Shown: positions 1 to 64,000 of the stretch, piece by piece | How positions within the stretch are numbered: position 1 is the stretch's first letter | Layout: every line of letters starts with the position of its first letter | Origin: Clostridium thermobutyricum | GTDB taxonomy: Bacteria; Bacillota; Clostridia; Ch29 | Direction of reading: 5' to 3' | Assembly (NCBI GenBank): GCA_016841565.1 | Contig: JAENYX010000010.1 | Location: 13,998-77,997, forward strand | Length of the DNA stretch: 64,000 bases | The notes under the pieces: generated by a model | What the model was told of the DNA's origin: nothing | Database searches by the model: none | Seen by the model: the letters and a program-made list of their open reading frames with translations, nothing else | Program-made: the position numbers and the translations under genes

Positions 1-327
1 CTTCTGCCCCGACCTGAGGGTTGAATGAACAAACCTTGTCGGCATATCCCCGGCAGTATCTGACTGGGATGGAGTCTCTTTGCCTGAGAGAGGTCTCTTC
101 ACTTTTATACCGTACTTACTCTCAAGAATTTCTTCCAATATGTCTTCTTCAATTTGGTCCAAGGTCAAGCCGTATACGCCTGCCAGATATGCCCCCGAAA
201 AGAAATCCCCTGCATTGCTCAGCTTTTCTTCCATCGTTTCCAGAAATTCCTCAAAACTGCCAATCCCCCTGCATATTGCATACAACCCGTTTTTCAAGCC
301 TTTGAATTCCAAGCTGATCTCCCGCAT
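1..327 (-). CDS. minC: Septum site-determining protein MinC, N-terminal part (runs off the window start)
   Basis: Not in the ORF track. Manual translation from ATG 327 gives MREISLEFKGLKNG...FVHSTLRSGQK; the EFKG start and TLRSGQ motif are typical of MinC. SD GGAGG upstream; expected position after mrdA. Confidence 0.88.
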   Translation of the reverse strand, partial: MREISLEFKGLKNGLYAICRGIGSFEEFLETMEEKLSNAGDFFSGAYLAGVYGLTLDQIEEDILEEILESKYGIKVKRPLSGKETPSQSDTAGDMPTRFVHSTLRSGQK

Positions 328-391
328 ATCGTGCCCATACCTCCGTTTATAATTCTTCACCAAACCCGTAATTCCTGCTGCTTTTTATTTG

Positions 392-2641
392 TTATCTGAC
401 AAGAGCGTTTCCGGTTTGCATTTCCACCCCTTCATTGTTAACCTTCAAATACTCCTCGAACATGGCCTTTGCAACGGGAGCCGAATAATTGCCCGAACCT
501 CCCTGGAAGATTACCACCGCAACAGCAATCTGCGGATTGTCATAGGGGGCAAAACCTGCAAACCATGCATATCCGTCATAGCCCGGGTTCTGTGCGGTAC
601 CGGTTTTCCCCGCAATATCCACCTTGGCATCAATAAATGCGTAGCCGGCGGTACCACCGGGTTTTGTTACCGCCTGCATGCCATCAAATACAGCCTTCAG
701 GTTGTCCGGAGATATATCAATCTTCCCCAGCACTTGCGGCTGGATATTCTCATACTCGCCTGTTTGCTGGTTGTATATTTTTTTAACCAGATGCGGCTTG
801 TACCTTGTTCCGCCGTTTGCAATGGAAGCTACATAATTGGCCATCTGGAGGGGTGTATACATATGCTCTCCCTGGCCTATAGCCGCGCTCAGGGTTTGGC
901 CGGCGGTCCATTTGCTGGCATTAATAAAACTGATAAGCTTATTAATATAGTCAATATTGCTTATTCCCAAATCTTCCAAAGCCCTTCGCATCTGTGTCCA
1001 TGTATCAAACTGAATATTTGTGAGATCAAATACCTTTTCTATTGTAGCGGTGTCCTGAATGCCCATGGTCTCGGTCATGTACCTTTTAATTACGTTCCTC
1101 CATACCTCGGTCTTATAAGTGGGCCCTGCAATCACACCCGCCGCTTCACCGGGCAGTTCAATGCCTGTTCTCTGCCCCAATCCGAATTTCCCTGCATACT
1201 CTTCAAGCTTATCAATACCCAAAAGGCGGCTTACTTCGTAAAAAAAGTAATTGCACGAATCCCTTATGGCATCAACAACAGTCTCGGAACCATGGGTGGT
1301 CCACTGTTGATTCCATATCCAACATGCCGGGCTTGCTCCGGGTATAACCCTGTAAACTCCCTTGTCCACTATTGTTGTTTCTAAATCTATTACGTTTTCC
1401 TCAAGCGCCGCAATGGCAGTTACCATCTTAAAGGTAGAACCCGGCGGTATGGCAGCCTGAATCGCATTGTTATACAGGGGACGCGGCTCCATTGGATCGT
1501 TGGATTGAGGGTTCAGCAAACTCCAGTCCTCTGTTGAAATACCGTTTGAGAAAAGGTTGGGGTCATAGGCCGGATAGCTTGCCAGTGCAAGCACTTCTCC
1601 CGTATTAACATCCAATGCCACTGCCGCCCCCGATCTGGCATTCGGATATTCCGTCCCCAACTGACCGGTTTGTATTTTTTCCAGTGTTTCTGCCAGAGCC
1701 TTTTCAGTGGTTTGCTGCAACCGGGAATCCAGGCTGAGAAACACACTATTACCCGGTATCGGAGGTCTTTGCCCCAGCGTACTGATAAGCCTGCCGACAG
1801 AGTTAACCTCTACCTGCTTGGCCCCACTGGTTCCTTTCAGCTCTTCTTCAAGAACCCTTTCCAGACCTGCCTTGCCTATTATGTCGTTTTGGGTATATCC
1901 TTTATCGGCGAGACCTTCCAATTCCTGCTGGTTTATGCTTCCAAGATATCCCATAACGTGGGCGGCAAGGCTGCCTTCCTTGTAATGCCTGACAGGTTTG
2001 ACCTCCACGTTGACACCCGGCAGATCCAGATGTCTTTCTTCTATTTGCGCCACCGTTACCATGGACACATCTCTTGCTATCTCCAACGGCTGATAGGCAA
2101 GATAACTCTGCTGTCCAATTTTTTGCAGTATTGCAAGCACCTTTATAGCCATATGGACGGGCATATCAGGGGATACTCCGTTTTTTTCCCTTAGAAACTT
2201 AAGCGCCTGATCGGCCTTATATTCCTGGGGTATTTTATAAGTTTTCTTCCATTTCTGCTCTTCTTCCTGGCTGTTAAATACCATTCGGACAGGGTTATCG
2301 GAAATAGGAAACTCTACTCTAATGTGCTCCCCGTTTCTGTCCAGTATTCTGACCAGCTGCTGCGCAACCTCGCTAATTCTCTCCTGTACCAGCTCGGTTT
2401 TGACTATTTCCACCACATAGCCCGGCCGGCTGCCGGCAATCTCTCTGCCGTACCGGTCAAGAAACTGCCCTCTTGGAGCTTCCACTTCAATTCGTCTTAT
2501 CCTCTTATTCTCCGAAAGGTCGCTGTAGTATTCTCCGTTGACGATCTGGAGCTGTATCAGCCTGAAAACCAAAGTTATGGCAATAAGCGCCAGCAAAAGC
2601 GCTATCACATTGTTTCTGTCCTGCAGTCTTTTCCAGATCAT
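392..2641 (-). CDS. mrdA: Penicillin-binding protein 2 (class B transpeptidase of the elongasome)
   Basis: N-terminal TM helix, APRG..DR.G dimerisation-domain motif, catalytic STFK, SCN and KTGT motifs; follows mreD. Start set at ATG 2641 (track GTG 2647). Confidence 0.93.
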   Translation of the reverse strand: MIWKRLQDRNNVIALLLALIAITLVFRLIQLQIVNGEYYSDLSENKRIRRIEVEAPRGQFLDRYGREIAGSRPGYVVEIVKTELVQERISEVAQQLVRILDRNGEHIRVEFPISDNPVRMVFNSQEEEQKWKKTYKIPQEYKADQALKFLREKNGVSPDMPVHMAIKVLAILQKIGQQSYLAYQPLEIARDVSMVTVAQIEERHLDLPGVNVEVKPVRHYKEGSLAAHVMGYLGSINQQELEGLADKGYTQNDIIGKAGLERVLEEELKGTSGAKQVEVNSVGRLISTLGQRPPIPGNSVFLSLDSRLQQTTEKALAETLEKIQTGQLGTEYPNARSGAAVALDVNTGEVLALASYPAYDPNLFSNGISTEDWSLLNPQSNDPMEPRPLYNNAIQAAIPPGSTFKMVTAIAALEENVIDLETTIVDKGVYRVIPGASPACWIWNQQWTTHGSETVVDAIRDSCNYFFYEVSRLLGIDKLEEYAGKFGLGQRTGIELPGEAAGVIAGPTYKTEVWRNVIKRYMTETMGIQDTATIEKVFDLTNIQFDTWTQMRRALEDLGISNIDYINKLISFINASKWTAGQTLSAAIGQGEHMYTPLQMANYVASIANGGTRYKPHLVKKIYNQQTGEYENIQPQVLGKIDISPDNLKAVFDGMQAVTKPGGTAGYAFIDAKVDIAGKTGTAQNPGYDGYAWFAGFAPYDNPQIAVAVVIFQGGSGNYSAPVAKAMFEEYLKVNNEGVEMQTGNALVR

Positions 2642-2656
2642 ACCCACACCGCCTTT

Positions 2657-3178
2657 TTAATACCTTTTCTTCTTATTTAGCTTTAGTCTGTTCCAAGCAA
2701 GTCTTTTATTGTATGCCAGGTACAGTATTCTGTAAACAACAATTGATATAATACAATTATATATCAACTCAATAAATAAGTATTGCTGTATGTATTTCAA
2801 TACAGGGGTTTGAATGCCTAACGCATAATTAAAGAAAATACTTATGAAATACTTAAGCAGTGTTGCCCCGGCAGTAAACACCATAGGCACCACCAGGTTC
2901 TCCTTAAATACCTTGTCGCTGTTTTGGCCGACAAGATAGCCTGTAAGCATGTACGACAGGGTTATTATGCCCAAAGGTTTGCCGAACAGGATATCCTGCA
3001 GCATCCCGGCAGCTGCGCCGATAATTGCGCCCCGCTCCTTTCCCAAAAATGTACTAAGAGCAATGACAATAACAATTGCAGAATCCGGCTTTACTCCCAG
3101 CAGGTCAATATATTGAAATACCGTAGATTGAAGTATAAGGTTTATGACCAGTATTAATGCAACAATCCACCCGCTCAA
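2657..3178 (-). CDS. mreD: Rod shape-determining protein MreD
   Basis: Hydrophobic 173 aa, VKPD and G.LQD motifs, between mreC and mrdA. Confidence 0.92.
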   Translation of the reverse strand: MSGWIVALILVINLILQSTVFQYIDLLGVKPDSAIVIVIALSTFLGKERGAIIGAAAGMLQDILFGKPLGIITLSYMLTGYLVGQNSDKVFKENLVVPMVFTAGATLLKYFISIFFNYALGIQTPVLKYIQQYLFIELIYNCIISIVVYRILYLAYNKRLAWNRLKLNKKKRY

Positions 3179-4020
3179 TTTATTATCTCCCCTCCAAAGG
3201 GAAGACCTTCGGTATATTTCAATACAAAGACTTCCTCCACTTTATTAAAGTCTACGGCAGGCTCCACCTTAATATCTTTTAATAACTGGCCGTCTCCGGT
3301 TCTTATCTGGGTTATCTTGCCCACAAACAGGCCCTTAGGGTAAATACCGCCCATTCCCGATGTAACAACATCGTCACCTTCAACAACCGCTGCTTCGGGG
3401 GAAATTGAACCGGTAAGCTCGAAACTGATATCCCCCTTTAGAATCCCTGTATCTCTGGTTCTATTTATCAAAATGCTGACCGAGCTCCTCTGGTCATTGA
3501 GGGGCAGCACCTTAGCCCAGTTGCTTCCTACCTCTATCACCTGGCCTACCAATCCTTCGCTGGTTACTATCGGCATGTTCTTAACAATACCACCCCCTGA
3601 GCCTTTATCGATAATGAAGATGCTGGAAGTGTTATCCGGGCTTTTGCCCACCACACTGCATCCTATTAAATCAAACTCAGAATGGGTATCCTTAAAATCC
3701 AACATTTCTCTCAGCCTTTGGTTCTCCTGTATCAGTGCCTCCACTTCCCTGACCTGGGCGCGCAAAGTTATTATTTGCTGATTGAGCATACGATTGGTAT
3801 CCCTGAGGCTGCCAATTTCGGCTATGTCTGTTACCGAACTGCGCACGGAATTTACTATGGCTGTCACAGCTCCTGTTGCGGGTTTTATTATGCTCCCGAT
3901 AAGGCTTTCGGGCCCCGATATCCAACCCCTGTCGGTAGAGGTAACAGCAATAATAACAATAATAATGATAGCCGCAGCCGCTACCATTATTATTGACCTG
4001 TTTTTATATAGTTTGGACAT
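3175..4020 (-). CDS. mreC: Rod shape-determining protein MreC
   Basis: N-terminal TM helix, coiled coil (ENQRLREML), GLVG.V and VVTSG.GG.YP.G..VG motifs. Confidence 0.95.
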   Translation of the reverse strand: MSKLYKNRSIIMVAAAAIIIIVIIAVTSTDRGWISGPESLIGSIIKPATGAVTAIVNSVRSSVTDIAEIGSLRDTNRMLNQQIITLRAQVREVEALIQENQRLREMLDFKDTHSEFDLIGCSVVGKSPDNTSSIFIIDKGSGGGIVKNMPIVTSEGLVGQVIEVGSNWAKVLPLNDQRSSVSILINRTRDTGILKGDISFELTGSISPEAAVVEGDDVVTSGMGGIYPKGLFVGKITQIRTGDGQLLKDIKVEPAVDFNKVEEVFVLKYTEGLPFGGEIIN

Positions 4021-4036
4021 TGCTCCCCCCCTCTTC

Positions 4037-5068
4037 TCACTTTCTTTTCTTAGTAGAAACCAACACCCTTTTCAACAGGTGCAATTCTTCCAGGGCTTTG
4101 CCCGTACCCATAACAACACAGTCAAGAGGGCTTTCTGCAATATTGACAGGCATGCCGGTTTCATCTTTCACCCTTTTATCAAGTCCTTTAAGAAGTGCTC
4201 CTCCGCCGGTTAGTACCAAACCTCTATCCATAATATCGGCAGCCAGCTCTGGAGGAGTCTTCTCCAAAGTGAACTTAATTGCTTCCAATATACTGTTTAC
4301 CGGTTCAGCTATGGCTTCCCTGATTTCTTCGGATGAAACTTTAACGGTTTTAGGCAGTCCTGTGACCAGATCCCGGCCCTTGACTTCCATATAACTCTCG
4401 TCTTTGCTCGGAAAAGCCGAACCTATGGTTAACTTGACCTCTTCGGCGGTTCTTTCTCCAACAAGAAGATTATATTGTCTCTTTACATACTGAATAATGG
4501 ACTCATCCAATTCGTCTCCGGCTATCCGTATTGATCTGCTGGTTACTATACCTCCAAGGGATATTATTGCAACCTCGGTTGTTCCTCCGCCAATATCCAC
4601 CACCATACTACCCCTTGGTTCGGCAACGGGTAATTCCGAGCCAATAGCAGCAGCCATAGGCTCCTCTATAAGGAAGGCTTCCTTGGCGCCGGCCTGTTCG
4701 GAGGCTTCCTCCACAGCTCTTCTTTCAACCTCTGTAACCCCCGAAGGTACGCACACGATAACCCTGGGTTTGAATATAGATGGCTTCGGATATGCCTTCT
4801 TGATAAAATGCCTTAACATGCTCTGGGTTATTTCAAAATCAGCGATTACTCCATCCTTCATAGGTCTTATTGCTATTATATTACCGGGTGTTCTGCCAAT
4901 CATATCCTTGGCTTCCCTGCCCACCGCAAGTACCTCTCTAGTCTCACTCTGTATAGCAACCACAGACGGCTCCCTCACAATAATTCCCTTACCCTTTACA
5001 TAGACTAGTGTATTGGCTGTTCCTAAATCTATCCCCATGTCCCTGGAGAAAATACTGAATAATCCCAT
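4037..5068 (-). CDS. mreB: Rod shape-determining protein MreB
   Basis: [24 protein letters not shown] and EPMAAAIG motifs; ATG 5068 has SD AAGGAG. Confidence 0.97.
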
Positions 5069-5110
5069 GTACAATGCTCCTTCCTATACTTTTGTCAGCT
5101 AGATAAAATA

Positions 5111-5815
5111 TTAGAATAAACCCTTTTCTTTTAAACTACTGTATCTTCCATCCCCAATAATTATGTGATCCAATACATCGATTCCTATTATTTCCCCTGC
5201 CTCATAAATTCTTTTGGTTATGTTTATGTCCTCCTGACTTGGGGTGGGGTCTCCACTGGGATGATTGTGTATCAGTATAATGGCTGCAGCCGACCTTTTT
5301 ATTGGCAATTTAAAGATTTCTCTGGGATGTACCACCGAGGCACTAAGACTTCCTATTGATACTGCTTCGGTTGATATCAGCCGGTTTTTTACGTTGAGCA
5401 GCATTATTCTGAAGTGTTCCTTTTTCAAGTACCTCATCTCCTGCATGACATGAAGGGCCGCATCCCCGGGAACCTTTATTACTACCTCTTTGTCCTCTGC
5501 AGTCAAGTTAATCCTTCTTGCCAGTTCTGCCGCTGCAATAAGTTTACATGCCTTTGCAGCGCCCATTCCCCTGTATTGGCTTAACTCTTCCACCGTCATA
5601 TCCAGAAGTGCTTTTAATCCTCCTTCTCCATTTATACTGTTAAGCAGCTTGGCAGCCAAATCAATAGCAGTTTCGCGGCAGCTGCCGGTACCCAGTATTA
5701 TGGCCAGTATTTCAACATCTGTAAGACCTATAGCTCCAAGCCTGTTTAGTTTTTCTCTGGGTCTCTCGGTCGAAGGCATCTCCTTGATGGTAAGGTGGTA
5801 CCTCGTATTTTCCAT
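5111..5815 (-). CDS. radC: RadC family JAB-domain protein
   Basis: ERPREKL, VHPREIF and HNHPSGDPTPS.ED motifs. Confidence 0.95.
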   Translation of the reverse strand: MENTRYHLTIKEMPSTERPREKLNRLGAIGLTDVEILAIILGTGSCRETAIDLAAKLLNSINGEGGLKALLDMTVEELSQYRGMGAAKACKLIAAAELARRINLTAEDKEVVIKVPGDAALHVMQEMRYLKKEHFRIMLLNVKNRLISTEAVSIGSLSASVVHPREIFKLPIKRSAAAIILIHNHPSGDPTPSQEDINITKRIYEAGEIIGIDVLDHIIIGDGRYSSLKEKGLF

Positions 5816-5827
5816 CCAACACCCATC

Positions 5828-6409
5828 CTATTCAAACAAATCTATACCCATGGAGCGCAGCATACTATCCAGTTTTGTCACAGGAAGGCCAACTACATTG
5901 AAATAGCACCCGTTTATACTGTCAATAAACACCGACGCCTTTCCCTGGATCGCATAGGCTCCGGCCTTGTCATAGGGCTCTCCGGTGGCCACATACTTTC
6001 GAATTCTATCGGGAGAAATGCTTTTCATCCTTACAATAGTTGTCTGATAATCGGTCAGTTCAGCCCCGTTGGTGTTGTCGGCCGCTGCAATTCCGGTGAT
6101 AACAGCATGCTCTTTCCCGGACAGCTTTCTTATCATTTCTGCGGCCTGTCTCGCGTCTGCCGGTTTGCCCATAATCTCCCTATCTAAAACCACTATGGTG
6201 TCGGCCCCTATAACAACGGCGGGAAAGTCTATTCTTGCTATTACGTCCCTTGCCTTTTGTAGAGCCATCAGCACCGCAGCTTGTCCCGGCAAACACCCCT
6301 TCGGGAATGTCTCGTCTGCATGGCTTTGCATTACCTGGAATTCCACGCCCAACTGTCTTAATATCTCCTGCCTCCTGGGCGAGCCCGACGCCAGCACCAG
6401 CCTTTTCAT
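5828..6409 (-). CDS. maf: Maf nucleoside triphosphate pyrophosphatase
   Basis: LASGSPRR, GADT.V, DKAGAY.IQG and NVVGLP motifs. Confidence 0.95.
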   Translation of the reverse strand: MKRLVLASGSPRRQEILRQLGVEFQVMQSHADETFPKGCLPGQAAVLMALQKARDVIARIDFPAVVIGADTIVVLDREIMGKPADARQAAEMIRKLSGKEHAVITGIAAADNTNGAELTDYQTTIVRMKSISPDRIRKYVATGEPYDKAGAYAIQGKASVFIDSINGCYFNVVGLPVTKLDSMLRSMGIDLFE

Positions 6410-6426
6410 CCAATCACCTGCCAGCG

Positions 6427-6678
6427 CTATATTCTTTGAAACATTATTACTGCAAGCATAAGTCCAATCACTCCTGCAACATTGATGTTTATTACAAAAC
6501 CAAAGACAAGGGAAAGTATCCCTAAATCAAGAAAAAGCGGTTCTTTGATTCCTATTGGAAAGTTGTGCTGCAAAAATGGGAAAAACTGACCCAAATACTG
6601 TCCTAAAAATCCACCAATTATCGCGCCAGTCAACAGGAGCAATACCAGTACCCACGGATTCCTTGTTTTGATTCTCAC
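6427..6678 (-). CDS. Small membrane protein, DUF4321-like
   Basis: Hydrophobic helices with GG..G and LDLG.L...FG patterns; GTG 6678 has SD GGAGGAG; usual neighbour of maf in Firmicutes. Confidence 0.75.
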   Translation of the reverse strand: MRIKTRNPWVLVLLLLTGAIIGGFLGQYLGQFFPFLQHNFPIGIKEPLFLDLGILSLVFGFVININVAGVIGLMLAVIMFQRI

Positions 6679-6706
6679 TACTACTCCTCCTTCAGTTTTT
6701 GTCCTC

Positions 6707-7078
6707 TCAATAAGCGATATCATCGATTTCTGTATCTTGTCCTACTATTTTTATATACACCCTGTTAGGCATGCAGACCGTCATCTGATTAACCCTGCTA
6801 ATCCAGCCTTCCTTTACACATATCTTGTCAGGACAGGTGGAATCCTTTATTCTAATTCTATTGTTGCCTACTTCTATTGTATTATAACCGCGGGAGGAAG
6901 CAACAGTGAATTCCCTGGGGCTGGCGCCCTCAAGCTCTATCCTGCTGTGCTCCTTGCCATCCACCATAACAATGGCATAATTCCCATGGCGGGAATCCAT
7001 AATCATTGTTGTATAATAGATTCCAAATACAGCTGCGGCAATTATCAAAAAAATCAATATTTTATCGTATCTGGTCAT
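6707..7078 (-). CDS. NusG domain II-containing protein
   Basis: N-terminal TM helix; CPDK.C...GWI and VC.PN motifs. Confidence 0.85.
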   Translation of the reverse strand: MTRYDKILIFLIIAAAVFGIYYTTMIMDSRHGNYAIVMVDGKEHSRIELEGASPREFTVASSRGYNTIEVGNNRIRIKDSTCPDKICVKEGWISRVNQMTVCMPNRVYIKIVGQDTEIDDIAY

Positions 7079-7240
7079 ATCATCTTCTCTTTCCGGCCGT
7101 AGTAACACCCCTGCTTTTCCTAGTTTATCATTTTGCTTTTTTCAATACAAGCTACAGAAACAGGAATTTTTGAATCCTTTTATGTTACCATTTTATATTT
7201 ACACTTTCCACCGGTTTATCTCTTAATGGACTTCTTGCTA

Positions 7241-7272
7241 AAAATAGAGATGGGAAACCCCATCTCTATTTT
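7241..7272 (-). terminator. Intrinsic terminator overlapping the hydrolase stop codon
   Basis: AAAATAGAGATGGG-AAAC-CCCATCTCTATTTT, perfect 14-bp stem. Confidence 0.8.
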
Positions 7273-7904
7273 GCAAAGTAATGATTCCCTATTTTTTTGA
7301 CTATCTGTCTCGACCAGATCCAGCTTGAGGTGGCTGTGTTGGGATTGAAATAATAAATGCCCCCGCCTGAAGCATCCCAGCCCTTAAGCGCATTATCAGC
7401 CGCTTTGTACGCAGTATCGTCTGGCTGCATATAGAACTGCCCGTTCTGTACCGGGGTAAAGGCTCCCGGTTGGTATAACACGCCGGCTACGGTATTGGGA
7501 AACCTGCTGTCCCTGACCCTGTTCAGTATAACCGATGCTACCGCTACCTGTCCCTCGAAGGGCTCGCCTCTTGATTCCGCATATACCATCTTAGCCAGTA
7601 GATCTATGTCATTTGTGGAAGCTTTTTGAACGTACGTACTCGGACCCCTCGATGTGGCTGCCTGAGGCCAGGTAATAACCAATTTTTGATTTGGGTATAT
7701 AGCGTTGTTCCAATGGTTATTTGCCCTTTTAATCTCGTTCACAGTTGTTCCGTACCATTGGGATATTTTCCACAAGGTATCCCCCCGGCTTACCGTGTGA
7801 ACGGTAGAAGCCTGGGCTGTAAAGGGAACCGCTGCAACAATCATAACAACCAATGCCAACATAATCATCATTCTATTTAGTTTTTTGATATACTTCCCCT
7901 GCAT
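7266..7904 (-). CDS. LysM-containing cell wall hydrolase (SleB/Hydrolase_2 family)
   Basis: Signal peptide, LysM (HTVSRGDTLWKIS), catalytic AESRGEP...VILNRV...AF motifs. Confidence 0.88.
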   Translation of the reverse strand: MQGKYIKKLNRMMIMLALVVMIVAAVPFTAQASTVHTVSRGDTLWKISQWYGTTVNEIKRANNHWNNAIYPNQKLVITWPQAATSRGPSTYVQKASTNDIDLLAKMVYAESRGEPFEGQVAVASVILNRVRDSRFPNTVAGVLYQPGAFTPVQNGQFYMQPDDTAYKAADNALKGWDASGGGIYYFNPNTATSSWIWSRQIVKKIGNHYFAK

Positions 7905-7981
7905 ACTATCCCTCCCTCATTTGAGTATGTGTGTATTATACAACAGGAGAGGGTCAGAGTCAGTAGGTATATGTTTACATA

Positions 7982-8007
7982 AAAAACCCGTCAATTGACG
8001 GGTTTTT
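7982..8007 (-). terminator. 26-bp perfect palindrome acting as terminator at the pdaB stop
   Basis: AAAAACCCGTCAATTGACGGGTTTTT. Confidence 0.75.
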
Positions 8008-8761
8008 GTCTTCCGGTGTGGTCAATATAATAGTCGGATTTGATTATTAATTCGGAAACTGGTACTATCTTGTAGCCTTCTTTAATAAGCCGGTCAAGTA
8101 TGATTGGCAGAAAATCGGCCACATATTTGGCATTATTGTGGAACAGTATTATTGAGCCCTTGTTTACTTTCTTTAATACCCTGTCTACCACAGGCTCTAC
8201 GCCAAACTCTTTCCAGTCCAGGGAATCCACATCCCACTGTATGCTGTAATAGCCCAACTCCTGTGCCGTCTCTATTACTTTATTGTTATAATCACCAAAG
8301 GGCGGCCTGAAGAGTATAGGGGCTTTTCCGGTAACAGCCTTTATCTTTTCCGACGTGGTTTGCAGTTCCTTTTTTATTTCATCAACCGTAAGCTTTGACA
8401 TTTGGGGGTGGGTAGTCGAATGGTTCCCAATTTCGTGACCCCTTCTGTGAATCTCCTCCAGCACATCCCCATACTTATCTACCCAAAAGCCTACCAGAAA
8501 GAAAGTGGTTTTTACATTGTACTCATCCAGTATGTCAAGTATCCGGGGTGTGTACTGATCACCATAAGCTGCATCAAAGCTTATTGCAATTGTTTTGTGT
8601 TCTGTCTCAACACTATATATGGGTAGTCTTTTATCGTTGTTGAACAGCACCGATAATACTCCGGGAGTATAGCCTTGAGTATAAACTACCGAAACCAGAA
8701 CCAGTATTAGAACCAGCAAAAGCTGTTTGAACATACTCTTCCTTATGAGAAGTATTCTCAT
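7991..8761 (-). CDS. pdaB: Polysaccharide deacetylase, sporulation protein PdaB-like
   Basis: N-terminal TM helix, LPIYSV, ISFDAA.G, GNHS.TH, FRPPFG and ILFH NodB motifs. Confidence 0.85.
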   Translation of the reverse strand: MRILLIRKSMFKQLLLVLILVLVSVVYTQGYTPGVLSVLFNNDKRLPIYSVETEHKTIAISFDAAYGDQYTPRILDILDEYNVKTTFFLVGFWVDKYGDVLEEIHRRGHEIGNHSTTHPQMSKLTVDEIKKELQTTSEKIKAVTGKAPILFRPPFGDYNNKVIETAQELGYYSIQWDVDSLDWKEFGVEPVVDRVLKKVNKGSIILFHNNAKYVADFLPIILDRLIKEGYKIVPVSELIIKSDYYIDHTGRQKPVN

Positions 8762-8854
8762 CTACCCAGCCCCCAAAATAATATTGTTCCTATATATATT
8801 TATTCTTTTACACCAACTATATTACACAAATATCGACAGCTTGTTTCATACCGT

Positions 8855-8885
8855 AAAAAGGGTCTCCCCGTGTTGGGAAGACCCT
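8855..8885 (-). terminator. Terminator downstream of the 1423-aa SLH protein
   Basis: AGGGTCT.CCC/GGG.AGACCCT stem followed by T5 on the minus strand. Confidence 0.75.
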
Positions 8886-8991
8886 GTGGCTTTACGTCCT
8901 CTGTCTTTAAACAGATTTGCCCTTATCATGTAATAATTAATTTGCTGTTTACAGCCAAAACATAAATGCCAGTGTGTCTCATGACTTCCTT

Positions 8992-11900
8992 TTAATACTT
9001 ACTGTATATTCTGTACAAAAACACGGCTGCTTCCGCCCTTGTGGTGTTGCCCAACGGATTGACATTATCGCCGCCGCCTACAATCAAACCTTCCTTAACA
9101 ACGGAGGCAACACTGTCTACGGCATAGGCTGCCACAAGAGATTTGTCTGCGAACTTCTCCAGGTCGGAAACAGATGCCTGTGCTTCAAGCCTGTTCAGCA
9201 TTCTTAAGGCTCTCTCGGTCAGTACCATCATGTCCTGCCTTGTAATGCTTGCATCAGGGCTGAATTTGTTGTTTCCTGTGCCGCTGGTGATACCCAGCTT
9301 TCTGGCTATAGCTATCTCTTTAAAGTAATATGCATCCTGGCTTATATCATCGAAGCTCCCGTCAATCCTTGCATCAACACCCAGGGTTCTTACCAGGAAG
9401 CAGAGAAAGTCCGCCCTGGTGATGTTTGTCTGAGGTGCGTATTCTGTTTCCGATATACCGATAAGAATTCCCTTGGATGCAAGGACTTCTATCTGCTTCT
9501 TTGCCCAGGCCGTGTTTCCAAGGTCGTCAAAGGCCTTTGTCACATAGACCACCGCAAAACGACTGAAGTGAGTGGTGGTGAAAGTGACCATACCTGTGGC
9601 AGGCTCATACCTTCCGCTAGGCACCGATACTGCATTGCCACTGCCATCGATGTACCAGATAACGATATGCTCCGGGTCAGCCAGTTCCGCAATGGTAGGT
9701 GTGTGGGGGATGGATACCGTAACCGGTGCGCCGGGATTGTTCCATGAGATGACATCTCCATCCAGCGTCAGGCTCAGGCTGATGAGCGGCCTTTCGCCGA
9801 TGACCGCCTTAATATCAGCGGGAAGATTCGATTTATCACCCTGACCGATGGTGATCTCCGCCGTCCTGCCCTCCGCTCCGGGAATGCCGGAAAGCATATC
9901 CACAGGGAGCATGAGACTGCCGGTATCGGTATTAAAGGTCAGCGTGCCCCCGCCCGAGGTGGAGAGATACGCCACCGGCATTCCGATGGTATAATTTTCT
10001 ACACCGGGAATGGTGGGCATCGTAACGGTTATTCCGTCCTGATCGAAGCTCTCTGTATCAATGAAGGCCGTTCCGGTATCCTTAAAAACCGCAACCGGAA
10101 TAGTTGTTTCATTACCTTTTTCTGCTTTTACGTCCGCTTTATATTCCGGCGTTGCCGGTGTTGACGGGGTTCTTCTTCTGCCACCGCTACCGCCGCCTCC
10201 GTCAGCCGTCCATTTCGCGTAGACGGTTATATTGGCGTTGACCGTTGCCGCAGAGGTAAACTTCGTACCCGAGCCGTTTGTTCCCGTGTACCAGCCACCG
10301 AAGGTATAACCGGTTCTTGTTGGATTGGACGGCCAGCTGCCGCTGCCGATACACTCACCCTCGTTAACGGTTCTCGTGGCATACACCGAGCCTCTGTCAT
10401 TGAAAGTTATGGTATAAGTGGTAACTGGTACCACACTCACTGTTATGGTAAAGTCCTGCGTATAATCCGAGCTTTGGGTCAGTCCATTTGTTATGGTGGC
10501 TCTCACGGTGACGGTGCCCGCCGCCGTGGTGGACAGCATATTGCCGGAGACTGTTGCACCCGTTGTTCCAGCGTTTTGAACGCTCCAGTCGATGGTTTTA
10601 TTTGTGGCGTTTGCAGGAGCGACTGTCCCGTTGAGCGTCAGATCAACGCCTGCGGTCGCTGCCGTCGGCACGCCGGTAATGTCAGTCACCGGCACGAAGG
10701 CGGGCGGTGCTGTGATTAGGTTGATTGTATATATTTTTGTTGTTGTCCCATCCTCTGCGGTCACCTTCACCGTGGCGCTGCCGGGCAGGGCGGATGCCTG
10801 GGTAATATCAACCTGGGCGGCAGGGCCGTTTGCCGTCGCGCCGACCAATGCCGCCGCGCTGCCCGGCACGGTACCGTAGGGAAGCTCCACATTATATGAA
10901 GTGATATCCGCATCAAAACCGCTTATTGTGCCGCCTCCCACCGTCAGGTCGCTCAGGTCGGCGTCATCGGATGGAATGTAGCTTTCCTCCACATGAACCG
11001 TCAAGGTGACGGGGCTACCGATATCGAAGCTTATATCAAATACAAGCGTATCGTTTACCGAAGGCATAAGGCCGGACAGGAAGCTATCCTTAATGGTCAG
11101 GGCGCTACCGGTTACCGTGTAGTCGGTGCCGGAGTTCAGACTGGCTGAGCTGTACACCACGTCTGTAACTATGCTGGCGCTGTTCCAGGTGATTGTAGTG
11201 CTCACATCGCCGGTCGCGCTGAGGTCATAATTGGCCGATGCGGGACTAATGACTGCGTCCACTATCGGCGCATTTTCGCTGATGTCGATCGTCAGCATTG
11301 CCGGGTTGCCTGAATTAAAACTGATACTCAACTCAAGGCTGCCCACAGCCTGGGCTTCCAGGTATTCCTTCTTGATGGTCAGAGTGGCTGTGTATCCGTC
11401 ATTATCGGTGACTGCATAATTGTCCTCGCCAATGGAAGCACCTCCCGCCGTGATGTCGGCAACTGAGCTTGCCTTATTCCATTTTATAGTGGTTGTCACA
11501 TCCTCAGGACCGTTCAGGTAAAAAAAACCTGTTTCAGGATGGATGCCCGCATTGGGATTCTGTACAGGATCATTGGTTTTAATACTAATGGTCAATGTTT
11601 CCGGGTCACCCGTGTTAAACTCAATAGTCAGTATAAGGCTGCCTTCCGGCTTCGTTTGCAGGTATTCCTTCTTGATGGTCAGAGCAGCTGTGGTTCCGTC
11701 GTCATTGGTTACTGTATAATCGTCACCGTATGTCAAAGGAACCGCGCCGGCTTTGACGGTCGACACGCTTTCTGCGCCGTGCCAGGTGATGGTTGTCAGC
11801 ACATCTCCCTCGGCACCTTCCATAAAACTGCCTATGTTAGGAGATATAACAACCGGACCGGAGTCCGATATATTTATTGTGAGGGTTCCGGTAACGCCGT

Positions 11901-13263
11901 TTTCGAAAACTACGGTTAGTTCCAGGCTTCCCAGCTCCTGCAGTAATAGATATTCTTTTTTTATCGTCAGTGTATTTCCGCTGTAGCTGAAATTTTCTGC
12001 TCCGATTGATGTTCCCCCGTTCCTGACATCTGTTACCTGCGCTGCTGAAGCCAGGGTTTTATCGGTAGTCACATCGGCCTGCTGGGAAGGGTTCTTATCA
12101 AAGTCAACAGTATTCGGACTAAATGGCGAAAGGGCAACAAAGCCGATACTGTGGTCATCGGCATAGGTCTGTGCATAAGAGCCTTCAAAGCCGTGAATCC
12201 TCAGGTTTTCATTATGTAAATCAAATGTATTATCGCCAATGGATGTGACGTTGTCGGAAATGATAATGTCGCTTATGTTGCTGCAGGAGTAAAAAGCCTC
12301 TTTATCAATACTGACAACGCTTTTAGGAATAATAAAACTGGATTCACCAAATACATTGGAAAGGTTGGAACAACCGATAAATGCACCAAACCCAATACTG
12401 GTTACTTGAGAATCCTCATAGGACCATGTTAAATTTGTCAAACTGCTGCAGCCATAGAATGTATTGGGTTCGATAGCCGTAACTCCATTTGGAATGCTTG
12501 TTGCAAACAGATTGCTGCAGTTATAAAATGCGGCATCACCGATACTGGTAACGCTTTCCGGAATATAATAGAACTGCAAGTTGCAGCGACTAAATGCATC
12601 GCTGCCGATTGTGGTAAGACTGCTTCCGGCATAAGATTCTATTACCCTGGTCAGACTGCTGCAGCCGAAAAATGTATTATCTTCAATAGTTGTAAGGCCG
12701 CTGGGAATACTTATCTTTTTCAAATCACTGCAACCGAAAAATGCGTTTTGGCCAATACTGGTAACACTATTCGGAATACTATAATCATCATCCGTTAGCA
12801 TAACAATGCTTTCAAGGGAAGCGCATTGGGAAAATGCAGAACTTCCAATGCTTTCAAGACCTGCTTGGTCATAATCATAATCGAATGTTACCTTGGTTAG
12901 GTTTTCGCAGTTGGCAAACGCACCCCCTCCAATACTAACAACGCTTTGGGGAATGGTTACTTCCGTCAGGTCGGTTTTCCAGTTAAGAAAAGTTTCATCA
13001 GCAATAGCCGTGACGGGATAACCGTCAAGAGTCTCCGGGATAAAGAGATGACCGTCAAAGTCCCCAGGCAAACTGGGATAGAAAAAACCGTCTATAGTAG
13101 CCTCATTATCCGTTATAGTATACTCAAAGAAGTCTTCCGGGTTTTCAAAGGCTTGGGCTGAACACGACGGTCCGCCAAAAGGCATAATCCCGACGGCTAT
13201 AGCAACCGCCATAATAATTAAAAAAGCAAAAACCCTTCTTTTTGCCCTCGCTTTTGTTATCAT
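8992..13263 (-). CDS. S-layer-anchored mosaic surface protein: BspA-type leucine-rich repeats, four X2-like Ig domains, cadherin-like beta-sandwich, Big_2, InlB B-repeat, SLH domains
   Basis: Signal peptide; repeated IP.SV.SIG..AF..C..L; four ...LTIKKEYL... repeats; ADLSDL...VTAEDG; PTRTGYTFGGWY; SLH motifs ITRADF, ITRQDM and TTRAEAA. Confidence 0.88.
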   Translation of the reverse strand: MITKARAKRRVFAFLIIMAVAIAVGIMPFGGPSCSAQAFENPEDFFEYTITDNEATIDGFFYPSLPGDFDGHLFIPETLDGYPVTAIADETFLNWKTDLTEVTIPQSVVSIGGGAFANCENLTKVTFDYDYDQAGLESIGSSAFSQCASLESIVMLTDDDYSIPNSVTSIGQNAFFGCSDLKKISIPSGLTTIEDNTFFGCSSLTRVIESYAGSSLTTIGSDAFSRCNLQFYYIPESVTSIGDAAFYNCSNLFATSIPNGVTAIEPNTFYGCSSLTNLTWSYEDSQVTSIGFGAFIGCSNLSNVFGESSFIIPKSVVSIDKEAFYSCSNISDIIISDNVTSIGDNTFDLHNENLRIHGFEGSYAQTYADDHSIGFVALSPFSPNTVDFDKNPSQQADVTTDKTLASAAQVTDVRNGGTSIGAENFSYSGNTLTIKKEYLLLQELGSLELTVVFENGVTGTLTINISDSGPVVISPNIGSFMEGAEGDVLTTITWHGAESVSTVKAGAVPLTYGDDYTVTNDDGTTAALTIKKEYLQTKPEGSLILTIEFNTGDPETLTISIKTNDPVQNPNAGIHPETGFFYLNGPEDVTTTIKWNKASSVADITAGGASIGEDNYAVTDNDGYTATLTIKKEYLEAQAVGSLELSISFNSGNPAMLTIDISENAPIVDAVISPASANYDLSATGDVSTTITWNSASIVTDVVYSSASLNSGTDYTVTGSALTIKDSFLSGLMPSVNDTLVFDISFDIGSPVTLTVHVEESYIPSDDADLSDLTVGGGTISGFDADITSYNVELPYGTVPGSAAALVGATANGPAAQVDITQASALPGSATVKVTAEDGTTTKIYTINLITAPPAFVPVTDITGVPTAATAGVDLTLNGTVAPANATNKTIDWSVQNAGTTGATVSGNMLSTTAAGTVTVRATITNGLTQSSDYTQDFTITVSVVPVTTYTITFNDRGSVYATRTVNEGECIGSGSWPSNPTRTGYTFGGWYTGTNGSGTKFTSAATVNANITVYAKWTADGGGGSGGRRRTPSTPATPEYKADVKAEKGNETTIPVAVFKDTGTAFIDTESFDQDGITVTMPTIPGVENYTIGMPVAYLSTSGGGTLTFNTDTGSLMLPVDMLSGIPGAEGRTAEITIGQGDKSNLPADIKAVIGERPLISLSLTLDGDVISWNNPGAPVTVSIPHTPTIAELADPEHIVIWYIDGSGNAVSVPSGRYEPATGMVTFTTTHFSRFAVVYVTKAFDDLGNTAWAKKQIEVLASKGILIGISETEYAPQTNITRADFLCFLVRTLGVDARIDGSFDDISQDAYYFKEIAIARKLGITSGTGNNKFSPDASITRQDMMVLTERALRMLNRLEAQASVSDLEKFADKSLVAAYAVDSVASVVKEGLIVGGGDNVNPLGNTTRAEAAVFLYRIYSKY

Positions 13264-13300
13264 TCTTAATTCCTCCTTCCAAATTCTACTTTAATATCAC

Positions 13301-13370
13301 CATCATACCGAATTCAGGCCATTTTTCGTATACACATGTCATAACCGGGCCGTTTTTTGTATAAATTGGG
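13301..13370 (-). promoter_or_regulatory. Paired LytTR (VirR-like) boxes plus -10 element, copy 1
   Basis: Minus strand CCCAATTTATAC (13359-13370) and CCCGGTTATGAC (13338-13349), 21-bp period; TATGAT at 13302-13307. Confidence 0.78.
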
Positions 13371-13440
13371 CCAGTTGGTTATTTAAAGGGAAAGAATGCT
13401 GGTACATTTCTACAAAATCCCGTGATTTAAACCGTGGAGT

Positions 13441-13487
13441 AAAAAATTCCCCGTAAGCAGTACTAAATCTTACTGCCACGGGAATTT
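13441..13487 (-). terminator. Terminator of the 1322-aa lipoprotein gene
   Basis: AAATTCCC.CGT..GCAGTA / TACTGC.ACGGGAATTT stem, then a T tract on the minus strand. Confidence 0.7.
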
Positions 13488-13525
13488 GTTTATAAATTTA
13501 GGTAATTTATAATTCCTTCTTTCTA

Positions 13526-16500
13526 TTACCAAGCATAAGCATGCATTCTCAATATGTAAGTTTTGGTAGTAATACAATCCTGGGCAGTTACTGTAATAGT
13601 AGCTTGGTATTCTCCATCATAATGCCTTGATTCTGTTGTCCCGCTGCTGCCGAATTCCTCGTACAGATATGTGCTATCATCACTGAGATGGATAATTTCG
13701 ATAATAATTGATGCATTATCGTCTTCTGCAGCAAGCGTAAAGGACAAGGAAGGATCCAGCTCCGGATCAATGTCTAAATAATAAGTTGTTCTTGCAGCAT
13801 CAAATTCCGGCGGCTCCATATTTCCGTAAACACAGCCGCTAACTGTAAGCTCACTTAAGTTGGCATTATCGGATAGTGGGGGAATTTCCGGTTCATTTGA
13901 ATTTTTTGTTGACGACCTCCTCGGAGAGTGAAGGGGCCTTGTGCTCACCCTTAAAATATCACTGTAGGGGGACAAAAACCCCAGGGAATCCACTGCTCTG
14001 ACTGTATAGTAGTATACCGTTCCCGGCTGCAGTCCTCTGTCTGTAAACCCTGTATAACCGGTAGTATCAATTAATTTCATTGCCTCCGGTGTAATACCTT
14101 TCTTCGAACCGTCATCTTCAATTCGGTATATCTGATACTCCTTGATACCGACTTGACTCTTGGACGCTGTCCAAGAAAATCTGATTTCTTCTTTAGTTCT
14201 ATTTTTGAGTTTTAAGTTTGTTGGTGCTGAAGGATAGTCTATTGCTTCATAAGCCCCCATATCGATGACGGGAGCTTCCCCCTCGCCGGTATCTTCCACC
14301 ATTTGTACATCCATCATTCTGTTGTTACCGTCCAAGTCGGTAAGGAAGGCAGGGGCCACGCTGTTGCTCCCGGCATCGATGCAGGGAGAGGAAGCGGCCA
14401 ACCGCAAGTTTAGGGGAGTGCCTGAATACACATCAAATTTCCCGCCCTCAATAAAAACCGGGGCTCTATCGATATTATCCGTGCCGGCACCTTGCCATCC
14501 ACCCTTGATACAGCTGTAGTTTACCTCAACAGCTGCTTCATTGGCGAATGATATCTGCCTGCTGCTCCCATCCTGCCAGATAATGCTGTTGTTGATAACC
14601 GCCTTGGCGTTTTCCCCGGCGAGTACAACTGCCGGGCCTGCGGGCTCTTCTAATGAGTAATTGCCGCTTAGGGTACAGTTGGTAATGGTAATTTCAGCTG
14701 AGCCTCCGACCTCGATGCTTCCGTGTTCCGACATCCAGGTAAAGTTGAGTGCAAAGACGGAGTTGTCGATGTTCAAAGGCACATCGCCTTGGACATAGAT
14801 TGCCGCGCCTTCCTCGAATGATTGGTTTAAGCTGAAAACGCAGTTGGATATTCTTCCGGATGCAGGTTCAATTCTAACCCCGGCAAATTCACTGCCCAGC
14901 TGGTCCAGCAACTCGCCTTCATGTCTGTTGTCGTATAAATACGCTACGGCTCCTCCCATTTGGGCGTAATTACCGGTAAAAGTACAGTTCTCAATTATTC
15001 CGTCGCCTCCCGCATTGAAGATCGCGCCGCCGGAACCGTCGGTATAGTTGTTGACGAAATCGCAATTCTTGATGATCGGCGAAGCGTTATAGACATTGAG
15101 AATAGCCCCGCCCAAGCCATTTGGCACAACATTCTCCGTAAAGGTACAGTTGAAAATACCGGGTGAGCTCAACGTATTGCACAGCGATGCAGCAAAAATA
15201 CCCATATTGCGTGTAAAAGTGCAGTTGGAAATGACGGGTGAGCTTTTAAACAGCGTCATACCACCGGCATAAAAGCCGCTAAAGAAGCCAAAGTCTTGTA
15301 ACCGGTCCCCGCCCCCGCCTGATATACAAAGACCATCCAACATGGTTGAATTTGAAATATCCACACCTGTAATTATCGTGTAACAATCATCTTCCCATTT
15401 CCATACATGTGTGTTATGCGTTAGACCAAAAACTCCATCCGCAATGCTTAGCCAATCTTCTCCCTTGTCCCTTAAGGCCTTGTAGACAACGTATTCCCTG
15501 GCAATACTGTAAACATCCTTTGTCGTTTTGGCATCCAGCTTACCAACAAAATCATTGGGTAACGATTGTAGCAATCGGTCCGGGTCCCAATGGCCTAATG
15601 CGTCCATAATAGCGGTGAACTCCCGCTGGTCCAAGCTGGTGTAACCGAGCACACCCTTTCCTTGTTTAAACAGACTCTTGAAAGTGTCGGCGTCGAGGCT
15701 GTCATCCAGAATAAACGCGTATGCATCGCCCACGGCATCCAAAATCCTAACCTCGTCAAAGACGCTCTCTTCCTTTACTTCCCCGCTATTATCGCCCTGC
15801 AGGTCCCCGCTTAAAATTGTTTTGTTTTTTTCCAAATCCCTGCTGTTTAAATTGAAGGTGTCGGCGTCTTCATTGCCTTCAAAGCCACCATAGATACTTA
15901 CACCGTTTTTAAGCATAAATGTCTTGTCCCTCGGGTTCTCCGGAATGTTTCCATGCATGTCCTTTGTGGGTTCGTATGTACCGGCGGCTATCCATATCCT
16001 GTCCCCTTGACTGGAAGCATCAATTGCATCCTGAAAGTTATTGAACGCATCTTCCCATGTGCTCCCGTTATTTTTACCCCGTGCACTACAGTCAACAAAA
16101 ATGGTTGATGTTACCTTTTCTGTGGGTCCACCGGACTCTTCTGCAGACCGATTAAATAAAAAGTCAATTTCAGCAAATACGGCTGTGTATGTGGTGTTGT
16201 CGGTTACCAGCGTTTCTTCCGGCCGCACCGGATTTCCCTTGGAGTCCTGCCACTCTTTAAAATAATAGCCCGGGTCGGGAGAAGCTTTAGGAATTAAAGA
16301 TTTTGACGGCATTTCTCCATAAGCGCATGACTGCTTCAAATTTCCTTTAATACTGCCGTTACTGCCTGCAACATAAGTTATTTTGGGAGCATCTTTGATC
16401 AACAGAGGAATAACAAGGGGCTCCGATGCAATATTCGTGTTGCTGTTTGTGCCCTCGTTGCTTTCCATCCATATATGCATGGAATAACTGCCTAAATCTG

Positions 16501-17494
16501 CTTTGGAAGAACCGATAGACGCTGTGTTTGAGTCGGCATCATAAGCCATAATACCGGTTTGATCAATGGTATAATCAATAGAGCTTTCACTCGCAGATTG
16601 TTCTAATGTACAGCGGATAAACTGGTTTTTTTGAGGAGCGTGTACATTGTGCAGAATAATCTTTTGGCCCTTGAATACTTCAAGGGCGCTCTCGTCCGCT
16701 TTAAATCTGCCCATGCGCTCCGAGTCAAAGACAGTCAGTTTAACAGTTTTTCCATTTAAACTGTACATTGTATCGGCATCAGTCAAATGGGGAGTGCTTG
16801 CAGGTATTTCCGAGCCCTTTTGCGTCTCAGATACAAAGGCTATCCTATCCGGGTCTATTACCATAGCCGGATAAACAGGTACCGGCTTGTCGATGGACAT
16901 GGTAATGAACCGGATGGTATCGTCATCACCACCCGGTGCGTCCGGGATGCATTTAATTCCATATACTGAATCCTCACTTAAATTTTCATAATTACCTTCA
17001 TGCCTGAGAAAATAGTCGGTAGGTCTCCGGTAGCGCTTGAAATACGCAGGATTCCCATTTAAAATGGGTGCCGGAGGAGCACCTATAATTGCTAACGTGT
17101 TTATTTCAATTCGGGAGGGTATAAAAATCCCTCCGTATTTGTCGGCATACAGAGCCTGCTTCTCAGAAGGTGAAAATATGGATTTTGCATACATATTCCT
17201 TAAATATAAATCAATAAATGAGCCTTTATAGTCATTGCTCGGCCCGTTATATATAAGAGGCAGTACCTGTCCATCTTTTTTTATTGGCTCCCGGGCCAAA
17301 AACATTAGATGTGACACTGAAAAGTCCCAGGCAATATCTTGGCCCCTGTCGTCGGTGCCATAATTGACTGTCATATAGACTCTGTTATCAGGGTCACCGT
17401 TACAGCCGGTAAGTATTACTGCCGACAAAATAATAAGAACAGATATAAATAGAAAAGCAAAAATTCTCCTTTTTGTCTTTGATTTTCTTATCAT
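13526..17494 (-). CDS. Large surface lipoprotein: InlB-like repeat, right-handed beta-helix with choice-of-anchor-Q-like end, fibronectin type III and cadherin-like beta-sandwich domains
   Basis: Lipobox LTGC; IFVD..A.G.NNGSTWEDAF..FQDAI; repeated P.I.NC.F..N; LRLAASSPCIDAG..DLDG..R..IDMGAYE; FN3 YYYTVRAVD; no SLH domain. Confidence 0.82.
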   Translation of the reverse strand: MIRKSKTKRRIFAFLFISVLIILSAVILTGCNGDPDNRVYMTVNYGTDDRGQDIAWDFSVSHLMFLAREPIKKDGQVLPLIYNGPSNDYKGSFIDLYLRNMYAKSIFSPSEKQALYADKYGGIFIPSRIEINTLAIIGAPPAPILNGNPAYFKRYRRPTDYFLRHEGNYENLSEDSVYGIKCIPDAPGGDDDTIRFITMSIDKPVPVYPAMVIDPDRIAFVSETQKGSEIPASTPHLTDADTMYSLNGKTVKLTVFDSERMGRFKADESALEVFKGQKIILHNVHAPQKNQFIRCTLEQSASESSIDYTIDQTGIMAYDADSNTASIGSSKADLGSYSMHIWMESNEGTNSNTNIASEPLVIPLLIKDAPKITYVAGSNGSIKGNLKQSCAYGEMPSKSLIPKASPDPGYYFKEWQDSKGNPVRPEETLVTDNTTYTAVFAEIDFLFNRSAEESGGPTEKVTSTIFVDCSARGKNNGSTWEDAFNNFQDAIDASSQGDRIWIAAGTYEPTKDMHGNIPENPRDKTFMLKNGVSIYGGFEGNEDADTFNLNSRDLEKNKTILSGDLQGDNSGEVKEESVFDEVRILDAVGDAYAFILDDSLDADTFKSLFKQGKGVLGYTSLDQREFTAIMDALGHWDPDRLLQSLPNDFVGKLDAKTTKDVYSIAREYVVYKALRDKGEDWLSIADGVFGLTHNTHVWKWEDDCYTIITGVDISNSTMLDGLCISGGGGDRLQDFGFFSGFYAGGMTLFKSSPVISNCTFTRNMGIFAASLCNTLSSPGIFNCTFTENVVPNGLGGAILNVYNASPIIKNCDFVNNYTDGSGGAIFNAGGDGIIENCTFTGNYAQMGGAVAYLYDNRHEGELLDQLGSEFAGVRIEPASGRISNCVFSLNQSFEEGAAIYVQGDVPLNIDNSVFALNFTWMSEHGSIEVGGSAEITITNCTLSGNYSLEEPAGPAVVLAGENAKAVINNSIIWQDGSSRQISFANEAAVEVNYSCIKGGWQGAGTDNIDRAPVFIEGGKFDVYSGTPLNLRLAASSPCIDAGSNSVAPAFLTDLDGNNRMMDVQMVEDTGEGEAPVIDMGAYEAIDYPSAPTNLKLKNRTKEEIRFSWTASKSQVGIKEYQIYRIEDDGSKKGITPEAMKLIDTTGYTGFTDRGLQPGTVYYYTVRAVDSLGFLSPYSDILRVSTRPLHSPRRSSTKNSNEPEIPPLSDNANLSELTVSGCVYGNMEPPEFDAARTTYYLDIDPELDPSLSFTLAAEDDNASIIIEIIHLSDDSTYLYEEFGSSGTTESRHYDGEYQATITVTAQDCITTKTYILRMHAYAW

Positions 17495-17524
17495 TCTTAA
17501 TTCCTCCTTATATCACTATATAAT

Positions 17525-17594
17525 CATCATACCGAATTCAGGCCGTTTTTCGTATACACATGTCATAACCGGGCCGTTTTTTGTCAAAACTGGG
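17525..17594 (-). promoter_or_regulatory. Paired LytTR (VirR-like) boxes plus -10 element, copy 2
   Basis: Minus strand CCCAGTTTTGAC (17583-17594) and CCCGGTTATGAC (17562-17573); TATGAT at 17526-17531. Confidence 0.78.
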
Positions 17595-17687
17595 TCATAT
17601 GGCTATTGAATGGAAGCTTTTGCCAAGGGTCAATTATCTCGGTTCCTTTGACACGTATCTGAAGCTAAAAAACAATTTTCCGGATGC

Positions 17688-17732
17688 AAAAAAGGCCAGG
17701 GGTTTCATCCTGTATGGCAAAATCTCCTGGCC
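17688..17732 (-). terminator. Probable terminator of the 775-aa SLH protein gene
   Basis: GGCCAGG...CCTGGCC inverted repeat followed by T6 on the minus strand; large loop. Confidence 0.6.
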
Positions 17733-17794
17733 GTTAACAATTACTTGATTACCCGCCTTAGTTTTACTGTTACAAAATTGTCCCTGCGTCTCTT

Positions 17795-20122
17795 TTACCA
17801 ACCGAGCGCTCTAAGCAGCTTCAAGATAGTCGCCAGGGCTTCGGCCCTGGTGATTGGCGCATTGGGCTGGAGAGTCCCGTCCGAATAACCCGTCAGCACT
17901 CCACTGGAAACCGCCTTTTTTGCCCAATCCGGTACGTCGGCAGAATCTGTGAATTGCGAAAGGTCGACCGGTTCGTAATCCGGTAAGCGATTGAGCATGT
18001 TGCTGACCATTGCTGCCGCTTCGATCCTGGTGATTATGGCATCGCCGGCAAAATCATCGGGTGTCCTTCCGGTTGTCAATCCGCTGGATAGTGCCCCGGC
18101 AATAAAGTCCCGGGCCCAGCCGGGAACGCCTTTCATGCCTGCCAGAACCGCATCGGATTGCTGTCCCTGGGGAAGCAATATGCCGTAGAGCTTCTGCTCA
18201 TCCTCAGGCATGCAGCCAAGGGTCCTCGCTAGGATTGCCGTAAACTCGGCTCTGGTGATGTTCTGGTCAGGGCCAGCCATGCGGTCGATGCTGTCAGGAT
18301 CATCGGGGTTTGGGTATCCTTCGATCAGGGCAAGGCCGTTCATTCTGTTGACGACATCCTCGGACCAGTGACCGGAAATGTCGCTGAAACGGGGTTGTTT
18401 GACTGCAAACATCGCCGTATAGCAGTTTGCGTAACCCCCGTCATTCTTTACCATGACCGAATCATCCGCTTGGGTATAGCTGGCGAGGGCAACCCATTTT
18501 TCAAATCTATCGTTCCAGTAATAAACCCGCTGTTGCAGCCCCTTTACTTTTGCTTGGGCAAGTTTATCCTTATCGGGCGCCGGCGCAACGAAGCTTGCAC
18601 CGGGATCGGCAATCATAGTCACCTGCTCCACAAGTGGGACATGACCGGGCCACCTAGCAACAAAAGCATGGCTGGATACATCTGCTACCGAAGGGGTTGG
18701 AGTGACCCTCGAATGACTGCTTCTGCGGCCATGGCTGCCATTGTTAGTGTTCTCCGCCCACCGGGCGTACAGCGTGACGTTGGCCGTTCCCATGGGGAAG
18801 GTCTCCCCAGCCTGGTAGGTTGACCCGCTTCCGTTCGCCGCCGTGTTCCATCCGGCGAAGGTGTAGCCTTCTTTTGTCAGGCTGCCGGTGTTGCCCAGAA
18901 CCGTTACTTCTGCTCCTTCTTCATGGCTGCTGTTGTCTACCGGAACATCTCCTTGGTCGTTACCGTTGCCGTCATAGGTCACGGTGTAGGTAGGGAGGTA
19001 ACGTTTTACCGTAACACGGTCTTCATGTTCCCCGTCAGCGTAAGCCACATAGGGTATGCCCGAATCCATAAAGAGGGATATGGTGGAATAATCTGTGACC
19101 CAACCTACGTTTTCGCCGCCCACCGGCTGCCACCCGTTTACCGGGTCATATACCGATGCCACTACGGATTCGCTGTCGTCCTGATAGGCCACGTAGGGTG
19201 TGTCCCCGTCCACAAAGAGAGATATGGAGGATTGCTGCACGCCCGCGCCGGGTATTCCACCCAGGGTCTGCCAATCTCCGGAACTGTCCTGATAGCGAAC
19301 CACGATATTGCCATTGTCCTGATATGCTACAAAGGGCGTACCTCCGGATATAAAAAGGGATACAGTAGAGTAGGCTCCAGTCGGAATGTTAATTGAGGCC
19401 TCATCTTGCCAGGTGCCGGAGTCATAGCTGCTCACAACAACTTCATCATCATCATTCTGATAGGCCACGTAATGGGTACCCTCTTCGTCCACAAAAAGAG
19501 AGATTGAGGATGGCGCCCAAGAAGTACTTGAATATACATTCCCCAAGGGCTGCCATCCAATTTCGGGATTATATACACTCGCGCTGACACTGGAATCAGG
19601 AGGGGCGCTCACAGGATACTCATAGGCCACGTATGGTTTGCCCTGGTCTGTGAAGAGGGAGATGGATGTGTAGGCAGTTCCACCATCCACAGGAGCCCCG
19701 CCATACAAATCCCAGTTTCCGGTGCCGTGGTTATACACCTTCTCTACGACAGAGCCGCCGTCATCCTGATAGGCTATATAAGGCATACCTTCATCCACGG
19801 AAAGAGAAACGGAACAACACGCTAAGTCATGTGAACTGTCGACCACACCACCCACCTGCCGCCAGCTTCCATTTCTGTACTCGCTGACTACAATGCTGCC
19901 GTCGGTGTCCTGATAGGCCGCGTAAGGGGTTCCCTGGTCCACGAAAAGCGAAACGGAGGTTACCTGCGGTCTGCTATCATCAGTAACTACCGGATTATCT
20001 GAAAAACCCGGACTGCCGACCGGTTGCCAGCCAGCAGATGCCGCAGCAGGCAGAACAGCCATCACCATCAGGACAACCAGGACCGTAAACAAGCAGCGTT
20101 TTTTCCTCGTTATTTTAAACAA
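17795..20122 (-). CDS. SLH-anchored protein with seven tandem repeats of about 50 aa (probable beta-propeller) and an InlB B-repeat
   Basis: Signal peptide ending ASA; seven W...S(I/V)SLF.D.G.PY.AYQD repeats; TVTYDGNG...[11 protein letters not shown]; SLH motifs ITRAEF, ITRIEAA and ITRAEAL. Start codon uncertain (see findings). Confidence 0.85.
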
Positions 20123-20212
20123 CTCCTTTCAAATCCGGCTATTTGATGCCAGGTCTTATTTAATTCTGACTCTTTTACCGGAAAACTAATTTGGCTAATT
20201 TCTATAGTATCC

Positions 20213-20281
20213 ATTCTATCTTATAAGCCAAATTGTTTTTACATACATGTCATAACTGGGCCGTTTTTTGTATAAATTGGG
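20213..20281 (-). promoter_or_regulatory. Paired LytTR (VirR-like) boxes plus -10 element, copy 3
   Basis: Minus strand CCCAATTTATAC (20270-20281) and CCCAGTTATGAC (20249-20260); TAGAAT at 20213-20218, same offset as copies 1 and 2. Confidence 0.78.
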
Positions 20282-20324
20282 ACACATCGCTATCGGAACG
20301 GTGTTATAAATTTGACTTAAGCTG

Positions 20325-20353
20325 TTGAAATACCGTTTTTTACCTGTTACTAT
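20325..20353 (+). promoter_or_regulatory. Sigma-A-type promoter of the sensor kinase
   Basis: TTGAAA-17 bp-TACTAT. Confidence 0.6.
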
Positions 20354-20392
20354 TAAGTGGTAATCAATAATTTTGCGGAAGGCGGTGAGATA

Positions 20393-22201
20393 ATGTTTCA
20401 AAGCAAAAAAATAAAACCGGCGGCTCTCATACCAGCGGCTTTGTTCCTGATTTCCGTTATTTTGTTTTTAATCCTTGCTGCGTATATCTCCGCCCACCCG
20501 TACATCAGCCGGGGAGTTACAGACATATCAGACAAGTGGCAGTATCATACTGACGCCGATCCTGTGCCGAAACCCATAGAACTGCCTGGCGGCACCAAAG
20601 GCATATACTTAAACGAAAACTGGTATCTGACCTATACACTCCCGGATATCGGGCAGAATGCCGCCATCTTGTTCCGCTCAGATTATTTGAGAGTTATCGC
20701 CTCGCTTGACGGGGAGGAAATCTATCGCTACGGCTATGGGGAATCCGTCTTCTCCACACCGGGGAAGAAGCTGATTATGATTCCGCTGCCCGATGAGTAC
20801 GCGGGCAAAGAAATGACGCTGACGCTGACCCCGACGATGAATCTGCGGGCTTACGGCATTTATATGGGCGATGAGGCGTCGCTTCTGTCCATGACCGTGC
20901 GCGATATGCTACCATCGTTTGTGCTCGGTACGGCGGTGCTGCTGCTGGGGCTTGCACTGCTTACCGTATACTTCATGCAGAGAAGTAAGAATCAAGCGGT
21001 CGCAGCAGACTTCTGGTTCGGGATTTTCGTTGTTTTGGTCGCCGTGTTTATACCCAGCAAGAGCTTTTTGCTTTTAATGCTGCTCGACCCTGTTTCGGCG
21101 TCCGTAATGCCGATGGTCGTGTCCTTTTTGCTGCCCTGCGCCGTTTTGTTGTTTGCCCGCGCTTCCTGTCCGAGGTTTAAGGTTCCGCTTTTGATTGCCT
21201 TAGCTATACATATCACCGGTTATCTGCCGACCTCGCTTATGCAGCTTTTAAGCCCCAATCCGCCTACCGAACTTCTGGCGGTTTTCGTTTTTCTCGTCCC
21301 GGCCTACTATACGCTGGTCGTTATTGCTTTTGCCTATGAAATACGCAGCGGTAAAAAGGATTATCGAAGACTGACATGGTCCGGTTTGCTGATTGTAGGG
21401 ATGTTTATTATCGACAGGGTCAACAGCCTTATGGGCAACCCGCTGCATTTGAAGGATGTGGAGCAGTTCACCAAGTTCGGGCTTGTCATTTTTATTGCTG
21501 TCGAAGTAATCGGGCGCGTCAGAGAATACTATAAAGCCTCAGCACAGCTTCTAGCGGACTATCAGGCGTCACAAGTCAAAAACAAGCTTGCCCTTGAACA
21601 CTTTGACGATGTTAAGCAATATATGCAGGAAGTCTATACCCTCAACCACGACATCCATCATCACTTCGGAGCCCTTGGGCACCTGCTGGAGCAGGGCGAC
21701 CTGTCCCGGGCCCGCGAATATTTAGCCCAGCTTATAGGAGATTATTCGCTGGACAGGCAAATAGTTTATTCAAAAAATCAACTTCTCAACTATATTATCG
21801 GGTATACAGTCAAACAGGCCAAAGCAAAGGATTTCCGCTTTAAACATGACATTAACCTGCCGGAAAGCGTATGCATAAGCGACAGCGACTTTTACAGCTT
21901 GTTCATCAATATCATCGATAACGCCGTTGAGGCCTGTGAGGCGGTGAAGGACGCCGATAACAGGAGCATTGAGCTTGCCTGCAATATGAAAAACGGCTTT
22001 ATGCACGTTTCATGCAAAAACAGCAAGGAAAACGACGTAATAACAGAGGACGGAAAATACCTCTCAACAAAGTCCTATGATACAAAGCACGGGTTGGGTA
22101 TAGGTATCATTGGAGGTATCGTGGAAAAATACAACGGCGTCATGGACGTTGAATATAACGCCGGCTGGTTTTCAATAAAGCTGGTGGTAAAAGCGGAATA
22201 A
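20393..22201 (+). CDS. Membrane sensor histidine kinase, GHKL family (AgrC/VirS-like core) with extracellular sensor domain and about 7 TM helices
   Basis: H-box HDIHHH, N-box NIIDNAVEAC, G-box HGLGIG; N-terminal TM helix, about 150-aa extracellular domain, then a multi-TM region. Start set at ATG 20393. Confidence 0.9.
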   Translation: MFQSKKIKPAALIPAALFLISVILFLILAAYISAHPYISRGVTDISDKWQYHTDADPVPKPIELPGGTKGIYLNENWYLTYTLPDIGQNAAILFRSDYLRVIASLDGEEIYRYGYGESVFSTPGKKLIMIPLPDEYAGKEMTLTLTPTMNLRAYGIYMGDEASLLSMTVRDMLPSFVLGTAVLLLGLALLTVYFMQRSKNQAVAADFWFGIFVVLVAVFIPSKSFLLLMLLDPVSASVMPMVVSFLLPCAVLLFARASCPRFKVPLLIALAIHITGYLPTSLMQLLSPNPPTELLAVFVFLVPAYYTLVVIAFAYEIRSGKKDYRRLTWSGLLIVGMFIIDRVNSLMGNPLHLKDVEQFTKFGLVIFIAVEVIGRVREYYKASAQLLADYQASQVKNKLALEHFDDVKQYMQEVYTLNHDIHHHFGALGHLLEQGDLSRAREYLAQLIGDYSLDRQIVYSKNQLLNYIIGYTVKQAKAKDFRFKHDINLPESVCISDSDFYSLFINIIDNAVEACEAVKDADNRSIELACNMKNGFMHVSCKNSKENDVITEDGKYLSTKSYDTKHGLGIGIIGGIVEKYNGVMDVEYNAGWFSIKLVVKAE

Positions 22202-22235
22202 GGCGAGCGTGCCGTAAACCACACATCTCGCCTTA
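22199..22235. terminator. Inverted repeat between the convergent kinase and regulator genes, containing both stop codons
   Basis: TAAGGCGAG...CTCGCCTTA. Confidence 0.55.
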
Positions 22236-22955
22236 AAATCTGTCCTTGCCGAGGAAGTTAATAAACGCCCTTTTGGCGTCGGGGTAACAGGCCTTGCTGA
22301 TGGGGATGGTTTGTCCCGTCGCGATGGTAAATTTCGTCCTCGTAATCTGGGACACATGGTTTAAGTTGACTAGAAAGCTCTTATGGCAGGATATAAAGCT
22401 GCTTGAGGGTAGCTGGTTTGCAAACTGGCTCAGCGAGCCGTATGTTTCGTAATTTTTGCTTTTTGCTGTAATTATGACTTTTCTGCCCTTCGATTCCAGA
22501 TACACGATATCTTTAAACGGAATGCGACTGACCGAGCCGCTTACTCTTATGTCGAGATAGTTTTTCTCGAATCTTCTTTCGAGGTCGTACATCAGGACAC
22601 CTGCGAGCTTTTCCTTATCAACGGGCTTTAGTATATAATGGAGTGCATGCACGTCGTAGCCCTCGAAAACAAAGTTTGGGGAGCTTGTGATAAAAACGAT
22701 ACTGACGTCCTTATCTTTTTCACGTATCCGATGTGCTGCCTCTACGCCGCTCAGTTCATCCATTATAATATCGAGGAAAAGAATATCGAATTTTTTGCCT
22801 TGTCTCACAATGGCGTCCGCTATGTCCTCTCCGGACGAAAATCGGGTAACGTCATGACCGGCCTCCTGCTCCTCAAGTGCATGGTCGATAAGAGCACACA
22901 AATTATTCAGCTGTTTAATATCATCGTCGCACACTGCAACCTTGTATCGGCTCAT
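22233..22955 (-). CDS. LytTR family response regulator (AgrA/VirR-like)
   Basis: Receiver domain (VCDD, FLDIIM, YILKP) and LytTR domain (IVYLES.GR, CHKSFLVN, IPISK). Confidence 0.93.
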   Translation of the reverse strand: MSRYKVAVCDDDIKQLNNLCALIDHALEEQEAGHDVTRFSSGEDIADAIVRQGKKFDILFLDIIMDELSGVEAAHRIREKDKDVSIVFITSSPNFVFEGYDVHALHYILKPVDKEKLAGVLMYDLERRFEKNYLDIRVSGSVSRIPFKDIVYLESKGRKVIITAKSKNYETYGSLSQFANQLPSSSFISCHKSFLVNLNHVSQITRTKFTIATGQTIPISKACYPDAKRAFINFLGKDRF

Positions 22956-23259
22956 GTACACCTCCGGGAGTCAGGACCACAGGAATAACCGCCGCCAACC
23001 CCATTTTTTTACTGATTATACCAAAGAATACGGTTTTCATCAATAAACGGCCATGTCTTCATCCGTTATTCCATCAGAAACATCGCCGGACAACGGCATT
23101 ACCCGAATGGGGATGATAATGTATCCAAACGGTGGTCAGAATAGCGCTATAAAAGCTATCTGCGGACTATGAGACCAAGCAGGGAATTTTAAAGGTGGAA
23201 ATTATCTGCAATGGCATGGGCATACTGAACATCTCTGAGCTAACAGATGAAATGCTACG

Positions 23260-23299
23260 AAAAACAGACAGACAGCGTAGCCATTTGGCTGCACCGTCT
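23260..23299 (-). terminator. Probable terminator of the ATP-grasp/Mur ligase operon
   Basis: Minus strand AGACGGTGCAGCC-AAAT-GGCTACGCTGTCT then GTCTGTTTTT. Confidence 0.55.
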
Positions 23300-23390
23300 T
23301 CTGAAAATTAAAACTTTCTTATGGCATGCCCCCATTTGAGGAGGCTCTTCCATATTCTTTGAATTATGAACATATTATCCCTGACCTTTT

Positions 23391-24935
23391 TTACGAAACC
23401 CCTGCAACCCTGTTCCTAAGGGCATAAAAGAGCTTGTCTTCCGGAAACTCCGGCCTGATCTTATGTAGTTGCTTCAGGGCAATTTCCGCTCCATAATCCA
23501 TTCCCTGACATCCTGCCAGCAGTATCAAGTCACCCGATTGCACCCTTGATAAGGCATGGGCGATGGCATCGGGCAGTTCGTCAAATAAAATGACCTTTAT
23601 ACCCTCCCGTTTCATTACCTCCAAAAAAACCTCCAGTTCTTCGGGAGTGACACGGTCCTTGTCGGTGACATGGGAAACGCTCTTAGTGGCAATAATATCC
23701 TTAAAGCCCAGCTTGGAAGACCATTCGGCAATAGCCTCGGAGTTTTCCCTGTTGACTGTGGGGCCACGCTCTCCCCTTATGGCATAAACAATGTGCAGCC
23801 TTTCGTAATCCATATATTTCATGGTTCCCAGGGTTACATTAATATTGCCGCTGTTGGCAAAATGGTCGTCTATAATTTTTATATCATCTTCAAATATAAG
23901 CATAAAACGCCTTTCCACACCTTCGAAAAACTTCAGGGACTTTTGTATTACCGGAATGGGTACACCACATAATAGTCCAATGGTAATGGCTACCGTTGAA
24001 TTATATACCGAGTGCAAGCCTGCCACCGACAATTCAATGGGGAATTCACATGGCTGCCACTCAACGTCTTTGGTTTTTATGGGCTTAATGATTTCAAAGG
24101 TGAACTTGGCACGACCGGTGGTTAAGTCCAAACCCTTTATGCAAATATGTCCCTCTTTACTTTCGGCTCCAAAGGTTATGGTCTGCGCTTTGGTTTCTTT
24201 TACCAATGCTGCGGCGTGAGGGCAATCCAGATTTAGTACCGCTATACAATCCTGACCGGCATTCCTTATCAATGCCGACTTGGCCTGGGCATATTCTTTA
24301 AAAGAACCGTGCAAATCAATATGCTCCCGGCTTATATTGTTTAAGGTAACGATATCATAATCCACATTGTCCACCCTATGCATATCCAAAGCAACCGAGG
24401 ATACCTCCATGGTCACATGGCTAACATTGCAATCGGCCATCTGCCTTAAATGGTGCTGCAGGTCGAGGGATTCAGGAGTGGTGAGCTCGGAGGGTATCAA
24501 TGTATCCTCATATTTAACGGCTACCGTACCAATAAGACCTGTCTTAAAGCCGTTGTTCTCTAAAATGGCATTGGTCATGAATGAGGTGGTTGTTTTACCG
24601 TTGGTGGCAGTAATGCCGATCATTTTCAACTCCTTAGAAGGGTTTCGATAGTACTCGGCACCTAATAGCGCTAACGCCCTTCGACTATCCTTCACAAGGT
24701 ACTGGGGAATAGAGACGCTTTCCTGAAATTCCTCAACAATGGCTGCCACTGCTCCATTTTCCGCCGCTTCATGCAGATATTTGTGCCCATCTGTCTTAAA
24801 TCCACGGACACATACGAAGAGATGACCCTCGGACACGTTTTTCGAGTGATAGGATATCCCTGAGACGATAACGTCTTTATCATCTGTAACTCCAAGGATT
24901 TCTATAGATTTCAGCAGCTCCTTCAGGTTAATCAT
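23391..24935 (-). CDS. Mur ligase family protein (MurE-like) with a divergent C-terminal substrate domain
   Basis: P-loop ITATNGKTTT, TTPES, MEVSS, NISREHIDLH and Y..AK..L motifs; lacks the YAH and DNPR motifs. Confidence 0.85.
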   Translation of the reverse strand: MINLKELLKSIEILGVTDDKDVIVSGISYHSKNVSEGHLFVCVRGFKTDGHKYLHEAAENGAVAAIVEEFQESVSIPQYLVKDSRRALALLGAEYYRNPSKELKMIGITATNGKTTTSFMTNAILENNGFKTGLIGTVAVKYEDTLIPSELTTPESLDLQHHLRQMADCNVSHVTMEVSSVALDMHRVDNVDYDIVTLNNISREHIDLHGSFKEYAQAKSALIRNAGQDCIAVLNLDCPHAAALVKETKAQTITFGAESKEGHICIKGLDLTTGRAKFTFEIIKPIKTKDVEWQPCEFPIELSVAGLHSVYNSTVAITIGLLCGVPIPVIQKSLKFFEGVERRFMLIFEDDIKIIDDHFANSGNINVTLGTMKYMDYERLHIVYAIRGERGPTVNRENSEAIAEWSSKLGFKDIIATKSVSHVTDKDRVTPEELEVFLEVMKREGIKVILFDELPDAIAHALSRVQSGDLILLAGCQGMDYGAEIALKQLHKIRPEFPEDKLFYALRNRVAGVS

Positions 24936-24966
24936 TAGTAATTCCCTCCCGGTTTCCTCCTGCTTT

Positions 24967-26160
24967 TTAGTGAACTTTTCTTCTTAACAGCCTGTTATAC
25001 GCCTTTGTACCCAGCGTCCTGCAAAACGCCCAAGCCGGTCTTGTATCATTCCAGTCCCAAATGGCATAGGCCTTTGGTTTGAATAAAGAAACAAGTATTT
25101 CTCTTAGTGTAAGCTGACGGGTCTTTAAATAACCTCTAATGGCCAACAAATCTTCATAGGCACACCAGAATACCCGGTTGGTATCTGTGGTTATGGCCTT
25201 GGGCTCCAACGGTGCTCCCGTCAACTCCCGGTAAGTAATATACGGAATATTCAGGCCAATCTTATACAGTAAGCTGTTGAAGTTGGTAATTCTTACATTG
25301 ACTTCTATTAGATAAAACTCCCCTGTCTGTGCATCCTTTTTGAACTCAATCTCGGCAAAGCCTTTGTACTTAATGGATTCAAAGAATTTTGCCCCTATTT
25401 CGTATAACTCAGGTACGTATTTTTGCCCGGCATAAACAGAAGCTCCATAGTTAATGGGGTACTGCCTGTACTTCTGACAGGTAGCCCAATGAGTTACCTT
25501 TGAATCCTGGTCTAAATATGCATCAAAGGTATACATATGGTCGTCAAAACCCGGAACAATCCGCTGCACAACAACCTCGAAGCCTGCATTATTCGCATCG
25601 GCCAGAGCTTTCTTCAGTTCTTCCTTATTGTTTGCTATGAACAGTTTTTTTCTGAAGTATGCCACAAATGATGCCGAGTCTGTTGGTTTTACCAGGCAAG
25701 GAAATCTTATCATGCTTTCTACTTTTTCCAGGAAATTCTCTTCATCAATTCTAACAGTCTCGGGCACTCTTATACCTTTTTCCATTGCCAGCCTGTGTAG
25801 TACTTCTTTATTCATAAGCTTTGTATAAAGGCCTGGCTCTGTCTGGGGAATAAGGTAGAATTCCTTTAATTCCTCCAGGTGTGCATCTACAATTTCCACG
25901 TATGAATCGTGACACGGGATAAGAACCGGAGGAGAAGTTTGCTTTTTGGCATAATCCTTCAAAAAAGCAATGAATTCTTCAGGGCTTTCTTTATAGTGAG
26001 GGGAAATCAGTTTTTCGCTGCAATATTTTGACTGAGCACCATATCGATAACGGTCGGAATAATCCACCGCCACCGTATAAATCCCGTTGACTCCAAGACA
26101 ACGTATTGTGCTTAACCCGATATAATAATTACTTCCCAGGATTACCGCTTTATTGTCCAA
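24967..26160 (-). CDS. ATP-grasp carboxylate-amine ligase (D-aspartate ligase-like)
   Basis: LVKP, VVQRIVPG, GFAEIEFKKD....YLIEVNVR motifs; TTG start. Confidence 0.85.
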   Translation of the reverse strand: MDNKAVILGSNYYIGLSTIRCLGVNGIYTVAVDYSDRYRYGAQSKYCSEKLISPHYKESPEEFIAFLKDYAKKQTSPPVLIPCHDSYVEIVDAHLEELKEFYLIPQTEPGLYTKLMNKEVLHRLAMEKGIRVPETVRIDEENFLEKVESMIRFPCLVKPTDSASFVAYFRKKLFIANNKEELKKALADANNAGFEVVVQRIVPGFDDHMYTFDAYLDQDSKVTHWATCQKYRQYPINYGASVYAGQKYVPELYEIGAKFFESIKYKGFAEIEFKKDAQTGEFYLIEVNVRITNFNSLLYKIGLNIPYITYRELTGAPLEPKAITTDTNRVFWCAYEDLLAIRGYLKTRQLTLREILVSLFKPKAYAIWDWNDTRPAWAFCRTLGTKAYNRLLRRKVH

Positions 26161-26187
26161 CTGTTGTTACCTCCCCCGCTTGTCCCA

Positions 26188-26385
26188 TTACAGCCTGACC
26201 TCATACCAGCTCTTGGTGTCGGTATTTCCCTCTGCCATATTTTTTTTGAAGGTGGCTTTGGGCCATTTCTTTTTTATATAATCCAACTCTTCATCGGACA
26301 GCCTTAATTCTCTGGCACGCACTCCGTCCTTTTCAAAAGAATCCCATAAAAAGTCTTCCAGTTTCCTAACGGCATTTTCCTCCAA
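26188..26385 (-). CDS. Small hypothetical protein heading the ligase operon
   Basis: 65-aa ORF from TTG 26385 with a G-rich SD, 27 bp upstream of the ATP-grasp start. Confidence 0.65.
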   Translation of the reverse strand: MEENAVRKLEDFLWDSFEKDGVRARELRLSDEELDYIKKKWPKATFKKNMAEGNTDTKSWYEVRL

Positions 26386-26592
26386 TACAATCCCCCCTGC
26401 CAACTATTCTTATATCTGTTTTTAGAATTCTATCCTTATTTTTCCTTAGTCAAACAAGTTTTTAAAACATATCGTCCTTGTGGGTATTTTATCACCTTGC
26501 CTGTAATCTTTCAATAGATTTTGACGCTCAGCGCCACAAGCCGCTGCATTGATTTCAGCGCATATTGACATCAAAAAGAGCCCCCCTGCCAG

Positions 26593-26722
26593 GAGACTGC
26601 TGAAAAACTACGCTTTTTTGCTTGTCATTCTGAAACGCAGTTGAAGAATCTAATGCTTTCAATAACTTAAAGATCCTTCGCTGTCGCTCAGGATGACAAA
26701 AAGGGACTTTTTCAGTGGCCTC
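26593..26722. mobile_element. 130-bp non-autonomous MITE-like element with 8-bp target-site duplication
   Basis: Terminal IRs GAGACTGCTGAAAAA / GAGGCCACTGAAAAA (12/15 match); flanking CCTGCCAG at 26585-26592 and 26723-26730; internal palindrome GTCATTCTGA...TCAGGATGAC. Confidence 0.75.
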
Positions 26723-26840
26723 CCTGCCAGAGAGGCTCTCATTACACTTAACCCTGCACATCAACTCTTGGCGCCTTATTACCGGCCGGTTTGCCCGTCA
26801 GTTAATGTTCCTGATTAACGCTCACCACCGGAACGGTTTC

Positions 26841-27935
26841 CTATTCCAGATCATATATATTAAGCTTTTTGTCTCCCAGCCTGGATGCATCAACCCTGTC
26901 TTCCATATCCCGTGGGACAGTAACCGTATTGGGATTCCCATCGCTGATATATCTGTCATGGGGATTATCATCAAAGTGTTCAATCCAATCATACATACCG
27001 GTACTTATTGTGGGATCGTCGGTAGCTCTTATTCTGGGTGTCCTTTGCGGGTTAAACTTCCCATCCACCGGAGAAGGCGCCGGGTTGGAACCCACTAACA
27101 GAACCACATCGTTTTGGTACTTAACCCCTTCATATACACCTTCATATACATACTCCCTGTACTGCTCCTTCGAATTTGCACCATAGGGCAACGCCAGAGT
27201 ATTCACTTTGTAATCAGGCAGGTATTTTCCCGTCTCGGCCGCCATTTTCCCCAATTGGAACTGAACGCCGTCGGCATCAAGAGTTCCAAGATTTGCATGC
27301 CCGTAAGTATGGTTGCCTATATCCATACCCTTTTCCACCAGGTACTTAAACTTATATTCCACCAGCTCTTTCTGCCGGAAGGGAATGGGATAATAAACAA
27401 AGAAAGTAGCTTCAAGGCCAAAATCCGGATGTTTCTGGTGAAAATTCTCCAGTATCCCCACCGCGCTCTTTGGATCTACTTCAAGCCTGCCGTCCTTTTC
27501 AATGATATTGAACTGTCCCTGGGTCCCGTCGTCAAAGGTAAGCACCACCGGGGTGTATCCGGCTTCAACATTAATGTTGTTGGAAACATAATCGCCCAGG
27601 CTTACAAGGCGATAGCCCTTATCGTACAGCACTTCCAGGTCCTTCTCAAAATTATCCCACCGTCGGGACCATTGGCCTTCGCTGTCTCCAATCACATGAT
27701 ACATAAGTATCATTATCTTCCCGGCTTCATTGGGTTTTACGGCCTGCAGGTCAATCTCCTCCTGCTGATCATTCCCCTGGGGCTGCTGTTCTTCATTGCC
27801 CGGCGTGCCGGACTGCGGAACATCTTCGCCGGTACCCGGCGTCGGGGTATCCACCGGCTGGGGAGGAGCAGTGCAGGCTGCTGCAATAAGTAATAACGAC
27901 AAAATAATTAGTATTACTGTTGTAGATTTAATCAT
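26841..27935 (-). CDS. Polysaccharide deacetylase family lipoprotein
   Basis: Lipobox-like AAAC, P/Q/E-rich linker, ILMYH, LTFDDG, GNHTYGH and ALPYG motifs. Confidence 0.85.
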   Translation of the reverse strand: MIKSTTVILIILSLLLIAAACTAPPQPVDTPTPGTGEDVPQSGTPGNEEQQPQGNDQQEEIDLQAVKPNEAGKIMILMYHVIGDSEGQWSRRWDNFEKDLEVLYDKGYRLVSLGDYVSNNINVEAGYTPVVLTFDDGTQGQFNIIEKDGRLEVDPKSAVGILENFHQKHPDFGLEATFFVYYPIPFRQKELVEYKFKYLVEKGMDIGNHTYGHANLGTLDADGVQFQLGKMAAETGKYLPDYKVNTLALPYGANSKEQYREYVYEGVYEGVKYQNDVVLLVGSNPAPSPVDGKFNPQRTPRIRATDDPTISTGMYDWIEHFDDNPHDRYISDGNPNTVTVPRDMEDRVDASRLGDKKLNIYDLE

Positions 27936-28030
27936 TCAATCACTCCAGGATATATAGTCTATTGCCTATTAAGATTATACATTACAGCCGTTTCAATAGC
28001 CATCTGTAAATAATGGTCAATCTGTACAAC

Positions 28031-28055
28031 AGACACAAGAACCGTCCCCGTGCCT
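28031..28055. repeat. REP-like short palindromic element, copy 1
   Basis: AGACAC-AAGAACCGTCCCC-GTGCCT; loop shared with the copies at 47371 and 48837. Confidence 0.6.
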
Positions 28056-28060
28056 GTCCC

Positions 28061-28756
28061 CTATTTGCTGCCAAAGGGGCAGACCCTCATACATATTCCA
28101 CATACCGAACCCCTTCCAATATGCCTGTAGCTGTCGTGCATATGAACACTGCAGGCATGGGCGTCCACCATCTGTTCCCTTTGCATACCGGCTTCCCAGT
28201 TGACTCCATGCAGCGCCATGGCTGGACAGCTTGTTACGCATAATTTACAATTACCGCAGCTGCCCTCTGTTACCGGCTGGCCATAGGGCAGCTCCATATC
28301 GGTCAGGACAGTGCCCATCCGTATCCTTGGGCCGTATTCGGGGGTAACAAGAAGACCGCTTTTCCCGATCCAGCCCAGCCCTGCCCGGGTGGCAGCCGTC
28401 TTATGCTGAAAAACGGATGAATATTTTTCCTGTTCTGTGGCAACCGTCTGGGACGCAGGCACCGCAAAGGCTTTTTGCCCCCATTCCTGCAAAAGCAAAA
28501 CGCAGCGCAGCGTAATCTGGTCAATAAGGAAATTCACCGAGCGATAATGATGGAAATAGGTATGGGTAGGCCGGCCGGATATTTCATCAACGATGAAATC
28601 GGATAATCTGACCATCACCGTTATTGCACTTTTTAAGGTTTTTTTGCTGTCGGGCAGAAGGTCTCCCACGTAGGAAAACCCGGTTTTACTGGCTCCCAGG
28701 CCAATTAAAAATTTTTCCAGTTCAGCAACCTTTTTATCCAATCTATCCACCTCCAT
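28061..28756 (-). CDS. Epoxyqueuosine-reductase-like 4Fe-4S protein
   Basis: AATRAGLGWIGKSGLLVTPEYGPRIR.G.VLT, CxxCxxCxxxCP and CxxCxxxCP motifs. Confidence 0.8.
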   Translation of the reverse strand: MEVDRLDKKVAELEKFLIGLGASKTGFSYVGDLLPDSKKTLKSAITVMVRLSDFIVDEISGRPTHTYFHHYRSVNFLIDQITLRCVLLLQEWGQKAFAVPASQTVATEQEKYSSVFQHKTAATRAGLGWIGKSGLLVTPEYGPRIRMGTVLTDMELPYGQPVTEGSCGNCKLCVTSCPAMALHGVNWEAGMQREQMVDAHACSVHMHDSYRHIGRGSVCGICMRVCPFGSK

Positions 28757-29004
28757 ACCAAAATTATATCACAGTAAAACATGGCTACCGAACAAGATAT
28801 GAAGGTTCACGCCCTGTTTAAAATTCCATAAAAATACATGGAATGATTGTGATGGTTTAACATTAAACTATAATTATATGCATGGCTTATAATATGTATT
28901 CATAAAACCATAAAAAACTAACATATTTTTTGCCCTTCGGGGTAAAATTAATTACACAATACTAATTTTATAAATTAAAAAATCGCTTAAAGGAGGTAAT
29001 TTAC

Positions 29005-29226
29005 ATGGCAGCAGGACAACAAACCCCGGGCAAAAAGCTTGTACAGAAAGCACATCCTGCCCTTGATAATATGAAATATGAAATAGCAAGCCAGTTTAAT
29101 CTTCCCGTACATCAGGGTTCTGAGGATTACTGGGGAGGCCTCTCTTCGCGGGACTGCGGCAGAGTAGGCGGTGAAATGGTAAAGAGAATGATAACCATGG
29201 CCGAAAACCAATTGTCAGGTCAATAA
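29005..29226 (+). CDS. Alpha/beta-type small acid-soluble spore protein
   Basis: ALDNMKYEIASQFNL...SRDCGRVGGEMVKRMI.MAE; SD AAGGAGG. Confidence 0.92.
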   Translation: MAAGQQTPGKKLVQKAHPALDNMKYEIASQFNLPVHQGSEDYWGGLSSRDCGRVGGEMVKRMITMAENQLSGQ

Positions 29227-29235
29227 TATATCCTT

Positions 29236-29268
29236 AAAAGAGAAGCTCCGGACAGGACTTCTCTTTTT
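29236..29268 (+). terminator. Terminator of the SASP gene
   Basis: AAAAGAGAAG...CTTCTCTTTTT. Confidence 0.75.
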
Positions 29269-29310
29269 AATTGGCAGGCGTTGTAGTATAATGTCCTGGG
29301 AGGCGATTAT

Positions 29311-29850
29311 ATGGTCTACAGAGGTACCGAGGAGCTTGCCGAAAATAAGCTTATTCTCCTTTTTCTATTATCAGAGATTAAGTCACCGCTGACCAAGAAT
29401 CAGATTACACAGATTGTCATGGAAAACAGCCTGATGAACTATTTTTCCATGCAGCATTTCCTCAGCCAACTGGTAGATAAAGGCTTGGTTAAACATTATC
29501 AAGACATGGGGAAGCACCTTTATCTCATACAGGATCAGGGGCTGGATGTGCTGAAGCTCTTCTCTGCCAGAATCCCAGCCAAACTGAAAGAAGATTTGCT
29601 GGAATACTTTTCGGAAAAAGGACTGCTGTTTAAGAAGGAGCCCAATGCTCAAAGCAGTTATGTTATGGAAGACCAGGATACATATACGGTATGTTTGAGG
29701 CTTGCGAAAAAACGCAGTACGGTTCTGGACGCCAGGATCAAGGCTTCCTCGGAAGAGGATGCAAGGAAAATCTGCCAGAACTGGAATGCCAATGCCGAGA
29801 CCCTTTATGAGGATATTGTAAAGATTTTAATGGAGGGCCCGAAGGATTAG
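29311..29850 (+). CDS. DUF4364 family winged-helix protein
   Basis: ELAENKLILL, MNYF..Q..L..LV..GLV and A..IC.NW motifs. Confidence 0.8.
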   Translation: MVYRGTEELAENKLILLFLLSEIKSPLTKNQITQIVMENSLMNYFSMQHFLSQLVDKGLVKHYQDMGKHLYLIQDQGLDVLKLFSARIPAKLKEDLLEYFSEKGLLFKKEPNAQSSYVMEDQDTYTVCLRLAKKRSTVLDARIKASSEEDARKICQNWNANAETLYEDIVKILMEGPKD

Positions 29851-30803
29851 CCCATGGCCAGAACAGATGCAGGCTCAACTCCGGTTGATACGGTTCTTGT
29901 CACCAATCCTGTATTCAAGTCTACCTTATACAGGCAATTATCTATCATGCATACAACGTGCAGGTACTCCCCATTGCTTCCCAGAGATTGGCTTACAGGC
30001 ATCCTTCCCAGTTCTACTATCCTTTGGACAGCAAAACTGTCACTGTCTATTATAGTCAGCCGGTTGTCTACGGCGTCCACCGTATATATTCTTCCCATAC
30101 TTTCATGATATAACAAATTAACAGGCATGGTCCCAAGTTTTACATATTTGCACCTTTTACCCGAGTGAATATTATATTCCATCAGGCAATTATTTTCCTG
30201 TCTTTCATGGGATTGAACTATAATATACAGCCTTTGCCCCGCATTGTCACAGCACATATCCACCGGGTAACCGCCCACCCTCAGACAATCCAACTTATCC
30301 ATTGACAGGGCATCAATGACCGAGATATACTCACTTCCCGTATTTACTATATAAAGACGCTTATTCCTCTGGTCAAGCACCATTGACTGAGGCATTATCC
30401 CACATGGTATCTGGCCTATTATCTCCTGAATCTGCAAATCAATAACCGATACGCTGTCGGAATCGTAATTGGTGACGTATGCCCTGTTCTTGTATTCAAG
30501 AACCTTTATTTGATTGGGATGGCTGCCTGCAAAAATAGTGTTTATAACCTCCCGGGAGTTCAGATCGATTATGGAAAGGCTGTCATCGTATATATTGACC
30601 ACCAGAAGCTGGTTTTCGTCCGGCCGGTGGTACAAATATCCGGGACCAACCATGGGCCCTCTTGCAAAGTGATTTACATTAATCAGCTTGGTGCCTGCAG
30701 GCATTAGCAGTACCCTGAATACTTCCCGGTACGTTTCATTCTCATATGCAGTTATACTGTCATCTCCCATATTTGCCACAAGTACAATGCCTCTATCCTT
30801 CAT
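29847..30803 (-). CDS. YncE family beta-propeller protein
   Basis: Repeated YV.N..SD.(V/I)SVID....G..P blades; ATG 30803. Confidence 0.8.
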   Translation of the reverse strand: MKDRGIVLVANMGDDSITAYENETYREVFRVLLMPAGTKLINVNHFARGPMVGPGYLYHRPDENQLLVVNIYDDSLSIIDLNSREVINTIFAGSHPNQIKVLEYKNRAYVTNYDSDSVSVIDLQIQEIIGQIPCGIMPQSMVLDQRNKRLYIVNTGSEYISVIDALSMDKLDCLRVGGYPVDMCCDNAGQRLYIIVQSHERQENNCLMEYNIHSGKRCKYVKLGTMPVNLLYHESMGRIYTVDAVDNRLTIIDSDSFAVQRIVELGRMPVSQSLGSNGEYLHVVCMIDNCLYKVDLNTGLVTRTVSTGVEPASVLAMG

Positions 30804-30830
30804 TCCCACACCCCCAAAATATCTATAATC

Positions 30831-30860
30831 ATACTATGCGGAAGGCTTTGCATAGGTGTA
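30831..30860 (-). promoter_or_regulatory. Possible sigma-K-type promoter of the YncE-like gene
   Basis: Minus strand TACACC-16 bp-CATAGTAT, resembling the AC-N16-CATA...T mother-cell consensus. Confidence 0.4.
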
Positions 30861-30881
30861 ATAATTGGAACCCGTAAAGTT

Positions 30882-31008
30882 AAAAGCCCCCCGAATACTC
30901 GGAGGGCCTTTATATAAACAGCCGGCTTCAGACTCAGGTCGGATTTCCCCAATATTGCCTGAAACCGTACCGTCGGACCTTTTTCTAAATATAAGTATAT
31001 TTCTTATT
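30882..31008 (-). ncRNA. Candidate structured small RNA or riboswitch-like element with predicted pseudoknot and its own terminator
   Basis: TATAAT at 31015-31020; pairings AGGUC/GACCU and GGUUUCAGGC/GUCUGAAGCC; terminator AAAGGCCCUCCGA-GUAU-UCGGGGGGCUUUU at 30882-30911; no ORF. Confidence 0.55.
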
Positions 31009-31101
31009 AATTACATTATAACCACAGTTTGTTTTTCTAAACAACTACTTTAAGTTTTTTACTAAACAAAGCCGCCGCAGGTCACCGGGCAGCAACTGAT
31101 A

Positions 31102-31743
31102 CTACCTGCCCTTACTGTGTCTTGAGTCCAGTTCCCGGTAAACTTCCTTGTATTCTATCCCTTTTTGCAGCATCAGAACGGTTATATGGTATAAAAGGTC
31201 GGCTATCTCATATATGGTTTCCTGCTTTCCGGGGTTTTTGGCCCCTATAATTACCTCGGCCGCCTCCTCCCCGATTTTCTTCAATATTTTATCCATCCCC
31301 GTATCCAACAGATAGTTGGTATACGATCCCTCCCTGGGGTTTTTGCTCCTGTCTTCCACAATCCTGTACAGAGAATCCAATACATCTCTGTCCATTGGTA
31401 CCGTGCTGCACTGTGCTCCGCTGATATCCCTGTAAAAGCAGGACTTGCTGCCGGTATGACAAGCCGCACCCTGCTGGTCCACCAAAAGCAGCAGGGCATC
31501 CATGTCACAGTCAACGCTTATCTTTCCCACCCTCTGCACATTGCCCGAGGTCTCTCCTTTGTTCCACAGCCTCTGCCGGCTGCGGCTGTAAAACCAGGTG
31601 GTTCCTGTTTCCAATGTCCTTTCCAGAGCCTCATTATTCATATAGGCCATCATAAGAACCTGGCCGGTATGCATGTCCTGGACAATAGCCGGAATTAGTC
31701 CCATATGGTCAAATTTTAATCCTTTCACAACCGATTGTATCAT
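31102..31743 (-). CDS. hisIE: Bifunctional phosphoribosyl-AMP cyclohydrolase / phosphoribosyl-ATP pyrophosphatase
   Basis: [15 protein letters not shown] and ACHTG motifs; SYT..L...KKIGEEA.E. Confidence 0.96.
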
Positions 31744-32498
31744 TTTCTGACCGGCACGCCCCTTCCGTCAAGATATTCCTTTAACTCCGATACCGTAAGC
31801 TGCTTATAATGAAACAAAGATGCCGCAAGCACTGCATCTGCTTCCCCCCGGGTCAGGGCCATAAAGAAATCCTCTTTTTTACCCGCTCCACCCGAAGCAA
31901 TAACCGGTATGTTCACCTGTCCTGCCACACTGCGGGTAAGCTCTAAATCATATCCGTCCTTTGTTCCGTCCCTGTCCATGCTCGTAAGCAGTATTTCCCC
32001 GGCTCCAAGAGCCTCTGCCTCGCTCACCCAATCCAATACATCCTTACCGGTGTTTATCCTGCCTCCGTTAATGTACACATCCCATCCACCCGATTGCCTG
32101 GAGCGGGCGTCCACCGCCACAACAATGCACTGGCTGCCGAATTTTCTGGCGGCCTGGGTTATCAACCGGGGGTTCCTGACGGCTGCCGAGTTCAAAGATA
32201 CTTTATCGGCCCCACTCATCAGAATGTCACGTATGTCCTCAAGACACCTTATTCCGCCTCCCACCGTCAGGGGGATAAACACCTGCCGGGCAGTCCTTTC
32301 AACCACCTGGGTCATAATATTCCTTCCCTCGGAGGAGGCAGTTATATCAAGAAATACCAGCTCATCAGCCCCGCTTTTGTTGTAGTAGGCGGCTATTTCC
32401 ACAGGGTCTCCGGCATCCCTGAGGTTGACAAAATTAACTCCCTTTACCACCCGTCCCTTATTAACGTCAAGGCAGGGTATAATCCTTTTTGTAAGCAT
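31740..32498 (-). CDS. hisF: Imidazole glycerol phosphate synthase subunit HisF
   Basis: [18 protein letters not shown] and LTSMDRDGT motifs. Confidence 0.97.
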
Positions 32499-33220
32499 CA
32501 GCCTTCCTCCTTAAGTACTTCCAGGGCTTCATTTAAGTCAATACGGCCAGAATACAGGGCTTTACCGACAACGGCACCGGCTGCCCCCATTTGCCTTAAT
32601 CTGATTATATGGTCCAATTGACTGATACCCCCCGAGGCTATCACTTCCAGCGAAGTGTTCTCAAGCATTTGACCTATGCTTGAAAAGTTAGGTCCGGTGA
32701 GCATACCGTCCCGCCATATATCGGTAAGTATTATTGTCTCCACTCCCAGCCCTTCCATCTGCTGTGCAAATGTCAGCGCGTTTATATTGCTTGTCTGCTG
32801 CCAGCCCTCCACCGCCACCAGTCCGTCCCGGGCATCTATACCCACCACTATTCTGGAAGGGTACTTTTTTACAGCCTGTTGTAACAAATCCCGGTCCTTA
32901 AGCGCAGCGGTTGAAAGTATTACTCTGTGTACTCCTGAACTTAACAGGTTTTCTATTGTATAAAGATCCCGTATGCCTCCGCCAAGTTGAACCGGGATTT
33001 TGACACTCTTAATAATCTCCTCTACCTCTCTTATGTTTGAAAGCCTGCCTTTAATTGCCCCGTTCAGGTCCACCACGTGAAGATGGGTTGCCCCCATACT
33101 CTCCCATTTAACGGCAGCTTTGACCGGAATCTGGCTGTATACGGTGGCTTTGCTCATATCACCCTGCTTCAGCCTTACACATTTACCATCCTTTATATCT
33201 ATGGCAGGATATATAATCAT
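32498..33220 (-). CDS. hisA: ProFAR isomerase HisA
   Basis: [23 protein letters not shown] and TDI.RDGML.G motifs. Confidence 0.97.
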
Positions 33221-33822
33221 TAAATCATCTCCCCAAAGCTTTTATATATCTGCAGCCCGTTGTCCCCGCTTTTTTCGGGGTGAAACTGCACGGCAAAAAC
33301 CCTGCCCCCGTATACAACAGCCGGCACCTTCACTCCATAATCACAGACAGCGCATACCGTATGCTCCCGGACCACTTTGGCATAGTAGGAATGCACAAAA
33401 TACATATAGCTTCCCTCCCGGGTGCCGTCAAGTATGGGGCACCGGCGTACCATATCAAGGGAGTTCCATCCCATATGGGGTATTTTCACATGACCCGGAA
33501 GCCTTTGTATTTCCCCGCTTAGTATTCCCAACCCTGCCCTTGTTTCAACCTCGGTACTCCTGTCAAACAGCAGTTGCATGCCAAGACATATGCCAAGCAG
33601 AGGTCTCTCCCTATTAACTGTTTCCCGGATTGCCGCAGCCAGACCTTTTTGCTCAAGAGCATCCATGGCATCCGGAAATGCTCCCACTCCGGGGAGTATC
33701 ACCTTATGGGCAGATATAACCAGCTCGGGTTTATCGGTAATTACCGCCTGGAAGCCCTGGGACTCCACAGCCCTCTTAACACTCGTCAGATTTCCCATTC
33801 CGTAATCAATTATGGCTATCAA
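33220..33822 (-). CDS. hisH: Imidazole glycerol phosphate synthase subunit HisH
   Basis: IIDYGMGN, GICLGMQ and QFHPEKS motifs; start set at TTG 33822. Confidence 0.96.
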   Translation of the reverse strand: MIAIIDYGMGNLTSVKRAVESQGFQAVITDKPELVISAHKVILPGVGAFPDAMDALEQKGLAAAIRETVNRERPLLGICLGMQLLFDRSTEVETRAGLGILSGEIQRLPGHVKIPHMGWNSLDMVRRCPILDGTREGSYMYFVHSYYAKVVREHTVCAVCDYGVKVPAVVYGGRVFAVQFHPEKSGDNGLQIYKSFGEMI

Positions 33823-33835
33823 ACAGTCATCCCCT

Positions 33836-34420
33836 TTACAAAACACCCTTTGTGGACAATACCCCTTGAATCCTTCTGTCTACTGAGGTTGCCTGGTCCA
33901 GAGCCCTTCCCAGGCCTTTGAACAGGCTCTCTGCAATATGATGGTTGTTGCTTCCATAAAGCAGACTTATGTGCAGCGTCAGCCCCCCATGCACCGAAAC
34001 AGCCCTCATGAATTCTTTAATAAGCTCCAGCTCAAAATCCCCTGTCCTTTGACCGGTAAATTTGACATCATAGTGCAAATAGGGTCTTCCGCTTATATCC
34101 ACCGCCACCCTGGACAAGCTTTCATCCATGGGGGTAAACACGGCGGAATACCTTGTAATTCCCTTTTTGTCCTCCAGTGCCGTCAGGAGGGCTTGTCCCA
34201 GGACAATGCCGGTATCTTCAACGGTATGGTGAAAATCCACCCGGGTATCCCCCCTTGCATAAACCTGCAAATCAATAAATCCATGACGGCAGAGCAACTC
34301 CAGCATATGGTCGAAAAAACCAATGCCGGTGTCTATCTTGGCCTCACCGCTCCCGTCAAGGTTCAACATCACCCGAACCTGAGACTCTGATGTCTTTCTT
34401 TCAATTTGGGCCTTCCTCAT
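33836..34420 (-). CDS. hisB: Imidazoleglycerol-phosphate dehydratase
   Basis: FFDHML, HHTVED and NNHH..ES.FK motifs; start ATG 34420 overlaps the hisC stop (ATGA). Confidence 0.96.
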   Translation of the reverse strand: MRKAQIERKTSESQVRVMLNLDGSGEAKIDTGIGFFDHMLELLCRHGFIDLQVYARGDTRVDFHHTVEDTGIVLGQALLTALEDKKGITRYSAVFTPMDESLSRVAVDISGRPYLHYDVKFTGQRTGDFELELIKEFMRAVSVHGGLTLHISLLYGSNNHHIAESLFKGLGRALDQATSVDRRIQGVLSTKGVL

Positions 34421-35484
34421 GAATACACCTCCCTGATACACTCTTTTAGCTCCCTGATAAAGACCCTGTTTTGCCCGGGAGGGCAGACTGTAACCCTGAG
34501 ACAATCCTCCAGTACCCCCCGGCCAAACTTTCTGGTCAGTATTCCCCTTTCCAGCAGCTTGCTCCATACCCGGTGTGCTTCCTTCATCCTCAGAAGAACA
34601 AAATTTCCCTGGGTAGGAAATACCGTAATGACTTCTATGCAGCTTAAGCTGTTTATAAAATCCTCCCTTGCCTTAATAAATGTATCAAGCCATTTGTCAA
34701 TGCTTTCCCGGTTTTCTAGAACTATGCAGGCCGCATTTTGAGAAAAGGAACCCACATTATAGGGTACCTTGACCCTGCTTAAATACTCCATAATACGGTC
34801 GCCTGCCGCAAGGTAACCTACCCTTAACCCCCCTATGGCCATGGCCTTTGAAAGTGTCCTTAGAACTATAAGGTTGTCATACCTTTGTATCCAGTCAATT
34901 ACCGTACGGCCGTAAAACTCATAATAGGCTTCGTCCACCACAACAATACCCGGGCTTTCTTCAATCACCTCTTTAATCTGTCCGGGGGACAGTACTGTGC
35001 CGGTGGGGTTGTTGGGATTGCACAAAAAAACTATTTTTGCTTTTTCCCTTGATGCAGTCTCAGTTATCTGATGTATATCTATGTTGAAGCCGGCATGGGT
35101 ATCCAACTCCGCCACTACTCCCCCGGCAAGGCTTACAAAAAAACCATACATGGAAAAGGTAGGCTGGGGAATTACCGTCTTATCCCCGGGGCCGATAAAA
35201 ATATTAACCACATAATTGATAAGCTCATCCGAACCGTTACCCACCATCAGATTTTTGCCCGGCACCCGGGTATAGTCACAGAGAAGCTTCCTAAGCTTTG
35301 TACTGTCCGAATCGGGATACCTTTGAAAAGGAAAATCCTTCATGCCCCTGGCTATCGCGGCCCGTATATCCTCCGGGAGGCCCCACTCGTTTTCATTGGC
35401 ATCCATCTTTATTGTACAGGCCGGCCCTGACTCGGGATAGCTCTTTAACTCCACTACTTCCTTTCGTACAAGTTGGTCAATCAT
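34417..35484 (-). CDS. hisC: Histidinol-phosphate aminotransferase
   Basis: NGSDELI, CNPNNPTG, DEAYYEF and RTLSKA..(G)LRVGY motifs. Confidence 0.95.
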   Translation of the reverse strand: MIDQLVRKEVVELKSYPESGPACTIKMDANENEWGLPEDIRAAIARGMKDFPFQRYPDSDSTKLRKLLCDYTRVPGKNLMVGNGSDELINYVVNIFIGPGDKTVIPQPTFSMYGFFVSLAGGVVAELDTHAGFNIDIHQITETASREKAKIVFLCNPNNPTGTVLSPGQIKEVIEESPGIVVVDEAYYEFYGRTVIDWIQRYDNLIVLRTLSKAMAIGGLRVGYLAAGDRIMEYLSRVKVPYNVGSFSQNAACIVLENRESIDKWLDTFIKAREDFINSLSCIEVITVFPTQGNFVLLRMKEAHRVWSKLLERGILTRKFGRGVLEDCLRVTVCPPGQNRVFIRELKECIREVYS

Positions 35485-36769
35485 TTATGTCACACCTCAC
35501 CCGTACCGCCCGGCCGTGGGCCGTGAGACCTTCGGCATCCGACAGTACCGTAATATCCTCGGCTGCCTGCATTAGTGCATCATGGGAGTAATATATAAGA
35601 TTGGTTTTTTTCATAAACTGCTCCACGCCAAGGGGTGAGAAAAACCGGGCAGTGCCCCCTGTGGGAAGCACATGGTTGGGGCCGGCCAGATAATCTCCCA
35701 GTGGCTCGGGAGAATACCCCCCAAGAAAGACAGCACCGGCATGCCGTATATTCCCCAACAGCTCCATAGGCTCTCTTACCATAAGCTCCACGTGTTCGGG
35801 GGCCATACTGTTTGACAACCGGCAGGCCTCCTTCATATCCTCCACCAATATCAAGGCTCCATAATCCTCCATCGACTGCTGTGCCGTATCCTTTCTGGGC
35901 AGCTTTTCCAGCTGCCTGCCAATCTCAGCCTCAACACTTTTTAGCAGCTTCTCGCTGTCGGTGACCAAAATGCAGCATGCCATAGCATCGTGTTCTGCCT
36001 GGGACAGCATATCGGCTGCAACGAACACGGGGTTGGCGTCCGCATCGGCTATAATAAGCACTTCGCTGGGGCCTGCTATCATGTCAATACCTACGTCTCC
36101 ATAAACAAGCTTCTTGGCCAGCGCCACATATATGTTGCCCGGCCCTACTATTTTATCCACCGCCGGTATGCTGGACGTCCCATAGGCAAGGGCGGCAATC
36201 CCCTGGGCTCCTCCCACCCTGTAAATTTCATCGACACCGGCCTGGTGGGCCGCAACCAGCACCTGGGGCGATATTCCTCTGCTTCCGGGAGGAGTTATCA
36301 TAACTATCCTGCCCACACCGGCGGCCTTGGCCGGCACTGCGTTCATTAAAACCGAAGACGGATAGGCGGCTGTGCCGCCGGGGACATATATCCCTACGCT
36401 GTCAATGGGGTTAACCATCTGTCCCAGAAGTACTCCGTCTTTCTTATCAAACCAGGACTTCTCCTTCTGCCTGCTGTGGAAATCAAAAATATTATCCCGG
36501 GCACTGCCCAAGGCCTTAAGAAAGTTGGCCTCTACCCTGTCATAGGCGTCCTCTATTTCCTGCCGGGTGACCCTGAACCGGCCGCATTCCAGCTTTACCC
36601 GGTCGTACATATAAGTAAAGTCGGCAATGGCTCTGTCTCCCTCCGCCCTGACCCGGCCAATAATATCTCTTACCCTTTCCAGATACTCGCCCGATATAAT
36701 ATGGTTTCTGTTGTTAACAAGTTGATCCAGGCTCTCGGTATAGCTTCCGTCCAATCCTATTATCTTCAT
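35477..36769 (-). CDS. hisD: Histidinol dehydrogenase
   Basis: YVPGG.A.YPSS, GPGNIYV, IDMIAGPSE and GPNHVLPT motifs. Confidence 0.97.
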   Translation of the reverse strand: MKIIGLDGSYTESLDQLVNNRNHIISGEYLERVRDIIGRVRAEGDRAIADFTYMYDRVKLECGRFRVTRQEIEDAYDRVEANFLKALGSARDNIFDFHSRQKEKSWFDKKDGVLLGQMVNPIDSVGIYVPGGTAAYPSSVLMNAVPAKAAGVGRIVMITPPGSRGISPQVLVAAHQAGVDEIYRVGGAQGIAALAYGTSSIPAVDKIVGPGNIYVALAKKLVYGDVGIDMIAGPSEVLIIADADANPVFVAADMLSQAEHDAMACCILVTDSEKLLKSVEAEIGRQLEKLPRKDTAQQSMEDYGALILVEDMKEACRLSNSMAPEHVELMVREPMELLGNIRHAGAVFLGGYSPEPLGDYLAGPNHVLPTGGTARFFSPLGVEQFMKKTNLIYYSHDALMQAAEDITVLSDAEGLTAHGRAVRVRCDIND

Positions 36770-36771
36770 GC

Positions 36772-37413
36772 TCACACAGCCTTTCTCAAAGCTCTTCTCA
36801 GTGCTTTCAGCACCTGGGTTATCCTGTCGTTTTCCATCTTGAGACTCACCTTATTTACCACCAGCCGTGCGCTTATGGGACATATTTCATCCAGTATAAC
36901 AAGCCCGTTTTCTTCAAGAGTCCGCCCCGTCTCCACAAGGTCAACTATTACATGGGCCAATCCCACAAGAGGCGCCAGCTCCACCGACCCGTCCAGCATT
37001 ACCACCTGTATGCTTTCCCGCCTGCCCCTGAAATAGTTTTGGGCGGTAACCGGGTATTTGGTAGCTACCACCTTAACCGGTCTGTTCAAGCTATCTCCTG
37101 CATTGTCAATGCCGGCCACCACCATCCTGCATTTTCCTATCCCCAGATCCAGTACCTCATAAAGGTCGGGCTGCTGCTCCAACAGTGTGTCTTTACCCAC
37201 CACCCCCATATCAACAGCACCCTTCTCTACGTATTTTGCCACATCCTTGGGCTTTACCAGTATGAACTCCACCATACTGGACGGGTCTCTTACAATCAGC
37301 TTTCTGGTCTCTTCCCTTAGCATGCTGCAGTCTACTCCAATGCCTTCAAACAGCTCCATTGCCTGTAATGCTATCCTGCCTTTTGCCAGGGCAATTCTTA
37401 GATATCTGTCCAT
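36772..37413 (-). CDS. hisG: ATP phosphoribosyltransferase, short form
   Basis: IALAKGR, ATKYP, GSVELAP and DLVETG.TL..N motifs; lacks the C-terminal regulatory domain, consistent with hisZ. Confidence 0.96.
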   Translation of the reverse strand: MDRYLRIALAKGRIALQAMELFEGIGVDCSMLREETRKLIVRDPSSMVEFILVKPKDVAKYVEKGAVDMGVVGKDTLLEQQPDLYEVLDLGIGKCRMVVAGIDNAGDSLNRPVKVVATKYPVTAQNYFRGRRESIQVVMLDGSVELAPLVGLAHVIVDLVETGRTLEENGLVILDEICPISARLVVNKVSLKMENDRITQVLKALRRALRKAV

Positions 37414-37423
37414 TTTTATCCCC

Positions 37424-38722
37424 CTAATGCCATCCCGATATGCACTTGTTCATGTCCAGGGAAAGCCCTGCAATAATACCGGGTATACTTGTGACTGCAG
37501 ACTTGCCTGTGTGTGCGTTTACAATCCTCAGTCTGCTTCCTTCTTCCAAGGTAATCACCTCATTAACGCCCTTTGAAACTGCATAGGACATTGTATCCTC
37601 AATGCTCCCATCCGTCATGTCCAATTCGATGCATAAGCCCGCAGACCTCAGCCTTTGGGCTGTATTTATGGCTTTTGGCCGGTTGGAGCCATTGCATTTC
37701 AGTATATAGCATTTTTGTCCGTCTCCCTGCCGGCGGCCTTGCTTGTACAGCGCCTGCACCACCCTGTTAATGTTTATGGCGAACCCTGTGGCCGGAGCCT
37801 TTTGGCCGAATTCCTGCTGCAGATTATCATACCTTCCTCCGCTGCATATTATATAGCCAAGGTCTCTGGTAAATCCCTTGAATATTATTCCTGTATAATA
37901 GGAGAATTCCTTAACCATCCCCAGGTCTGCCGATACATATTTCTCATACCCGTATTCCTTTATTATCCGATAGGCCCGCTCTATATCCGACATTGCCTTT
38001 GCAGCGCCCTGGTTAAGCGGGAATGAGCCTGCCCGTCTCAAAACCTCTCCTACGTCCCCGTACAGAACCGGTATAGACAACAAGAGGTCCTTTAAGCTCC
38101 CATTAACCCCTTTTCGGTCCAGAAACTCCTCCACCGCCACCAGGTTCTTGTGTTTTATGTAGAGCCGTATACTGTCCTTATCCTCGGGCGGTATTTCTAT
38201 CTGCTCGATAATGCTCTCGAAAAACTGAACCTGGCCTATGTCTATTCTGAAATCTTCAACCCCGGCGGTTTTCAATGCCTGAACAGCCATTGCAATGCTC
38301 TCTCCGTCAGCCTCGGGTTCCGGAACGCCTATCATTTCCACACCGGCCTGGGTAAATTCCCTTTGTTCATTGGAGCCCGCCCGGTTAACTCTGAATACAT
38401 CCGATATATAAAAAAGTTTGAGGGGTTTCTTTTGCGTCTTCATATTGGTGGCCGCCATCCTGGCTATGGGAATTGTTACATCCGGCCTTATTACCAATAT
38501 CCTTCCCTTTGGATCGGTTAGCTTGAACATCTCTTCCTGCTCCAATTCAGCCTGCCTTGTACAAAATACATCCAGGTACTCAAAGGTAGGTGTACTCACT
38601 TCTTTCAAGCCGTATCCAAGAAATATACCTCTTACTGCCGTCTCCGCAGCCCTCTTGACGGCACATTCATGATCCAGTATATCTCCAAAGCCCTCGGGCA
38701 CCTGTCGCCTGTAATCTCCCAT
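37424..38722 (-). CDS. hisZ: ATP phosphoribosyltransferase regulatory subunit
   Basis: HisRS-like: TPTFEY, RPDVT..IAR, REF.QAGVE, YYTG and GGRYD motifs. ATG 38722 has SD AAAGGAGG (alternative start 38749). Confidence 0.93.
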   Translation of the reverse strand: MGDYRRQVPEGFGDILDHECAVKRAAETAVRGIFLGYGLKEVSTPTFEYLDVFCTRQAELEQEEMFKLTDPKGRILVIRPDVTIPIARMAATNMKTQKKPLKLFYISDVFRVNRAGSNEQREFTQAGVEMIGVPEPEADGESIAMAVQALKTAGVEDFRIDIGQVQFFESIIEQIEIPPEDKDSIRLYIKHKNLVAVEEFLDRKGVNGSLKDLLLSIPVLYGDVGEVLRRAGSFPLNQGAAKAMSDIERAYRIIKEYGYEKYVSADLGMVKEFSYYTGIIFKGFTRDLGYIICSGGRYDNLQQEFGQKAPATGFAININRVVQALYKQGRRQGDGQKCYILKCNGSNRPKAINTAQRLRSAGLCIELDMTDGSIEDTMSYAVSKGVNEVITLEEGSRLRIVNAHTGKSAVTSIPGIIAGLSLDMNKCISGWH

Positions 38723-38806
38723 CCGTGACCCTCCTTTATAATTCTCCATTCATGACCCTCCCCGGTAATATTTTGTATATAATTTCTCTTTTATTGTTTG
38801 CTTCGC

Positions 38807-38869
38807 TAAAGTGTTAGCGTGGTAGTGTAATAATGTGATGATTGTATAACAGAGCACCGGTTTTGTCAA
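38807..38869 (-). promoter_or_regulatory. his operon sigma-A promoter with an 8-bp-period operator-like array over the start site
   Basis: Minus strand TTGACA(38864-38869)-17 bp-TACAAT(38841-38846); plus strand TAAAGTGT TAGCGTGG TAGTGTAA TAATGTGA at 38807-38838. Confidence 0.75.
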
Positions 38870-38955
38870 TGCCAATCCTTTACAATTCTCCTGCCCTTGA
38901 CAACCCATTTGCATACAAGTAAAATCACAGTTGTACGAGAAGTGCGACAAGGAGA

Positions 38956-39103
38956 CAGTGCTCAGTCGCCAGTGACCGGCACTGGGGAGTATGATGTGAG
39001 ATGTTAGAAGTGAAGGAAAAGACCGGCAAGTTTTTCCCCGAAACTACGAACTACCAACTATTAGCTAGCCCCTGTTATCTAGCACCTAGCACCTAGCACC
39101 TAG
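38956..39103 (+). repeat. Cluster of heptamer tandem repeats
   Basis: CAGTGCT/CAGTCGC/CAGTGAC; GATGTGA/GATGTTA/GAAGTGA; AACTACG/AACTACC/AACTATT; (CTAGCAC)x3. Confidence 0.75.
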
Positions 39104-39119
39104 TAAAGGAGGAATAACA

Positions 39120-39920
39120 TTGTATTACGACTATCATATACATACGAATTTTTCCGAAGACAGCAGAATGAACATTGGGCAGGCCTGTATGCAGGCAATA
39201 GAAAAGAATATAGTTGAGATTGCCGTGACAGACCATCTGGACATTGATTACCCCGACAGGGATTTTGAATTTACCCTTGATTACGCTGCCTATTCGACGG
39301 CTCTTGATAGGGCACGGAAGGAATTTGACGGTAGATTAAATATTGTCAAAGGCCTGGAAATCGGCCTTCAACCTCACATACTGGATGAGTGCACTGCTTT
39401 TCTTAAAGATAAGGATTTTCAGTTTGTTATTGCTTCTGTCCATGCCGTATCAGGAATGGACCTGTACGGCGAGGACTTTCACCGTGAAAAGAACAAGCAA
39501 TCCTCCTATACCGAGTACCTGCAGGAGCTGCTTGCATGTATAAAGGAGTTTAAATCCTTCAATGTGGTGGGCCATATAGACCTGATAAGACGGTATGGAA
39601 ACTACAGCGATAGAACTATGAAATGCTCCGACTTTGGCGATTTGCTGGACCTGATTTTTATGGAGCTGATTGCTACAGGCAGAGGATTGGAAATAAACAC
39701 TTCGGGCTTTAGATACAATCTGGATAGCACTCTGCCCGATTTTGACCTGCTAAAAAGGTACCGGGAACTGGGTGGGGAAATTCTCACCATAGGATCTGAT
39801 GCCCATACTACCTATCACTTGGGTGAATTCTTCCCCTATGCACATCAGCTGGCAAAAAAAGCGGGGTTTAAGTACCTGACCCGTTTCCCCGCCGGCAAAC
39901 CGGAATTTATCAGGATTTAA
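39120..39920 (+). CDS. hisK: Histidinol-phosphatase, PHP family (HisJ/HisK)
   Basis: DYHIHT.FS.D, TDH.D, GHID, LEINTSG and GSDAH motifs; TTG start with SD AAAGGAGG; divergent from the his operon. Confidence 0.9.
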   Translation: MYYDYHIHTNFSEDSRMNIGQACMQAIEKNIVEIAVTDHLDIDYPDRDFEFTLDYAAYSTALDRARKEFDGRLNIVKGLEIGLQPHILDECTAFLKDKDFQFVIASVHAVSGMDLYGEDFHREKNKQSSYTEYLQELLACIKEFKSFNVVGHIDLIRRYGNYSDRTMKCSDFGDLLDLIFMELIATGRGLEINTSGFRYNLDSTLPDFDLLKRYRELGGEILTIGSDAHTTYHLGEFFPYAHQLAKKAGFKYLTRFPAGKPEFIRI

Positions 39921-39939
39921 GTTGTTGATATATTAAAGG

Positions 39940-39977
39940 CAATAAATAAAAGTGGCCCGGGCCACTTTTATTTATTG
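39940..39977. terminator. Bidirectional terminator, 38-bp perfect palindrome
   Basis: CAATAAATAAAAGTGGCCC|GGGCCACTTTTATTTATTG between convergent genes. Confidence 0.8.
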
Positions 39978-40460
39978 GGGGTTATACATACCTTTACTTT
40001 CCATGTATTTAAATACCGCTTCCCCGTGCTTTTGCTCTTCCTTTTGTATATGATTTAATACATCCCGAACCTGAGTGTCTCTAAACTCAAATATGGCGGT
40101 ATCGTATGTGCCCGAAACATACTTTTCAGTCATAAGAATATCGGTACACAAATCCTTATCGGATGTCTGATAGCCGGCAGTGCTGCCTTGAGCCTGGCTA
40201 ACATTTGACGGCTGCTGAAATTGCCGGTTTGTGCCGCCCCCTCCCTGCTGACTGTTCAAATTGGGAACCTGGCCGCCCAGAAGTTGATTAATGGAATCCA
40301 AGTGCTGCTGTTCGATTTTTGCATGATTGTTGAATATTTCTTTGAGCTGCCGGTCGGATGCCAGATTAGCATAATTCGAATACTTTTGAATACAAATCTC
40401 TTCATGGCTTTTTTGATCCTCAAGCAATGTCCTTTCTTTTGCAGTCAGATTAATGTTCAT
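39972..40460 (-). CDS. Spore coat-associated ferritin-like protein
   Basis: EEICIQKY..YA..A.D..LK..F, D.L.TEKYVS..YD...FE and HIQKEEQ.HGE motifs; start set at ATG 40460 (SD GGAGGTG). Confidence 0.8.
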   Translation of the reverse strand: MNINLTAKERTLLEDQKSHEEICIQKYSNYANLASDRQLKEIFNNHAKIEQQHLDSINQLLGGQVPNLNSQQGGGGTNRQFQQPSNVSQAQGSTAGYQTSDKDLCTDILMTEKYVSGTYDTAIFEFRDTQVRDVLNHIQKEEQKHGEAVFKYMESKGMYNPQ

Positions 40461-40615
40461 ATTAACACCTCCGTTAATAGTATTTACAAAAGTGAGGACT
40501 ATATTCAACTTTTTATCTCTATTACTAATACCTTCAAAAGCATAAAAAAGGTGGCAGGAAGCCTTCTCTCCCGTCACCTCTTTATATTTGACGCTCATTA
40601 TTATAATTGTAAATG

Positions 40616-41788
40616 CTACTTGCCTTCTTTGAGAAAATCATGTGCGAACTGGGCATACAGGGCACTGCCCCTGTGCAGGACGCTCTCATCCACCGTAAAC
40701 TTATCATTGTGGTTGGAATAGACAATCCCTTTCTCCTTATTAATAGCGCCAATAAATCCGTAGAAGCCGGGCACCTTTTCCATCAGAAGAGCAAAATCCT
40801 CCGAACCCATAAGCTTGGGCATTGAAACAAGGCTCTCCTCGCCATAAAGCTTGACGGCTGCGTCACGGACAATTTTGTTGATATTTTCGTGCTCGTTGAT
40901 TACGGGACTCAGATAGTAGGAGTAATCAAGCTCTGCTTTACAGCCAAGCGCCCTGGCGGTACCTTCAACGATTTCACGCAAACTTCCTTCAATGGTTTCC
41001 CGCAGTTCACGGGAGTAAGTTCTGATGGTCCCCTCCATCTCGATTTTATTGGCTATAATGTTAAACCTCTGCCCGCCGTTTATTGTTCCTATGGAAACAA
41101 CCAGCGGGTTTAGCGGATTGTTTGCTCTGCTTGCAAATGTCTGTAGATTCATCACTATGGAAGCAGCCGCCACAATGGCATCATTTCCGAGATGCGGAGC
41201 CGAACCGTGGGACGACCGACCGGTAACGGTAATCTTGAAATTGTCGCAGGAGGCCATTCTCCCGCCCGACTCAAGGTTCATGTAAGGAGCGTCAAGGGTA
41301 CCCCAAATGTGCATCCCGAATATTGCGTCCACTTGCTTCAAAACACCGTTGTCTACGTAGTATTTGGCTCCATAGCACGATTCCTCGGCCGACTGGAAGA
41401 GCAGCTTAACGTCGCCCTCCAGCTCATCCTTCATATCAACCAGTATCCTGGCGGCGCCCAGCAGCATTGCTATATGGGCATCATGACCGCAGGCGTGCAT
41501 GTTACCATTTGTGGATGCAAAGGGCAGGCCTGTCTGCTCTTCAACAGGGAGACCGTCTATATCGGCACGCAGCATAACCGTTTTACCCGGCTTACCGCCC
41601 TTAATAAGCCCTACAAGTCCATTATAGTCGTGGAAGGTTGTAACCTCTATACCCAGGCTTTTCATTTCCTTGGCCAGAGCCTTGGTTGTCTCAACCTCTT
41701 CGAAGCTGAGCTCTGGTATGGTATGGTAGAACCTTCTGCGCTCGATTATATAATCATCATACTTTTGGGCTAATTTTCTTATCTTCAT
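40616..41788 (-). CDS. M20 family amidohydrolase
   Basis: H..PELSFEE, RAD.DGLP, MHACGHD, FQSAEE and SEDF motifs. Confidence 0.92.
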   Translation of the reverse strand: MKIRKLAQKYDDYIIERRRFYHTIPELSFEEVETTKALAKEMKSLGIEVTTFHDYNGLVGLIKGGKPGKTVMLRADIDGLPVEEQTGLPFASTNGNMHACGHDAHIAMLLGAARILVDMKDELEGDVKLLFQSAEESCYGAKYYVDNGVLKQVDAIFGMHIWGTLDAPYMNLESGGRMASCDNFKITVTGRSSHGSAPHLGNDAIVAAASIVMNLQTFASRANNPLNPLVVSIGTINGGQRFNIIANKIEMEGTIRTYSRELRETIEGSLREIVEGTARALGCKAELDYSYYLSPVINEHENINKIVRDAAVKLYGEESLVSMPKLMGSEDFALLMEKVPGFYGFIGAINKEKGIVYSNHNDKFTVDESVLHRGSALYAQFAHDFLKEGK

Positions 41789-41898
41789 AATATTCTACAC
41801 ACCCCTTCTTTTATTTTTCCCCTCCTGTAAAACCGGCCCGGACGGCATCCATTCGGCAGCGCAGCCCGGGCCAGGTTTAAGTCAAAGGTGTATTAACG

Positions 41899-43095
41899 CT
41901 ATAACAGATTGACAAATACACCGGCAATTACAACCGATGTTATTGTTACTGTAATAAACCCACCCACTATCATCATGGGAAGCATTTTACCCATCAGATA
42001 CTCATGCTCCTCAGGTGTTTCAGCCAGTGCCTTGACCGATTCCTCGGTGAGTATATAGTTTGGCGGGAAGCCATACAATGAGGTCAATGAAACTGCGAAG
42101 GCCATGTTCCAGCTTATGCCCAGGAACTTGCCTGCCACCATGGAGAGACCCGCCATACCGGCAACACCAATAACTATTATGGTTAACATGGGACCGGCAA
42201 CCTCCGTCAGCATTGAAGGTGTGGCATCCTTAAGGCCTGCAAAAACAAAAATCATGAGGACATACATCAGGAAGCCATAGGATTTTGCCTTGTTGAGAGA
42301 GTCCTTGTCAAGGAAACCAATCTCTGTAAATACGATACCAAGTATAAGGGCCCATACCGCTTGGTTCAATCCGGTTACTACCGCCAGCTTGCTGGCAATA
42401 AAAGCTGAAAACGCAAGCTTTGCAAGAATGAAAGCAGTGGTGGAATACTTCTCAGGCATTGGAGGTATAAGCTTCTTCCTTGGTGCCTCTTCCACCTTCA
42501 TGTTGCCGGCTGCGCTGTCCACCTCTCCGGCAGCGGCCGCTTCTGCCATACCACTGCGGAAACCGGCCAACAGCTTTTTCCCTTCCATCTTTAGCATTAC
42601 AGCCGTCAGCGGATAACCGACAAAACCCTGAATAACATACATTGCAATAGCCAATACAGCCGCTGTTGTCAGCCCCTTTTCAATGGCGGCAAGGTTCATC
42701 ATTGTGGCAGCAACTATGCCGCCGGTAAGGGGCGGAAGACCTGCTATAACGTACTCTTTGCCTACAAGGGGAATACATATAAACCATGTTAGTACCACCA
42801 TACCTGCCAGTCCGCATATTGTTATTACGATTACCTTCCACTGCTGTAAAAGCTGCTTGATGCTGATGACAGTGCCCATATGGGTTATACAAAGCATTAT
42901 AACCAGGATTCCTCCCAGCGGAGCACCCATACCGGCCAGGTTTACAATGTCCTTTGGAAAGAATGTCCAGAATCCGCCCAAGAACAGGCATGCTATAACG
43001 AAAACCGATGGAATCCATGCCTTGGTCTTTGTACCGACGAACTCGCCAATGTAGTAAACTACAGCAAGAATCAGGAACGCTAGAATATTACTCAC
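41899..43095 (-). CDS. Multi-pass membrane protein, probable amino acid/peptide permease
   Basis: About 11-12 hydrophobic helices, PPLTGG.VA and YGFP motifs; same strand and operon position as its neighbours. Confidence 0.75.
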   Translation of the reverse strand: MSNILAFLILAVVYYIGEFVGTKTKAWIPSVFVIACLFLGGFWTFFPKDIVNLAGMGAPLGGILVIMLCITHMGTVISIKQLLQQWKVIVITICGLAGMVVLTWFICIPLVGKEYVIAGLPPLTGGIVAATMMNLAAIEKGLTTAAVLAIAMYVIQGFVGYPLTAVMLKMEGKKLLAGFRSGMAEAAAAGEVDSAAGNMKVEEAPRKKLIPPMPEKYSTTAFILAKLAFSAFIASKLAVVTGLNQAVWALILGIVFTEIGFLDKDSLNKAKSYGFLMYVLMIFVFAGLKDATPSMLTEVAGPMLTIIVIGVAGMAGLSMVAGKFLGISWNMAFAVSLTSLYGFPPNYILTEESVKALAETPEEHEYLMGKMLPMMIVGGFITVTITSVVIAGVFVNLL

Positions 43096-43128
43096 GATTA
43101 TTCCTCCTTTTGAAGTTTTTATGTTTTG

Positions 43129-44415
43129 CTACAAACATCTTTGCAGCATAACATCAAGAATGATATTATCTGTGTTGTTCATCCCCACGCTGGAAACCCT
43201 GGCCAGATTTTGTACAGTTTTTTCGACGGTCTGGCCCAGTATTCCATTGCCCGCCGGAATGTATATATTCCGCAGCGACATATTGGCAGCGTCCACCGCG
43301 GCATCTACCGCTATCGAAAGCTTGTAGGAACAGCCAAGCTTGGCTCCGTCGCATATCATGCCTGAAATGCCCGCCGCCATGTTGTTTATTGAAGCCTTGA
43401 TCTGGTCCCTGCTGCCATCCATCATGTAGGTAAGCCCGGCAGCACATCCAACCCCTGCCGCAACACCGCATCCGCAGACCGGAGAAAGAGCTCCGGTCTG
43501 GACCTTAACATATATCGTCGTCAGGTGGCTTAAGGACACCGAACGGATTATTTTTTCCCGGGAAATACCCATCTCGGAGCCAATAGAAGCTATTGGAATA
43601 ATTGCAACCAGACCGTGGTTACCCGAGCCGGCACTGCTCATAACCGGCAGCGGATATCCTGACATTCTGGCCTCCGAAGCTGCAGCCGTAAAAGCCTTGG
43701 CGCGGGAGAACATATCCCGGCCGTTGTCATAGAAGTATTTTCCTATACCCATGAACCGGTCTTCATGGACACCAACGTTGGCTATGCGCAGGTTCATGTC
43801 GATGCCATACTGTATAAAGGACAAATCTTCAATGGGTGCCGTGTTTACAAAGTCAATAATCTCATCATATGAAAAACCTTTGATTTTATATTTAATCTCT
43901 TTTTCTCCCGATTTTGATTCCGTACATACCCCAGACTGGTCATTATCAAGTAATACCTCACCATTCCTGCATTCAAACACTATATTGGTGTGGGCATCCT
44001 TGATTACTACACGGGTTTTATCCTTACCGCCTATTGCATCAACACATATATACAACCCGTCAGCCTCATCATCAAGCTCCAGCTTAATTGCTCCGGAATC
44101 CGCAATCTCAAGTGCAGCCTTTATGCTGTCTTCCGTCACGTCTTTGAGGACCTCCAGTGCATATTCCGATTTGCCGATCGCAAGGGAAAGGGCTGCCGCG
44201 AAAACAATGCCGCGCTGGCTGGTCCCCGGAATCCCTACATCCATACCGTTTTTTAATATATTCTTATCCACCCTTATCCTTAATTCTTCAACCTCCGCAT
44301 CCAACAGTTCCCTGGCACGGGCCACAGCATAAGCAACAGCTCCCGGCTCGGTGCAGCCAAGGGCAGGTTTGACCTGATCTTTAAGAATTTCAATCATAAG
44401 CCTGTGATTCGACAT
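43129..44415 (-). CDS. Fe-S L-cysteine desulfidase / serine dehydratase-like protein (UPF0597; CyuA/CdsB-like)
   Basis: PALGCTEP, KN...VGIPG, MS.AGSGNHG, SPVCGC and GMICDGAK.GC motifs; start set at ATG 44415. Confidence 0.85.
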   Translation of the reverse strand: MSNHRLMIEILKDQVKPALGCTEPGAVAYAVARARELLDAEVEELRIRVDKNILKNGMDVGIPGTSQRGIVFAAALSLAIGKSEYALEVLKDVTEDSIKAALEIADSGAIKLELDDEADGLYICVDAIGGKDKTRVVIKDAHTNIVFECRNGEVLLDNDQSGVCTESKSGEKEIKYKIKGFSYDEIIDFVNTAPIEDLSFIQYGIDMNLRIANVGVHEDRFMGIGKYFYDNGRDMFSRAKAFTAAASEARMSGYPLPVMSSAGSGNHGLVAIIPIASIGSEMGISREKIIRSVSLSHLTTIYVKVQTGALSPVCGCGVAAGVGCAAGLTYMMDGSRDQIKASINNMAAGISGMICDGAKLGCSYKLSIAVDAAVDAANMSLRNIYIPAGNGILGQTVEKTVQNLARVSSVGMNNTDNIILDVMLQRCL

Positions 44416-44442
44416 GATGATTACCTCCCAATGCATATTAAG

Positions 44443-44458
44443 TGCAAACTTCATGCCA
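44443..44458 (-). promoter_or_regulatory. Sigma-54 (-24/-12) promoter
   Basis: Minus strand TGGCATGAAGTTTGCA, with GG and GC separated by 10 nt; 27 bp upstream of the desulfidase start. Confidence 0.85.
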
Positions 44459-44815
44459 AAATACGCCGGGATGTCTTTAAAGTTTAAGCAGTTGGCCATC
44501 TTCACGCCATACAGGCTGAACAAATTGCTTTTTTCCCTAAAACCAGACTTTTCTTTTGATCTACAGGTCATAATAATGAGAAGCTATATTTCTCAAAATT
44601 GAAAACAGCCCGGGCTATCTGGCATATAACTCTCACATTATTCGGACCACACGGCAGGATTTATTAAATTTGATAACCGTTTATTGAATATGATAAACTC
44701 CCGAATACCAGGAAAGCAATCCATAAATATATACTTATATGCCGGTACCAACCATATTGACCAGAATCTTATTTATGATATACTCATGATAAATTTCTCG
44801 AAGGGAAGTGTGGCA

Positions 44816-46549
44816 ATGGGTGTTTTGGACAGCATAAAGGCGGAACTCAAGCATATTATTGAGGCCATACATGCGGTAACTAATATCGATATTACAATTG
44901 TTGACCAAGACCTAAAGAGGCTGGTAGCCACAAGCTCTCTTAAGGAAGGGATTGGAAACACAGCGCCCAGGAACTCGGTATTTCACCAGTGCCTTACCAG
45001 CGGACATCAGTATTTTATAGAGAACCCTACTAATGATCCTGCATGTATAGGCTGTGTCAACCGCGAGGACTGCAAAGAGCTAACCGAGCTGTGCATTCCG
45101 ATAAAATTTAACGGGGAAATTATTGGCGTCCTGGGAATGTGCGCCTTTGATGAAATGGCCCAGCGCAACCTGATTAACAACCGGGAAAGCTATATTGACT
45201 TTGAAAACCAGCTCAGCATTATAATATCCACCATGCTTAAGGAAAAGGAATTCGGCTCATTGCTGGAATACCGTTCCTCAGAGCTCATAACACTGATAAA
45301 CTCAATAAATGAAGGAATAATGATACTGGACAACAATAAAACCATACTTACCACAAACAAATATATTAACGAAAAACTGCAATTGAAGAATAACCAGCAT
45401 GCTTCCATTCAGGATGTAGTGCCCGCCAATGTGTTTAAACAGCTGGCCGTCAAGAATTTCAGCGCAGAAGTCGGACCTGTTAAACTCAATGATTATGAAT
45501 TCATCATCAGCTCAAGCCCCATATTAATCAGGGAACAGCAAAAGGGAACCATTCTGGTATTCTCAGACTTCGAGAAGATGAGGGAATCTGTATTAAAATC
45601 AGCCCGTAGCAAAAATCTCATTACCTTCGACGATATTCTCGGTGAAAGCGAGGCCCTTTTATACGCCCGCCAGCAGGCTATTCAAGTGGCCGAAAGAGAC
45701 GTGTCGGTGCTGCTTTTGGGTGAAACCGGCACCGGCAAGGAAGTATTCGCCAGAGCAATACACGCCGCCAGCCGTAGAAAGAATGACATATTTATGCCCA
45801 TTAACTGCGGTGCCATACCCGAGAACCTTATCGAAAGCGAACTTTTTGGATATGAAAAAGGCTCCTTTACCGGAGCAAGCACTGCAGGAAAACCTGGTAA
45901 ATTTGAAATAACTAAAGACGGAACCCTGTTCCTGGATGAAATCGGAGACCTCCCTTACCAAATGCAGGTCAAACTGTTACGGGCACTGGAAGAAAAGGAG
46001 ATAATCAGAGTGGGAGGCCATCACCCCATTAAGGTCAATCCAAGAATAATCTCGGCATCCCATAAAAACCTGCACACCATGATTGAAAAGCGTTCCTTCC
46101 GCGAGGATTTGTTTTATCGGCTTAATGTGGTACCCATTTCTATCCCTCCGTTAAGGGAGCGGGGCTATGATGTTATAATACTTTCGCGGTATTTCCTAAA
46201 CCACTTCGCTTCTGTCTATAACAAAGACCTAAGCGGATTTACCGCCGAATGTGAAACCCTGCTTATGCGCTATTCCTTCCCCGGCAATATAAGGGAGCTT
46301 CGCAACCTTATCGAATACGCCACCATATTTGAGACCAACAGCCTTGTAGGCGTTGAAAATATAAGGAATAAGCTGGGCTCGGACAAAAAAGAAAAACACA
46401 GCACCCTTGCCCAGATGACAAAGGAATATGAAAAAACCGTTATCAATAACCAACTCCGACGTTTTGGCAGCAGCCTGGATGCAAAGCAAAAAATTGCCCG
46501 CCAACTGGGCATAAGCATAGCCACTCTTTACCGGAAGCTTGAAGAATAG
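44816..46549 (+). CDS. Sigma-54-interacting transcriptional activator (GAF/PAS-AAA+-HTH)
   Basis: GETGTGKE, ESELFGYEKGSFTGA, LFLDEIG, FREDLFYRLNV, PGNIRELRN and LGISIATLYRKL motifs; start set at ATG 44816. Confidence 0.93.
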   Translation: MGVLDSIKAELKHIIEAIHAVTNIDITIVDQDLKRLVATSSLKEGIGNTAPRNSVFHQCLTSGHQYFIENPTNDPACIGCVNREDCKELTELCIPIKFNGEIIGVLGMCAFDEMAQRNLINNRESYIDFENQLSIIISTMLKEKEFGSLLEYRSSELITLINSINEGIMILDNNKTILTTNKYINEKLQLKNNQHASIQDVVPANVFKQLAVKNFSAEVGPVKLNDYEFIISSSPILIREQQKGTILVFSDFEKMRESVLKSARSKNLITFDDILGESEALLYARQQAIQVAERDVSVLLLGETGTGKEVFARAIHAASRRKNDIFMPINCGAIPENLIESELFGYEKGSFTGASTAGKPGKFEITKDGTLFLDEIGDLPYQMQVKLLRALEEKEIIRVGGHHPIKVNPRIISASHKNLHTMIEKRSFREDLFYRLNVVPISIPPLRERGYDVIILSRYFLNHFASVYNKDLSGFTAECETLLMRYSFPGNIRELRNLIEYATIFETNSLVGVENIRNKLGSDKKEKHSTLAQMTKEYEKTVINNQLRRFGSSLDAKQKIARQLGISIATLYRKLEE

Positions 46550-46551
46550 AA

Positions 46552-47283
46552 TTAAACATCCCCAAGAATTTCCCGGTTAAGCCGGGCCAAGACTTGACCT
46601 GTTTTCCCCTGAATGACCATATCAAACCGGCTGTCCCCGTCTTGTATATCATAATTTATCAATGCCGTCTTCCCATTAGTCATACCGGGCAGTTGATTTG
46701 CCGGATATACCTGCAGACTGGTTCCGATTACAATAACCAGATGAGCTTTTTTTATATCTCTTAATGCGCAATCCCAAGCGTCCTGAGGCAGCGTCTCTCC
46801 GAAAAGGACAACCCCCGGCCTCAGCCTTCCGCCACAGGACCGGCATTGGACCTTATGGATAAAATCCTCCACCTCAGCGTATTCTTCACAGCTGTTGCAC
46901 CTAATGCTCCTCAGTGAACCGTGCAGCTCATACACCCTGCCGCTGCCGGCAGCTTTGTGGAAGCCGTCAACATTCTGGGTGGCAATACTGTTTATCATCC
47001 CTTCCCTTTCCCACTCAGCCAGTATATAGTGACCCCGGTGGGGCCGGCAGTCCTCCAGAGTCTTAAGCCTCATACAGTAAAACTCGTGGAAAAGAGAGTA
47101 ATTGGTTTCCAACGCATCAACCGTTGCTATGGTTGCAGGGTCGAAATTCCTCCACCATCCGTCCTTTGACCTGAAATCGGGAAGCCCGCTTTCGGTGGAC
47201 ATACCGGCACCCGTAAGGACAACTGTGAAATCCGACTGTTTTATCCAGTCGGCCAAACTCTCAATCTCCTTCATCTTTCTCAC
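46552..47283 (-). CDS. cobB: NAD-dependent protein deacylase (sirtuin)
   Basis: TGAGMS.ESG.PDFR, TQNVDG.H, HGS, CxxC...CxxC, RP.VV.FGE and GTS motifs. Confidence 0.9.
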   Translation of the reverse strand: MRKMKEIESLADWIKQSDFTVVLTGAGMSTESGLPDFRSKDGWWRNFDPATIATVDALETNYSLFHEFYCMRLKTLEDCRPHRGHYILAEWEREGMINSIATQNVDGFHKAAGSGRVYELHGSLRSIRCNSCEEYAEVEDFIHKVQCRSCGGRLRPGVVLFGETLPQDAWDCALRDIKKAHLVIVIGTSLQVYPANQLPGMTNGKTALINYDIQDGDSRFDMVIQGKTGQVLARLNREILGDV

Positions 47284-47370
47284 CTTCCCTACCTTACTAT
47301 ATCATTTTCGAAATAAGCCTTCCCTCCCACCACAACTAAGGAACTGAGCTGTTGTCACGCTGGAGTGCCA

Positions 47371-47457
47371 AAGAGACAATAGAACCGTCCCCGTGTCTTT
47401 CCGTGTAACACGAATTTTGCGAACCAAGATCCTTCGCTATCACTCAGGATGACAAAA
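47371..47457. repeat. Composite repeat patch: REP-like element copy 2 plus right half of the MITE internal palindrome
   Basis: AAGAGACA-ATAGAACCGTCCCCG-TGTCTTT at 47371-47400; AAGATCCTTCGCTATCACTCAGGATGACAAAA at 47426-47457 matches 26669-26700 at 30/32. Confidence 0.7.
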
Positions 47458-47479
47458 CCGCAAGTTTCACATTATATTA

Positions 47480-48766
47480 CTAGCCTAAATCATGGATAAA
47501 AAGGCCGCTTCTCAGTTTTGGTTCAAACCACGTTGATTTGGGCGGCATTACCCTGCCGGCATCGGCCACGTCAATAAGTTCCTGAATGGAAGTGGGGTAA
47601 AGGGAAAAAGCCGCAGACTTCCCCCCGTTAACCATTTTTTCCAACTGGCCCAGACCTCTTATGCCGCCTACAAATTCAATCCGGCCGTCGGTTCTGGGAT
47701 CTTTTATTCCTAACACAGGTTCCAGGAGTTGTTTCTGTAAAATGGAAACGTCCAGACACTCAATGGGATCGTCGGCATCCCAGGTTCCCGGAATGGCTTT
47801 CAACCGGTACCACTTGTTTCCCACATACATGCCAATATTATGCCTTTGTTGCGGCCGGTAAGCCTTGACCTCTTCCGCAGGACTCATCTCAGAAGCGGTA
47901 CCTGTTCCCTTATTTGGTTCCCAGGGACTCAATTCAAACCTTTTGGAAACTTTTTGTATAAATTCTTCCTGGGACAGACCGTTAAGGTCATTAACCACCC
48001 TGTTGTAATCAAGGATATTGAGCCTGTTGTGTGGGAAAACCACCCCTAAAAAGAAATTGAACTCCTCATCTCCCCGGTAAGCGGACTTTCTTTTTTCCAG
48101 ACATGCCCTGGCAGCTGCGGCGCACCGGTGATGCCCGTCTGCAATATACAGGCTGTCAACCCTGTCAAAAAGACCCGCCAGCTTATCTATTGTCTCCTGC
48201 TTATCTATAACCCATATCCTGTGGACTACACCGTCCTCCGATGTAAAATCATAAACAGGACAATTTTCCTTCATCCATCCGTCCATTATTATCTGTATTT
48301 CCTTTTGCTCCCTGTAAAACAGCAATATAGGTCCGGTATTGGCATTGCACTCAAGTATGTGGTTTGTTCTGTCCAGTTCCTTGTCCGGCCTTGTATTTTC
48401 GTGCTTCTTAATCACACCTTCAAGATACTCGTCCACTGAAAGGCAGGCCACCAGCCCAGCCTGGCTTTTACCCCGAGCTTCCAACCGGTAGATATACAGG
48501 CATTCCGCCCGGTCCTGCGCCAATATTCCCTGGTCTATCAGACTTCTGAGATTCTCCGCAGCTTTTTTATAAACCATAGAATTATTAAAAGCCACGTTAT
48601 GGCCAAATTCAATTTCAGCCCGGTCCACCCTTAAAAAGGACAGGCTGTTGTCCTGCACCATCGCTTCGGCTTCCTCCCGGCTCATCACATCATAGGGGAG
48701 TGCGGCAACTTTTCCGGCCATATCCTTCACAGGCCTTATTGCTTTAAATGCTTTAATTATCGCCAT
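47480..48766 (-). CDS. DUF1015 family protein
   Basis: VAALPYDV, IKKHE.T..DKE.DR, YIADGHHR.AAA and MPPKSTWFEPKLRSGL motifs; start set at ATG 48766. Confidence 0.88.
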   Translation of the reverse strand: MAIIKAFKAIRPVKDMAGKVAALPYDVMSREEAEAMVQDNSLSFLRVDRAEIEFGHNVAFNNSMVYKKAAENLRSLIDQGILAQDRAECLYIYRLEARGKSQAGLVACLSVDEYLEGVIKKHENTRPDKELDRTNHILECNANTGPILLFYREQKEIQIIMDGWMKENCPVYDFTSEDGVVHRIWVIDKQETIDKLAGLFDRVDSLYIADGHHRCAAAARACLEKRKSAYRGDEEFNFFLGVVFPHNRLNILDYNRVVNDLNGLSQEEFIQKVSKRFELSPWEPNKGTGTASEMSPAEEVKAYRPQQRHNIGMYVGNKWYRLKAIPGTWDADDPIECLDVSILQKQLLEPVLGIKDPRTDGRIEFVGGIRGLGQLEKMVNGGKSAAFSLYPTSIQELIDVADAGRVMPPKSTWFEPKLRSGLFIHDLG

Positions 48767-48787
48767 TTTAACCTCCTGCACCAATGT

Positions 48788-48822
48788 TTTAAAAAACCGG
48801 TGTTACCCACCGGTTTTTTAAA
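48788..48822 (-). terminator. Terminator of the rnf operon
   Basis: TTTAAAAAACCGGTG-TTACC-CACCGGTTTTTTAAA. Confidence 0.75.
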
Positions 48823-48836
48823 TATTCATTTTGATC

Positions 48837-48863
48837 TGAGACAAAGAATGGTTCCTTGTCTCA
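48837..48863. repeat. REP-like short palindromic element, copy 3
   Basis: Minus strand TGAGACAA-GGAACCATTCT-TTGTCTCA, directly after the rnfB stop. Confidence 0.55.
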
Positions 48864-48864
48864 T

Positions 48865-49692
48865 TTATACGGCTACTGTGACTTTTTCCAGATCGCCCTC
48901 TATGCATTTTTTCGGACATGCTTTCACGCATTCCATACAACCGGTACATTTATCGTAATCTATAACCGCAAGATTGTTTTCTACGTGTATAGCATCAAAA
49001 TTACATACCTTTTCACATTTCTTGCAGGCAATACACCCTGCTTTACAGGTCTTGTTGACAATTTTACCCGGTTCGGGGCTGCTGCACAGTACATGGACTT
49101 CCTTGCCGTAGGGTACCATTTTTATTATATTCTTGGGACAGGCGGCCACACATTTTTTGCAGCCAATACATTTTTCCTTGTCTATTACCGCTATACCTCC
49201 GTCGGATATAGTAATGGCATCGGCCGGACAAACCTTCACGCAGGACCCAAGACCAAGGCAGCCGTACTGACAGCTCTTTGGTCCTCCTCCTACCATTCTG
49301 TTGGCGGCAACACAATCCTCCACCCCAATATACCTGTATTTATCTTCACACTTTTCACTGTCGCCTCCGCACAATACCTTTGCAACCTGTTTCTCCCCCG
49401 AAGCGACGGCATCATCTATTCCCATTATCTCGGCTACCTTGCTGCCAATATCGGCACCACCCACCGGACAGCCGTTACATTCCACCTCGCCGGCAACTAC
49501 AGCTGCTGCATAGTTGGAGCATCCGGGATAGCCGCAGCCGCCGCAGTTTGCTCCGGGAAGTACTGCCAGTATTTCACCTATCCTCGGGTCCTCCTCAACA
49601 GCAAACTTCTTGGATGCAAAGGCAAGGAACCCTGCAAAGAATACTCCTATGGCTCCCATACTTATGACAGCAATTAGTATAGTATTGTTCAT
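48865..49692 (-). CDS. rnfB: Rnf complex subunit B
   Basis: LPGANCGGCGYPGC, CPVGG and multiple CxxCxxCxxxCP motifs. Confidence 0.95.
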   Translation of the reverse strand: MNNTILIAVISMGAIGVFFAGFLAFASKKFAVEEDPRIGEILAVLPGANCGGCGYPGCSNYAAAVVAGEVECNGCPVGGADIGSKVAEIMGIDDAVASGEKQVAKVLCGGDSEKCEDKYRYIGVEDCVAANRMVGGGPKSCQYGCLGLGSCVKVCPADAITISDGGIAVIDKEKCIGCKKCVAACPKNIIKMVPYGKEVHVLCSSPEPGKIVNKTCKAGCIACKKCEKVCNFDAIHVENNLAVIDYDKCTGCMECVKACPKKCIEGDLEKVTVAV

Positions 49693-49705
49693 CTTTTCAC
49701 CTCCA

Positions 49706-50287
49706 CTACATAGCTATAAGGCCGGAAAAACCCATAAAAGCCATTGACATTATTGCTGCAGTAACAAGGGTTATTGGTACACCCTTGAAAGGTTCGGGTA
49801 CATCACCGAACTCCATGTTTTCCCTAAGACCGGCCATTGCCGATATGGCCAGCGTAAAGCCCACTCCGGCACCAAATCCGAAAACCGTACTGGTAATAAG
49901 TCCGTATCCGTTCAAAGCCGACAACAGCGCAAGACCTAATATTGCGCAATTGGTGGTAATCAACGGTAAAAATATGCCCAGACTCTGGTACAGCGCAGGA
50001 CTTGTCTTTTTAAGGAACATCTCCACAAACTGTACCAATGCTGCTATGACCAGTATAAATGCAACATATTGGAGAAATCTCTCCATTCCAAAGGGCATCA
50101 GTATATAATGCTGTATCAGCCAGGTTGCTATGGCCGAAAGGGTCATAACAAAAGTGGCTGCCAATCCCATACTGAAAGCTACTTCCAGCTTCTTGGATAC
50201 TCCCAGAAACGGGCATATCCCGAGAAACCTTGACAGTACGAAATTATTTATCAATACTGTGCTAATGAACAACAGTAATAGTTCCAT
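49706..50287 (-). CDS. rnfA: Rnf complex subunit A
   Basis: [16 protein letters not shown] and LPLITTNCA motifs. Confidence 0.96.
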
Positions 50288-50326
50288 TACATTATTCCCC
50301 CCTATCTAAGGTATAGCTATCACTCA

Positions 50327-50935
50327 TTAACCGCACTGTGTTTTCTTTTTGTTAAGCGCCGCATTGAACAGGCCCAAAAGCAAACCTAATGTCAGGAAAG
50401 CTCCCGGAGGAAGTATGAATATTATCCAGGATACAAAGTTCTCTCCAAAAAGCTGCATTCCGAATATTGAACCCATACCCATTATCTCCCTGATTGTCCC
50501 CAGCAAAGTCAAAGCCCAGGTAAATCCCAGTCCCATTCCAAGGGCATCCATTAATGATTTCCCAATGGTATTTTTTGACGCAAAGGCTTCGGCTCTGGCC
50601 AAAATAATACAGTTAACCACTATAAGGGGTATAAACAGACCCAACACCTTGTATATATCCGGGAAAAAAGCCGCCAAAGCAAGGTCTGCTATGGTAACAA
50701 ATGTGGCAATGATAATGACGTAGGATGGTATCCTCACCTCATCGGGTATGATTTTCTTGAGTGCTGCCACCATTATGTTTGAACCTATCAGAACAAAGGT
50801 GGTGGCAAGACCCATTGACAGGCCGTTCATGGCTGCATTGGTTATGGCCAGCGTCGGACACATCCCAAGCAGCAGTCTGAAAGTCGGGTTCTCGTCCCAT
50901 AGACCTTTAAAAAATTCATAATTGGATTTCATCAT
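50327..50935 (-). CDS. rnfE: Rnf complex subunit E
   Basis: ENPTF..LLGMCPTLA, PLIVVNCIILARAE and LPPGAF motifs. Confidence 0.96.
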   Translation of the reverse strand: MMKSNYEFFKGLWDENPTFRLLLGMCPTLAITNAAMNGLSMGLATTFVLIGSNIMVAALKKIIPDEVRIPSYVIIIATFVTIADLALAAFFPDIYKVLGLFIPLIVVNCIILARAEAFASKNTIGKSLMDALGMGLGFTWALTLLGTIREIMGMGSIFGMQLFGENFVSWIIFILPPGAFLTLGLLLGLFNAALNKKKTQCG

Positions 50936-51480
50936 TTTCCACCTCCCGATACCTCATAATGTTCCATAGCCAATGGAAGGCTTTGCTTCAATATTGCCGA
51001 TACCGATTTTGAAGAAACGGTAGCACCGGTTACACCGTCCACATCCTCTTTTACTACAAAATTATCGTTAATCGGCTTTTGTGCAAACTGACTCTGGAAG
51101 GATGGTTCTCCGATTCTGGCGCCAAGGCCGGGTGTCTCTGAATGGGTGAGTATTTTTATTCCGGTTATTTTTTCTTCCTTAGGATCTACTCCCACCATCA
51201 TACTAATTATGCCCTGAAAGCCTCCACCCTCAGCTATATATGAAAATCCAACCTCATTCCCTCCGCTGTCCAGTCCGACAAATATCGGGAAATCGTCTTC
51301 TCCCAACTGTTTGTAGCTGACAGCGCCGGGGAGGGTCTCCAGTATTGCAATTTCCTGGTCCTGCGCCGCATTCGCTTCGATATAGGGTATAGTATAGGTA
51401 TAGGTAAGTGCAAGGAAGAGCCCTGCGCCAACCGATATTACTGCCAATACCAATATAAGTTTCGCTATCGGATTCTTCAT
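50932..51480 (-). CDS. rnfG: Rnf complex subunit G
   Basis: N-terminal TM helix, HSETPGLG and FMN-attachment DGVTGATVSS motifs. Confidence 0.95.
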   Translation of the reverse strand: MKNPIAKLILVLAVISVGAGLFLALTYTYTIPYIEANAAQDQEIAILETLPGAVSYKQLGEDDFPIFVGLDSGGNEVGFSYIAEGGGFQGIISMMVGVDPKEEKITGIKILTHSETPGLGARIGEPSFQSQFAQKPINDNFVVKEDVDGVTGATVSSKSVSAILKQSLPLAMEHYEVSGGGK

Positions 51481-52400
51481 TTTTGCTTCACCTCCCCATA
51501 GATTTTGGGTCGGGTATACTTTTCTATAATTGGTGTAAATGTATTCATAAGAAGTATGGAGAACAGCACTCCTTCCGGATACCCACCGTACAGCCTTATG
51601 ATAACCACCAGTACGCCGGCTCCCACGCCAAATACAATCTTACCGGCTTTGGTAACCGGTGTGGTAACCATGTCGGTTGCCATGAAAAATGCCCCCAGCA
51701 TTAAACCGCCGGCCAGCAGATGAAACATGGGATCTGCACCAAGCACAAATGTCATGGCGGCTACCGTTCCAAGGTAAAACACCGGTATTCTCCAGTCGAT
51801 TATACCTCTATACAAAAGGTACAGGCCGCCTATTAGAAGCAGCAGTGCTGAGGTCTCTCCCAGGGAACCTCCAACATTCCCTATGAAAAGTTCCATATAA
51901 CCCGTTGCAGCCCCCTCCATCTTTAACATGCCTAATGGAGTAGCCGATGTCACCCCATCCACCGGGTTTACCCAGGTTGTCATATGAACTGGAAAACTGA
52001 CTACCAAAAAGGCTCTGCCCACAAGAGCAGGGTTAAAGGGGTTGCTCCCCAGTCCGCCGTACACCTGTTTACCAATCCCGATGGCCACCACGGCGCCGAC
52101 TGCAACCATCCACAGCGGCATTGCCGGTGAAAGGGTCAAAGCCAACAGCAATCCCGTTATAACTGCACTTCCATCGCTTACGGTAACAGGCTTATTCCTT
52201 ATCTTTTGTATGGCTGCTTCGGCTGCCACAGAGGCAGCAATACTGACCAGCGTTATTGCCAGCGCCCTGAAACCAAAGAAGTATACAGAGGCGGCAGTTG
52301 CAGGCAGCAGCGCTATTATCACATCAAGCATTATCCTTTGTACCGTTTCTTCAGACCTGATGTGCGGTGATGAACTAACTACAAGATTTCCATTGCCCAT
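51477..52400 (-). CDS. rnfD: Rnf complex subunit D
   Basis: SSPHI, GGLG.NPFNPALVGR, DGVTSATPL and FFMATD motifs. Confidence 0.96.
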   Translation of the reverse strand: MGNGNLVVSSSPHIRSEETVQRIMLDVIIALLPATAASVYFFGFRALAITLVSIAASVAAEAAIQKIRNKPVTVSDGSAVITGLLLALTLSPAMPLWMVAVGAVVAIGIGKQVYGGLGSNPFNPALVGRAFLVVSFPVHMTTWVNPVDGVTSATPLGMLKMEGAATGYMELFIGNVGGSLGETSALLLLIGGLYLLYRGIIDWRIPVFYLGTVAAMTFVLGADPMFHLLAGGLMLGAFFMATDMVTTPVTKAGKIVFGVGAGVLVVIIRLYGGYPEGVLFSILLMNTFTPIIEKYTRPKIYGEVKQK

Positions 52401-52420
52401 AGCTTATCCCTCCTATCCTA

Positions 52421-53758
52421 TCAGGCTTGTTTTGCTTTTCGTTTTTCTGCTATGATTTCGGCCTTTATGAGCCGGATTCTTTCCACCAGAGGTCTCTTGG
52501 CAGGACATACAAAGGAACAGCTCCCGCATTCTATACAGTCTACTGCGTTATACTCTTCCGCTTCCTGTAGCATGCCCTTCTGCGAAAAGCCCTCCAACTT
52601 GGTCGGCAAGAGGCCTATGGGACATGCATTAACACATTTTGCGCATTTTATACAAGGCAGCTCGGGTGAAAGCCCAAGGTCCTTTTCCTTTAGAATCAGC
52701 ATACCGGAAGTTCCTTTTATAACGGGTACCTCGGTGGTATATTGGGCAATACCCATCATTGGGCCTCCATGGATAATCTTCCCGACACCCTCTTCCAGCC
52801 CGCCGCACTGATCTATTACATCTGAAAAGGCTGTACCTATTCGGACTATCAGGTTCTGAGGCTTATTTATGCCGCTGCCGGTAATGGTTACTATCCTCTC
52901 CACCAGTGGCATACCGGTATCTATTGCACAAGCCAGCGCAGCAGCAGTACCCACGTTGTTAACAATAACGCCGCTGTCCATGGGTAGTCCTCCCGAGGGA
53001 ACTTCCCTGCCTGTGCAGGCCTTGATAAGCTGCTTCTCTGCACCCTGCGGGTATTTCGCCTTAAGAACAACAACCTGAACGCTTTTCTCTCCCCGGGCGG
53101 CTTCTGTTACCGCTTTGATGGCATCAGGCTTGTTCTCTTCTATTGCAATGTACCCTTTGTCCACATTAACGGCTTTCATCATGGCCTTGATGCCGTTAAC
53201 CACATCCTGGGGTCTCTCGACCATCAGCCTGTGGTCTGAAGTCAGATACGGTTCGCACTCTGCTCCGTTTAGAATAACCGTATCTATTTTCTTATCTGGA
53301 GGCGGGGAGAATTTGACCTGTGTTGGGAAAGCTGCTCCTCCCATACCCACAAGACCGGCTTCTCTCATTATGTTTTTTATTTGGTCAGCCTCCAGGTCTT
53401 CCAATTCCCCTTTGGGCTTGACGCTTTCATCAATGGTGTCAAGACCATCGGACTCTACCACTACCGATAGCACCATTCCTCCTCCGGGATGAGGTCTTTT
53501 CTCTATGGCAGCAACCTTGCCCGATACGCTGGAATGCACAGGTGCTCCGACAAATCCTTTTGGTTCCCCAACCTTTTGCCCCAGCTTTACCTCTTCCCCT
53601 ACCTTAACAACTGCTTCACACGGCGCACCAATATGCTGCTGCAGCGGTATTACAGCCACGTCCGGAGCTTTCGCTTTTGCTAAAGGCATATGCTCGGTTG
53701 CATGTTTATTGTGAGGAGGATGTGCACCTCCTTTAAAGGTTAATGGTTTAACTGGCAT
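52421..53758 (-). CDS. rnfC: Rnf complex subunit C
   Basis: QHIGAP, GLVGMGGAAFPT, NGAECEPYLTSD, YPQGAEK and two 4Fe-4S motifs; ATG 53758. Confidence 0.96.
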   Translation of the reverse strand: MPVKPLTFKGGAHPPHNKHATEHMPLAKAKAPDVAVIPLQQHIGAPCEAVVKVGEEVKLGQKVGEPKGFVGAPVHSSVSGKVAAIEKRPHPGGGMVLSVVVESDGLDTIDESVKPKGELEDLEADQIKNIMREAGLVGMGGAAFPTQVKFSPPPDKKIDTVILNGAECEPYLTSDHRLMVERPQDVVNGIKAMMKAVNVDKGYIAIEENKPDAIKAVTEAARGEKSVQVVVLKAKYPQGAEKQLIKACTGREVPSGGLPMDSGVIVNNVGTAAALACAIDTGMPLVERIVTITGSGINKPQNLIVRIGTAFSDVIDQCGGLEEGVGKIIHGGPMMGIAQYTTEVPVIKGTSGMLILKEKDLGLSPELPCIKCAKCVNACPIGLLPTKLEGFSQKGMLQEAEEYNAVDCIECGSCSFVCPAKRPLVERIRLIKAEIIAEKRKAKQA

Positions 53759-53778
53759 TTGCTTCACTCCTTTAACAT

Positions 53779-53860
53779 AAAAAAATGTCGGTTCTTTAGT
53801 TCCAACTTGTCTATACTACCCGGTTAAAGCCAAGCTTCTCAGCCGGGGTAAATCTACAAA
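53779..53860 (-). ncRNA. Candidate Na+-sensing (DUF1646-type) riboswitch with terminator-like platform in the rnf leader
   Basis: RNA GUAGAUUUAC-CCCGG-CUGAG-AAGC-UUG-GCUU-UAA-CCGGG-UAGU, then GUUGG...CCGAC-A-U7 just before the rnfC SD; TATAAT at 53891-53896. Family match is from memory, not computed. Confidence 0.5.
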
Positions 53861-54071
53861 AAATATATATTATCCCGCATAACACACTTAATTATACTAC
53901 AATTAATTTGCAAATTAAACCCGATAATTTGTTCCAATGGAGAATAACTATCCGAAACTAACATATATGACACATTTTTACAACACATTTTGGAGCTGCT
54001 TTACTGCTTTTCCGGCGGCTGACAGGAGTTATCGAATGCTCTGATGAGACAACAGGAAAAACATTTAGTTA

Positions 54072-54100
54072 TTGACTTACGGTTTATTGTCTGTTATACT
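54072..54100 (+). promoter_or_regulatory. Sigma-A promoter of the selenoprotein-glutaredoxin operon
   Basis: TTGACT-17 bp-TATACT with extended TG. Confidence 0.75.
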
Positions 54101-54154
54101 TTAATTGCCCCATATAGGGGGGGCGGGTATATTGTAAAATAAGGAGGATTATGT

Positions 54155-54451
54155 ATGCAAATAAATATACAGGACGGTGCAAAGCAAGAGCTTAACAGAA
54201 TTTTAGACTCTAAAGGCGTCTCACAGAAATCCCTGCGTATATATACAGCAGGTGTGGGCTGAGGCGGTCCAACCTTTGCTATGGCTCTGGATGAGCCTGG
54301 AGAGAATGATATAACAAATGAATTAGAGGGATTTACTTTTATTATTGACAAGGATTTGGCCAGAAAGTACCCAAATTATAGTATTGTGTATCAAAACGGC
54401 CTTGTTTTCAAAGGCTTGCGTATATACGCAGAGGGAACATCAGGATGTTAG
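54155..54451 (+). CDS. HesB/IscA-like selenoprotein (UGA recoded as Sec at codon 36), 98 aa
   Basis: Absent from the ORF track. MQINIQDGAKQELNRILDSKGVSQKSLRIYTAGVG-U-GGPTFAMALDEPGEND...IIDKDLA...GTSGC; SD AAGGAGG; in-frame TGA at 54260-54262 at the conserved Cys position. Confidence 0.88.
54260..54297 (+). promoter_or_regulatory. Candidate bacterial SECIS element
   Basis: GGCTC-TGGAT-GAGCC hairpin at 54283-54297; loop starts 26 nt after UGA with G at its second position. Confidence 0.65.
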
Positions 54452-54461
54452 GAGGGATATT

Positions 54462-54686
54462 ATGAAAAATGTAACTGTCTATACCAGCGATACCTGCGGT
54501 TACTGCCAGATGCTCAAGGAATACTTAAAGGACAGAAAAATAACTTATACCGAAAAAAATATAAACACAGACGCCCAAGCGAGAAATGAACTGATAAGCA
54601 AGGGCTATATGGGAGTTCCTGTTGTTATAGTTGGAGATGAAACAATTGTTGGTTTTGACAAAGCAAAACTTGACCAAATACTTTAA
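54462..54686 (+). CDS. Glutaredoxin-like protein (NrdH/YruB type)
   Basis: VYTSDTCGYC, GVP and IVGFD motifs; true start ATG 54462 with SD GGAGG overlapping the upstream TAG. Confidence 0.9.
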   Translation: MKNVTVYTSDTCGYCQMLKEYLKDRKITYTEKNINTDAQARNELISKGYMGVPVVIVGDETIVGFDKAKLDQIL

Positions 54687-54693
54687 AATCACG

Positions 54694-54720
54694 AAAGCCG
54701 CTTCAGTCAAGCGGCTTTTT
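54694..54720. terminator. Bidirectional terminator
   Basis: AAAGCCGCTT-CAGTC-AAGCGGCTTTTT. Confidence 0.8.
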
Positions 54721-54739
54721 CATTATATCAATTAAGTTT

Positions 54740-55180
54740 TCAGTCCTGTAGCACCTCGATGCCGTCTCCCGGCTTTATTGTACCGCCTTGTACCACCTTT
54801 GCAAATATCCCCTCGGTGGGCATTATGCACGCTCCTACCTGTTTAAATACCTCGCATCCCAGGTGGCATTCCTTGCCAATCTGACTGATTTCCAAAACCG
54901 TCTCCCCCACCTTTATCCTTGTACCCACTCCTACGGTATGAAGCTTGATACCCTGGGTGGTAATATTCTCTGCGAATTTCCCGGTACACAGTCCCTCAAT
55001 ACCCAGAGCCTTCATCTTGTCTATGCTCTCCTGGGCAAGGATGCTGACCTGCCTGTGCCATTTACCTGCATGGGCATCCCCCTCCAGACCAAAATCCTTA
55101 ATTAAATTGACCTTTTCTATGGGTTTTTTAATTTGCCCTTTTTTCTCGCTTCTATTGACGGCAATTACTGTTCCCGTCAC
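54740..55180 (-). CDS. MOSC domain-containing protein
   Basis: GLEGDAHAG.WHRQVS.L, FAENI.T.G, QIGKECH..C and MP.EG.F motifs. Confidence 0.9.
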   Translation of the reverse strand: MTGTVIAVNRSEKKGQIKKPIEKVNLIKDFGLEGDAHAGKWHRQVSILAQESIDKMKALGIEGLCTGKFAENITTQGIKLHTVGVGTRIKVGETVLEISQIGKECHLGCEVFKQVGACIMPTEGIFAKVVQGGTIKPGDGIEVLQD

Positions 55181-55664
55181 TTTTGACTCCCCCTTTTAGA
55201 TAATGTCCCGACTTCCCGCCGCGTTTTTCTATTAATTCAATATCTCCGATAACCATTTCCTTATCTACCGCTTTGCACATATCATAAACCGTCAGTGCCG
55301 CCACCGCTACCGCCGTAAGGGCCTCCATCTCCACACCGGTCTTCCCCGATACGCTAACCTCGGCCTTTATCTCCACCGCCGTCAGCTCCCGGTTGATTTC
55401 AAGCTTCATATCAATACCGCTTATGCTCAAAGGATGACACATGGGGATTATGTTTGGCGTTTGCTTGGCCCCCATTATACCTCCCACCTGGGCAACTCCA
55501 AGCACATCCCCCTTTTTCATATCACCCTTTTCCACAAGCTCCAGCGTTCCAGGCTTCATATATACCCTTCCCCGGGCTACCGCCCTTCTGTCGGTAATGT
55601 CCTTGTCCCCGACATCGACCATCCTGGCACGGCCCTGGTCGTTCAAATGAGTCAACCCATCCAT
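55152..55664 (-). CDS. moaC: Cyclic pyranopterin monophosphate synthase
   Basis: LTH.....ARMVDV, IPMCHP, TGVEMEAL and YDMCKAVD motifs. Confidence 0.96.
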   Translation of the reverse strand: MDGLTHLNDQGRARMVDVGDKDITDRRAVARGRVYMKPGTLELVEKGDMKKGDVLGVAQVGGIMGAKQTPNIIPMCHPLSISGIDMKLEINRELTAVEIKAEVSVSGKTGVEMEALTAVAVAALTVYDMCKAVDKEMVIGDIELIEKRGGKSGHYLKGGVKSDGNSNCRQ

Positions 55665-55668
55665 AAAA

Positions 55669-56634
55669 TCAACCTCCTATCTGGTACATATCCCTCTTTC
55701 CATCGGCAACACTCAGGTCATCCATTCTATGCTTTCTTGGCTTTAGCCCAATGGCACGGCCCAATACATCAATCAGCTCTCCCTTGCCCTGCCTTAAGGC
55801 AGGCATTAAATCCACCTCAATGTCACTATGAAGACAGGGCTTTATCTTTCCGTCGGCAGTCAGCCTTATCCTGTTGCAGCTTTCGCAGAAATTATGGCTT
55901 AAAGCTCCGATAAACCCCACAGTTCCGATAGCCCCGGGTATTTTATAGTTTACCGCAGGGCCGCTTCCCCGGACCTTGTCTTCAGGCATAAGCCCCGGAA
56001 GCCTTTTCATAACCTCGTCGGTAGAAATAAAACGGTCGTTAAACCACTGTGAAGCATGCCCTACAGGCATAAGTTCTATAAACCTTACGCCGACCGGCAG
56101 TATTTTAGTAAGCTTTGCGAACTCCTCTACCTCGTCATCGTTTATACCTTTCATTATGACTACGTTAATTTTGACGGGTTTAAGGTTATTTTCCATGCAT
56201 GCGCTGATACCCTGAAAAACCCTGTCAATATCCCCCGCCCTTGTAATATGTCTATATCTGACAGCCGAGAGGGAATCGAGGCTGATATTTACCCTGTCAA
56301 GACCGGCTTCCTTCAAGCCGCCCGCCATTTGGCTCAAAAGTATGCCGTTTGTGGTAAGGGATATATCGGTTATACCTTTGATACCCCTTATTCCTTTTAT
56401 CAGGTCCTGTATGTCGGGCCTTACCAGGGGCTCTCCTCCGGTCAGCCGTATTTTTGATATGCCAAGCTTAGTCCCCTGACAAACTATCTCCATTATTTCC
56501 TCGTACCGCAGCACGTCCCGGTGGTCCATTTTACAGATACCTTCCTCGGGCATACAGTAAAAGCACCTCAGGTTGCACCGGTCGGTCACCGAAATCCTCA
56601 TATAATCAATCTGCCTGTTATGGCTATCCTTCAT
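55669..56634 (-). CDS. moaA: GTP 3',8-cyclase
   Basis: TDRCNLRCFYCMP, TGGEPL, FCxxCNR.R.T.DG..KPC and C-terminal IGG motifs; start ATG 56634. Confidence 0.96.
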   Translation of the reverse strand: MKDSHNRQIDYMRISVTDRCNLRCFYCMPEEGICKMDHRDVLRYEEIMEIVCQGTKLGISKIRLTGGEPLVRPDIQDLIKGIRGIKGITDISLTTNGILLSQMAGGLKEAGLDRVNISLDSLSAVRYRHITRAGDIDRVFQGISACMENNLKPVKINVVIMKGINDDEVEEFAKLTKILPVGVRFIELMPVGHASQWFNDRFISTDEVMKRLPGLMPEDKVRGSGPAVNYKIPGAIGTVGFIGALSHNFCESCNRIRLTADGKIKPCLHSDIEVDLMPALRQGKGELIDVLGRAIGLKPRKHRMDDLSVADGKRDMYQIGG

Positions 56635-56647
56635 GTCAATACCCCCT

Positions 56648-58564
56648 TTAGTCAATCAAGACTATTTCCCCTGTCCTTTCAAGGGAATAACCGCCCAGAG
56701 CCCTGACCTTCTCATTAAATACATGTCCCCCTATTACTTCCAGCATAAGCTTAATACTTGGATTTTCAAGGAATTCAACCGGAACGGCCAGATCATACTC
56801 TTCGTTGCAGACAGGAATAAAATCAAGTCCGAGGGCACCGGCAGCCGAATATACACCAAGCCCCGCATCGATGTCCGAAAAGGCCACCGCCGCCGCAACC
56901 GCCATATGGGTAAACTCCTCCCGGCCATACCCTGAAATGACTGCCGGGTCTATTGACTGCTCTTTTAATTTATAATCCAGAAGAAGTCTGGTTCCCGATC
57001 CTTTCTGCCTGTTTACAAAGCTTACCCCATTCCTTGCCAGGTCTGAAAAAGTATTTATGTTTTTGGGATTACCCTTTTTGACCATAAAACCCTGTATCCT
57101 GTTTACCAGCTTTATAAGGGCTATGTTTTTGTTTGACAGATACTTTCTTATATAGCTTATATTATACTCCCCGCTGGTTTCATCCAATAGGTGAATACCG
57201 GCAATATGGGTTTCTCCCTTTGAAAGGGCCGTTATACCGCCCATACTGCCAACATGGGCAGAAGCAAGATGCAAAGCAGGGTCATGGCAGTGAATTTCAT
57301 TGGCCAACAGGTCCAGTATGGGATCATGGCTGCCTATGCAGACTATTGTATTCTCAATATCATCAAGGTCTTTATGAAGCCTCACCTTTACCCGCTCACC
57401 GGCATCAACGCCCTCGCTGTTCTGGGGTATTACAAGCATACCGTCGGCCCGTACCAAAGACATAACAACACCTGCTCCTCTGCTTAACGGAGCTGCAATC
57501 AACCTGTCTCCCACCTTCCCCAGCTTAACCCTCACAAACTCCTTGTTCTTCAAAGACGATACAATCCTCCTGGAGCACACCGCCTCCACCTCCCGGTGCG
57601 GTTTTTCCGGCAGTCTGAGGTAGTTTTGTATAAGCGGTTTTATTACATTTTCCATTACTATATATGCGGAAACCGGGTAGCCCGGTATACCCACAACCGG
57701 CTTGCCCATAACTTTGCCCAGTATTGCCGGTTTGCCGGGTTTTATGGCTATTCCATGGGTTATTACCTCTCCAAGCTCCCGGATAATATCCTTTGTAAAG
57801 TCCTCCCTGCCGGCAGACGAACCTGCGTTGATTATCACCATATCGCTGTTTTCCACCGCCTGCTGCAGGGCAGCTTTTATATCTTCATAAACATCGTCAA
57901 CCGGCTTGTGTCTGTCTGCAGTACCGCCCCACTCCTCAATCATTCCTGCAAATATATGAGAGTTATACTCAATAAGGCTGCCCTCGCCCAAAGGCTGACC
58001 GGGCAGTACCAATTCCGTACCGGTAGGAATAATGGTTATATGGGGTTTTCTTAACACTTTTACCGTGTTGACTCCTCCTGCCAGCATTGCCCCAATGTCT
58101 ATTGGCCTTATCCTGTGGAAGACAGGCACGATCAATTCTCCCTGTACAATATCTTCCCCTATGGGTCTTATATTCTGCCAGGGTGTAGCTGCCTCGGAAA
58201 TTTCTACTCCATGGTCGGTTTCCACCAGATTCTCGGACATAACTACCGCATTATACTTTGGAGGTATCGGATCTCCGGTATCAACCACAATATAGTCCTC
58301 ATCCCCGGAAAGCCTGATTCTGCTGCGCTGGCTTGCTCCAAAGGTTACCGACGCATCAAGGGCTATCCCGTCCATGGCCGAAGCGTTAAAATGGGGTGAT
58401 GAAACATTTGCATATACCGGCTGACCGGTAACCCTGCCCAATGAAAGAGCTGTACTTATCTCCCGGGTCTGGTAATTTTCAAAAAACCCCTTAAGCCGGG
58501 CCAAGTATTCCACTATTGCCTCCTCCAGCTCCTTGCTGGACAGATATATGTTTTTTGCATTCAT
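56648..58564 (-). CDS. moeA: MoeA fused to a periplasmic-binding-protein (LysR-substrate-like) domain
   Basis: SAMDG.A, TGDPIP, GSSAGRED and KPGKP motifs; C-terminal GSHD, VGS.GG..AL and NRQ.GSGTR. Confidence 0.9.
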   Translation of the reverse strand: MNAKNIYLSSKELEEAIVEYLARLKGFFENYQTREISTALSLGRVTGQPVYANVSSPHFNASAMDGIALDASVTFGASQRSRIRLSGDEDYIVVDTGDPIPPKYNAVVMSENLVETDHGVEISEAATPWQNIRPIGEDIVQGELIVPVFHRIRPIDIGAMLAGGVNTVKVLRKPHITIIPTGTELVLPGQPLGEGSLIEYNSHIFAGMIEEWGGTADRHKPVDDVYEDIKAALQQAVENSDMVIINAGSSAGREDFTKDIIRELGEVITHGIAIKPGKPAILGKVMGKPVVGIPGYPVSAYIVMENVIKPLIQNYLRLPEKPHREVEAVCSRRIVSSLKNKEFVRVKLGKVGDRLIAAPLSRGAGVVMSLVRADGMLVIPQNSEGVDAGERVKVRLHKDLDDIENTIVCIGSHDPILDLLANEIHCHDPALHLASAHVGSMGGITALSKGETHIAGIHLLDETSGEYNISYIRKYLSNKNIALIKLVNRIQGFMVKKGNPKNINTFSDLARNGVSFVNRQKGSGTRLLLDYKLKEQSIDPAVISGYGREEFTHMAVAAAVAFSDIDAGLGVYSAAGALGLDFIPVCNEEYDLAVPVEFLENPSIKLMLEVIGGHVFNEKVRALGGYSLERTGEIVLID

Positions 58565-58576
58565 ATCGAACACTCC

Positions 58577-59806
58577 TTAAAGCATTATTACTTGGACCTC
58601 TTCGTTTTTGTACAAGCCCTCTTTATTCTTGGGTATAACCACCATCCCGTTGGCACTGGAAATTGTGGTTATCATACCCGATTTACCCGGAACCGGACGG
58701 GCATGGCTTCTGTTATCACAGCCCTGGTATACAGTTACCATAAGGTACTCCTCCCTGCCCGGCGAAGAATAGTAGCTCTCGTCGCACACCGCCTTCAATA
58801 AGGTCTGCCGACTGTCGGGTTGTCGGGACATTCGTCTTACCAGCGGGGATACCACCACCCGGTAGACCACCAGCGAAGAAACCGGCTGCCCCGGCATACC
58901 AATAACCGGCTTACCCTCAACGCTGCCAATTATGGTTGGCTTGCCCGGCTTTATGGAGATACCGTGAACCAGTACCCCCGGCTTACCCAATTCATTAATT
59001 ATACCTGCGGTATAATCGCTGAAACCGGCCGAACTGCCTCCCGAGATAAGGACCAGGTCACTGTCATCCAGAGCATCTGCAACCTTGGCTTTAATGGCCG
59101 GCCTGTCGTCTCCTGTTATTCCCTTAAGTTCTGCAATACCACCATCTCGGGTAACCGATGCCGCCAATGAATAGCTGTTAATATCCCAGATCTTGCCCGG
59201 GCTTAACTGGCTACCCGGCTTTACCAGTTCATCGCCGGTGGATATAATGGAAACCCTTGGCCTTCTGTACACCTTTAAGTCATTCAGCCCTATACTGGCC
59301 AGCGCTCCAATATGCGGTGGCCTTATCAGGGTCTCCTTTTCCAGCACCACCTGTCCCGCCGCAATGTCCTCGCCGCTTTTTATGGTGTTGTCCCACGGAC
59401 CGGCAGGCTTATATATTGCTATGATTTTATTGTCCAGATCCTCGGTATCCTCAATCATAATCACCGCGTCGCTCCCCGGCGGCAGCATCCCACCGGTTGG
59501 CACGTAGGCACACTTGTCATGGTCTATCTGTATGTCGGTGCTGCTGCCTATTGCAACCTCACCTATCTTTTCTAAAAGTGCCGGCATAGCGTCACTGGCG
59601 CCAAAAGTATCCCTGGCCTTTACCGCATACCCGTCAACCACCGATTTGTCGAAGTCAGGTATATTGCCTGGTGCCCTTATATCCTCAGCGCATCTCCTTC
59701 CCAGAGAGTCCATCAGACTTATACGTTCAGCATATCCGGGCAGATTCCAAAAATGCTGTTCTATTATTTCCAAGACTTCAGCCACATCCTTTACCTTAAG
59801 CAGCAC
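58577..59806 (-). CDS. moeA: Molybdopterin metal-insertase MoeA (gephyrin-like)
   Basis: P.FDKSVVDGYAV, PTGGMLP, STGDEL, SGGSS and KPGKP motifs. Confidence 0.92.
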   Translation of the reverse strand: MLLKVKDVAEVLEIIEQHFWNLPGYAERISLMDSLGRRCAEDIRAPGNIPDFDKSVVDGYAVKARDTFGASDAMPALLEKIGEVAIGSSTDIQIDHDKCAYVPTGGMLPPGSDAVIMIEDTEDLDNKIIAIYKPAGPWDNTIKSGEDIAAGQVVLEKETLIRPPHIGALASIGLNDLKVYRRPRVSIISTGDELVKPGSQLSPGKIWDINSYSLAASVTRDGGIAELKGITGDDRPAIKAKVADALDDSDLVLISGGSSAGFSDYTAGIINELGKPGVLVHGISIKPGKPTIIGSVEGKPVIGMPGQPVSSLVVYRVVVSPLVRRMSRQPDSRQTLLKAVCDESYYSSPGREEYLMVTVYQGCDNRSHARPVPGKSGMITTISSANGMVVIPKNKEGLYKNEEVQVIML

Positions 59807-59820
59807 AGTATACCCTCCAA

Positions 59821-60534
59821 TCAGTAGACAATATCTCCGCCAAGAAATCCCCTGGTCAGTTCGGAAACCGGATTATCAAAGAAATCCTTGCTTTTTCCCG
59901 TTTCAATTACCCTTCCTCTCATCAGCAGATAGGCCTCGTCGGCCAGCCTCTTTGCCTGAAAAATATTATGGGTTACAAAGATTATTGTTGCACCCCATTC
60001 CCTTTGAAAATCCTTCAGTACTTTTTCTATTATTATTATACTCTCGGGGTCAAGGTTGGCAGTGGATTCATCCAGCAGCAAAAGATCAGGCTGCAGTGCC
60101 AGCGCCCTGGCCAGCGCCACCCTCTGCTTTTCTCCGCCCGAAAGGGTTCGAACGTTGCGATACAATAACCCTTTGAGGTCAACGGCATGGGCACATCTCA
60201 AAACCCTGTCCCTGAGCTTGGACTGTTCCAGTCTCCGGTATCTTAATCCCGCGGCAATATTAGCGTATACGGTGGTATTAAACAGATAGGAGCGCTGCAT
60301 AACAAGAGTTATTTTTTTTCTTACCCTTTCGAAATCATGCTGCTCATCTCCATAAGCCGTTCTGCCCCCGCCGGCCTTTTCCAACCCTGCTATGATGCTG
60401 AGCAGGGTGGATTTACCCGAACCATTGGGGCCCATTACCACATGAATTCTGCCCTTTTCAAAGGACAGCTTTTCAATGTCCAAAACCTTTATCCCGTCAT
60501 ACTCTTTTATCAACTCTAGAACCTGTACTCTCAA
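59821..60534 (-). CDS. tupC: Tungstate ABC transporter ATP-binding subunit
   Basis: GPNGSGKST, LSGGEKQR and LLLDE motifs; in the tupAB operon. Confidence 0.85.
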   Translation of the reverse strand: MRVQVLELIKEYDGIKVLDIEKLSFEKGRIHVVMGPNGSGKSTLLSIIAGLEKAGGGRTAYGDEQHDFERVRKKITLVMQRSYLFNTTVYANIAAGLRYRRLEQSKLRDRVLRCAHAVDLKGLLYRNVRTLSGGEKQRVALARALALQPDLLLLDESTANLDPESIIIIEKVLKDFQREWGATIIFVTHNIFQAKRLADEAYLLMRGRVIETGKSKDFFDNPVSELTRGFLGGDIVY

Positions 60535-60536
60535 AG

Positions 60537-61223
60537 CTATGCCCCCTGAATCCTTTGAAAAAATATATTTAGTATAAAGAATAGTGTCAATAGAACAATA
60601 CCTATGGCTATGGCCTGGTCGAAGTTACCCATATTGGTCTCAAGAATAATGGCAGTTGTCATGACCCTTGTATAGCCCTTAATATTCCCTCCTACCAGCA
60701 TTACTGCACCCACTTCGGATATGGCCCTGCCATAGCCGGCAATAAGTGAAGACCCAATGGAAGTCCTGAATTCCCGTATAAGTGTCCATAAAACCTGTAA
60801 CCTCCCCGCCCCCAGGGTAAAAGCGGTATTTTGAATAAGGCTTCCTCTGTCCTTTACCGCTGCCATTGTAACTCCGGTAATAATTGGGGATATCAGAAGC
60901 ACCTGAGCAATAATCATTGCTCTGGGGCTGTGAAGGATGCCCAGGTAACCCAAGGGCCCGCTCCGTGACAGCAGCAGGTACACAACCAGGCCTGCAATGA
61001 CCGGGGGAAGCCCCATCAACGTATTGATAAGCATAATAACCGGCTTACGCAGCGGAAACTTCTTCATCCCTATGATAATTCCCGCCGGTACCGAAAAAGC
61101 CATTGAAATAGCAACCGAAATAAACGAGACACTGAGAGAAAGGCCTATAATTCTATAGACCTCTCTGTTACCCGATAGTATCAGGCTCAGTGCCCCTGCA
61201 AACCCTCGCAGTAGATTATCCAT
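60537..61223 (-). CDS. tupB: Tungstate ABC transporter permease
   Basis: MGLPPV..GL..Y.LLSR.GPLG and GR.ISEVGA..LVGGNI...TR..TT motifs. Confidence 0.9.
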   Translation of the reverse strand: MDNLLRGFAGALSLILSGNREVYRIIGLSLSVSFISVAISMAFSVPAGIIIGMKKFPLRKPVIMLINTLMGLPPVIAGLVVYLLLSRSGPLGYLGILHSPRAMIIAQVLLISPIITGVTMAAVKDRGSLIQNTAFTLGAGRLQVLWTLIREFRTSIGSSLIAGYGRAISEVGAVMLVGGNIKGYTRVMTTAIILETNMGNFDQAIAIGIVLLTLFFILNIFFQRIQGA

Positions 61224-61234
61224 AAAGCTTCATC

Positions 61235-62074
61235 CTATTCTCCGTTGGGAACGAACAAACTCTGTCCGTATTTATCCTTTCCAAACTGGGCTATCATATC
61301 CTGCACCTCATCCGACAATATCCAATCAACAAACCGGTCGGCACCTTCCTTGTTGATTCCTTCATGCTTTTCCGGGTTAACCTTTATAACTCCATACTGG
61401 TTGAACATACGCTCATCACCCTCCACCAGTATTACCAGGTCGAGATTATCTTTCATGGAAAGATAGGTGGCCCTGTCGGTCATAACATAGGTCTTCTCCT
61501 CGCTTGCAAAGGTCAGCGTGGAACCCATTCCCTTGCCCACCGACTTATACCAGTCGCCGTCCGGTTCCACACCGGCTGCCTGCCATAACTCCAGCTCTTT
61601 CATATGAGTCCCGGAATTATCTCCCCTTGAACTGAATGGAACTTTCATACTCTGAACCGTCTTCAGGGCCAAGGCGGCATCCGAACCGGCCGCTTCCTTT
61701 AACCCGGCGGGATCATCCTCGGGACCTACTATAACAAAATCATTGTACATAACCCTGTGCCTGTCCACTCCATGTCCGTCCTTCACAAACTGAATTTCAG
61801 TGGGCTCGGCGTGGACAAGAAGTACATCGGCATCGCCGTTTTTCCCCATCTCCATTGCCTGCCCTGTACCTACCGCCACAACCTTAACCTGTGTACTGTA
61901 CATTTCTTCAAAATGCGGCAGTATTTCCTCCAGCAATCCTGAATTTTCGGTACTTGTAGTGGTTGCCAGGGTTATTGGATCCAGTGTTACTGTCTCGGGT
62001 GTCTCAGTGACACCGCAGGAAACGATTACAGTCATAAGCAACAAAACAATTCCCAATGACAAAATCTTTTTCAT
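61235..62074 (-). CDS. tupA: Tungstate ABC transporter substrate-binding lipoprotein
   Basis: Lipobox IVSC; LATTTSTENSGLL (TupA TTTS motif), GTGQA, VHA and SRGDNSGTH.KE motifs. Confidence 0.92.
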   Translation of the reverse strand: MKKILSLGIVLLLMTVIVSCGVTETPETVTLDPITLATTTSTENSGLLEEILPHFEEMYSTQVKVVAVGTGQAMEMGKNGDADVLLVHAEPTEIQFVKDGHGVDRHRVMYNDFVIVGPEDDPAGLKEAAGSDAALALKTVQSMKVPFSSRGDNSGTHMKELELWQAAGVEPDGDWYKSVGKGMGSTLTFASEEKTYVMTDRATYLSMKDNLDLVILVEGDERMFNQYGVIKVNPEKHEGINKEGADRFVDWILSDEVQDMIAQFGKDKYGQSLFVPNGE

Positions 62075-62196
62075 TTGATATACCTCCTATGTATTTGGTA
62101 TCCCTGCTGGTTAAGGAGGTTTATGGCACACCCCTTATCGGGCTGTCGGATTTCTCACAGATCCGGCAAGTACAAAACACATGTTGAATCCGGCCC

Positions 62197-62345
62197 AAAA
62201 AAAACAGACGGTATCCACCATGTGGATACCGTTATAAATGTGCCATTTATAACTCCTTTCCAACATGGGAGGCATAACAGTTTCCCGTTACACCCTATCG
62301 GCTTGGCATCATGGTCTCCCGTAGACGCTCAAGCTCGGAGTCTTA
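62197..62345 (-). ncRNA. Moco/W-cofactor riboswitch (P3-less, tungsten-associated type) with intrinsic terminator
   Basis: RNA CUCCGAGCUUG...CAAGCCGAUAG-GGUGUAACGG-GAAA-CUGUUAUGCC-UCCCAUGUUGGAAAGGAG; terminator ACGGUAUCCAC-AUG-GUGGAUACCGU-CUG-U8 at 62197-62232. Confidence 0.9.
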
Positions 62346-62353
62346 TTGATAAT

Positions 62354-62382
62354 ATTATACTATGAATACATCCCTTTGTCCA
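62354..62382 (-). promoter_or_regulatory. Sigma-A promoter of the tup-moe-moa operon
   Basis: Minus strand TGGACA-17 bp-TATAAT. Confidence 0.75.
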
Positions 62383-62398
62383 TTATTAAAAGCCCCGG

Positions 62399-62938
62399 TC
62401 AGTCGGGCCTGACTACTTCTAGCTCTCCGCTGTACGGGTCAATCAACAGACCGTGCACCACAACATCCCGGGGGATAAAGCTGTAATTCCTTATGGTGCT
62501 CACGGCTTGCTTAATGTTCTCCACCTCATCGTCAATAATACCTGACCACTTATCCAGATCCGCCGAGGCTATCACGCTTTCATCAATCCCGCGGTCCACC
62601 ATGGCCTGCCGGATTTTTGCCGCCGTCAGCTTTTTCATCCCACAGTCCTTGTGTCCCACAACGTATACTTCCCTGATACCCATTACCAGCACACCCAGTG
62701 CTATACTTCTTAAAACATCATCACAGTTTTCCCTGATGGTGTTGCCTGCGTTTTTCAGAACCTTAACCTGGCCTCTTTCAAAACCCATTGCATCCTCTAC
62801 CAGACCCACCAGCCTTGTATCCATGCAGGTAAATACCATAACTCCTTTTTGTGCATGTCCGCTTATTTCTCTGTCCAGACTCAGTTTTTTGCGTTTTTCC
62901 ACAAAGCTTTTATTATATATTAAAACTTCCTCCAACAT
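62399..62938 (-). CDS. Beta-class carbonic anhydrase
   Basis: Zn ligands in TCMDTRL and GHKDCG; KNAGN and VHGL..DP..G.L motifs. Confidence 0.9.
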   Translation of the reverse strand: MLEEVLIYNKSFVEKRKKLSLDREISGHAQKGVMVFTCMDTRLVGLVEDAMGFERGQVKVLKNAGNTIRENCDDVLRSIALGVLVMGIREVYVVGHKDCGMKKLTAAKIRQAMVDRGIDESVIASADLDKWSGIIDDEVENIKQAVSTIRNYSFIPRDVVVHGLLIDPYSGELEVVRPD

Positions 62939-62956
62939 CTCTGTTCTTCCCTTCTT

Positions 62957-63739
62957 TTATATAATTCTCTGGAATCCCGAGTAGACATTAAATCTTCTAC
63001 CTCTGGCAAAGCCGGCTAATGTGATGTTTAGCTTATGGGCCAGCTGCACTGCCAGAACCGTAGGGGCAGATCTGGATGCTATAATGGGTATTCCCCTCCT
63101 GGCAGCCTTAATCAGCATTTCGGAGGAAATCCTGCCGCTGGCCAGAACGACGCATCTGTCAAAATCCAGCCCTTTTTGTACACTGTGTCCCAAAACCTTA
63201 TCCATAGCATTATGCCGTCCGATATCCTCATGGTATACTTCAATTTTTCCTTCAAGGCCCAGGGCGCAGCTGTGTACGCCACCGGTTTTTTTGAATACCT
63301 CAGATCTGTCGTCAAACTCTCTCATAAGGCTGATTATGGTCTGATACTCTGTTTTCCGGTGTTCTTTATCAAGCACCATGGTATCCATGGAATCCTTCAC
63401 GTTGTAGAATACAGGGCCCCTGCCGCAACCGCTTGTAATTGTGCGGCTTCCGTACAGTTTTTCTGCAAGAATGCTGCCGCCCTTAAGCTCAATTTCGGCA
63501 ACACCCTTTTTTTCATCAATCCTTAACCTCCCAATATCCCCCGAGCTTTTAATGAAGCCCTCGGATAACAGAAAACCTGTTACCAGATATTCCAGATCCT
63601 CCGGAGAGCACAGCAGTGTAACAAACTCCTTCCCTTCAAGAAAAAGAGTCAGCGGATACTCCTCCACCACAATATCGGTGGTGTGTTCAACGCCCTGATG
63701 GCTGTATCTTATTATTTTGGTATCTTTATAATAGGACAT
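62957..63739 (-). CDS. fdhD: Formate dehydrogenase accessory sulfurtransferase
   Basis: EYPL, CSP..L..L..GFL.SEG, F..TGGVH, EDIGRHNA.DK and SGR.S.EM motifs. Confidence 0.95.
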   Translation of the reverse strand: MSYYKDTKIIRYSHQGVEHTTDIVVEEYPLTLFLEGKEFVTLLCSPEDLEYLVTGFLLSEGFIKSSGDIGRLRIDEKKGVAEIELKGGSILAEKLYGSRTITSGCGRGPVFYNVKDSMDTMVLDKEHRKTEYQTIISLMREFDDRSEVFKKTGGVHSCALGLEGKIEVYHEDIGRHNAMDKVLGHSVQKGLDFDRCVVLASGRISSEMLIKAARRGIPIIASRSAPTVLAVQLAHKLNITLAGFARGRRFNVYSGFQRII

Positions 63740-64000
63740 GGTTCATCCCTCCGGCTTCTATAAAACTGTAAAATTCCTCCAGATCCCTCAGGTTATTTAG
63801 ATTGGTGAATATACCCAAGTCGGGGCTATATTCTCTTATCTTGCTCTCACTTATCTTAATAATTCTCTTATTCTTTAGTACGTCAAATATTTTATATACT
63901 CGGTTTTCAACATTTTCCTGTATATCGTTCGCCAAATCAATACTATACAGTGCATGAAAAGGCTCTATCCAGTTACCTTTTTCCGATATAACCGCATGGG
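63726..64000 (-). CDS. mobA: Molybdenum/tungsten cofactor guanylyltransferase, C-terminal part (runs off the window end)
   Basis: The frame is open to the window edge: ...WIEPFHALYS...IFTNLNNLRDL; EP..A.Y and F.N.N...D are MobA motifs; overlaps the fdhD start. Confidence 0.8.
   Translation of the reverse strand, partial: HAVISEKGNWIEPFHALYSIDLANDIQENVENRVYKIFDVLKNKRIIKISESKIREYSPDLGIFTNLNNLRDLEEFYSFIEAGGMNHVLL

Follow-up and report, generated by a model that had tools for sequence, protein, structure and literature searches.

A predicted two-component regulon of three surface-protein genes with VirR-like box pairs in an uncultured Peptococcaceae-like Firmicute

In a 64-kb stretch of DNA (the window) from an uncultured Peptococcaceae-like Firmicute of sludge and digester habitats, three genes for exported surface proteins, here called g1, g2 and g3, are each preceded by a pair of 12-bp direct repeats, and a sensor kinase and a LytTR response regulator are encoded beside them. 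The question that this locus raises is whether the repeats are operators through which these two proteins control the three genes, as had been predicted, or whether they have another origin or function. We will argue, from the sequence and from a comparison with related loci, that the locus is probably a small two-component regulon with VirR-like boxes, very probably of an ordinary type and itself previously undescribed.

Upon re-reading of the sequence, all six 12-mers were found at the predicted positions, each pair ahead of an exported surface-protein gene. The pairs are on the minus strand, i.e. the coding strand of g1, g2 and g3. At P1 (13338..13370) the pair reads CCCAATTTATAC-AAAAAACGG-CCCGGTTATGAC, with the distal box at 13370-13359 and the proximal one at 13349-13338. 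The corresponding sequence at P2 (17562..17594) is CCCAGTTTTGAC-AAAAAACGG-CCCGGTTATGAC (distal 17594-17583, proximal 17573-17562), and at P3 (20249..20281), which lies within the spacer separating g3 from the divergent kinase gene, it is CCCAATTTATAC-AAAAAACGG-CCCAGTTATGAC (distal 20281-20270, proximal 20260-20249). The pairs had been described as identical, but they are in fact near-identical, and position 20272 in the P3 pair is a strain polymorphism (SNP). Since both the 9-nt spacer AAAAAACGG and the ATGT that comes after it are invariant across the window pairs, the conserved unit amounts to ca 40 bp. The pattern CCCRRTTWWKAC-N9-CCCRRTTWWKAC has three matches in the window, even with three mismatches allowed, compared to 0.01 expected on the basis of 100 shuffles, while single boxes without pairing are not significant (16 versus 9 expected). 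The motif scans of the organism covered the window and short metagenome contigs, and the copies of the 40-bp block found on the latter are these three and no others.

At all three promoters, the proximal box is separated by 30 nt from a −10 hexamer on the minus strand, namely TATGAT at P1 (13302..13307, with a predicted start near 13295), TATGAT at P2 (17526..17531) and TAGAAT at P3 (20213..20218). The −35 elements, TACGAA, TACGAA and TAAAAA, respectively, are poor, and a consensus promoter scan misses P1, P2 and P3 for that reason. The fixed spacing and the poor −35 had both been noticed in the original prediction and are borne out here. However, its argument from conserved spacing across independent promoters is weaker than it was put and fails for P1 and P2. 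The two share one sequence that begins with the proximal box and extends past the −10, and they differ little over the whole distance between the boxes and the start codon. They are thus recent duplicates, which leaves effectively two independent promoters in the window, and it is the comparative data discussed below that now carry the argument.

The three genes appear to be terminated separately. A hairpin with a T-run past the stop codon of g2 (CCCGTGGCAGTA...TACTGCTTACGGGG AATTTTTT; 13441..13482, minus strand) reads as a probable terminator that probably insulates P1 from g2, and another probable terminator past the stop of g3, GGCCAGG...CCTGGCC then TTTTTT (17688..17732, minus strand), probably insulates P2 from g3 in the same manner. 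As regards their products, g1 (8992..13263, minus strand) encodes an exported surface protein of 1423 aa, in which Pfam finds BspA-type LRR_5, four CBM_X2, Flg_new and three C-terminal SLH domains, in addition to a Sec signal peptide and a cadherin-like domain. This gene falls outside the coordinates that had originally been given. Its orthologue in locus L021 has 67% identity, and that in L016 90% over the first 515 residues. The product of g2 (13526..17494, minus strand) is a 1322-aa lipoprotein with the lipobox LTGC and with right-handed beta-helix, fn3 and Flg_new_2 domains, SLH being absent; a 95% orthologue adjoins the kinase in L027. Finally, the product of g3 (17795..20122, minus strand), 765-775 aa long and SLH-anchored, has a signal peptide and Flg_new, and no family matches its first ~380 residues. 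The start of g3 is uncertain, being either the TTG at 20122 or 20092 as in the public record. These assignments are based on the open reading frames, Pfam and the N-termini.

The window locus is absent from the RNA runs that were searched, and a ~95% relative is present in two compost metatranscriptomes, where contigs cover its g2, kinase and regulator. These contigs show only that the three genes of the relative are transcribed, DNA carry-over being possible. They stop at repeat or branch points, meaning that their ends are those of the assembly and not of transcripts, and consequently no start site is readable from them.

We now consider the two regulatory proteins. Their predicted identities as a kinase and a LytTR regulator are confirmed by Pfam (HATPase_c_5, and REC + LytTR, respectively), but the two genes do not form an operon: they are convergent, the kinase being on the plus strand (20393..22201) and the regulator on the minus strand (22233..22955). 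An inverted repeat, GGCGAG-N19-CTCGCC (22202..22232, no strand assigned), is located exactly between the two stop codons and may be a terminator common to both genes. Each gene has a consensus-like promoter of its own, TTGAAA-17-TACTAT with TG for the kinase (20325..20353, plus strand; kept in L021 and L025) and TTGATG-17-TATAAT with TG for the regulator (23015..23043, minus strand; without boxes upstream). Neither the box scan nor the PWM scan finds boxes at these promoters, and the kinase and the regulator are thus probably expressed constitutively and not autoregulated.

The kinase, a sensor histidine kinase of 602 aa, was characterized by means of Pfam, an orthologue alignment and a structure model. 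It consists of a first transmembrane helix, an extracellular part at residues ~40-160 that is all-beta, seven transmembrane helices, a SpoOB-like/DHp helix with an invariant HDIxHH motif, and HATPase_c_5 (72.3 bits compared to a cut-off of 22). Among the orthologues, H419 and the N510 and G567-G569 boxes do not vary. With its HATPase_c_5, His-bearing helical region and polytopic sensor, the protein belongs to the HPK10 (AgrC/ComD/VirS-type) kinases. The AlphaFold model, built from nine orthologues, is of low confidence (pLDDT 54), and the fold search with it recovered the kinase core and nothing else, the AgrC cytoplasmic chimera 6e52 being ranked 1 (jointly with BceS 8g3a) and 6e95 ranked 3. 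For the extracellular domain the model has eight beta strands, at a confidence too low to assign a fold, and no Pfam family matches the 140 extracellular residues, even at E<=10, neither 7TMR-DISMED1 nor 7TMR-DISMED2 being found. The membrane part matches 7TMR-DISM_7TM (PF07695) weakly, with 24.4 bits, which is below the cut-off of 29, and weak matches are also seen in two of nine kinase orthologues. Homologues of the sensor module do lie above this threshold (P0124 with 30.0 bits, carrying GGDEF, and P0152 with 43.1 bits), and relatives of the module carry other outputs, namely GGDEF, HisKA/HATPase_c or hybrid ones. When the kinase was used as query, word-based as well as metagenome searches led only to the same small clade. 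The kinase would be an unusual protein in which a sensor resembling 7TMR-DISM receptors is fused to an AgrC-type core.

The response regulator, 240 aa long, was analyzed by means of Pfam, an orthologue alignment and its PDB relatives, which are 3d6w, ComE 4cbv and AgrA 3bs1. Response_reg scores 58.5 bits (cut-off 30.2) and LytTR PF04397 79.3 bits (cut-off 22.6). In 11 orthologues, D10 and D11 of the acidic pocket, the phospho-acceptor D62, T90/S92 and K110 do not vary; in the LytTR domain, FIxxHKS and PISK are invariant. The protein is not an equivalog of LytR, BtsR or AgrA. A GTG start was considered and dropped, the recorded start being the ATG at 22955. A gene for a peptide autoinducer upstream of the regulator was also ruled out, as there is no conserved small ORF there, and no AgrB/AgrD-like or other conserved small ORF adjoins the two-component system in the window or in the related loci.

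The connection between the boxes and the two-component system can be judged from related loci. In all eight distinct loci that have the kinase (58-89% identity), a box pair is present in the kinase-divergent spacer, i.e. at the position equivalent to P3 (L016, L018, L019, L021, L024, L025, L026 and L027), and the convergent regulator accompanies the kinase and the box pair in seven of them. The foreign pairs point away from the kinase, toward a surface-protein gene or its remnant, and the gene behind them varies by locus (g1-type, g2-type, PKD/cadherin, or remnants). Among P3, L018, L019, L021, L024 and L026, the flanks and the downstream genes have diverged wholly, whereas the boxes and the 30-nt geometry are kept. 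Of 11 sites, 9 have a −10-like hexamer 30 nt beyond the proximal box, and one more has it at 29 nt. A ninth foreign site, at 12611 of L016 and before a replaced gene, is without a −10 at 30 nt. The LytTR-type operator layout, with 12-bp repeats, a 21-bp period, a 30-nt gap to the −10 and a poor −35, holds at the three window sites and at eight foreign ones. The information per position is 1.09 bits in the distal box, 1.14 in the spacer, 1.34 in the proximal box and 0.42 in the flanks. Counting against the regulon, the A6 spacer shows no less conservation than the boxes, which is unusual for LytTR sites and could mean that another factor is bound or that a bend is required. A PWM built from the eight foreign sites only picks out the three window sites alone, with 46.4 bits for P1, 45.5 for P2 and 47.7 for P3 (the next best position has 6.7, and simulated windows reach 14.6 at most). 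A strict scan for the pair over 185,579 species genomes gave one non-repeat match, ~5 kb from an orthologous regulator. Eleven of the 12 strict-scan loci were discarded as tandem-repeat or chance matches in unrelated phyla, L007 being the only homologous one; the Oscillibacter match L009 was discarded since it has no relevant genes. Taken together, the kinase-linked pairs in relatives, the foreign-site PWM and the VirR core discussed below support the original assignment of the boxes to the adjacent two-component system.

It is conceivable, but unlikely, that the boxes are the real operator of an unlinked regulator, either another LytTR protein or a different factor, and that the neighbouring system controls something else. 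In GCA_049366715.1 the regulator is an orphan on another contig with no boxes within 10 kb and the boxes remain beside an orphan kinase, which makes the tie between the boxes and this regulator in particular an indirect one. The pairing with the kinase in every locus, and with the convergent regulator in all but one, speaks against such a scheme, as do the repeat length, the 21-bp period and the position, which are of the LytTR/VirR type. Distant LytTR regulators (~36% identity) have different architectures, and their loci do not contain the box motif. Still less probable is that the ~40-bp block is a promoter module copied along with the surface genes, e.g. a constitutive UP-like A-tract element that needs no regulator. 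The near-identity of P1 and P2, an upstream flank common to L016a and L016b, and the invariant A6 tract would fit such copying. However, a copied module does not account for boxes and geometry that stay when everything around them diverges, an UP element leaves the internal direct repeats unexplained, and with a poor −35 at every site an unaided sigma-A promoter would be weak.

At a similarly low and slightly smaller probability, the regulator might bind the boxes and yet mainly autoregulate the divergent kinase promoter, or repress the surface genes. Consistent with this, every genome has one pair between the kinase and a surface gene, and a weak third half-site is found 21 bp further kinase-ward in the window, L021 and L025. 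On the other hand, the P1 and P2 boxes have no kinase gene nearby, the distance from the pair to the kinase start varies between loci (74-111 nt) while that to the −10 of the surface gene is fixed, the kinase gene is already served by a separate, good promoter, and boxes upstream of a poor −35 occupy the position of an activator site.

We return to the reading that the neighbouring two-component system activates the surface genes. The sequence features, the domains and the conservation of the boxes and their geometry beside the kinase in relatives are observed; from these we infer the identity of the box-binding protein, whether it activates, where transcription begins, and the signal. The pathway would be as follows. 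The membrane kinase would sense an extracellular cue via the ~120-residue all-beta domain and the 7TMR-DISM-type seven-helix module, autophosphorylate through its AgrC/VirS-type (HPK10, HATPase_c_5) core, and phosphorylate the LytTR regulator at D62. The phosphorylated regulator would then bind as a tandem dimer to the two 12-bp direct repeats, which, with a period of 21 bp, are on one face of the helix. The operator consensus is predicted to be CCCAATTWTKAC-AAAAAACRG-CCCRGTTWTGAC, with box centres near −69.5 and −48.5. The bound regulator would recruit RNA polymerase to promoters with a good −10 and a poor −35, and so activate the three surface-protein genes, which are terminated separately and whose exported products are predicted to be SLH-anchored (g1 and g3) or a lipoprotein (g2).

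A further and more tentative possibility, to which we give clearly less credence than to the regulon itself, is that the locus represents a non-peptide-quorum HPK10/LytTR pathway (a 7TMR-DISM-like receptor, an undescribed extracellular beta domain and an AgrC-type core) together with a conserved kinase-divergent 'expression slot' in which surface genes are swapped, duplicated or lost. In L027 this slot would be occupied by a single gene and in the window by three; L019 and L026 retain remnants, and L016 has a restriction-modification island there. If this reading is true, one signal drives a changing adhesin repertoire among close relatives. While the general understanding of LytTR regulation is unchanged, the locus offers a testable set of cis-element, regulator and targets in a lineage without genetics, that of the uncultured Peptococcaceae-like anaerobes that live in sludge, digesters and compost. 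It would extend the VirR-type box architecture far beyond the pathogenic clostridia and place surface remodelling, by SLH-anchored LRR/CBM_X2 proteins and a beta-helix lipoprotein, under predicted signal control in such organisms. The ligand of the kinase, once found, would reveal to what these cells attach, or what they perceive.

It is instructive to compare the locus with known systems, the closest of which is VirS/VirR of C. perfringens. The VirR regulator reportedly carries the motifs FxRxHrS and SKHR; the present regulator has FISCHKS and ISKA at these positions, the Arg of the former and the HR of the latter not being kept. VirR sites consist of two imperfect repeats on the same helical face, immediately upstream of the −35 and both required (PMC2838878), and the published motif is CCAnTT-n15-CCAGTT-n3-CA(c) (PMC4963840, PMC4747519). 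The full motif has no match in the window. Its core, CCAnTT-n15-CCAGTT, matches P3 only, and with CC[AG]GTT all three sites are matched, compared to 0.1 expected. The predicted likeness to the VirR box holds thus for the core and the 21-bp period, but not for the tail, which is ATGAC here, one base shorter, versus nnnCAc; the A6 spacer is also conserved here. In both systems an HPK10-type kinase goes with a LytTR regulator, two imperfect direct repeats recur at 21 bp on the same side of the helix and lie immediately upstream of a weak −35, at a position fixed in every target, and the regulons are small and direct, with secreted or surface products, the regulon being predicted from sequence in the present case (PMC2838878, PMC4963840, PMC4747519, PMC4877802). 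They differ in that the kinase here is equipped with an extracellular beta domain of ~120 residues and a membrane module resembling 7TMR-DISM, its gene converges with that of the regulator and the two have separate promoters, the predicted targets encode SLH proteins and a lipoprotein at the cell surface instead of toxins or sRNAs, and the host is an environmental Peptococcaceae-like anaerobe.

AgrC/AgrA of S. aureus and ComD/ComE of S. pneumoniae share with the present system the HATPase_c_5 kinase core and the REC+LytTR regulator. Regulators of the AgrA/ComE type bind in tandem to direct repeats upstream of suboptimal promoters (PMC4227749, PMC4005675), an arrangement that is also seen here, with binding being putative. 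Unlike in those systems, there is no nearby gene for a peptide precursor or an AgrB-like protein, the sensor has a large extracellular domain, and the centre of the proximal box is predicted near −48 compared to about −60 for AgrA. With no linked peptide or processing genes and no boxes at the system's own promoters, the locus lacks the marks of Agr-type peptide quorum sensing, and the latter absence also means that there is no autoinduction loop. In its layout the sensor resembles the 7TMR-DISM receptors, of which RetS and LadS of Pseudomonas are examples, having one N-terminal helix, a beta-rich extracellular domain and seven helices; the output of the kinase is of the HPK10 type, in contrast to the HisKA or LytS-type outputs of 7TMR-DISM and LytS-type kinases. 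That 7TM (LytS-type) kinases can pair with LytTR regulators is known from BtsS/BtsR (PMC10653868).

We consider it quite probable that the convergent kinase phosphorylates the LytTR regulator beside it, which then binds tandem boxes as a dimer and activates P1, P2 and P3, the weak-(-35) promoters ahead of three surface-protein genes (g1, g2 and g3, respectively). The observations behind this reading are sequence features, domain content and conservation across genomes. If it is true, the locus is a VirR-type regulon, small and local, that belongs to a new lineage and has a new kind of sensor.

Ahead of each gene there are, as originally predicted, two 12-mers at a 21-bp period. Read from the sequence as distal box, spacer and proximal box, they are CCCAATTTATAC-AAAAAACGG-CCCGGTTATGAC in P1 (13370-13338), CCCAGTTTTGAC-AAAAAACGG-CCCGGTTATGAC in P2 (17594-17562) and CCCAATTTATAC-AAAAAACGG-CCCAGTTATGAC in P3 (20281-20249). 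The predicted positions hold, with the correction that all three pairs lie on the minus strand. A degenerate pattern finds these three sites in the window even with up to three mismatches, against 0.01 expected, and neither pattern nor weight-matrix (PWM) scans find a further pair there; single boxes are not enriched in the window. The conserved unit is larger than the boxes first described, since the spacer and the four bases 3' of the pair are also invariant among P1, P2 and P3. At position 10 of the P3 distal box (20272) the sequence is polymorphic, with CCCAATTTATAC in the window and in the Logan contig L002, and CCCAATTTACAC in GCA_016841135.1 (L001).

The constant distance to the -10 element was also borne out: the hexamers TATGAT (P1), TATGAT (P2) and TAGAAT (P3) lie exactly 30 nt past the proximal box. 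At the -35 position, 17 nt 5' of the -10, the elements are poor (TACGAA, TACGAA and TAAAAA), and a consensus promoter scan calls none of the three promoters. It is important to point out that, between the proximal box and a point beyond the -10, P1 and P2 show no difference and are thus duplicates, so the claim of three independent promoters does not stand. Hairpin/T-run terminators 3' of g2 and of g3 make the three genes separate transcription units.

All three genes are on the minus strand, and g1 (8992-13263) falls outside the interval first assigned to the set. Its product has a signal peptide, a BspA-type LRR_5, four CBM_X2, a cadherin-like domain, Flg_new and three SLH; that of g2 (13526-17494) has a lipoprotein signal (LTGC), a right-handed beta-helix and fn3, and that of g3 (17795-20122) a signal peptide, Flg_new and SLH. 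They are exported surface proteins, as predicted, for which the label adhesin is reasonable; lectin found no support. The start of g3 is ambiguous (20092-20135): with TTG at 20122, which abuts GGAG, the signal peptide has a proper, positively charged n-region (KITRKKR), and the public record starts at 20092, so that the n-region is missing.

We now turn to the kinase (20393-22201, plus strand) and the regulator (22233-22955, minus strand). Their adjacency to the putative targets and their domains agree with the original prediction, to which we add that the genes are convergent, with 31 bp between the stop codons. An inverted repeat, GGCGAG-N19-CTCGCC (22202-22232), exactly occupies this gap, and the convergent layout, unusual in two-component pairs, is kept across the clade. 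The kinase (602 aa, ATG at 20393) has an HATPase_c_5 domain (72 bits), and H419, N510 and G567-G569 are invariant across nine orthologues. In its predicted model, of low confidence (pLDDT 54), a single N-terminal helix is followed by eight beta strands (residues ~50-160), seven helices, a long helical stretch and a GHKL domain; the top structural match of this model is the AgrC cytoplasmic domain. The extracellular domain matches no Pfam family, and the 7TMR-DISM_7TM match is sub-threshold (24.4 vs 29 bits). An exhaustive HMMER search with residues 1-400 gives about 380 representatives at E<=0.001, mostly of 540-610 aa; the outputs in a sample of ten are HATPase_c_5, HisKA/HATPase_c, hybrid or GGDEF, with some members scoring above the 7TMR-DISM_7TM threshold. 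Because of these homologues, we take the sensor to be a divergent module of probable 7TMR-DISM type fused to an AgrC-type core. The regulator (240 aa, ATG at 22955) consists of REC and LytTR, with D62, K110, FIxxHKS and PISK invariant across eleven orthologues. It is not an equivalog of LytR, BtsR or AgrA; its nearest solved relatives are the LytTR domain 3d6w and ComE. The promoter scan places consensus-like promoters ahead of the kinase (20325-20353, plus strand) and the regulator (23043-23015, minus strand), neither of which contains boxes.

An identical regulator is present in GCA_016841135.1 (contig JAENZS010000003.1), and, with 75 substitutions between them in 20.7 kb, the window represents a close strain rather than that record itself. 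DNA runs containing the window sequence come from sludge and other metagenomes, and relatives are labelled Peptococcaceae bacterium or uncultured Pelotomaculum. The regulator orthologues form a small clade (53-73% identity, next relatives at most 40%), recovered also by the kinase search. For comparison we used eight distinct kinase-bearing loci (L016, L018, L019, L021, L024, L025, L026 and L027), near-copies being grouped (L017, L029 and L030 with L016; L020 with L019; L022 and L023 with L021).

All eight loci have, in the spacer 5' of the kinase, a pair of boxes at the 21-bp period that faces away from it, and only L026 is without the convergent regulator. This locus belongs to the Peptococcaceae MAG GCA_049366715.1, where the orthologues of kinase (80% identity, L026 10001-11809) and regulator (73%, L015 10001-10723) are partnerless on separate contigs; the boxes remain with the kinase, ahead of a decayed gene, and none is found near the orphan regulator. 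The -10-like hexamers TAACAT, TAAAAT, TACATT, TATGAT and TATGCT lie at 30 nt in these relatives, or at 29 nt in L021. The sole site without one is L016 12611, whose downstream gene has given way to a type I restriction-modification island. Unlike this spacing, the distance from kinase start codon to distal box varies (74 to 111 nt).

With all 11 sites aligned on the boxes, the mean information per position is 1.09 bits in the distal box, 1.14 in the spacer (AAAAAA plus three variable bases), 1.34 in the proximal box and 0.42 in the flanks on both sides; the contrast between box and flank persists in the seven sites with non-homologous flanks. A PWM trained on the eight foreign sites alone, with the window sites excluded, scores the latter at 45.5-47.7 bits, against 6.7 for the runner-up in 64 kb and a maximum of 14.6 in 20 simulated windows. 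This supplies the independent evidence missing from the within-window argument. In all 11 sites an invariant AA closes the -35-like hexamer (T.CGAA, TAAAAA, TGCAAA) at nt 12-13 past the proximal box (for example 13326-13325 and 20237-20236 in the window), and bases 1-2 (AT or AA) are likewise conserved. In kinase-divergent promoters (window ~20291-20302, minus strand; L021 ~8715-8726; L025 3706-3717) the distal box is preceded, at a distance of 21 bp, by a weak third half-site (CACCGTTCCGAT, CACTGTTTTGGT, CACTGTTTCGGC); these sequences are homologous, so its conservation may reflect descent alone.

What stands divergent to the kinase differs among the loci. The window has tandem g3, g2 and g1; L027 (760-4746) and L025 have g2 orthologues (95% and 91% identity), L021 a g1 orthologue (67%, 8843-12877), L018 an unrelated PKD/cadherin protein (12815-17089), L019 (12547-13100) and L026 (9400-10000) decayed remnants, and at this position in L016 (12534-12744) there is a type I restriction-modification island. 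The position looks like a hot spot of surface-gene turnover at which the box pair is always kept. Beyond the regulator on the other side, L016 has a g1 orthologue that is split and comes with a box pair of its own; in this 'Pelotomaculum' MAG it forms ORFs of 523 and 466 aa (5522-8507) with the protein middle missing, the cause being a deletion within the gene or else a frameshift.

The scans suggest a small and local regulon, because few sites were found in the window, in metagenome contigs and across GTDB species. In a metagenome with the organism at ~70x depth, the contigs at least 85% identical to the 60-bp block are explained by P1, P2 and P3 alone, and the strict pattern over one genome per GTDB species gives one non-repeat match, ~5 kb from an orthologous regulator (GCA_964413055.1). 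Sites that have diverged further may exist in other parts of the genome. Elsewhere in the window, a molybdenum/tungsten cofactor riboswitch (RF01055, 69.6 bits, 62237-62352, minus strand) lies 5' of a minus-strand gene cluster.

The window's own sequence was not found in the RNA runs searched. Two compost metatranscriptomes contain an L027-type relative (~95%); their assembled contigs span g2, the kinase and a portion of the regulator and show these genes to be transcribed, in libraries that may contain DNA. Coverage ends no more than about 15 nt from the start predicted for the g2-type gene; we read no start site from it, because the contig ends fall where paralogous promoters diverge and because of the possible DNA. 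Start sites are predicted from the -10 hexamers, and the signal would be one sensed by the kinase.

Tandem repeats ahead of suboptimal promoters are also the binding sites of AgrA and ComE (PMC4227749, PMC4005675), as we propose here for the LytTR regulator; unlike those systems, the present one has no linked peptide or processing genes, and its own promoters are free of boxes. The VirR motif, CCAnTT(n15)CCAGTT(n3)Cac, consists of two imperfect repeats directly 5' of the -35, on the same helical face and at a constant relative position in every target, and activation needs both boxes and is lost on 5-bp insertions between them (PMC4963840, PMC4747519, PMC2838878). The predicted closeness to it holds for the core CCAnTT-n15-CC(A/G)GTT and the 21-bp period (3 matches, 0.1 expected) and fails for the full motif, which none of the three window sites matches because their box tail is ATGAC instead of nnnCAc. 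By this analogy, the shared core and period together with the differing tail point to an element that would be VirR-box-like in its working, yet distinct from the C. perfringens motif.

Follow-up and report, generated by a model that had tools for sequence, protein, structure and literature searches.

A MurE-type ligase with a pMurE-type C-terminal domain and an ATP-grasp partner in Clostridium thermobutyricum: a candidate accessory module for peptidoglycan precursors

Two features, the position-3 residue and the cross-bridge, define the chemotype of a bacterial peptidoglycan, and this chemotype determines which lysins, bacteriocins and immune receptors, as well as some antibiotics, act on the wall. 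We know of no genes that have been assigned to the ornithine-type walls of Firmicutes. In the pseudomurein of archaea, the lysine bears a γ-linked glutamate. The established genes for D-Asp cross-bridges are AslA and racD, which occur in one operon, and AsnH, which amidates D-Asp (review PMC4155827). On the archaeal side, an ATP-grasp gene adjoins that of pMurE in methanogens (PMC10117817), and the position of pMurE in trees of Mur ligases is inconsistent (PMC11915815).

The present work deals with a compact operon located on the minus strand at 23391-26385 of the window, i.e., the whole 64,000-nucleotide stretch of Clostridium thermobutyricum DNA that was analysed, which encodes a 65-aa protein, a 397-aa ATP-grasp ligase and a 514-aa Mur ligase. 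The reading that we favour, with some reserve, is that of an acquired accessory peptidoglycan-precursor module that would furnish the stem with L-Orn (or L-Lys) bearing a D-Asp branch.

The operon and its genomic setting

The gene of the small protein (26188..26385, minus strand) begins with a TTG codon preceded by the ribosome-binding site GGGGGGA, and another TTG upstream, at 26403, would extend the product to 71 aa. It is followed, on the same strand, by the gene of an ATP-grasp carboxylate-amine ligase resembling D-aspartate ligases (24967..26160) and, after a gap of 31 bp, by that of a MurE-type Mur ligase with a pMurE-type C-terminal, amino-acid-binding domain (23391..24935). Some 100 nt upstream of the small ORF, a promoter-like site of the sigma-A type, TTGAAA-17 nt-TAAAAT with a TG extension (26486..26514, minus strand), is a match to the consensus only, such sites being no more numerous in the region than in shuffled sequences. 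An intrinsic terminator, located about 90 nt past the stop codon of the Mur ligase gene (23259..23303, minus strand), consists of a hairpin of -22 kcal/mol and a UUUUU stretch, with a z-score of -4.7 and none of 200 shuffles folding equally well; a terminator-like hairpin of the deacetylase gene upstream of the operon lies at 26598-26579. With their intact frames, catalytic motifs, promoter-like site of their own and strong terminator, the cassette genes look functional. Rfam searches of the sequence ahead of the operon and of the long spacer found upstream in one relative returned no riboswitch, T-box or leader, and a search of sequencing runs matched the cassette sequence in DNA metagenome runs only. 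The three ORFs and the 31-bp gap had been described in an earlier sequence-only reading, which proved right on these points as well as in placing the operon away from any dcw cluster: the genome contains a canonical DNPR-type (DAP-type) murE, directly followed by murF, on another contig.

The cassette belongs to a lineage-specific insert of ~18 kb (8762..26840) between two polysaccharide deacetylase genes, which also contains three large surface proteins, two of them with SLH domains, an AgrC-like kinase and a LytTR regulator. In four relatives, each of a different genus of the family to which the organism belongs, the homologues of the flanking genes (26841-27935 and 7991-8761) lie side by side, and no orthologue of the cassette was found in 10 genomes of this family. 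The lack of the insert in these genera, together with that of family orthologues, indicates that the cassette was probably acquired horizontally, which the sequence-only reading had not recognised. No plasmid-borne copy was found, the sole match (66% identical) being a 2.6-Mb unannotated record labelled as a plasmid. The kinase and the LytTR regulator beside the cassette are specific to the window genome, and no conserved regulator accompanies the cassette across 80 related loci. A gene for a small acid-soluble spore protein occurs at 29005-29226, 2.6 kb from the cassette.

The Mur ligase and its C-terminal domain

The Mur ligase shares with MurE the three-domain architecture, with Pfam matches to all three domains (PF01225, PF08245 and PF02875), a MurE-type N-terminal domain, and the P-loop, TTPE, MEVSS and (D/E)H motifs, which occur here as TATNGKTTT, TTPES, MEVSS and NISREHID. 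It differs from MurE in the type of its C-domain, its location outside the dcw cluster and its status as a paralogue alongside a canonical murE. In a motif alignment of 19 members of the family from two bacterial classes, TATNGKTTT, KTDGH, TTPES, MEVSS, NISREHID and K219 are invariant. The score against TIGR01085, the murE subfamily, exceeds the cut-off (271.6 bits for 257.3); those against the DAP-type equivalog NF001126 (301 bits for 373) and the L-Lys-type equivalog PRK14022 (190.5 bits for 536) lie below it, and the protein misses every DAP- and Lys-specific MurE equivalog cut-off. The N-terminal and central domains share 33-38% identity with canonical MurE; in the C-terminal domain the figure falls to 16-22%.

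This C-terminal domain contains the motifs IIDDHFANSGNI, YAIRGERG, ATKSVSHVTDKDRV and LLAGCQGMD, with SHVTDKDRV at the place where DNPR aligns, and is devoid of the DNPR, DYAHTP and GKGHE motifs. Since the motifs vary little or not at all among the 19 aligned members of a family that comprises thousands, they reflect neither chance nor decay. All those quoted in the sequence-only reading are present in the protein, and the divergence from MurE that it had noticed is genuine; the rewriting of MurE motif by motif that it had imagined does not hold, the whole domain being of a different, conserved and pMurE-like type. It has in common with archaeal pMurE the motifs DDFxHNP, AIRGxRG and GAQGMD (phmmer E 6e-20), the family reaches 159-189 bits against the pMurE model, compared to 60-90 bits for canonical MurE, and the C-domains of the family and of pMurE form a single clade in the C-domain tree (UFBoot 96). 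The window enzyme itself scores 164.7 bits against the pMurE model NF053648, far below the cut-off of 600. These comparisons point to a distinct conserved type of C-domain, common to pMurE and nearer to the C-domains of MurC than to those of MurE.

With respect to pMurE, also designated Mur-delta (PDB codes 6VR8 and 7JT8), the type of C-domain and its motifs are the same, but the window ligase comes from a bacterium, resembles bacterial MurE more closely in its N-terminal and central domains and presumably uses a MurNAc nucleotide as acceptor, and its ATP-grasp partner displays no special similarity to the archaeal ATP-grasp (19 bits). The parallel drawn with archaea, where pMurE stands beside an ATP-grasp and lysine carries a γ-linked glutamate, inspires a broader and, taken as a whole, rather doubtful reading, in which the cassette would be a mobile switch of wall chemotype and the ligase lineage the bacterial counterpart, possibly the donor, of pMurE. 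A MurE body with this C-domain would have arisen in Bacillota, from which a relative would have passed to the ancestor of the pseudomurein methanogens, and the partner ATP-grasp would branch an acidic residue onto a dibasic one. The C-domain offers a bacterial relative for pMurE and makes the origin of pseudomurein more directly testable.

Cyanophycin synthetase also combines ATP-grasp and Mur-ligase modules, and both proteins weakly match its models, with 76.9 bits for the Mur ligase (cut-off 850) and 17.5 bits for the ATP-grasp. Along with the occurrence of the cassette in DAP-wall organisms and of a secreted C39-like peptidase in 12 of the 80 loci, these matches could suit a product of the two ligases other than peptidoglycan, for example a peptide metabolite or a polymer, whether cyanophycin-like, poly-Asp or a peptide polymer associated with the wall. 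A product of this kind is unlikely, considering the conservation of the UDP-binding N-terminal domain and the position of the clade as the sole MurE candidate in Marinilactibacillus. As to the Mur ligase being a cyanophycin synthetase, the two modules are here separate genes, and cyanophycin-like synthesis was rejected in view of the MurE-type motifs that are kept, the models that are missed tenfold and the lack, across the 80 loci, of any exporter or polymerase conserved nearby.

The ATP-grasp ligase, the small protein and their neighbours

The ATP-grasp ligase matches Pfam Dala_Dala_lig_C at 1.3e-8, as well as ATP-grasp and CPSase_L_D2; its LVKP and IEVN motifs are visible, and it has the ATP-grasp fold expected of a D-aspartate ligase (EC 6.3.1.12), with the nucleotide and Mg motifs intact. 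Its relatives in Bacilli and Clostridia, 66-76% identical, are named 'carboxylate--amine ligase' at NCBI, and those 68-72% identical are called 'D-aspartate ligase' at JGI. Similarity to Ddl models is weak, and a sequence search of the PDB yielded only weak Ddl and pyruvate carboxylase matches, with no structure-based assignment.

Neighbourhoods were counted over the 80 related loci. The Mur ligase family, 58-76% conserved, occurs in Bacilli and Clostridia, and the same ATP-grasp gene stands directly upstream of it in 56 loci; an aspartate racemase of the Asp/Glu family is present in about 38 and an AsnB/AsnH-like amidotransferase in 28. The relatives thereby display around the ATP-grasp the gene set of Aslfm/AslA, RacD and AsnH from Enterococcus faecium and Lactococcus lactis, and the JGI names suggest the window enzyme as a putative counterpart of Aslfm/AslA. 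The window cassette differs from that system in that the ligase is paired with a MurE-type enzyme of its own and a small protein, and neither an aspartate racemase nor an AsnH-like amidotransferase occurs within the window, so that none is in cis with the cassette. The sequence-only reading had correctly reported the missing racemase, and the genome check that it proposed revealed that another contig encodes a homologue (C19:1114-1806), which shares 36% identity with the racemases linked to the cluster. The co-occurrence of the three genes in other genomes, likewise proposed as a check, was also observed, with the small protein encoded on the same strand in only 31 of the 80 loci.

The tight coupling of the two ligase genes, only 31 bp apart and adjacent in most loci with both products unusually well conserved (58-76%), could also fit the reverse order of reactions. 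The ATP-grasp would first make a free branched dipeptide, e.g., N-delta-(beta-D-Asp)-L-Orn. This would be added as a whole to UDP-MurNAc-L-Ala-D-Glu by the Mur ligase, whose unusual C-terminal domain, wholly unlike the MurE domains that accept a single amino acid, would bind the dipeptide. Ddl and MurF provide a known precedent for the synthesis of a dipeptide followed by its ligation. We regard this order as decidedly unlikely, given that Psychrobacillus and several MAGs possess the Mur ligase without the ATP-grasp, that the partner ATP-grasp of Marinilactibacillus is only 27% identical, and that the complete nucleotide precursor is reportedly, after Bellais et al. 2006, the substrate of Aslfm.

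The small protein possesses a conserved core of ~62 aa, predicted to adopt a compact alpha-beta-alpha-beta-beta fold (AF2, mean pLDDT 84), in which F12, S16, F17, R25, E26, R28, L29, P42, K58 and W60 are invariant in the alignment. Its homologues, rare enough to make up only 179 clusters among 1.84 billion representatives, have a variable C-terminus and in many cases coiled-coil extensions; they are missing from 49 of the 80 loci and, where present, occupy any position from first to last gene. No match was obtained in Pfam or NCBIfam, nor with E<0.3 in a Foldseek search of the PDB. The protein represents a new cassette-specific family without fold relatives found and, by way of speculation, might be an accessory factor specific to the cassette, acting as a regulator or associating with the racemase or the ligases. 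That a small conserved ORF confined to the cassette encodes the substrate or carrier, LysW-like or ribosomal peptide, modified by both ligases is most improbable: its absence from so many loci, shifting gene position, unconserved C-terminus and predicted compact domain led to the rejection of such a modification, and the first and third of these features also to that of a LysW-like amino-group carrier or ribosomal precursor peptide.

Wall types of the carriers and the proposed pathway

The carriers of the Mur ligase family, most of which are spore formers, include Halobacillus, Ornithinibacillus, Psychrobacillus, Marinilactibacillus and Sutcliffiella cohnii, all of them described with ornithine walls that are bridged by D-Asp or D-Glu; carriers are enriched in ornithine-walled genera. 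For many carriers, among them Paenibacillus, Cohnella, Neobacillus, Virgibacillus and probably the window organism, a DAP wall is known or expected, so that the presence of the cassette alone does not set the wall type. In this respect, the canonical DAP-type murE-murF retained by the window organism suggests that the cassette is probably conditional or the source of a minor wall component. Marinilactibacillus psychrotolerans possesses MurC, MurD, MurF and FolC but only two MurE-like genes, both belonging to this clade, and one of the two adjoins an ATP-grasp gene; because no canonical MurE occurs there, the clade would do the job of MurE in this species. Psychrobacillus has only a DNPR-type MurE and this Mur ligase family, and the dcw murE of Halobacillus is of the DNPR type. 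In Bacillaceae with ornithine walls, further paralogues of MurE ('FDDLN' type) also occur, which could be the Orn ligase instead of this family. The Mur ligase family represents a concrete, testable candidate for the genes of ornithine-type walls in Firmicutes, and the occurrence of so compact and transferable a module in DAP-wall organisms as well raises the question of a conditional re-programming of the wall.

Lysinibacillus sphaericus is known to alternate Lys and DAP walls, and the cassette might similarly serve a single stage, giving a spore cortex or germ-cell wall unlike the vegetative wall. The prevalence of spore formers among the carriers, the nearby small acid-soluble spore protein gene and the DNPR murE retained in the dcw cluster of ornithine-wall spore formers would be in line with this view, which is very unlikely in the light of the sigma-A type of the promoter-like site, the dependence of the non-sporulating Marinilactibacillus on the clade and the lack of conserved sporulation genes in the neighbourhood of the 80 loci.

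According to the accessory-module reading, the Mur ligase would take UDP-MurNAc-L-Ala-D-Glu as MurE does, as its N-terminal and central domains, conserved and of the MurE type, suggest, and would add not meso-DAP but another dibasic L-amino acid. Context and taxonomy designate L-ornithine as the most likely residue and L-lysine as a possible one. By analogy with Aslfm/AslA, the ATP-grasp would then join the beta-carboxyl of D-aspartate, which would be supplied by the racemase homologue encoded on the other contig, to the side-chain amine of the added residue, so that the precursor of a directly cross-linked DAP wall would become an A4-type (Orn/Lys-D-Asp) precursor. The resemblance of the C-domain to MurC and pMurE, whose substrates are not known to be dibasic, speaks against this reading, as does the lack of a racemase and an amidotransferase in cis. 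The sequence-only reading had proposed an alternative stem-peptide or cross-bridge pathway, possibly distinguishing vegetative from spore walls. The latter idea finds no support, the promoter-like site being of the sigma-A type and a non-sporulating genus relying on the clade; the former is favoured by the role of MurE assumed in Marinilactibacillus and because the racemase and AsnH-like neighbours of the relatives are known parts of D-Asp/D-Asn cross-bridge systems.

The cassette and its lineage-specific insert

The cassette occupies the minus strand at 23391-26385 and consists of a small ORF of 65 aa starting from TTG (26188-26385, -) with the RBS GGGGGGA before the start, an ATP-grasp gene of 397 aa (24967-26160, -) and, 31 bp past the latter, a Mur ligase gene of 514 aa (23391-24935, -). 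A sigma-70-like site with a consensus-like match (TTGAAA-17-TAAAAT with a TG extension, 26514-26486, -) is preceded by a terminator-like hairpin belonging to the deacetylase gene upstream, and a -22 kcal/mol hairpin with a UUUUU tail (z = -4.7) occurs about 90 nt past the Mur ligase stop codon. Since the cassette has its own promoter-like site and 3' hairpin, and the LytTR regulator gene next after the Mur ligase has a separate promoter-like site, it is a self-contained three-gene operon. In a sequencing-run search, DNA metagenome runs were the only runs containing the cassette sequence.

No orthologue of the Mur ligase occurs in 10 genomes from the same family, where the best matches (38-41% identity) are of the type of a paralogue that the window genome carries on another contig (C38). 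Four relatives, each from a different genus, have the two polysaccharide deacetylase genes side by side, whereas about 18 kb lies between them in the window (26841-27935 and 7991-8761). This lineage-specific insert (8762-26840) comprises genes for an AgrC-like GHKL kinase, the LytTR regulator and three large surface proteins, of which two have SLH domains, together with the cassette. The closest relatives of the cassette, with 70-76% identity, are found in Bacillus and Natronincola. The horizontal acquisition of the cassette is therefore well supported. The surface proteins also carry LRR, CBM_X2, beta-helix and fn3 domains, and the G+C content of the insert is uneven, reaching 0.54 vs about 0.46 elsewhere. 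A molybdenum cofactor riboswitch (RF01055, 69.6 bits) occurs in the window at 62237-62352 (-).

The Mur ligase and its C-terminal domain

All three Mur ligase domains are present in the 514-aa protein (Pfam), which narrowly exceeds the murE subfamily cut-off (271.6 vs 257.3 bits, NCBIfam) and reaches none of the DAP- and Lys-specific equivalog cut-offs. Identity to canonical MurE proteins amounts to 33-38% in the N-terminal and central domains and to 16-22% in the C-terminal domain. The C-terminal signature DDHFANxGNI / YAIRGxRG / SHVxxKDxV / LLAGCQGMD is invariant in 19 members from Bacilli and Clostridia, all of them 61-71% identical overall to the window Mur ligase. Every motif quoted in the sequence-only reading was found in the sequence; what had been regarded there as an amino-acid-binding domain rewritten motif by motif is instead a distinct, conserved domain type, according to a PDB sequence search, a pMurE model and a tree. 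With the C-terminal domain alone, the top PDB matches are the archaeal Mur ligase chains 6VR8/7JT8/7UFP (E 6e-20), which we take to be the pseudomurein ligase pMurE, and 7TZI (E 1e-17), the common motifs being DDFAHNP, AIRGSRG and GAQGMD; MurC comes next, and no bacterial MurE was matched in this search. The pMurE model gives 159-189 bits for the cassette family and the C38 paralogue, vs 60-90 for canonical MurE proteins. A tree of the C-terminal domains (180 columns, LG+G4) places the archaeal fragments 6VR8 and 7TZI, the C38 paralogue and the cassette family in one clade (UFBoot 96), which is sister to MurC and distinct from the canonical MurE proteins. The Mur ligase is thus a domain mosaic with a distinct, pMurE-like C-terminal domain. 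A pMurE-like MurE occurs in about 12% of 300 genomes evenly sampled from the phylum, and in none of 14 control genomes.

In the methanogen pseudomurein gene cluster 2, pMurE is always accompanied by MraY and a Ddl/CarB-like ATP-grasp gene; the lysine of pseudomurein bears a gamma-linked glutamate (PMC10117817). This pairing parallels that of the cassette, although the archaeal and cassette ATP-grasp proteins display no specific similarity (19 bits).

The genome contains three MurE-like genes, the cassette ligase, the C38 paralogue (312 bits) and a canonical murE (540 bits; DNPR, DYAHTP and GKGHE motifs), the search for which had been proposed in the earlier reading and which lies on another contig, followed by murF. 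The C38 paralogue (C38:12779-14290, L002; 503 aa) has the pMurE-type C-terminal motifs DDFSHNPG, NAIRGNRG and GAQGMN and the top pMurE score of the genome (189 bits). Its location directly 3' of an Opp-like peptide ABC transporter and its conservation in all family relatives suggest a tie to peptide uptake or recycling. Another contig harbors a 910-aa open frame (C26:8718-9875), whose size fits a cyanophycin synthetase; the Mur ligase domain within it scores 123.8 bits with the murE model.

Gene neighbours and the residue probably added

Among 80 species-level loci surveyed for neighbours, the same ATP-grasp gene lies directly upstream of the Mur ligase in 56, an Asp/Glu-family racemase occurs in about 38, an AsnB-like amidotransferase on the same strand in 28, the small protein, also on the same strand and mostly as the last gene (the first in the window), in 31, and a secreted C39-like peptidase in 12. 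The cassette genes do occur together elsewhere, a point on which the sequence-only reading had been made to depend, and its overall observation is confirmed; operon anatomy, family conservation and gene co-occurrence are all shown by the present analysis. The ATP-grasp protein, 66-76% identical across classes, is more conserved than the Mur ligase; its relatives are named 'carboxylate--amine ligase' by NCBI and 'D-aspartate ligase' by JGI. Lactococci and enterococci have an established D-Asp/D-Asn cross-bridge pathway, in which an ATP-grasp D-Asp ligase and racD share one operon and AsnH amidates the bridge (PMC4155827). The window is indeed devoid of an Asp racemase, as previously stated, and the genome-wide search yielded a homologue on contig C19, 36% identical to the cluster-linked racemases and located beside a sodium/dicarboxylate symporter.

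Some loci depart from this organization. Two Mur ligases, both of the cassette family, occur in Thalassobacillus pellis (L032; grasp-mur-racemase-mur-small), and Lentibacillus cassettes (L074, L087) contain a second Mur ligase gene with 28-30% identity. In Halobacillus (L041, L053 and further loci), a wall hydrolase pair resembling PcsB, namely FtsX and an M23 peptidase with a coiled coil, lies beyond the cassette, some +3 to +5 kb away from the Mur ligase. The M23 peptidase is present in 17 loci and FtsX in 7; their association with the cassette is probably specific to the lineage.

Marinilactibacillus psychrotolerans DSM 19582 possesses MurC, MurD, MurF and FolC, and its only MurE-like genes are two cassette-clade members (L101, L124), no canonical MurE being found in this genome; one of them adjoins an ATP-grasp gene (27% identical). 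One of the two, of 465 aa, has a C-terminal domain that is missing about 45 residues from its beginning. In Psychrobacillus sp. L4, a single DNPR-type MurE, located beside an aspartokinase-like gene, occurs together with a solitary cassette-family member; in Halobacillus, a DNPR murE remains in the dcw cluster, where a PBP gene and murF flank it. Carriers of the family include Halobacillus, Ornithinibacillus, Psychrobacillus, Marinilactibacillus and Sutcliffiella cohnii, which presumably have L-Orn-D-Asp or L-Orn-D-Glu walls, as in their species descriptions. Taken together, these gene contents and presumed ornithine walls point to a Mur ligase that would add L-ornithine (or another dibasic residue) and an ATP-grasp ligase that would add a D-Asp branch; we infer both activities, as well as the acceptor substrate of the Mur ligase. 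However, ornithine-wall Bacillaceae possess additional MurE paralogues, of the 'FDDLN' type, and many carriers, Paenibacillus, Cohnella and Neobacillus among them, have DAP walls and only the canonical murE and the cassette. The alternative stem-peptide or cross-bridge pathway proposed earlier appears largely right, in view of the gene co-occurrence and of the lack of another MurE in Marinilactibacillus, apart from the rewritten domain and from a vegetative-versus-spore-wall distinction, which found no support.

Further solitary MurE paralogues, in which FGFRGxRD/FDDLN or GVGLRD/VDQPG replace GCGGDRD/SDNPR, occur in Halobacillus, Ornithinibacillus, Fredinandcohnia humi and Thalassobacillus (L102-L105, L112, L113, L116). 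Halobacillus has five MurE-like genes, and the F. humi paralogue follows an enolase-superfamily gene resembling a dipeptide epimerase.

The small protein

The homologues of the small protein share a conserved core of about 62 aa with ten invariant residues, extended in many of them by a C-terminal coiled coil. The predicted fold is alpha-beta-alpha-beta-beta (mean pLDDT 84), with no match in a structure search nor in the Pfam and NCBIfam families, and only 179 clusters out of 1.84 billion representatives belong to the family. A role as substrate or carrier was considered and judged unlikely, because the protein is dispensable in 49 of the 80 loci and varies in position. In one representative (P0266, 322 aa), the small-protein domain (235-298) is located behind an Asp/Glu racemase domain (9-224), corresponding either to a true fusion or to a read-through of adjacent genes.

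Follow-up and report, generated by a model that had tools for sequence, protein, structure and literature searches.

A conserved candidate small RNA gene between hisIE and a beta-propeller gene in uncultured Clostridia

What is encoded by the spacer that separates the his operon from a YncE-like beta-propeller gene in the DNA studied here? The window, i.e., the whole stretch of 64,000 nucleotides that was analyzed, carries in this spacer a minus-strand element (30882-31044) that had been regarded in the original prediction either as an independent small RNA (sRNA) of about 125 nt or as an orphan pseudoknotted riboswitch controlling the beta-propeller gene. The genes and signals that frame the element are the following:

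31102-31743, minus strand, hisIE, the final gene of the his operon (Pfam PRA-CH and PRA-PH)
31064-31093, minus strand, hairpin (31071-31093) followed by UUUGUUU, located after hisIE (fold -13.2 kcal/mol), a terminator-like end of the his operon
30831-30859, minus strand, sigma-K-type (mother-cell) promoter of the beta-propeller gene (ACAC 30859-30856, 17 nt, CATAGTAT 30838-30831)
29847-30803, minus strand, YncE/YVTN-like beta-propeller gene, 318 aa (Pfam PF21783), downstream of the RNA
29311-29850, plus strand, DUF4364 gene, winged-helix-like, convergent with the beta-propeller gene and overlapping it by 4 nt
29005-29226, plus strand, alpha/beta-type SASP gene, convergent with the beta-propeller gene
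28061-28756, minus strand, 4Fe-4S protein gene
26841-27935, minus strand, polysaccharide deacetylase gene

The upstream gene is hisIE at every homologous locus examined. The beta-propeller gene has 18 orthologues with identities of 45-100%, followed by a sharp drop, and its product shows no obvious signal peptide. The SASP, DUF4364, 4Fe-4S and polysaccharide deacetylase genes form a neighbourhood with a sporulation flavour, and their order is syntenic across the relatives. One relative (the L007/L083 lineage) also carries a Clostridiales-2 RNA (RF02937) upstream of its DUF4364 gene (L083, 2351-2476, minus strand; 65.2 bits, above the gathering score), for which no counterpart was found in the window.

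The sequence of the element and the positions of its parts are as originally described, i.e., TTGTTT-18-TATAAT, an AU-rich leader, the segment running from AGGUC to GUCUGAAGCC (30980-30924, minus strand) and a strong terminator. We distinguish the following parts:

31015-31044, minus strand, predicted sigma-A-type promoter (-35 box TTGTTT 31044-31039, 18-nt spacer, -10 box TATAAT 31020-31015)
30975-31008, minus strand, AU-rich 5' leader, which varies in length and sequence in the alignment of homologues
30957-30974, minus strand, 5' strand of helix P1 (GACGGU 30974-30969, bulged A 30968, CGGUUUCAGGC 30967-30957), delimited by pair counts and RNAalifold
30934-30956, minus strand, terminal loop region of P1, 23 nt, which holds the GGG-GAAA-UCC hairpin and the GACCU segment and is hypervariable in the homologues
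30917-30933, minus strand, 3' strand of P1 (GUCUGAAGCCG 30933-30923, GCUGUU 30922-30917)
30907-30924, minus strand, near-invariant block CGGCUGUUUAUAUAAAGG, which extends from the P1 base through the linker into the foot of the terminator and was defined by invariant alignment columns
30882-30911, minus strand, intrinsic terminator (stem GGCCCUCCGA/UCGGGGGGCU, 30908-30899 and 30894-30885, loop GUAU, flanks AAA/UUU, U-tract 30885-30882)

Read from 30980, the minus strand contains AGGUCCGACGGUACGGUUUCAGGCAAUAUUGGGGAAAUCCGACCUGAGUCUGAAGCCGGCUG, then UUUAUAUAAAG, and then the GC-rich hairpin whose U-tract ends at 30882. Transcription would start near 31008, some 7 nt after the -10 box; the RNA would span from about 31008 to 30882, i.e., about 125 nt. 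The UUUAUAUAAAG segment is a single-stranded AU-rich linker at about 30916-30909, where the DNA forms a 10-bp palindrome (TTTATATAAA). The terminator folds with -22.7 kcal/mol, and a 151-nt segment of the element with -51.1 kcal/mol, compared with -34.7 ± 4.0 kcal/mol for shuffled sequences (z = -4.2; 0 of 200 shuffles were as good). A simple consensus scanner called neither the promoter, whose -35 box matches at 3 of 6 positions, nor the terminator, and thus the support for both must come from conservation and covariation. The transcript contains no open reading frame apart from a 50-aa frame with a TTG start (30800-30952), which crosses the hypervariable loop and is not conserved. The sequence UCCGA(C/G) occurs three times on this strand (30972-30977, 30938-30943 and 30898-30903), i.e., in the 5' flank of P1, in the P1 loop and in the 5' arm of the terminator; this repeat is confined to the window sequence and is not conserved.

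Homologous loci were collected from protein-anchored GTDB genomes, from contigs encoding each orthologue exactly, and by an exact-pattern scan of JGI metagenomes. We have obtained 13 distinct versions of the element (the window, L003, L004, L006, L095, L100, L005, L086, L007, L087, L009, L090 and L091), whose hosts are all uncultured Clostridia (MAGs and compost, digester and sludge samples). Strains of the L086 and L005 types occur in compost and digester material. Every one of the 13 occupies the corresponding spacer, with hisIE on one side and the beta-propeller gene on the other; the six matches of the metagenome scan all fall at this syntenic site. A covariance model built from the alignment detected the element once at each locus and did not find it again elsewhere in the 64-kb window, and a search of viral contigs found no element. 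One copy per locus, synteny and the lack of viral copies indicate a single-copy syntenic gene. The possibility of a repeat or a mobile element was also considered, and was ruled out by the same observations together with the exclusively syntenic metagenome matches.

The element is absent from at least six orthologous loci (L001, L002, L008, L089, L092 and L098), where a terminator comes right after hisIE and the promoter of the beta-propeller gene comes next. In these RNA-less relatives, the terminator resembles that of the RNA and has the form GGCUCUCC...GGAGRG. Having been lost in at least six related lineages, the element is dispensable.

Where the element is present, its parts are conserved to very different degrees. 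The TATAAT box is invariant in the 13 homologues and TGTTTA nearly so, with a spacing of 17-18 nt. A reading of the conserved GG upstream of TATAAT as part of a sigma-F or sigma-G promoter was also tried and discarded, since it fitted poorly to the consensus sequences. The leader is not conserved, and P1 lies at distances from the -10 box that differ several-fold among the homologues. The long helix opens with GACGGY-R-C, or with CAGYC-C in the divergent group, and continues with 10-11 bp in which the sequence shifts and the pairing is kept, as in GGUUUCAGGC/GUCUGAAGCC, GGGUUCAGACCC/GGGUCUGGAACC, GACUCCCGGUUGC/GCAACCGGGGUC and GAUUCCCGGCUAC/GGUAACCGGGAAUC. The loop of P1 is hypervariable both in length (4-36 nt) and in sequence. 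The following stretch, CGGCUGUUUAUAUAARGG, is nearly invariant and reads CGRCUGAUUAUAUAGRAAGR in three divergent members; the palindrome TTTATATAAA is broken in the divergent group (GAUUAUAUAGAAAG).

The original prediction had proposed that two helices interlock, and had named their covariation in the spacers between hisIE and the yncE-like gene as a check. One of them withstands it. The 10-bp helix GGUUUCAGGC/GUCUGAAGCC covaries across the 13 homologues and extends outward into a P1 of 17 bp with one bulged purine. In the MAFFT alignment P1 is 94% paired and 8 of its 17 pairs are changed on both sides; the terminator is 99% paired with six such pairs. Of 500 column shuffles, none attained the observed percentage of pairing, the both-sides counts or the covariation score; as regards further pair types, 52 of 500 shuffles of the MAFFT alignment and 30 of 500 shuffles of the 13-sequence alignment attained the observed count. 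When the 3' partners were slid by 1-3 columns, the pairing fell to 36-60% in the MAFFT alignment and to 34-60% over both alignments. The 13-sequence model-based alignment gave the same picture for P1 and the terminator, and RNAalifold recovered the same two helices independently. The choice of the minus strand, which had been based on G-U pairs that work only on this strand, is borne out as well: the sense strand folds more stably than the antisense strand in 13 of 13 sequences (mean -51.7 versus -37.5 kcal/mol), and conserved G-U pairs are frequent in the homologues. Both observations indicate that the minus strand is the functional one.

The second proposed helix did not survive the comparison. 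The AGGUC/GACCU pairing, which was to lock the pseudoknot, is formed in 55% of the alignment cells and is not kept across the homologues, and the GGG-GAAA-UCC hairpin, read as a GNRA hairpin, is paired in 37% of the cells. Since the loop aligns poorly, the pairing between leader and loop was also scored for each sequence against shuffled loops; it was no better than the shuffles in 12 of 12 sequences (z from -2.4 to +0.75), and its positions were inconsistent. In the window itself, the 5-bp complement has -7.6 kcal/mol and is equalled by 6.7% of the shuffled loops. The pseudoknot is impossible in L009 and L091, whose loops have 4-5 nt, and marginal in L090 (11 nt). The poor pairing in the alignment and the shuffle-level leader-loop duplexes thus identify the pseudoknot and the GNRA hairpin as coincidences of the window sequence, aided by the threefold UCCGA repeat. 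An inspection of the homologues for leader-linker pairing or a small 5' hairpin revealed short AU-only matches that are inconsistent among them, and no conserved antiterminator pairing was seen in their sequences; the MFE folds show P1 and the terminator alone. What is invariant belongs to the base of P1, to the linker and to the terminator, with no concentration of such positions in loops or junctions resembling a ligand pocket.

The failure of the original prediction to match the element to any known class holds for Rfam 15. At gathering thresholds, a cmscan of the whole window detected no family over the element. The only Rfam family in the window is a Moco (molybdenum/tungsten cofactor) riboswitch located 31 kb away (62237-62352, minus strand; 69.6 bits, threshold 36). 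A permissive scan of 30750-31150 gave as top match Phe_leader (21.7 bits against a threshold of 55, E = 0.26), which covers the terminator only, and a scan of four homologous loci found no consistent sub-threshold family over the element. Full-text searches of the literature gave no match, whether for the invariant sequence or for sRNAs connected with sporulation in Clostridia. The element is therefore absent from Rfam 15 and no description of it was found; it is structurally simple and belongs to a narrow uncultured clade of spore-forming Clostridia.

The relation of the element to the his operon differs between the window and most of its relatives. The interval from hisIE to the RNA promoter lacks the terminator hairpin of the window type in L003, L005, L007, L087, L009, L090 and L091, and most relatives have no terminator between the hisIE stop codon and this promoter, so that there the his operon transcript must end at the terminator of the RNA. 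The -35 box overlaps the end of hisIE in L007, L009, L090 and L091 and lies within about 15 nt of it in L003, L005 and L087. Thus, a layout embedded in the 3' UTR, with the promoter at the end of the coding sequence and a shared terminator, is found in most homologues; it is only partly realized in the window, where the separate hairpin (31071-31093) follows hisIE. A hairpin related to this one was observed in L100.

On the other side of the element, the proposal that the downstream gene has its own sigma-K-like promoter is well sustained by the orthologues. Their upstream regions contain ACAC-N16/17-GCATAGTAT(G/A), then TTATAGATATT, and then a GGGGG Shine-Dalgarno sequence, whether the RNA is present or not; in the window, the box reads ACAC-N17-CATAGTAT. 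The box is conserved in L001-L009, L087, L089-L093, L095, L098 and L100, the exception being L094, a short contig. In this most divergent orthologue (L094, 1-72), the conserved 5' UTR borders immediately on a terminator-like hairpin (GCUCUCUGAGUUUUCGAGAGC) that follows UGUAUAUAAAUAAAG, with neither a U-tract nor the CATAGTAT box; this arrangement is either a real promoter deletion or an assembly artefact. The sigma-K promoter consensus of B. subtilis is AC-N16/17-CATAnnnTA. The box fits this consensus, as well as the sporulation-flavoured neighbourhood (SASP, polysaccharide deacetylase), which suggests that the beta-propeller protein is a late mother-cell product of the spore coat type without a signal peptide. 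The spacer between the terminator of the RNA and this promoter varies in length and sequence.

Public runs containing the window sequence are metagenomic DNA runs, with no RNA-seq run among them. Two compost metatranscriptomes contain a strain identical to L086, and the depth of their contigs is uniform (3-8x) across all genes. At this low depth, the RNA and the 3' end of hisIE are both left uncovered by contigs, and small RNAs are liable to size selection. In the X17 metatranscriptome, the contig of the beta-propeller gene begins some 12 nt before the sigma-K -10 box and immediately behind the terminator of the RNA, which could reflect DNA carry-over, read-through or another start site; its first position is 5570 of L086 (plus-strand coordinates), equivalent to 3609 of L084. 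Concerning possible targets, complements of the linker are not enriched in the window (9 matches with up to 3 mismatches versus 7.8 expected), and the pairing of leader and linker with the 5' UTR and start region of the beta-propeller gene was no better than that of shuffles in five homologues (z from -1.8 to +1.1).

Taking the above together, we hold with moderate and evenly balanced confidence that the element is a conserved, independently promoted non-coding RNA gene of about 125 nt, formed by P1 and the terminator, probably acting in trans and of the type embedded in a 3' UTR, rather than a pseudoknot or a riboswitch. At the level of sequence comparison, it is directly supported by conservation, by the covariation of P1 and the terminator, by the strand and by synteny. 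The original alternative of an independent sRNA of about 125 nt hereby gains in silico support, its promoter, P1 and terminator being conserved or covarying in 13 homologues. Transcription from the predicted promoter and an action in trans are what we infer from these features. The sRNA would be expressed from its own sigma-A-type promoter and would consist of a variable leader, P1 with a hypervariable tip, the invariant linker and the terminator; in most relatives it would double as the 3' end of the his operon transcript, i.e., as a 3'-UTR-embedded sRNA. P1 and the terminator would confer stability, and the exposed invariant linker together with the P1 base may act in trans as a pairing seed or as a binding site for a chaperone or another protein. 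No exposed segment other than the linker is conserved. It adjoins the base of P1, which is conserved, bulged and rich in G-U pairs, and the two together most likely form the functional surface. The terminator of the RNA would, in addition, insulate the sigma-K-driven downstream gene from vegetative and his-operon transcription.

Other readings of the same data deserve to be weighed against this one. The element might be a structured 3' end of the his mRNA, i.e., a stabilizing and terminating module with a weak or non-functional promoter box, in which any sRNA would be a product of decay or processing. The constant presence of hisIE upstream, the lack of another operon terminator at most loci, the similar terminator placed directly after hisIE in the RNA-less relatives and the weak -35 box all speak for it. 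It is nevertheless hard to explain without a promoter function why TATAAT is invariant and accompanied by TGTTTA at a fixed spacing in 13 of 13 homologues; moreover, the window keeps the element even though a hairpin and U-tract already follow hisIE there, ahead of the promoter, and the invariance of the linker sequence exceeds what a stabilizing hairpin needs. We consider this reading unlikely. We regard as quite unlikely that the element is a cis-acting leader or attenuator, which would provide the beta-propeller gene with a second route of expression outside sporulation, from a vegetative promoter and through a terminator overridden by a protein or another signal. Its constant position immediately upstream of this gene and in the same orientation would agree with such a role, as would the resemblance of the G-U-rich bulged P1 base and the invariant linker to a protein recognition site and the start of the X17 contig about 12 nt upstream of the sigma-K -10 box. 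However, all instances are syntenic, so that the linkage to this gene is inseparable from that to hisIE, and the contig start may be DNA carry-over given the uniform depth of 3-8x across genes. A conserved promoter belongs to the gene itself, the element is missing from at least six orthologous loci, no conserved antiterminator pairing was seen by inspection, and the spacer between the terminator and the gene promoter is variable in length and sequence.

The orphan riboswitch (or ribozyme) of the original prediction, in which an H-type pseudoknot and a GNRA hairpin would sense a metabolite and control the terminator, has to be largely abandoned, and we judge it extremely improbable. The layout does resemble an aptamer followed by a terminator, and the window sequence, taken alone, offers the 5-bp complement at -7.6 kcal/mol; yet the pairing values of 55% and 37% given above, the shuffle-level leader-loop pairing in 12 of 12 sequences and its impossibility in L009 and L091 (marginal in L090) argue against it. 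The conserved nucleotides lie in the helix base and the linker instead of loops or junctions, the loop is hypervariable, no conserved antiterminator is apparent, the downstream gene is equipped with a promoter of its own, some of the orthologous genes lack the element, and no riboswitch or ribozyme of Rfam matches. A function at the DNA level, with the TTTATATAAA palindrome and the flanking inverted repeats serving as a regulator site or as a transcriptional insulator, is very improbable too. The perfect 10-bp palindrome does lie in the most conserved block, and the terminator, having an A-tract and a T-tract, could act bidirectionally, but the palindrome is broken in the divergent group (GAUUAUAUAGAAAG), and the compensatory changes, the abundant G-U pairs and the strand asymmetry of the folding energy point to selection on the RNA. 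A speculative and highly unlikely idea is that the RNA works specifically together with the beta-propeller protein, or that it terminates conditionally and thereby ties a spore protein to transcription of the his operon or to vegetative transcription. YncE of E. coli binds single-stranded nucleic acid. No copy of the RNA was found away from the beta-propeller gene, and the part of it that is most conserved combines a bulged, G-U-rich helix base with a fixed linker, which is not typical of a seed; against this, at least six lineages have the protein but not the RNA, and the RNA is no less strictly syntenic with hisIE. If this idea were true, the bulged P1 base and the linker would be a specific recognition site, and a new RNA-protein pair would have been found in sporulating Clostridia.

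If the sRNA gene is transcribed as predicted, it would represent an uncatalogued sRNA family with structural support in a poorly studied clade of uncultured Clostridia from compost and digesters. It would also be a Gram-positive case of an sRNA gene lodged in the 3' end of an operon for amino-acid biosynthesis, beside late-sporulation genes. Such an RNA could make other pathways depend on histidine or amino-acid status. The covariance model might serve as the basis of an Rfam entry; no new mechanistic category is opened.

Among the known systems, the pseudoknot riboswitches preQ1-II, SAM-II and fluoride resemble the element in placing a structured region and, behind it, an intrinsic terminator in front of a gene. 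The element differs from them in lacking a conserved second helix, a conserved loop or junction core and any apparent antiterminator, in that the gene has its own promoter, and in that Rfam gives no match. The Clostridiales-2 RNA (RF02937) is, like the element, a candidate orphan sRNA of Clostridia, and is found in the same gene neighbourhood in one relative, but its sequence, structure and position, upstream of the DUF4364 gene, are different. The Hfq-binding module defined by Ishikawa et al. in 2012 is reportedly composed of a hairpin, a U- or AU-rich single strand before the terminator hairpin, and a poly-U tail. The element presents P1, the AU-rich linker UUUAUAUAAAG and a terminator with a U-tract in the same layout; unlike in Hfq-type sRNAs, the linker is invariant in sequence and not merely U-rich, and the U-tail is short (3-5 U).

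The closest parallel is found in sRNAs that have their own promoter and share a terminator with the upstream mRNA, which is the arrangement of DapZ, MicL and MicX (PMC9438474); the promoter of DapZ lies just upstream of the dapB stop codon (PMC9438474). The element has no sequence or structural homology to these sRNAs, its hosts are Gram-positive Clostridia, in which a dependence on Hfq is uncertain, and the window has a separate hairpin after hisIE. As in DapZ of Salmonella, MicL of E. coli and MicX of Vibrio, the promoter coincides with or closely precedes the stop codon of the biosynthetic gene located upstream in L007, L009, L090 and L091, a Rho-independent terminator is common to the sRNA and the upstream operon, and the predicted transcript is short, with a conserved single-stranded segment adjoining the terminator.

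Follow-up and report, generated by a model that had tools for sequence, protein, structure and literature searches.

UGA codon 36 of a HesB-like gene in the DNA of an uncultured, anaerobic member of the Clostridia is very probably decoded as selenocysteine (Sec), so that what standard listings break into two short open reading frames would be one real selenoprotein gene. We place the probability of this reading, which takes in the gene structure, the SECIS hairpin, the Sec machinery and the glutaredoxin neighbour, at about 0.88. The gene lies in the window, by which we mean the whole 64,000-nucleotide stretch of DNA that was analysed. Positions 54072-54723 of the window form a compact two-gene operon on the plus strand, in which the HesB-like selenoprotein gene is followed by a glutaredoxin gene (Table 1). 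The combination of these elements is beyond chance, as independent genomes repeat the TGA, the hairpin, the terminal Cys and the glutaredoxin.

The HesB-like family was described about 20 years ago, and the locus is a further member whose description amounts chiefly to an annotation correction. HesB-like selenoproteins occur in Alkaliphilus, Desulfitobacterium and others (PMC1794560), in keeping with the statement of an earlier sequence-only reading of this DNA that they are known in Clostridia, and the selenium content of a HesB-like protein was demonstrated by 75Se labelling in Methanococcus maripaludis (PMC11097638). Genomes derived from metagenomes still contain selenoprotein genes that are split or wrongly translated, and the public entry here is a 56-amino-acid fragment. 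Beyond the correction, the locus provides two conserved and testable associations for an orphan family, one with a dithiol glutaredoxin partner and the other with a CsoR/CstR-type operator. Together these clues could help assign a function to the HesB-like family.

Operon layout and reading frame

The operon is flanked upstream by rnfC and downstream by MOSC, moaC and moaA, all on the minus strand, and the gene order around it is the same in all related loci. Its intrinsic terminator is common to the convergent MOSC-moaC-moaA genes. The promoter and the Shine-Dalgarno sequence described in the sequence-only reading are both present. The promoter has 10 of 12 consensus matches and its -35 and -10 hexamers are kept in all orthologues, among which the GGAGG of the selenoprotein-gene ribosome-binding site is likewise kept. 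An Rfam scan of positions 53500-55200, with E values of up to 10, returned no SECIS or other relevant family and gave chance matches only.

Table 1. Features of the selenoprotein-glutaredoxin operon, in window coordinates.
Feature	Position	Strand	Description
Sigma-70-type promoter	54072-54100	+	-35 TTGACT at 54072-54077; 17-nt spacer; extended -10 TGnTATACT, with TG before the -10 box at 54095-54100
Candidate repressor operator TTGCCCCATATAGGGGGGGCGGGTATATT	54105-54133		C-tract, TATA, G-tract, GGTATAT; directly 3' of the -10 box
Selenoprotein-gene ribosome-binding site AAGGAGG	54141-54147	+	7 nt 5' of ATG 54155
HesB/IscA-like selenoprotein gene	54155-54451	+	98 codons plus TAG; predicted Sec36 in GVG-U-GGP; C-terminal Cys98
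UGA codon 36, read as selenocysteine	54260-54262	+	Position conserved; aligns with IscA Cys35
Bacterial SECIS hairpin	54274-54304	+	Upper stem GGCUC/GAGCC, 54283-54287 paired with 54293-54297; apical loop UGGAU, 54288-54292; lower stem, 54274-54281 paired with 54298-54304
Cys98 codon TGT, stop TAG and overlapping glutaredoxin ribosome-binding site AGGAGG(G)	54446-54456	+	TGT-TAGGAGGG; Cys98 codon at 54446-54448; TAG at 54449-54451
Glutaredoxin-like gene	54462-54686	+	74 codons; C12-G-Y-C15 at 54495-54506; YruB/NrdH type
Intrinsic terminator AAAGCCGCTTCAGTCAAGCGGCTTT	54694-54723		10-pair hairpin at 54694-54718, then T-run

A standard listing of open reading frames reduces the selenoprotein gene to pieces of 35 and 56 amino acids. 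The sequence-only reading had warned that gene callers would truncate or miss such a gene, and this is what the records contain: the public record holds the C-terminal piece only, the orthologue of one relative is called as 36 plus 56 amino acids, and other relatives are called with the TGA as W. A word-based search of a protein collection recovered two 56-residue C-terminal fragments only, and an exhaustive HMMER search found the homologues. We rejected the view that the two pieces are separate genes because the internal start codon of the 56-residue 'gene', ATG 54281, is not conserved among orthologues; it is a Leu codon in two of them (L031 and L037).

UGA codon 36 and the SECIS hairpin

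Of ten genomes from the same GTDB family, seven have an orthologue, each with exactly one TGA, at the same codon. TGA also occupies codon 36 in two Logan metagenome contigs. An assembly error as the source of the TGA was ruled out by independent contigs with the same codon, among them one with a depth of 68 and one from a different study. The sequencing runs that contain the locus sequence are DNA metagenomes only. In a class-wide sample of 401 genomes the family was found in 52, with 58 matches that divide into 35 with one TGA and 23 without a TGA. Where the codon was read directly, leaving out two loci that lacked a motif match and one spurious match, all 17 Sec-form loci that were kept have TGA, and all four TGA-free loci have TGT (Cys). 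Alignment with Cys homologues, a check proposed in the sequence-only reading, accordingly places Sec and Cys in alternation in the column of residue 36.

In a comparison of eight orthologues, with dS near 2, codons 2-35 give a dN/dS of 0.16 and codons 37-95 one of 0.11. Both sides of the TGA are thus under purifying selection, and therefore both halves are translated. The two short open reading frames reported by gene callers are what would be expected of a nonsense pseudogene, in which a TGA mutation had disabled an IscA-like gene, so that it yielded fragments or nothing. We consider this explanation exceedingly improbable. A TGA has persisted across orthologues whose synonymous sites are saturated and whose coding sequence is constrained on both sides of it, the 35 single-TGA homologues in the class carry theirs at codon 36, a hairpin with covariation lies 3' of the codon, and the Sec machinery is complete (see below).

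The hairpin passes all four published criteria for bacterial SECIS elements (PMC13188914), which ask for an apical loop of 3-9 nt, an upper stem of at least 4 bp and a G in the first two loop positions and, further, for a distance of 16-37 nt from the UGA and a minimum free energy of -7.5 kcal/mol or lower. It lies 25 nt after the UGA, with a 5-bp upper stem above a lower stem, a 5-nt loop with G at positions 2-3, and an energy of -13.1 kcal/mol. The GG of the loop is invariant in 24 Sec forms. Double compensatory changes affect three core pairs out of five, and four out of all seven pairs tested; when the two flanking pairs are included 82% of cells are paired, versus 18-49% when the pairing is slid.

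The hairpin was absent from all four Cys homologues compared; the median hairpin energy is -10.0 kcal/mol among the 24 Sec forms versus -2.75 kcal/mol among these four. By its agreement with the published criteria, its compensatory changes and its loss from Cys forms, the SECIS-like hairpin of the sequence-only reading is borne out. The covariation comes from more distant family members only, because in close orthologues the core, which overlies the conserved peptide ALDEP, is invariant. In these close orthologues the synonymous positions of the core (GCU, CUG and GAG) are frozen while neighbouring codons vary freely. The SECIS stem is weakened in one metagenome orthologue (L028).

The genome was predicted earlier to encode selA, selB, selC and selD, with the Sec reading giving way to a nonsense pseudogene should this machinery be missing. 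A profile search of the genome found the set complete: selA (490.6 bits), selB (373 bits) and selD (392.9 bits) all score above their cut-offs and are clustered with tRNA-Sec (anticodon TCA) on a single contig (C48). SelD is itself of the Sec type, with its own in-frame TGA at the active site (SSGUAAK).

Homologues in the protein library show W in the column of residue 36, as might be seen if a changed code or near-cognate read-through assigned UGA36 to Trp, or else to Gly or Cys. However, these W residues are TGA codons that the gene caller rendered under table 4, and the genes translate only with TGA as W. TGA ends 273 of 1,284 long open reading frames in the genome (21%) and is therefore a normal stop in a standard code. 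Moreover, the codon alternates among homologues with Cys and not with Trp or Gly, and both the SECIS hairpin and selABCD are present. Decoding of UGA36 as an amino acid other than Sec is thus highly improbable.

The HesB-like protein and its glutaredoxin partner

The best NCBIfam matches of the selenoprotein are TIGR01911 (HesB_rel_seleno) and NF038090 (IscA_HesB_Se), each of which spans residues 3-90 and so covers both sides of the TGA at 54260, where the sequence-only reading had seen a frame that stays family-like. With U scored as C, the scores of 58.9 bits against a cut-off of 66.35 and of 52.2 bits against 85 both fall under the curated cut-offs. The same two models are the best for all 24 aligned relatives. 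As judged from these profile matches, the selenoprotein is a divergent member of the TIGR01911/NF038090 family and not an outsider.

The family is also represented in Symbiobacterium and Deltaproteobacteria. Its members share with the protein described here a length of about 100 residues, the IscA fold, Sec in a UxGP signature at the first IscA cysteine (PMC13188914), which the local GVG-U-GGP motif fits, and a Cys at the extreme C-terminus. They also share a SECIS hairpin directly downstream of the codon and the alternation of Sec and Cys forms among relatives. Unlike the curated members, the protein belongs to a branch of uncultured Clostridia and scores slightly below the family cut-offs, and its gene has an extended promoter palindrome and stands in an operon with a glutaredoxin gene.

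Residue 36 aligns with Cys35 of E. coli IscA and with the GGGCSG motif of HI1723, as expected from the earlier claim that Sec replaces the first IscA cysteine. An AlphaFold model of the selenoprotein (pLDDT 87.7, pTM 0.78) has the IscA fold and matches the IscA structures 1x0g, 1s98 and 1r94 and the SufA structure 2d2a with TM scores of 0.67-0.77. Residues 96-98 form a low-confidence tail, which on the basis of the model is taken as flexible. Despite the similarity of fold to the A-type carriers IscA, SufA and ErpA (PF01521), the protein scores 22.9 against this Pfam family, under the gathering score of 26.3. The carriers have three Cys ligands that include a C-x-C (C35, C99 and C101 in E. coli IscA), whereas the protein predicted here has only U36, with Sec in place of Cys, and C98, without a C-x-C. 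The terminal Cys that the sequence-only reading had pointed out directly precedes the stop codon, and a single terminal Cys is nearly invariant across the HesB-like family. In a further difference from the A-type carriers, the selenoprotein gene is outside any isc or suf operon; no second IscA/HesB-like gene was found in the genome.

The product of the second gene scores 61.3 bits against the Pfam Glutaredoxin model (threshold 22.9) and carries a dithiol CGYC motif. It is closest to YruB (TIGR02196), at 85.6 bits just under the cut-off of 88.55. Glutaredoxin orthologues that adjoin Sec-form hesB genes are 67-82% identical. At 13 loci from five GTDB families, a homologous glutaredoxin gene is situated no more than about 1.5 kb from the Sec form, and none was found within the same distance of any of the four Cys forms. 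The position of the linked gene varies: it may follow the Sec form, at L044 with a membrane-protein gene in between, or form a separate unit on the upstream side, as at L050 and L051.

The TAG stop of the selenoprotein gene is part of TAGGAGG and falls within the glutaredoxin ribosome-binding site, at a distance of only 10 nt from the glutaredoxin ATG. This overlap, a feature already reported in the sequence-only reading, is real, and its exact form is kept in seven of eight same-family orthologues with a known 3' end. The sequence-only reading had gone further in suggesting that glutaredoxin translation needs ribosomes arriving through the selenoprotein frame, such that failed Sec insertion would lower glutaredoxin output and make the operon selenium-responsive. 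Obligatory coupling of this kind is unlikely. One orthologue ends in TAA with about 20 nt to the glutaredoxin start (L037), and spacers of 23 nt in a locus from another family (L049) and 46 nt in another locus (L053) are found; all three have a separate ribosome-binding site. Two genomes (G076 and G362) have the glutaredoxin gene upstream of hesB, where it is transcribed as a separate unit. Moreover, the glutaredoxin AGGAGG, with a spacing of 6-7 nt, is strong alone, and there is no sign of a site masked until a ribosome arrives because the folding of the region around it is no more stable than that of shuffled sequence (z = -0.6). Coupling is a possible feature of this arrangement and would not be required for the operon; the linkage of the two genes is more informative than their close spacing.

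A candidate operator and the function of the operon

Each of the 10 glutaredoxin-linked orthologues has the C-tract, TATA, G-tract and GGTATAT directly after the -10 box. A canonical ATACCC-N3-5-GGGTAT is found at or over the promoter of distant HesB-like Sec genes that lack a glutaredoxin, and among these relatives the palindrome either falls between the two promoter boxes, -35 and -10, or covers the -10 box. A palindrome between the two boxes therefore acts as DNA and not as RNA. The pattern TACC-N3-11-GGTA occurs in the 90 nt upstream of 15 of 28 loci, versus an expectation of 0.024 per 90-nt interval that derives from the rest of the loci, the 28 loci being phylogenetically non-independent. 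Near-identical palindromes include AATACCCCTTATGGGTATAC in L058 and GTATACCCCATAGGGGTATAAT before the glutaredoxin gene in L051, and similar sites in the genome that carries the operon precede copA-copZ (TATACCCCATAAGGGTATAT) and csoR (TACCCCATGAGGGTA). In the two genomes with separate glutaredoxin and hesB units, G076 and G362, each unit has its own copy of the operator, and the copy of the glutaredoxin unit is situated between the -35 and -10 boxes.

These sites resemble operators of the CsoR/CstR family, for example the cst operator of S. mitis, ATATACCCTTATGGGGTATAT, to which the persulfide sensor CstR binds (PMC8643695). The site in this operon shares with the S. mitis operator, and with the genome's own copA and csoR sites, an AT-flanked palindrome of C-tract and G-tract at a promoter. 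It differs in being longer and imperfect, in its extra GGTATAT and in having no regulator gene adjacent. The resemblance hints that the palindrome is a candidate CsoR/CstR-family operator and that the operon could be a stress module controlled by copper or reactive sulfur.

CsoR-family genes were present in each of the 13 genomes checked, with one to four copies per genome. Several of these genomes have a CsoR paralogue in which Tyr replaces the copper-ligand His, a CstR-like C-x-C pattern (PMC8643695), and the genome with the operon has two PF02583 (CsoR-family) genes, at C69:12290-12556 and C4:64619-64870, both of the copper type C-H-C. No csoR, copA or copZ gene was found within about 1.5 kb of any hesB locus. 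A looser form of the palindrome core has 16 matches in the genome, so that a core common to the copA and csoR sites does not prove that the same regulator acts on the operon. The one close look-alike of the palindrome elsewhere in the genome (C85:104890) was rejected as a chance occurrence inside a methyltransferase coding region (NPPY motif). We found no literature linking CsoR or CstR to HesB-like selenoproteins, and a full-text literature search with operator strings like that of B. subtilis copZA returned unrelated primers only.

The operon would be expected to work as follows. SelB, bound to the SECIS hairpin, would deliver Sec-tRNA(Sec) to UGA36, and the resulting protein would carry a single selenol, at U36, and a single thiol, at C98 in a flexible tail. 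Less certainly, these two residues could act as a redox-active or ligand-binding chalcogen pair, for which a selenenylsulfide, a bound persulfide or perselenide, Cu(I) and an Fe-S cluster are candidates. The dithiol glutaredoxin made along with it might reduce or unload this pair, and the tight spacing of the two genes may help a roughly matched synthesis of the partners; both steps are again less certain. A CsoR/CstR-family repressor at the palindrome after the -10 box probably keeps the operon off until a signal arrives. The roles proposed for U36/C98 and the glutaredoxin draw on residues and gene linkage, and these roles and the proposed regulator are much less certain than the Sec reading.

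A partnership between a glutaredoxin and a selenoprotein has a precedent in Alkaliphilus oremlandii, where Grx reduces the selenoprotein MsrA (Kim et al. 2011, as cited in PMC13188914). According to that citation, a small glutaredoxin serves there as the dedicated reductant of an oxidised selenium centre, which provides a working model for the operon described here. The two cases differ in that the substrate in A. oremlandii is MsrA and its Grx carries Sec, whereas the partner here is HesB-like and the linked glutaredoxin is a Cys form (CGYC).

As a tentative reading of function, one that could readily prove wrong, the HesB-like selenoprotein and the dithiol glutaredoxin would form a stress-induced module under a CsoR/CstR-family repressor and not a housekeeping Fe-S carrier. 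The task of the U36/C98 pair would be to capture Cu(I), or to carry and reduce sulfane sulfur or selenium, with the glutaredoxin recycling the pair. In favour of this reading, the glutaredoxin linkage recurs in five families and the glutaredoxin and hesB units of G076 and G362 are each provided with the operator.

A serious rival for function, if in itself rather unlikely, is that the protein is a housekeeping A-type Fe-S carrier in which Sec aids the handling of clusters or iron, the glutaredoxin is a general Fe-S helper, and the palindrome is an mRNA 5' hairpin or irrelevant. A carrier of this kind would agree with the IscA fold and Sec at a cluster-ligand position, with the status of the gene as the sole IscA/HesB-like gene found, and with its location next to rnf on one side and Moco-synthesis genes on the other, which encode proteins with many Fe-S clusters. 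However, a single terminal Cys stands in for the C-terminal two of the three canonical cluster cysteines, and a family present in only 52 of the 401 class genomes is not what a housekeeping role would suggest. No Fe-S-related phenotype was reported for an M. maripaludis mutant with a disrupted hesB-like gene, and the function was called unclear (PMC11097638). The partner, moreover, is a dithiol CGYC redoxin and not a monothiol CGFS Fe-S glutaredoxin, and in distant relatives the palindrome falls inside the promoter, as a DNA-acting site would and an RNA hairpin would not.

Selenocysteine machinery and a probable Sec-containing glutaredoxin elsewhere in the genome

A single cluster on contig C48 of the source genome (22415-28585) contains selD, selA, selB and the tRNA-Sec gene. 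The selenophosphate synthetase SelD, with the motif SSGUAAKIGP, is a selenoprotein in its own right. The genome also carries a second glutaredoxin gene, outside the window, with an in-frame TGA at the active site (MEKVVVYTTKT-U-PHC, motif UxxC). When U is scored as C, its product matches Pfam Glutaredoxin with 68 bits, and by sequence it is probably a Sec-containing glutaredoxin, a selenoprotein family that is already known.

Features located in this part of the analysis
Feature	Location	Strand	Remark
selD	L011 (selD locus):1396-2448 = source genome (G000) C48:27668-28585	minus	Sec-type
Second glutaredoxin gene	G000 C56:23872-24093	minus	
Second CsoR-family gene	G000 C4:64619-64990	minus	C-H-C type
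copA-copZ operon and autoregulated csoR	G000 C75:9786-12632 and C69:12245-12556		
CsoR/CstR-type palindromes of two units	HesB-like locus L051:444-470 and L051:1472-1495 (also L050)		GTATACCCCATAGGGGTATAAT and ATATACCATATAGGGGTATAGG

The Sec codon and hairpins of HesB-like genes

Many database homologues of the HesB-like protein (P0005 and other library proteins; L027:1441-1740) have Trp at the Sec position, because metagenome gene callers picked genetic code 4 for short contigs and read the Sec UGA as Trp. This choice is a systematic artefact by which selenoproteins are concealed.

In one metagenome orthologue (L028:376-430; L029 is the same) the SECIS core is weaker: it reads GGUUC/GCGCC, contains a U-C mismatch and folds at about -7 kcal/mol. 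The ALDEP peptide of this orthologue has Ala in place of Glu, and its Sec form may work less efficiently or be in decay. In the window, the UGA itself is enclosed by a second small hairpin (54255-54271; UGGGCUG/CGGUCCA). Since this hairpin is composed of Gly (GGN) and Pro (CCN) codons, it may just follow from conservation of the peptide G-U-GGP.

CsoR-type palindromes and the copper regulon

In two other genomes (G076 and G362) the HesB-like Sec gene lies about 1 kb from the glutaredoxin gene as a separate unit, and both units have a CsoR/CstR-type palindrome of their own upstream, a candidate operator. The source genome's second CsoR-family gene is preceded by the palindrome CTTCCGGTATATATACCGAAG, with alr-mazE-mazF immediately upstream. 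Elsewhere in the source genome, TACCCCAT(A/G)AGGGTA precedes both copA-copZ and csoR, which form an ordinary copper-efflux regulon.
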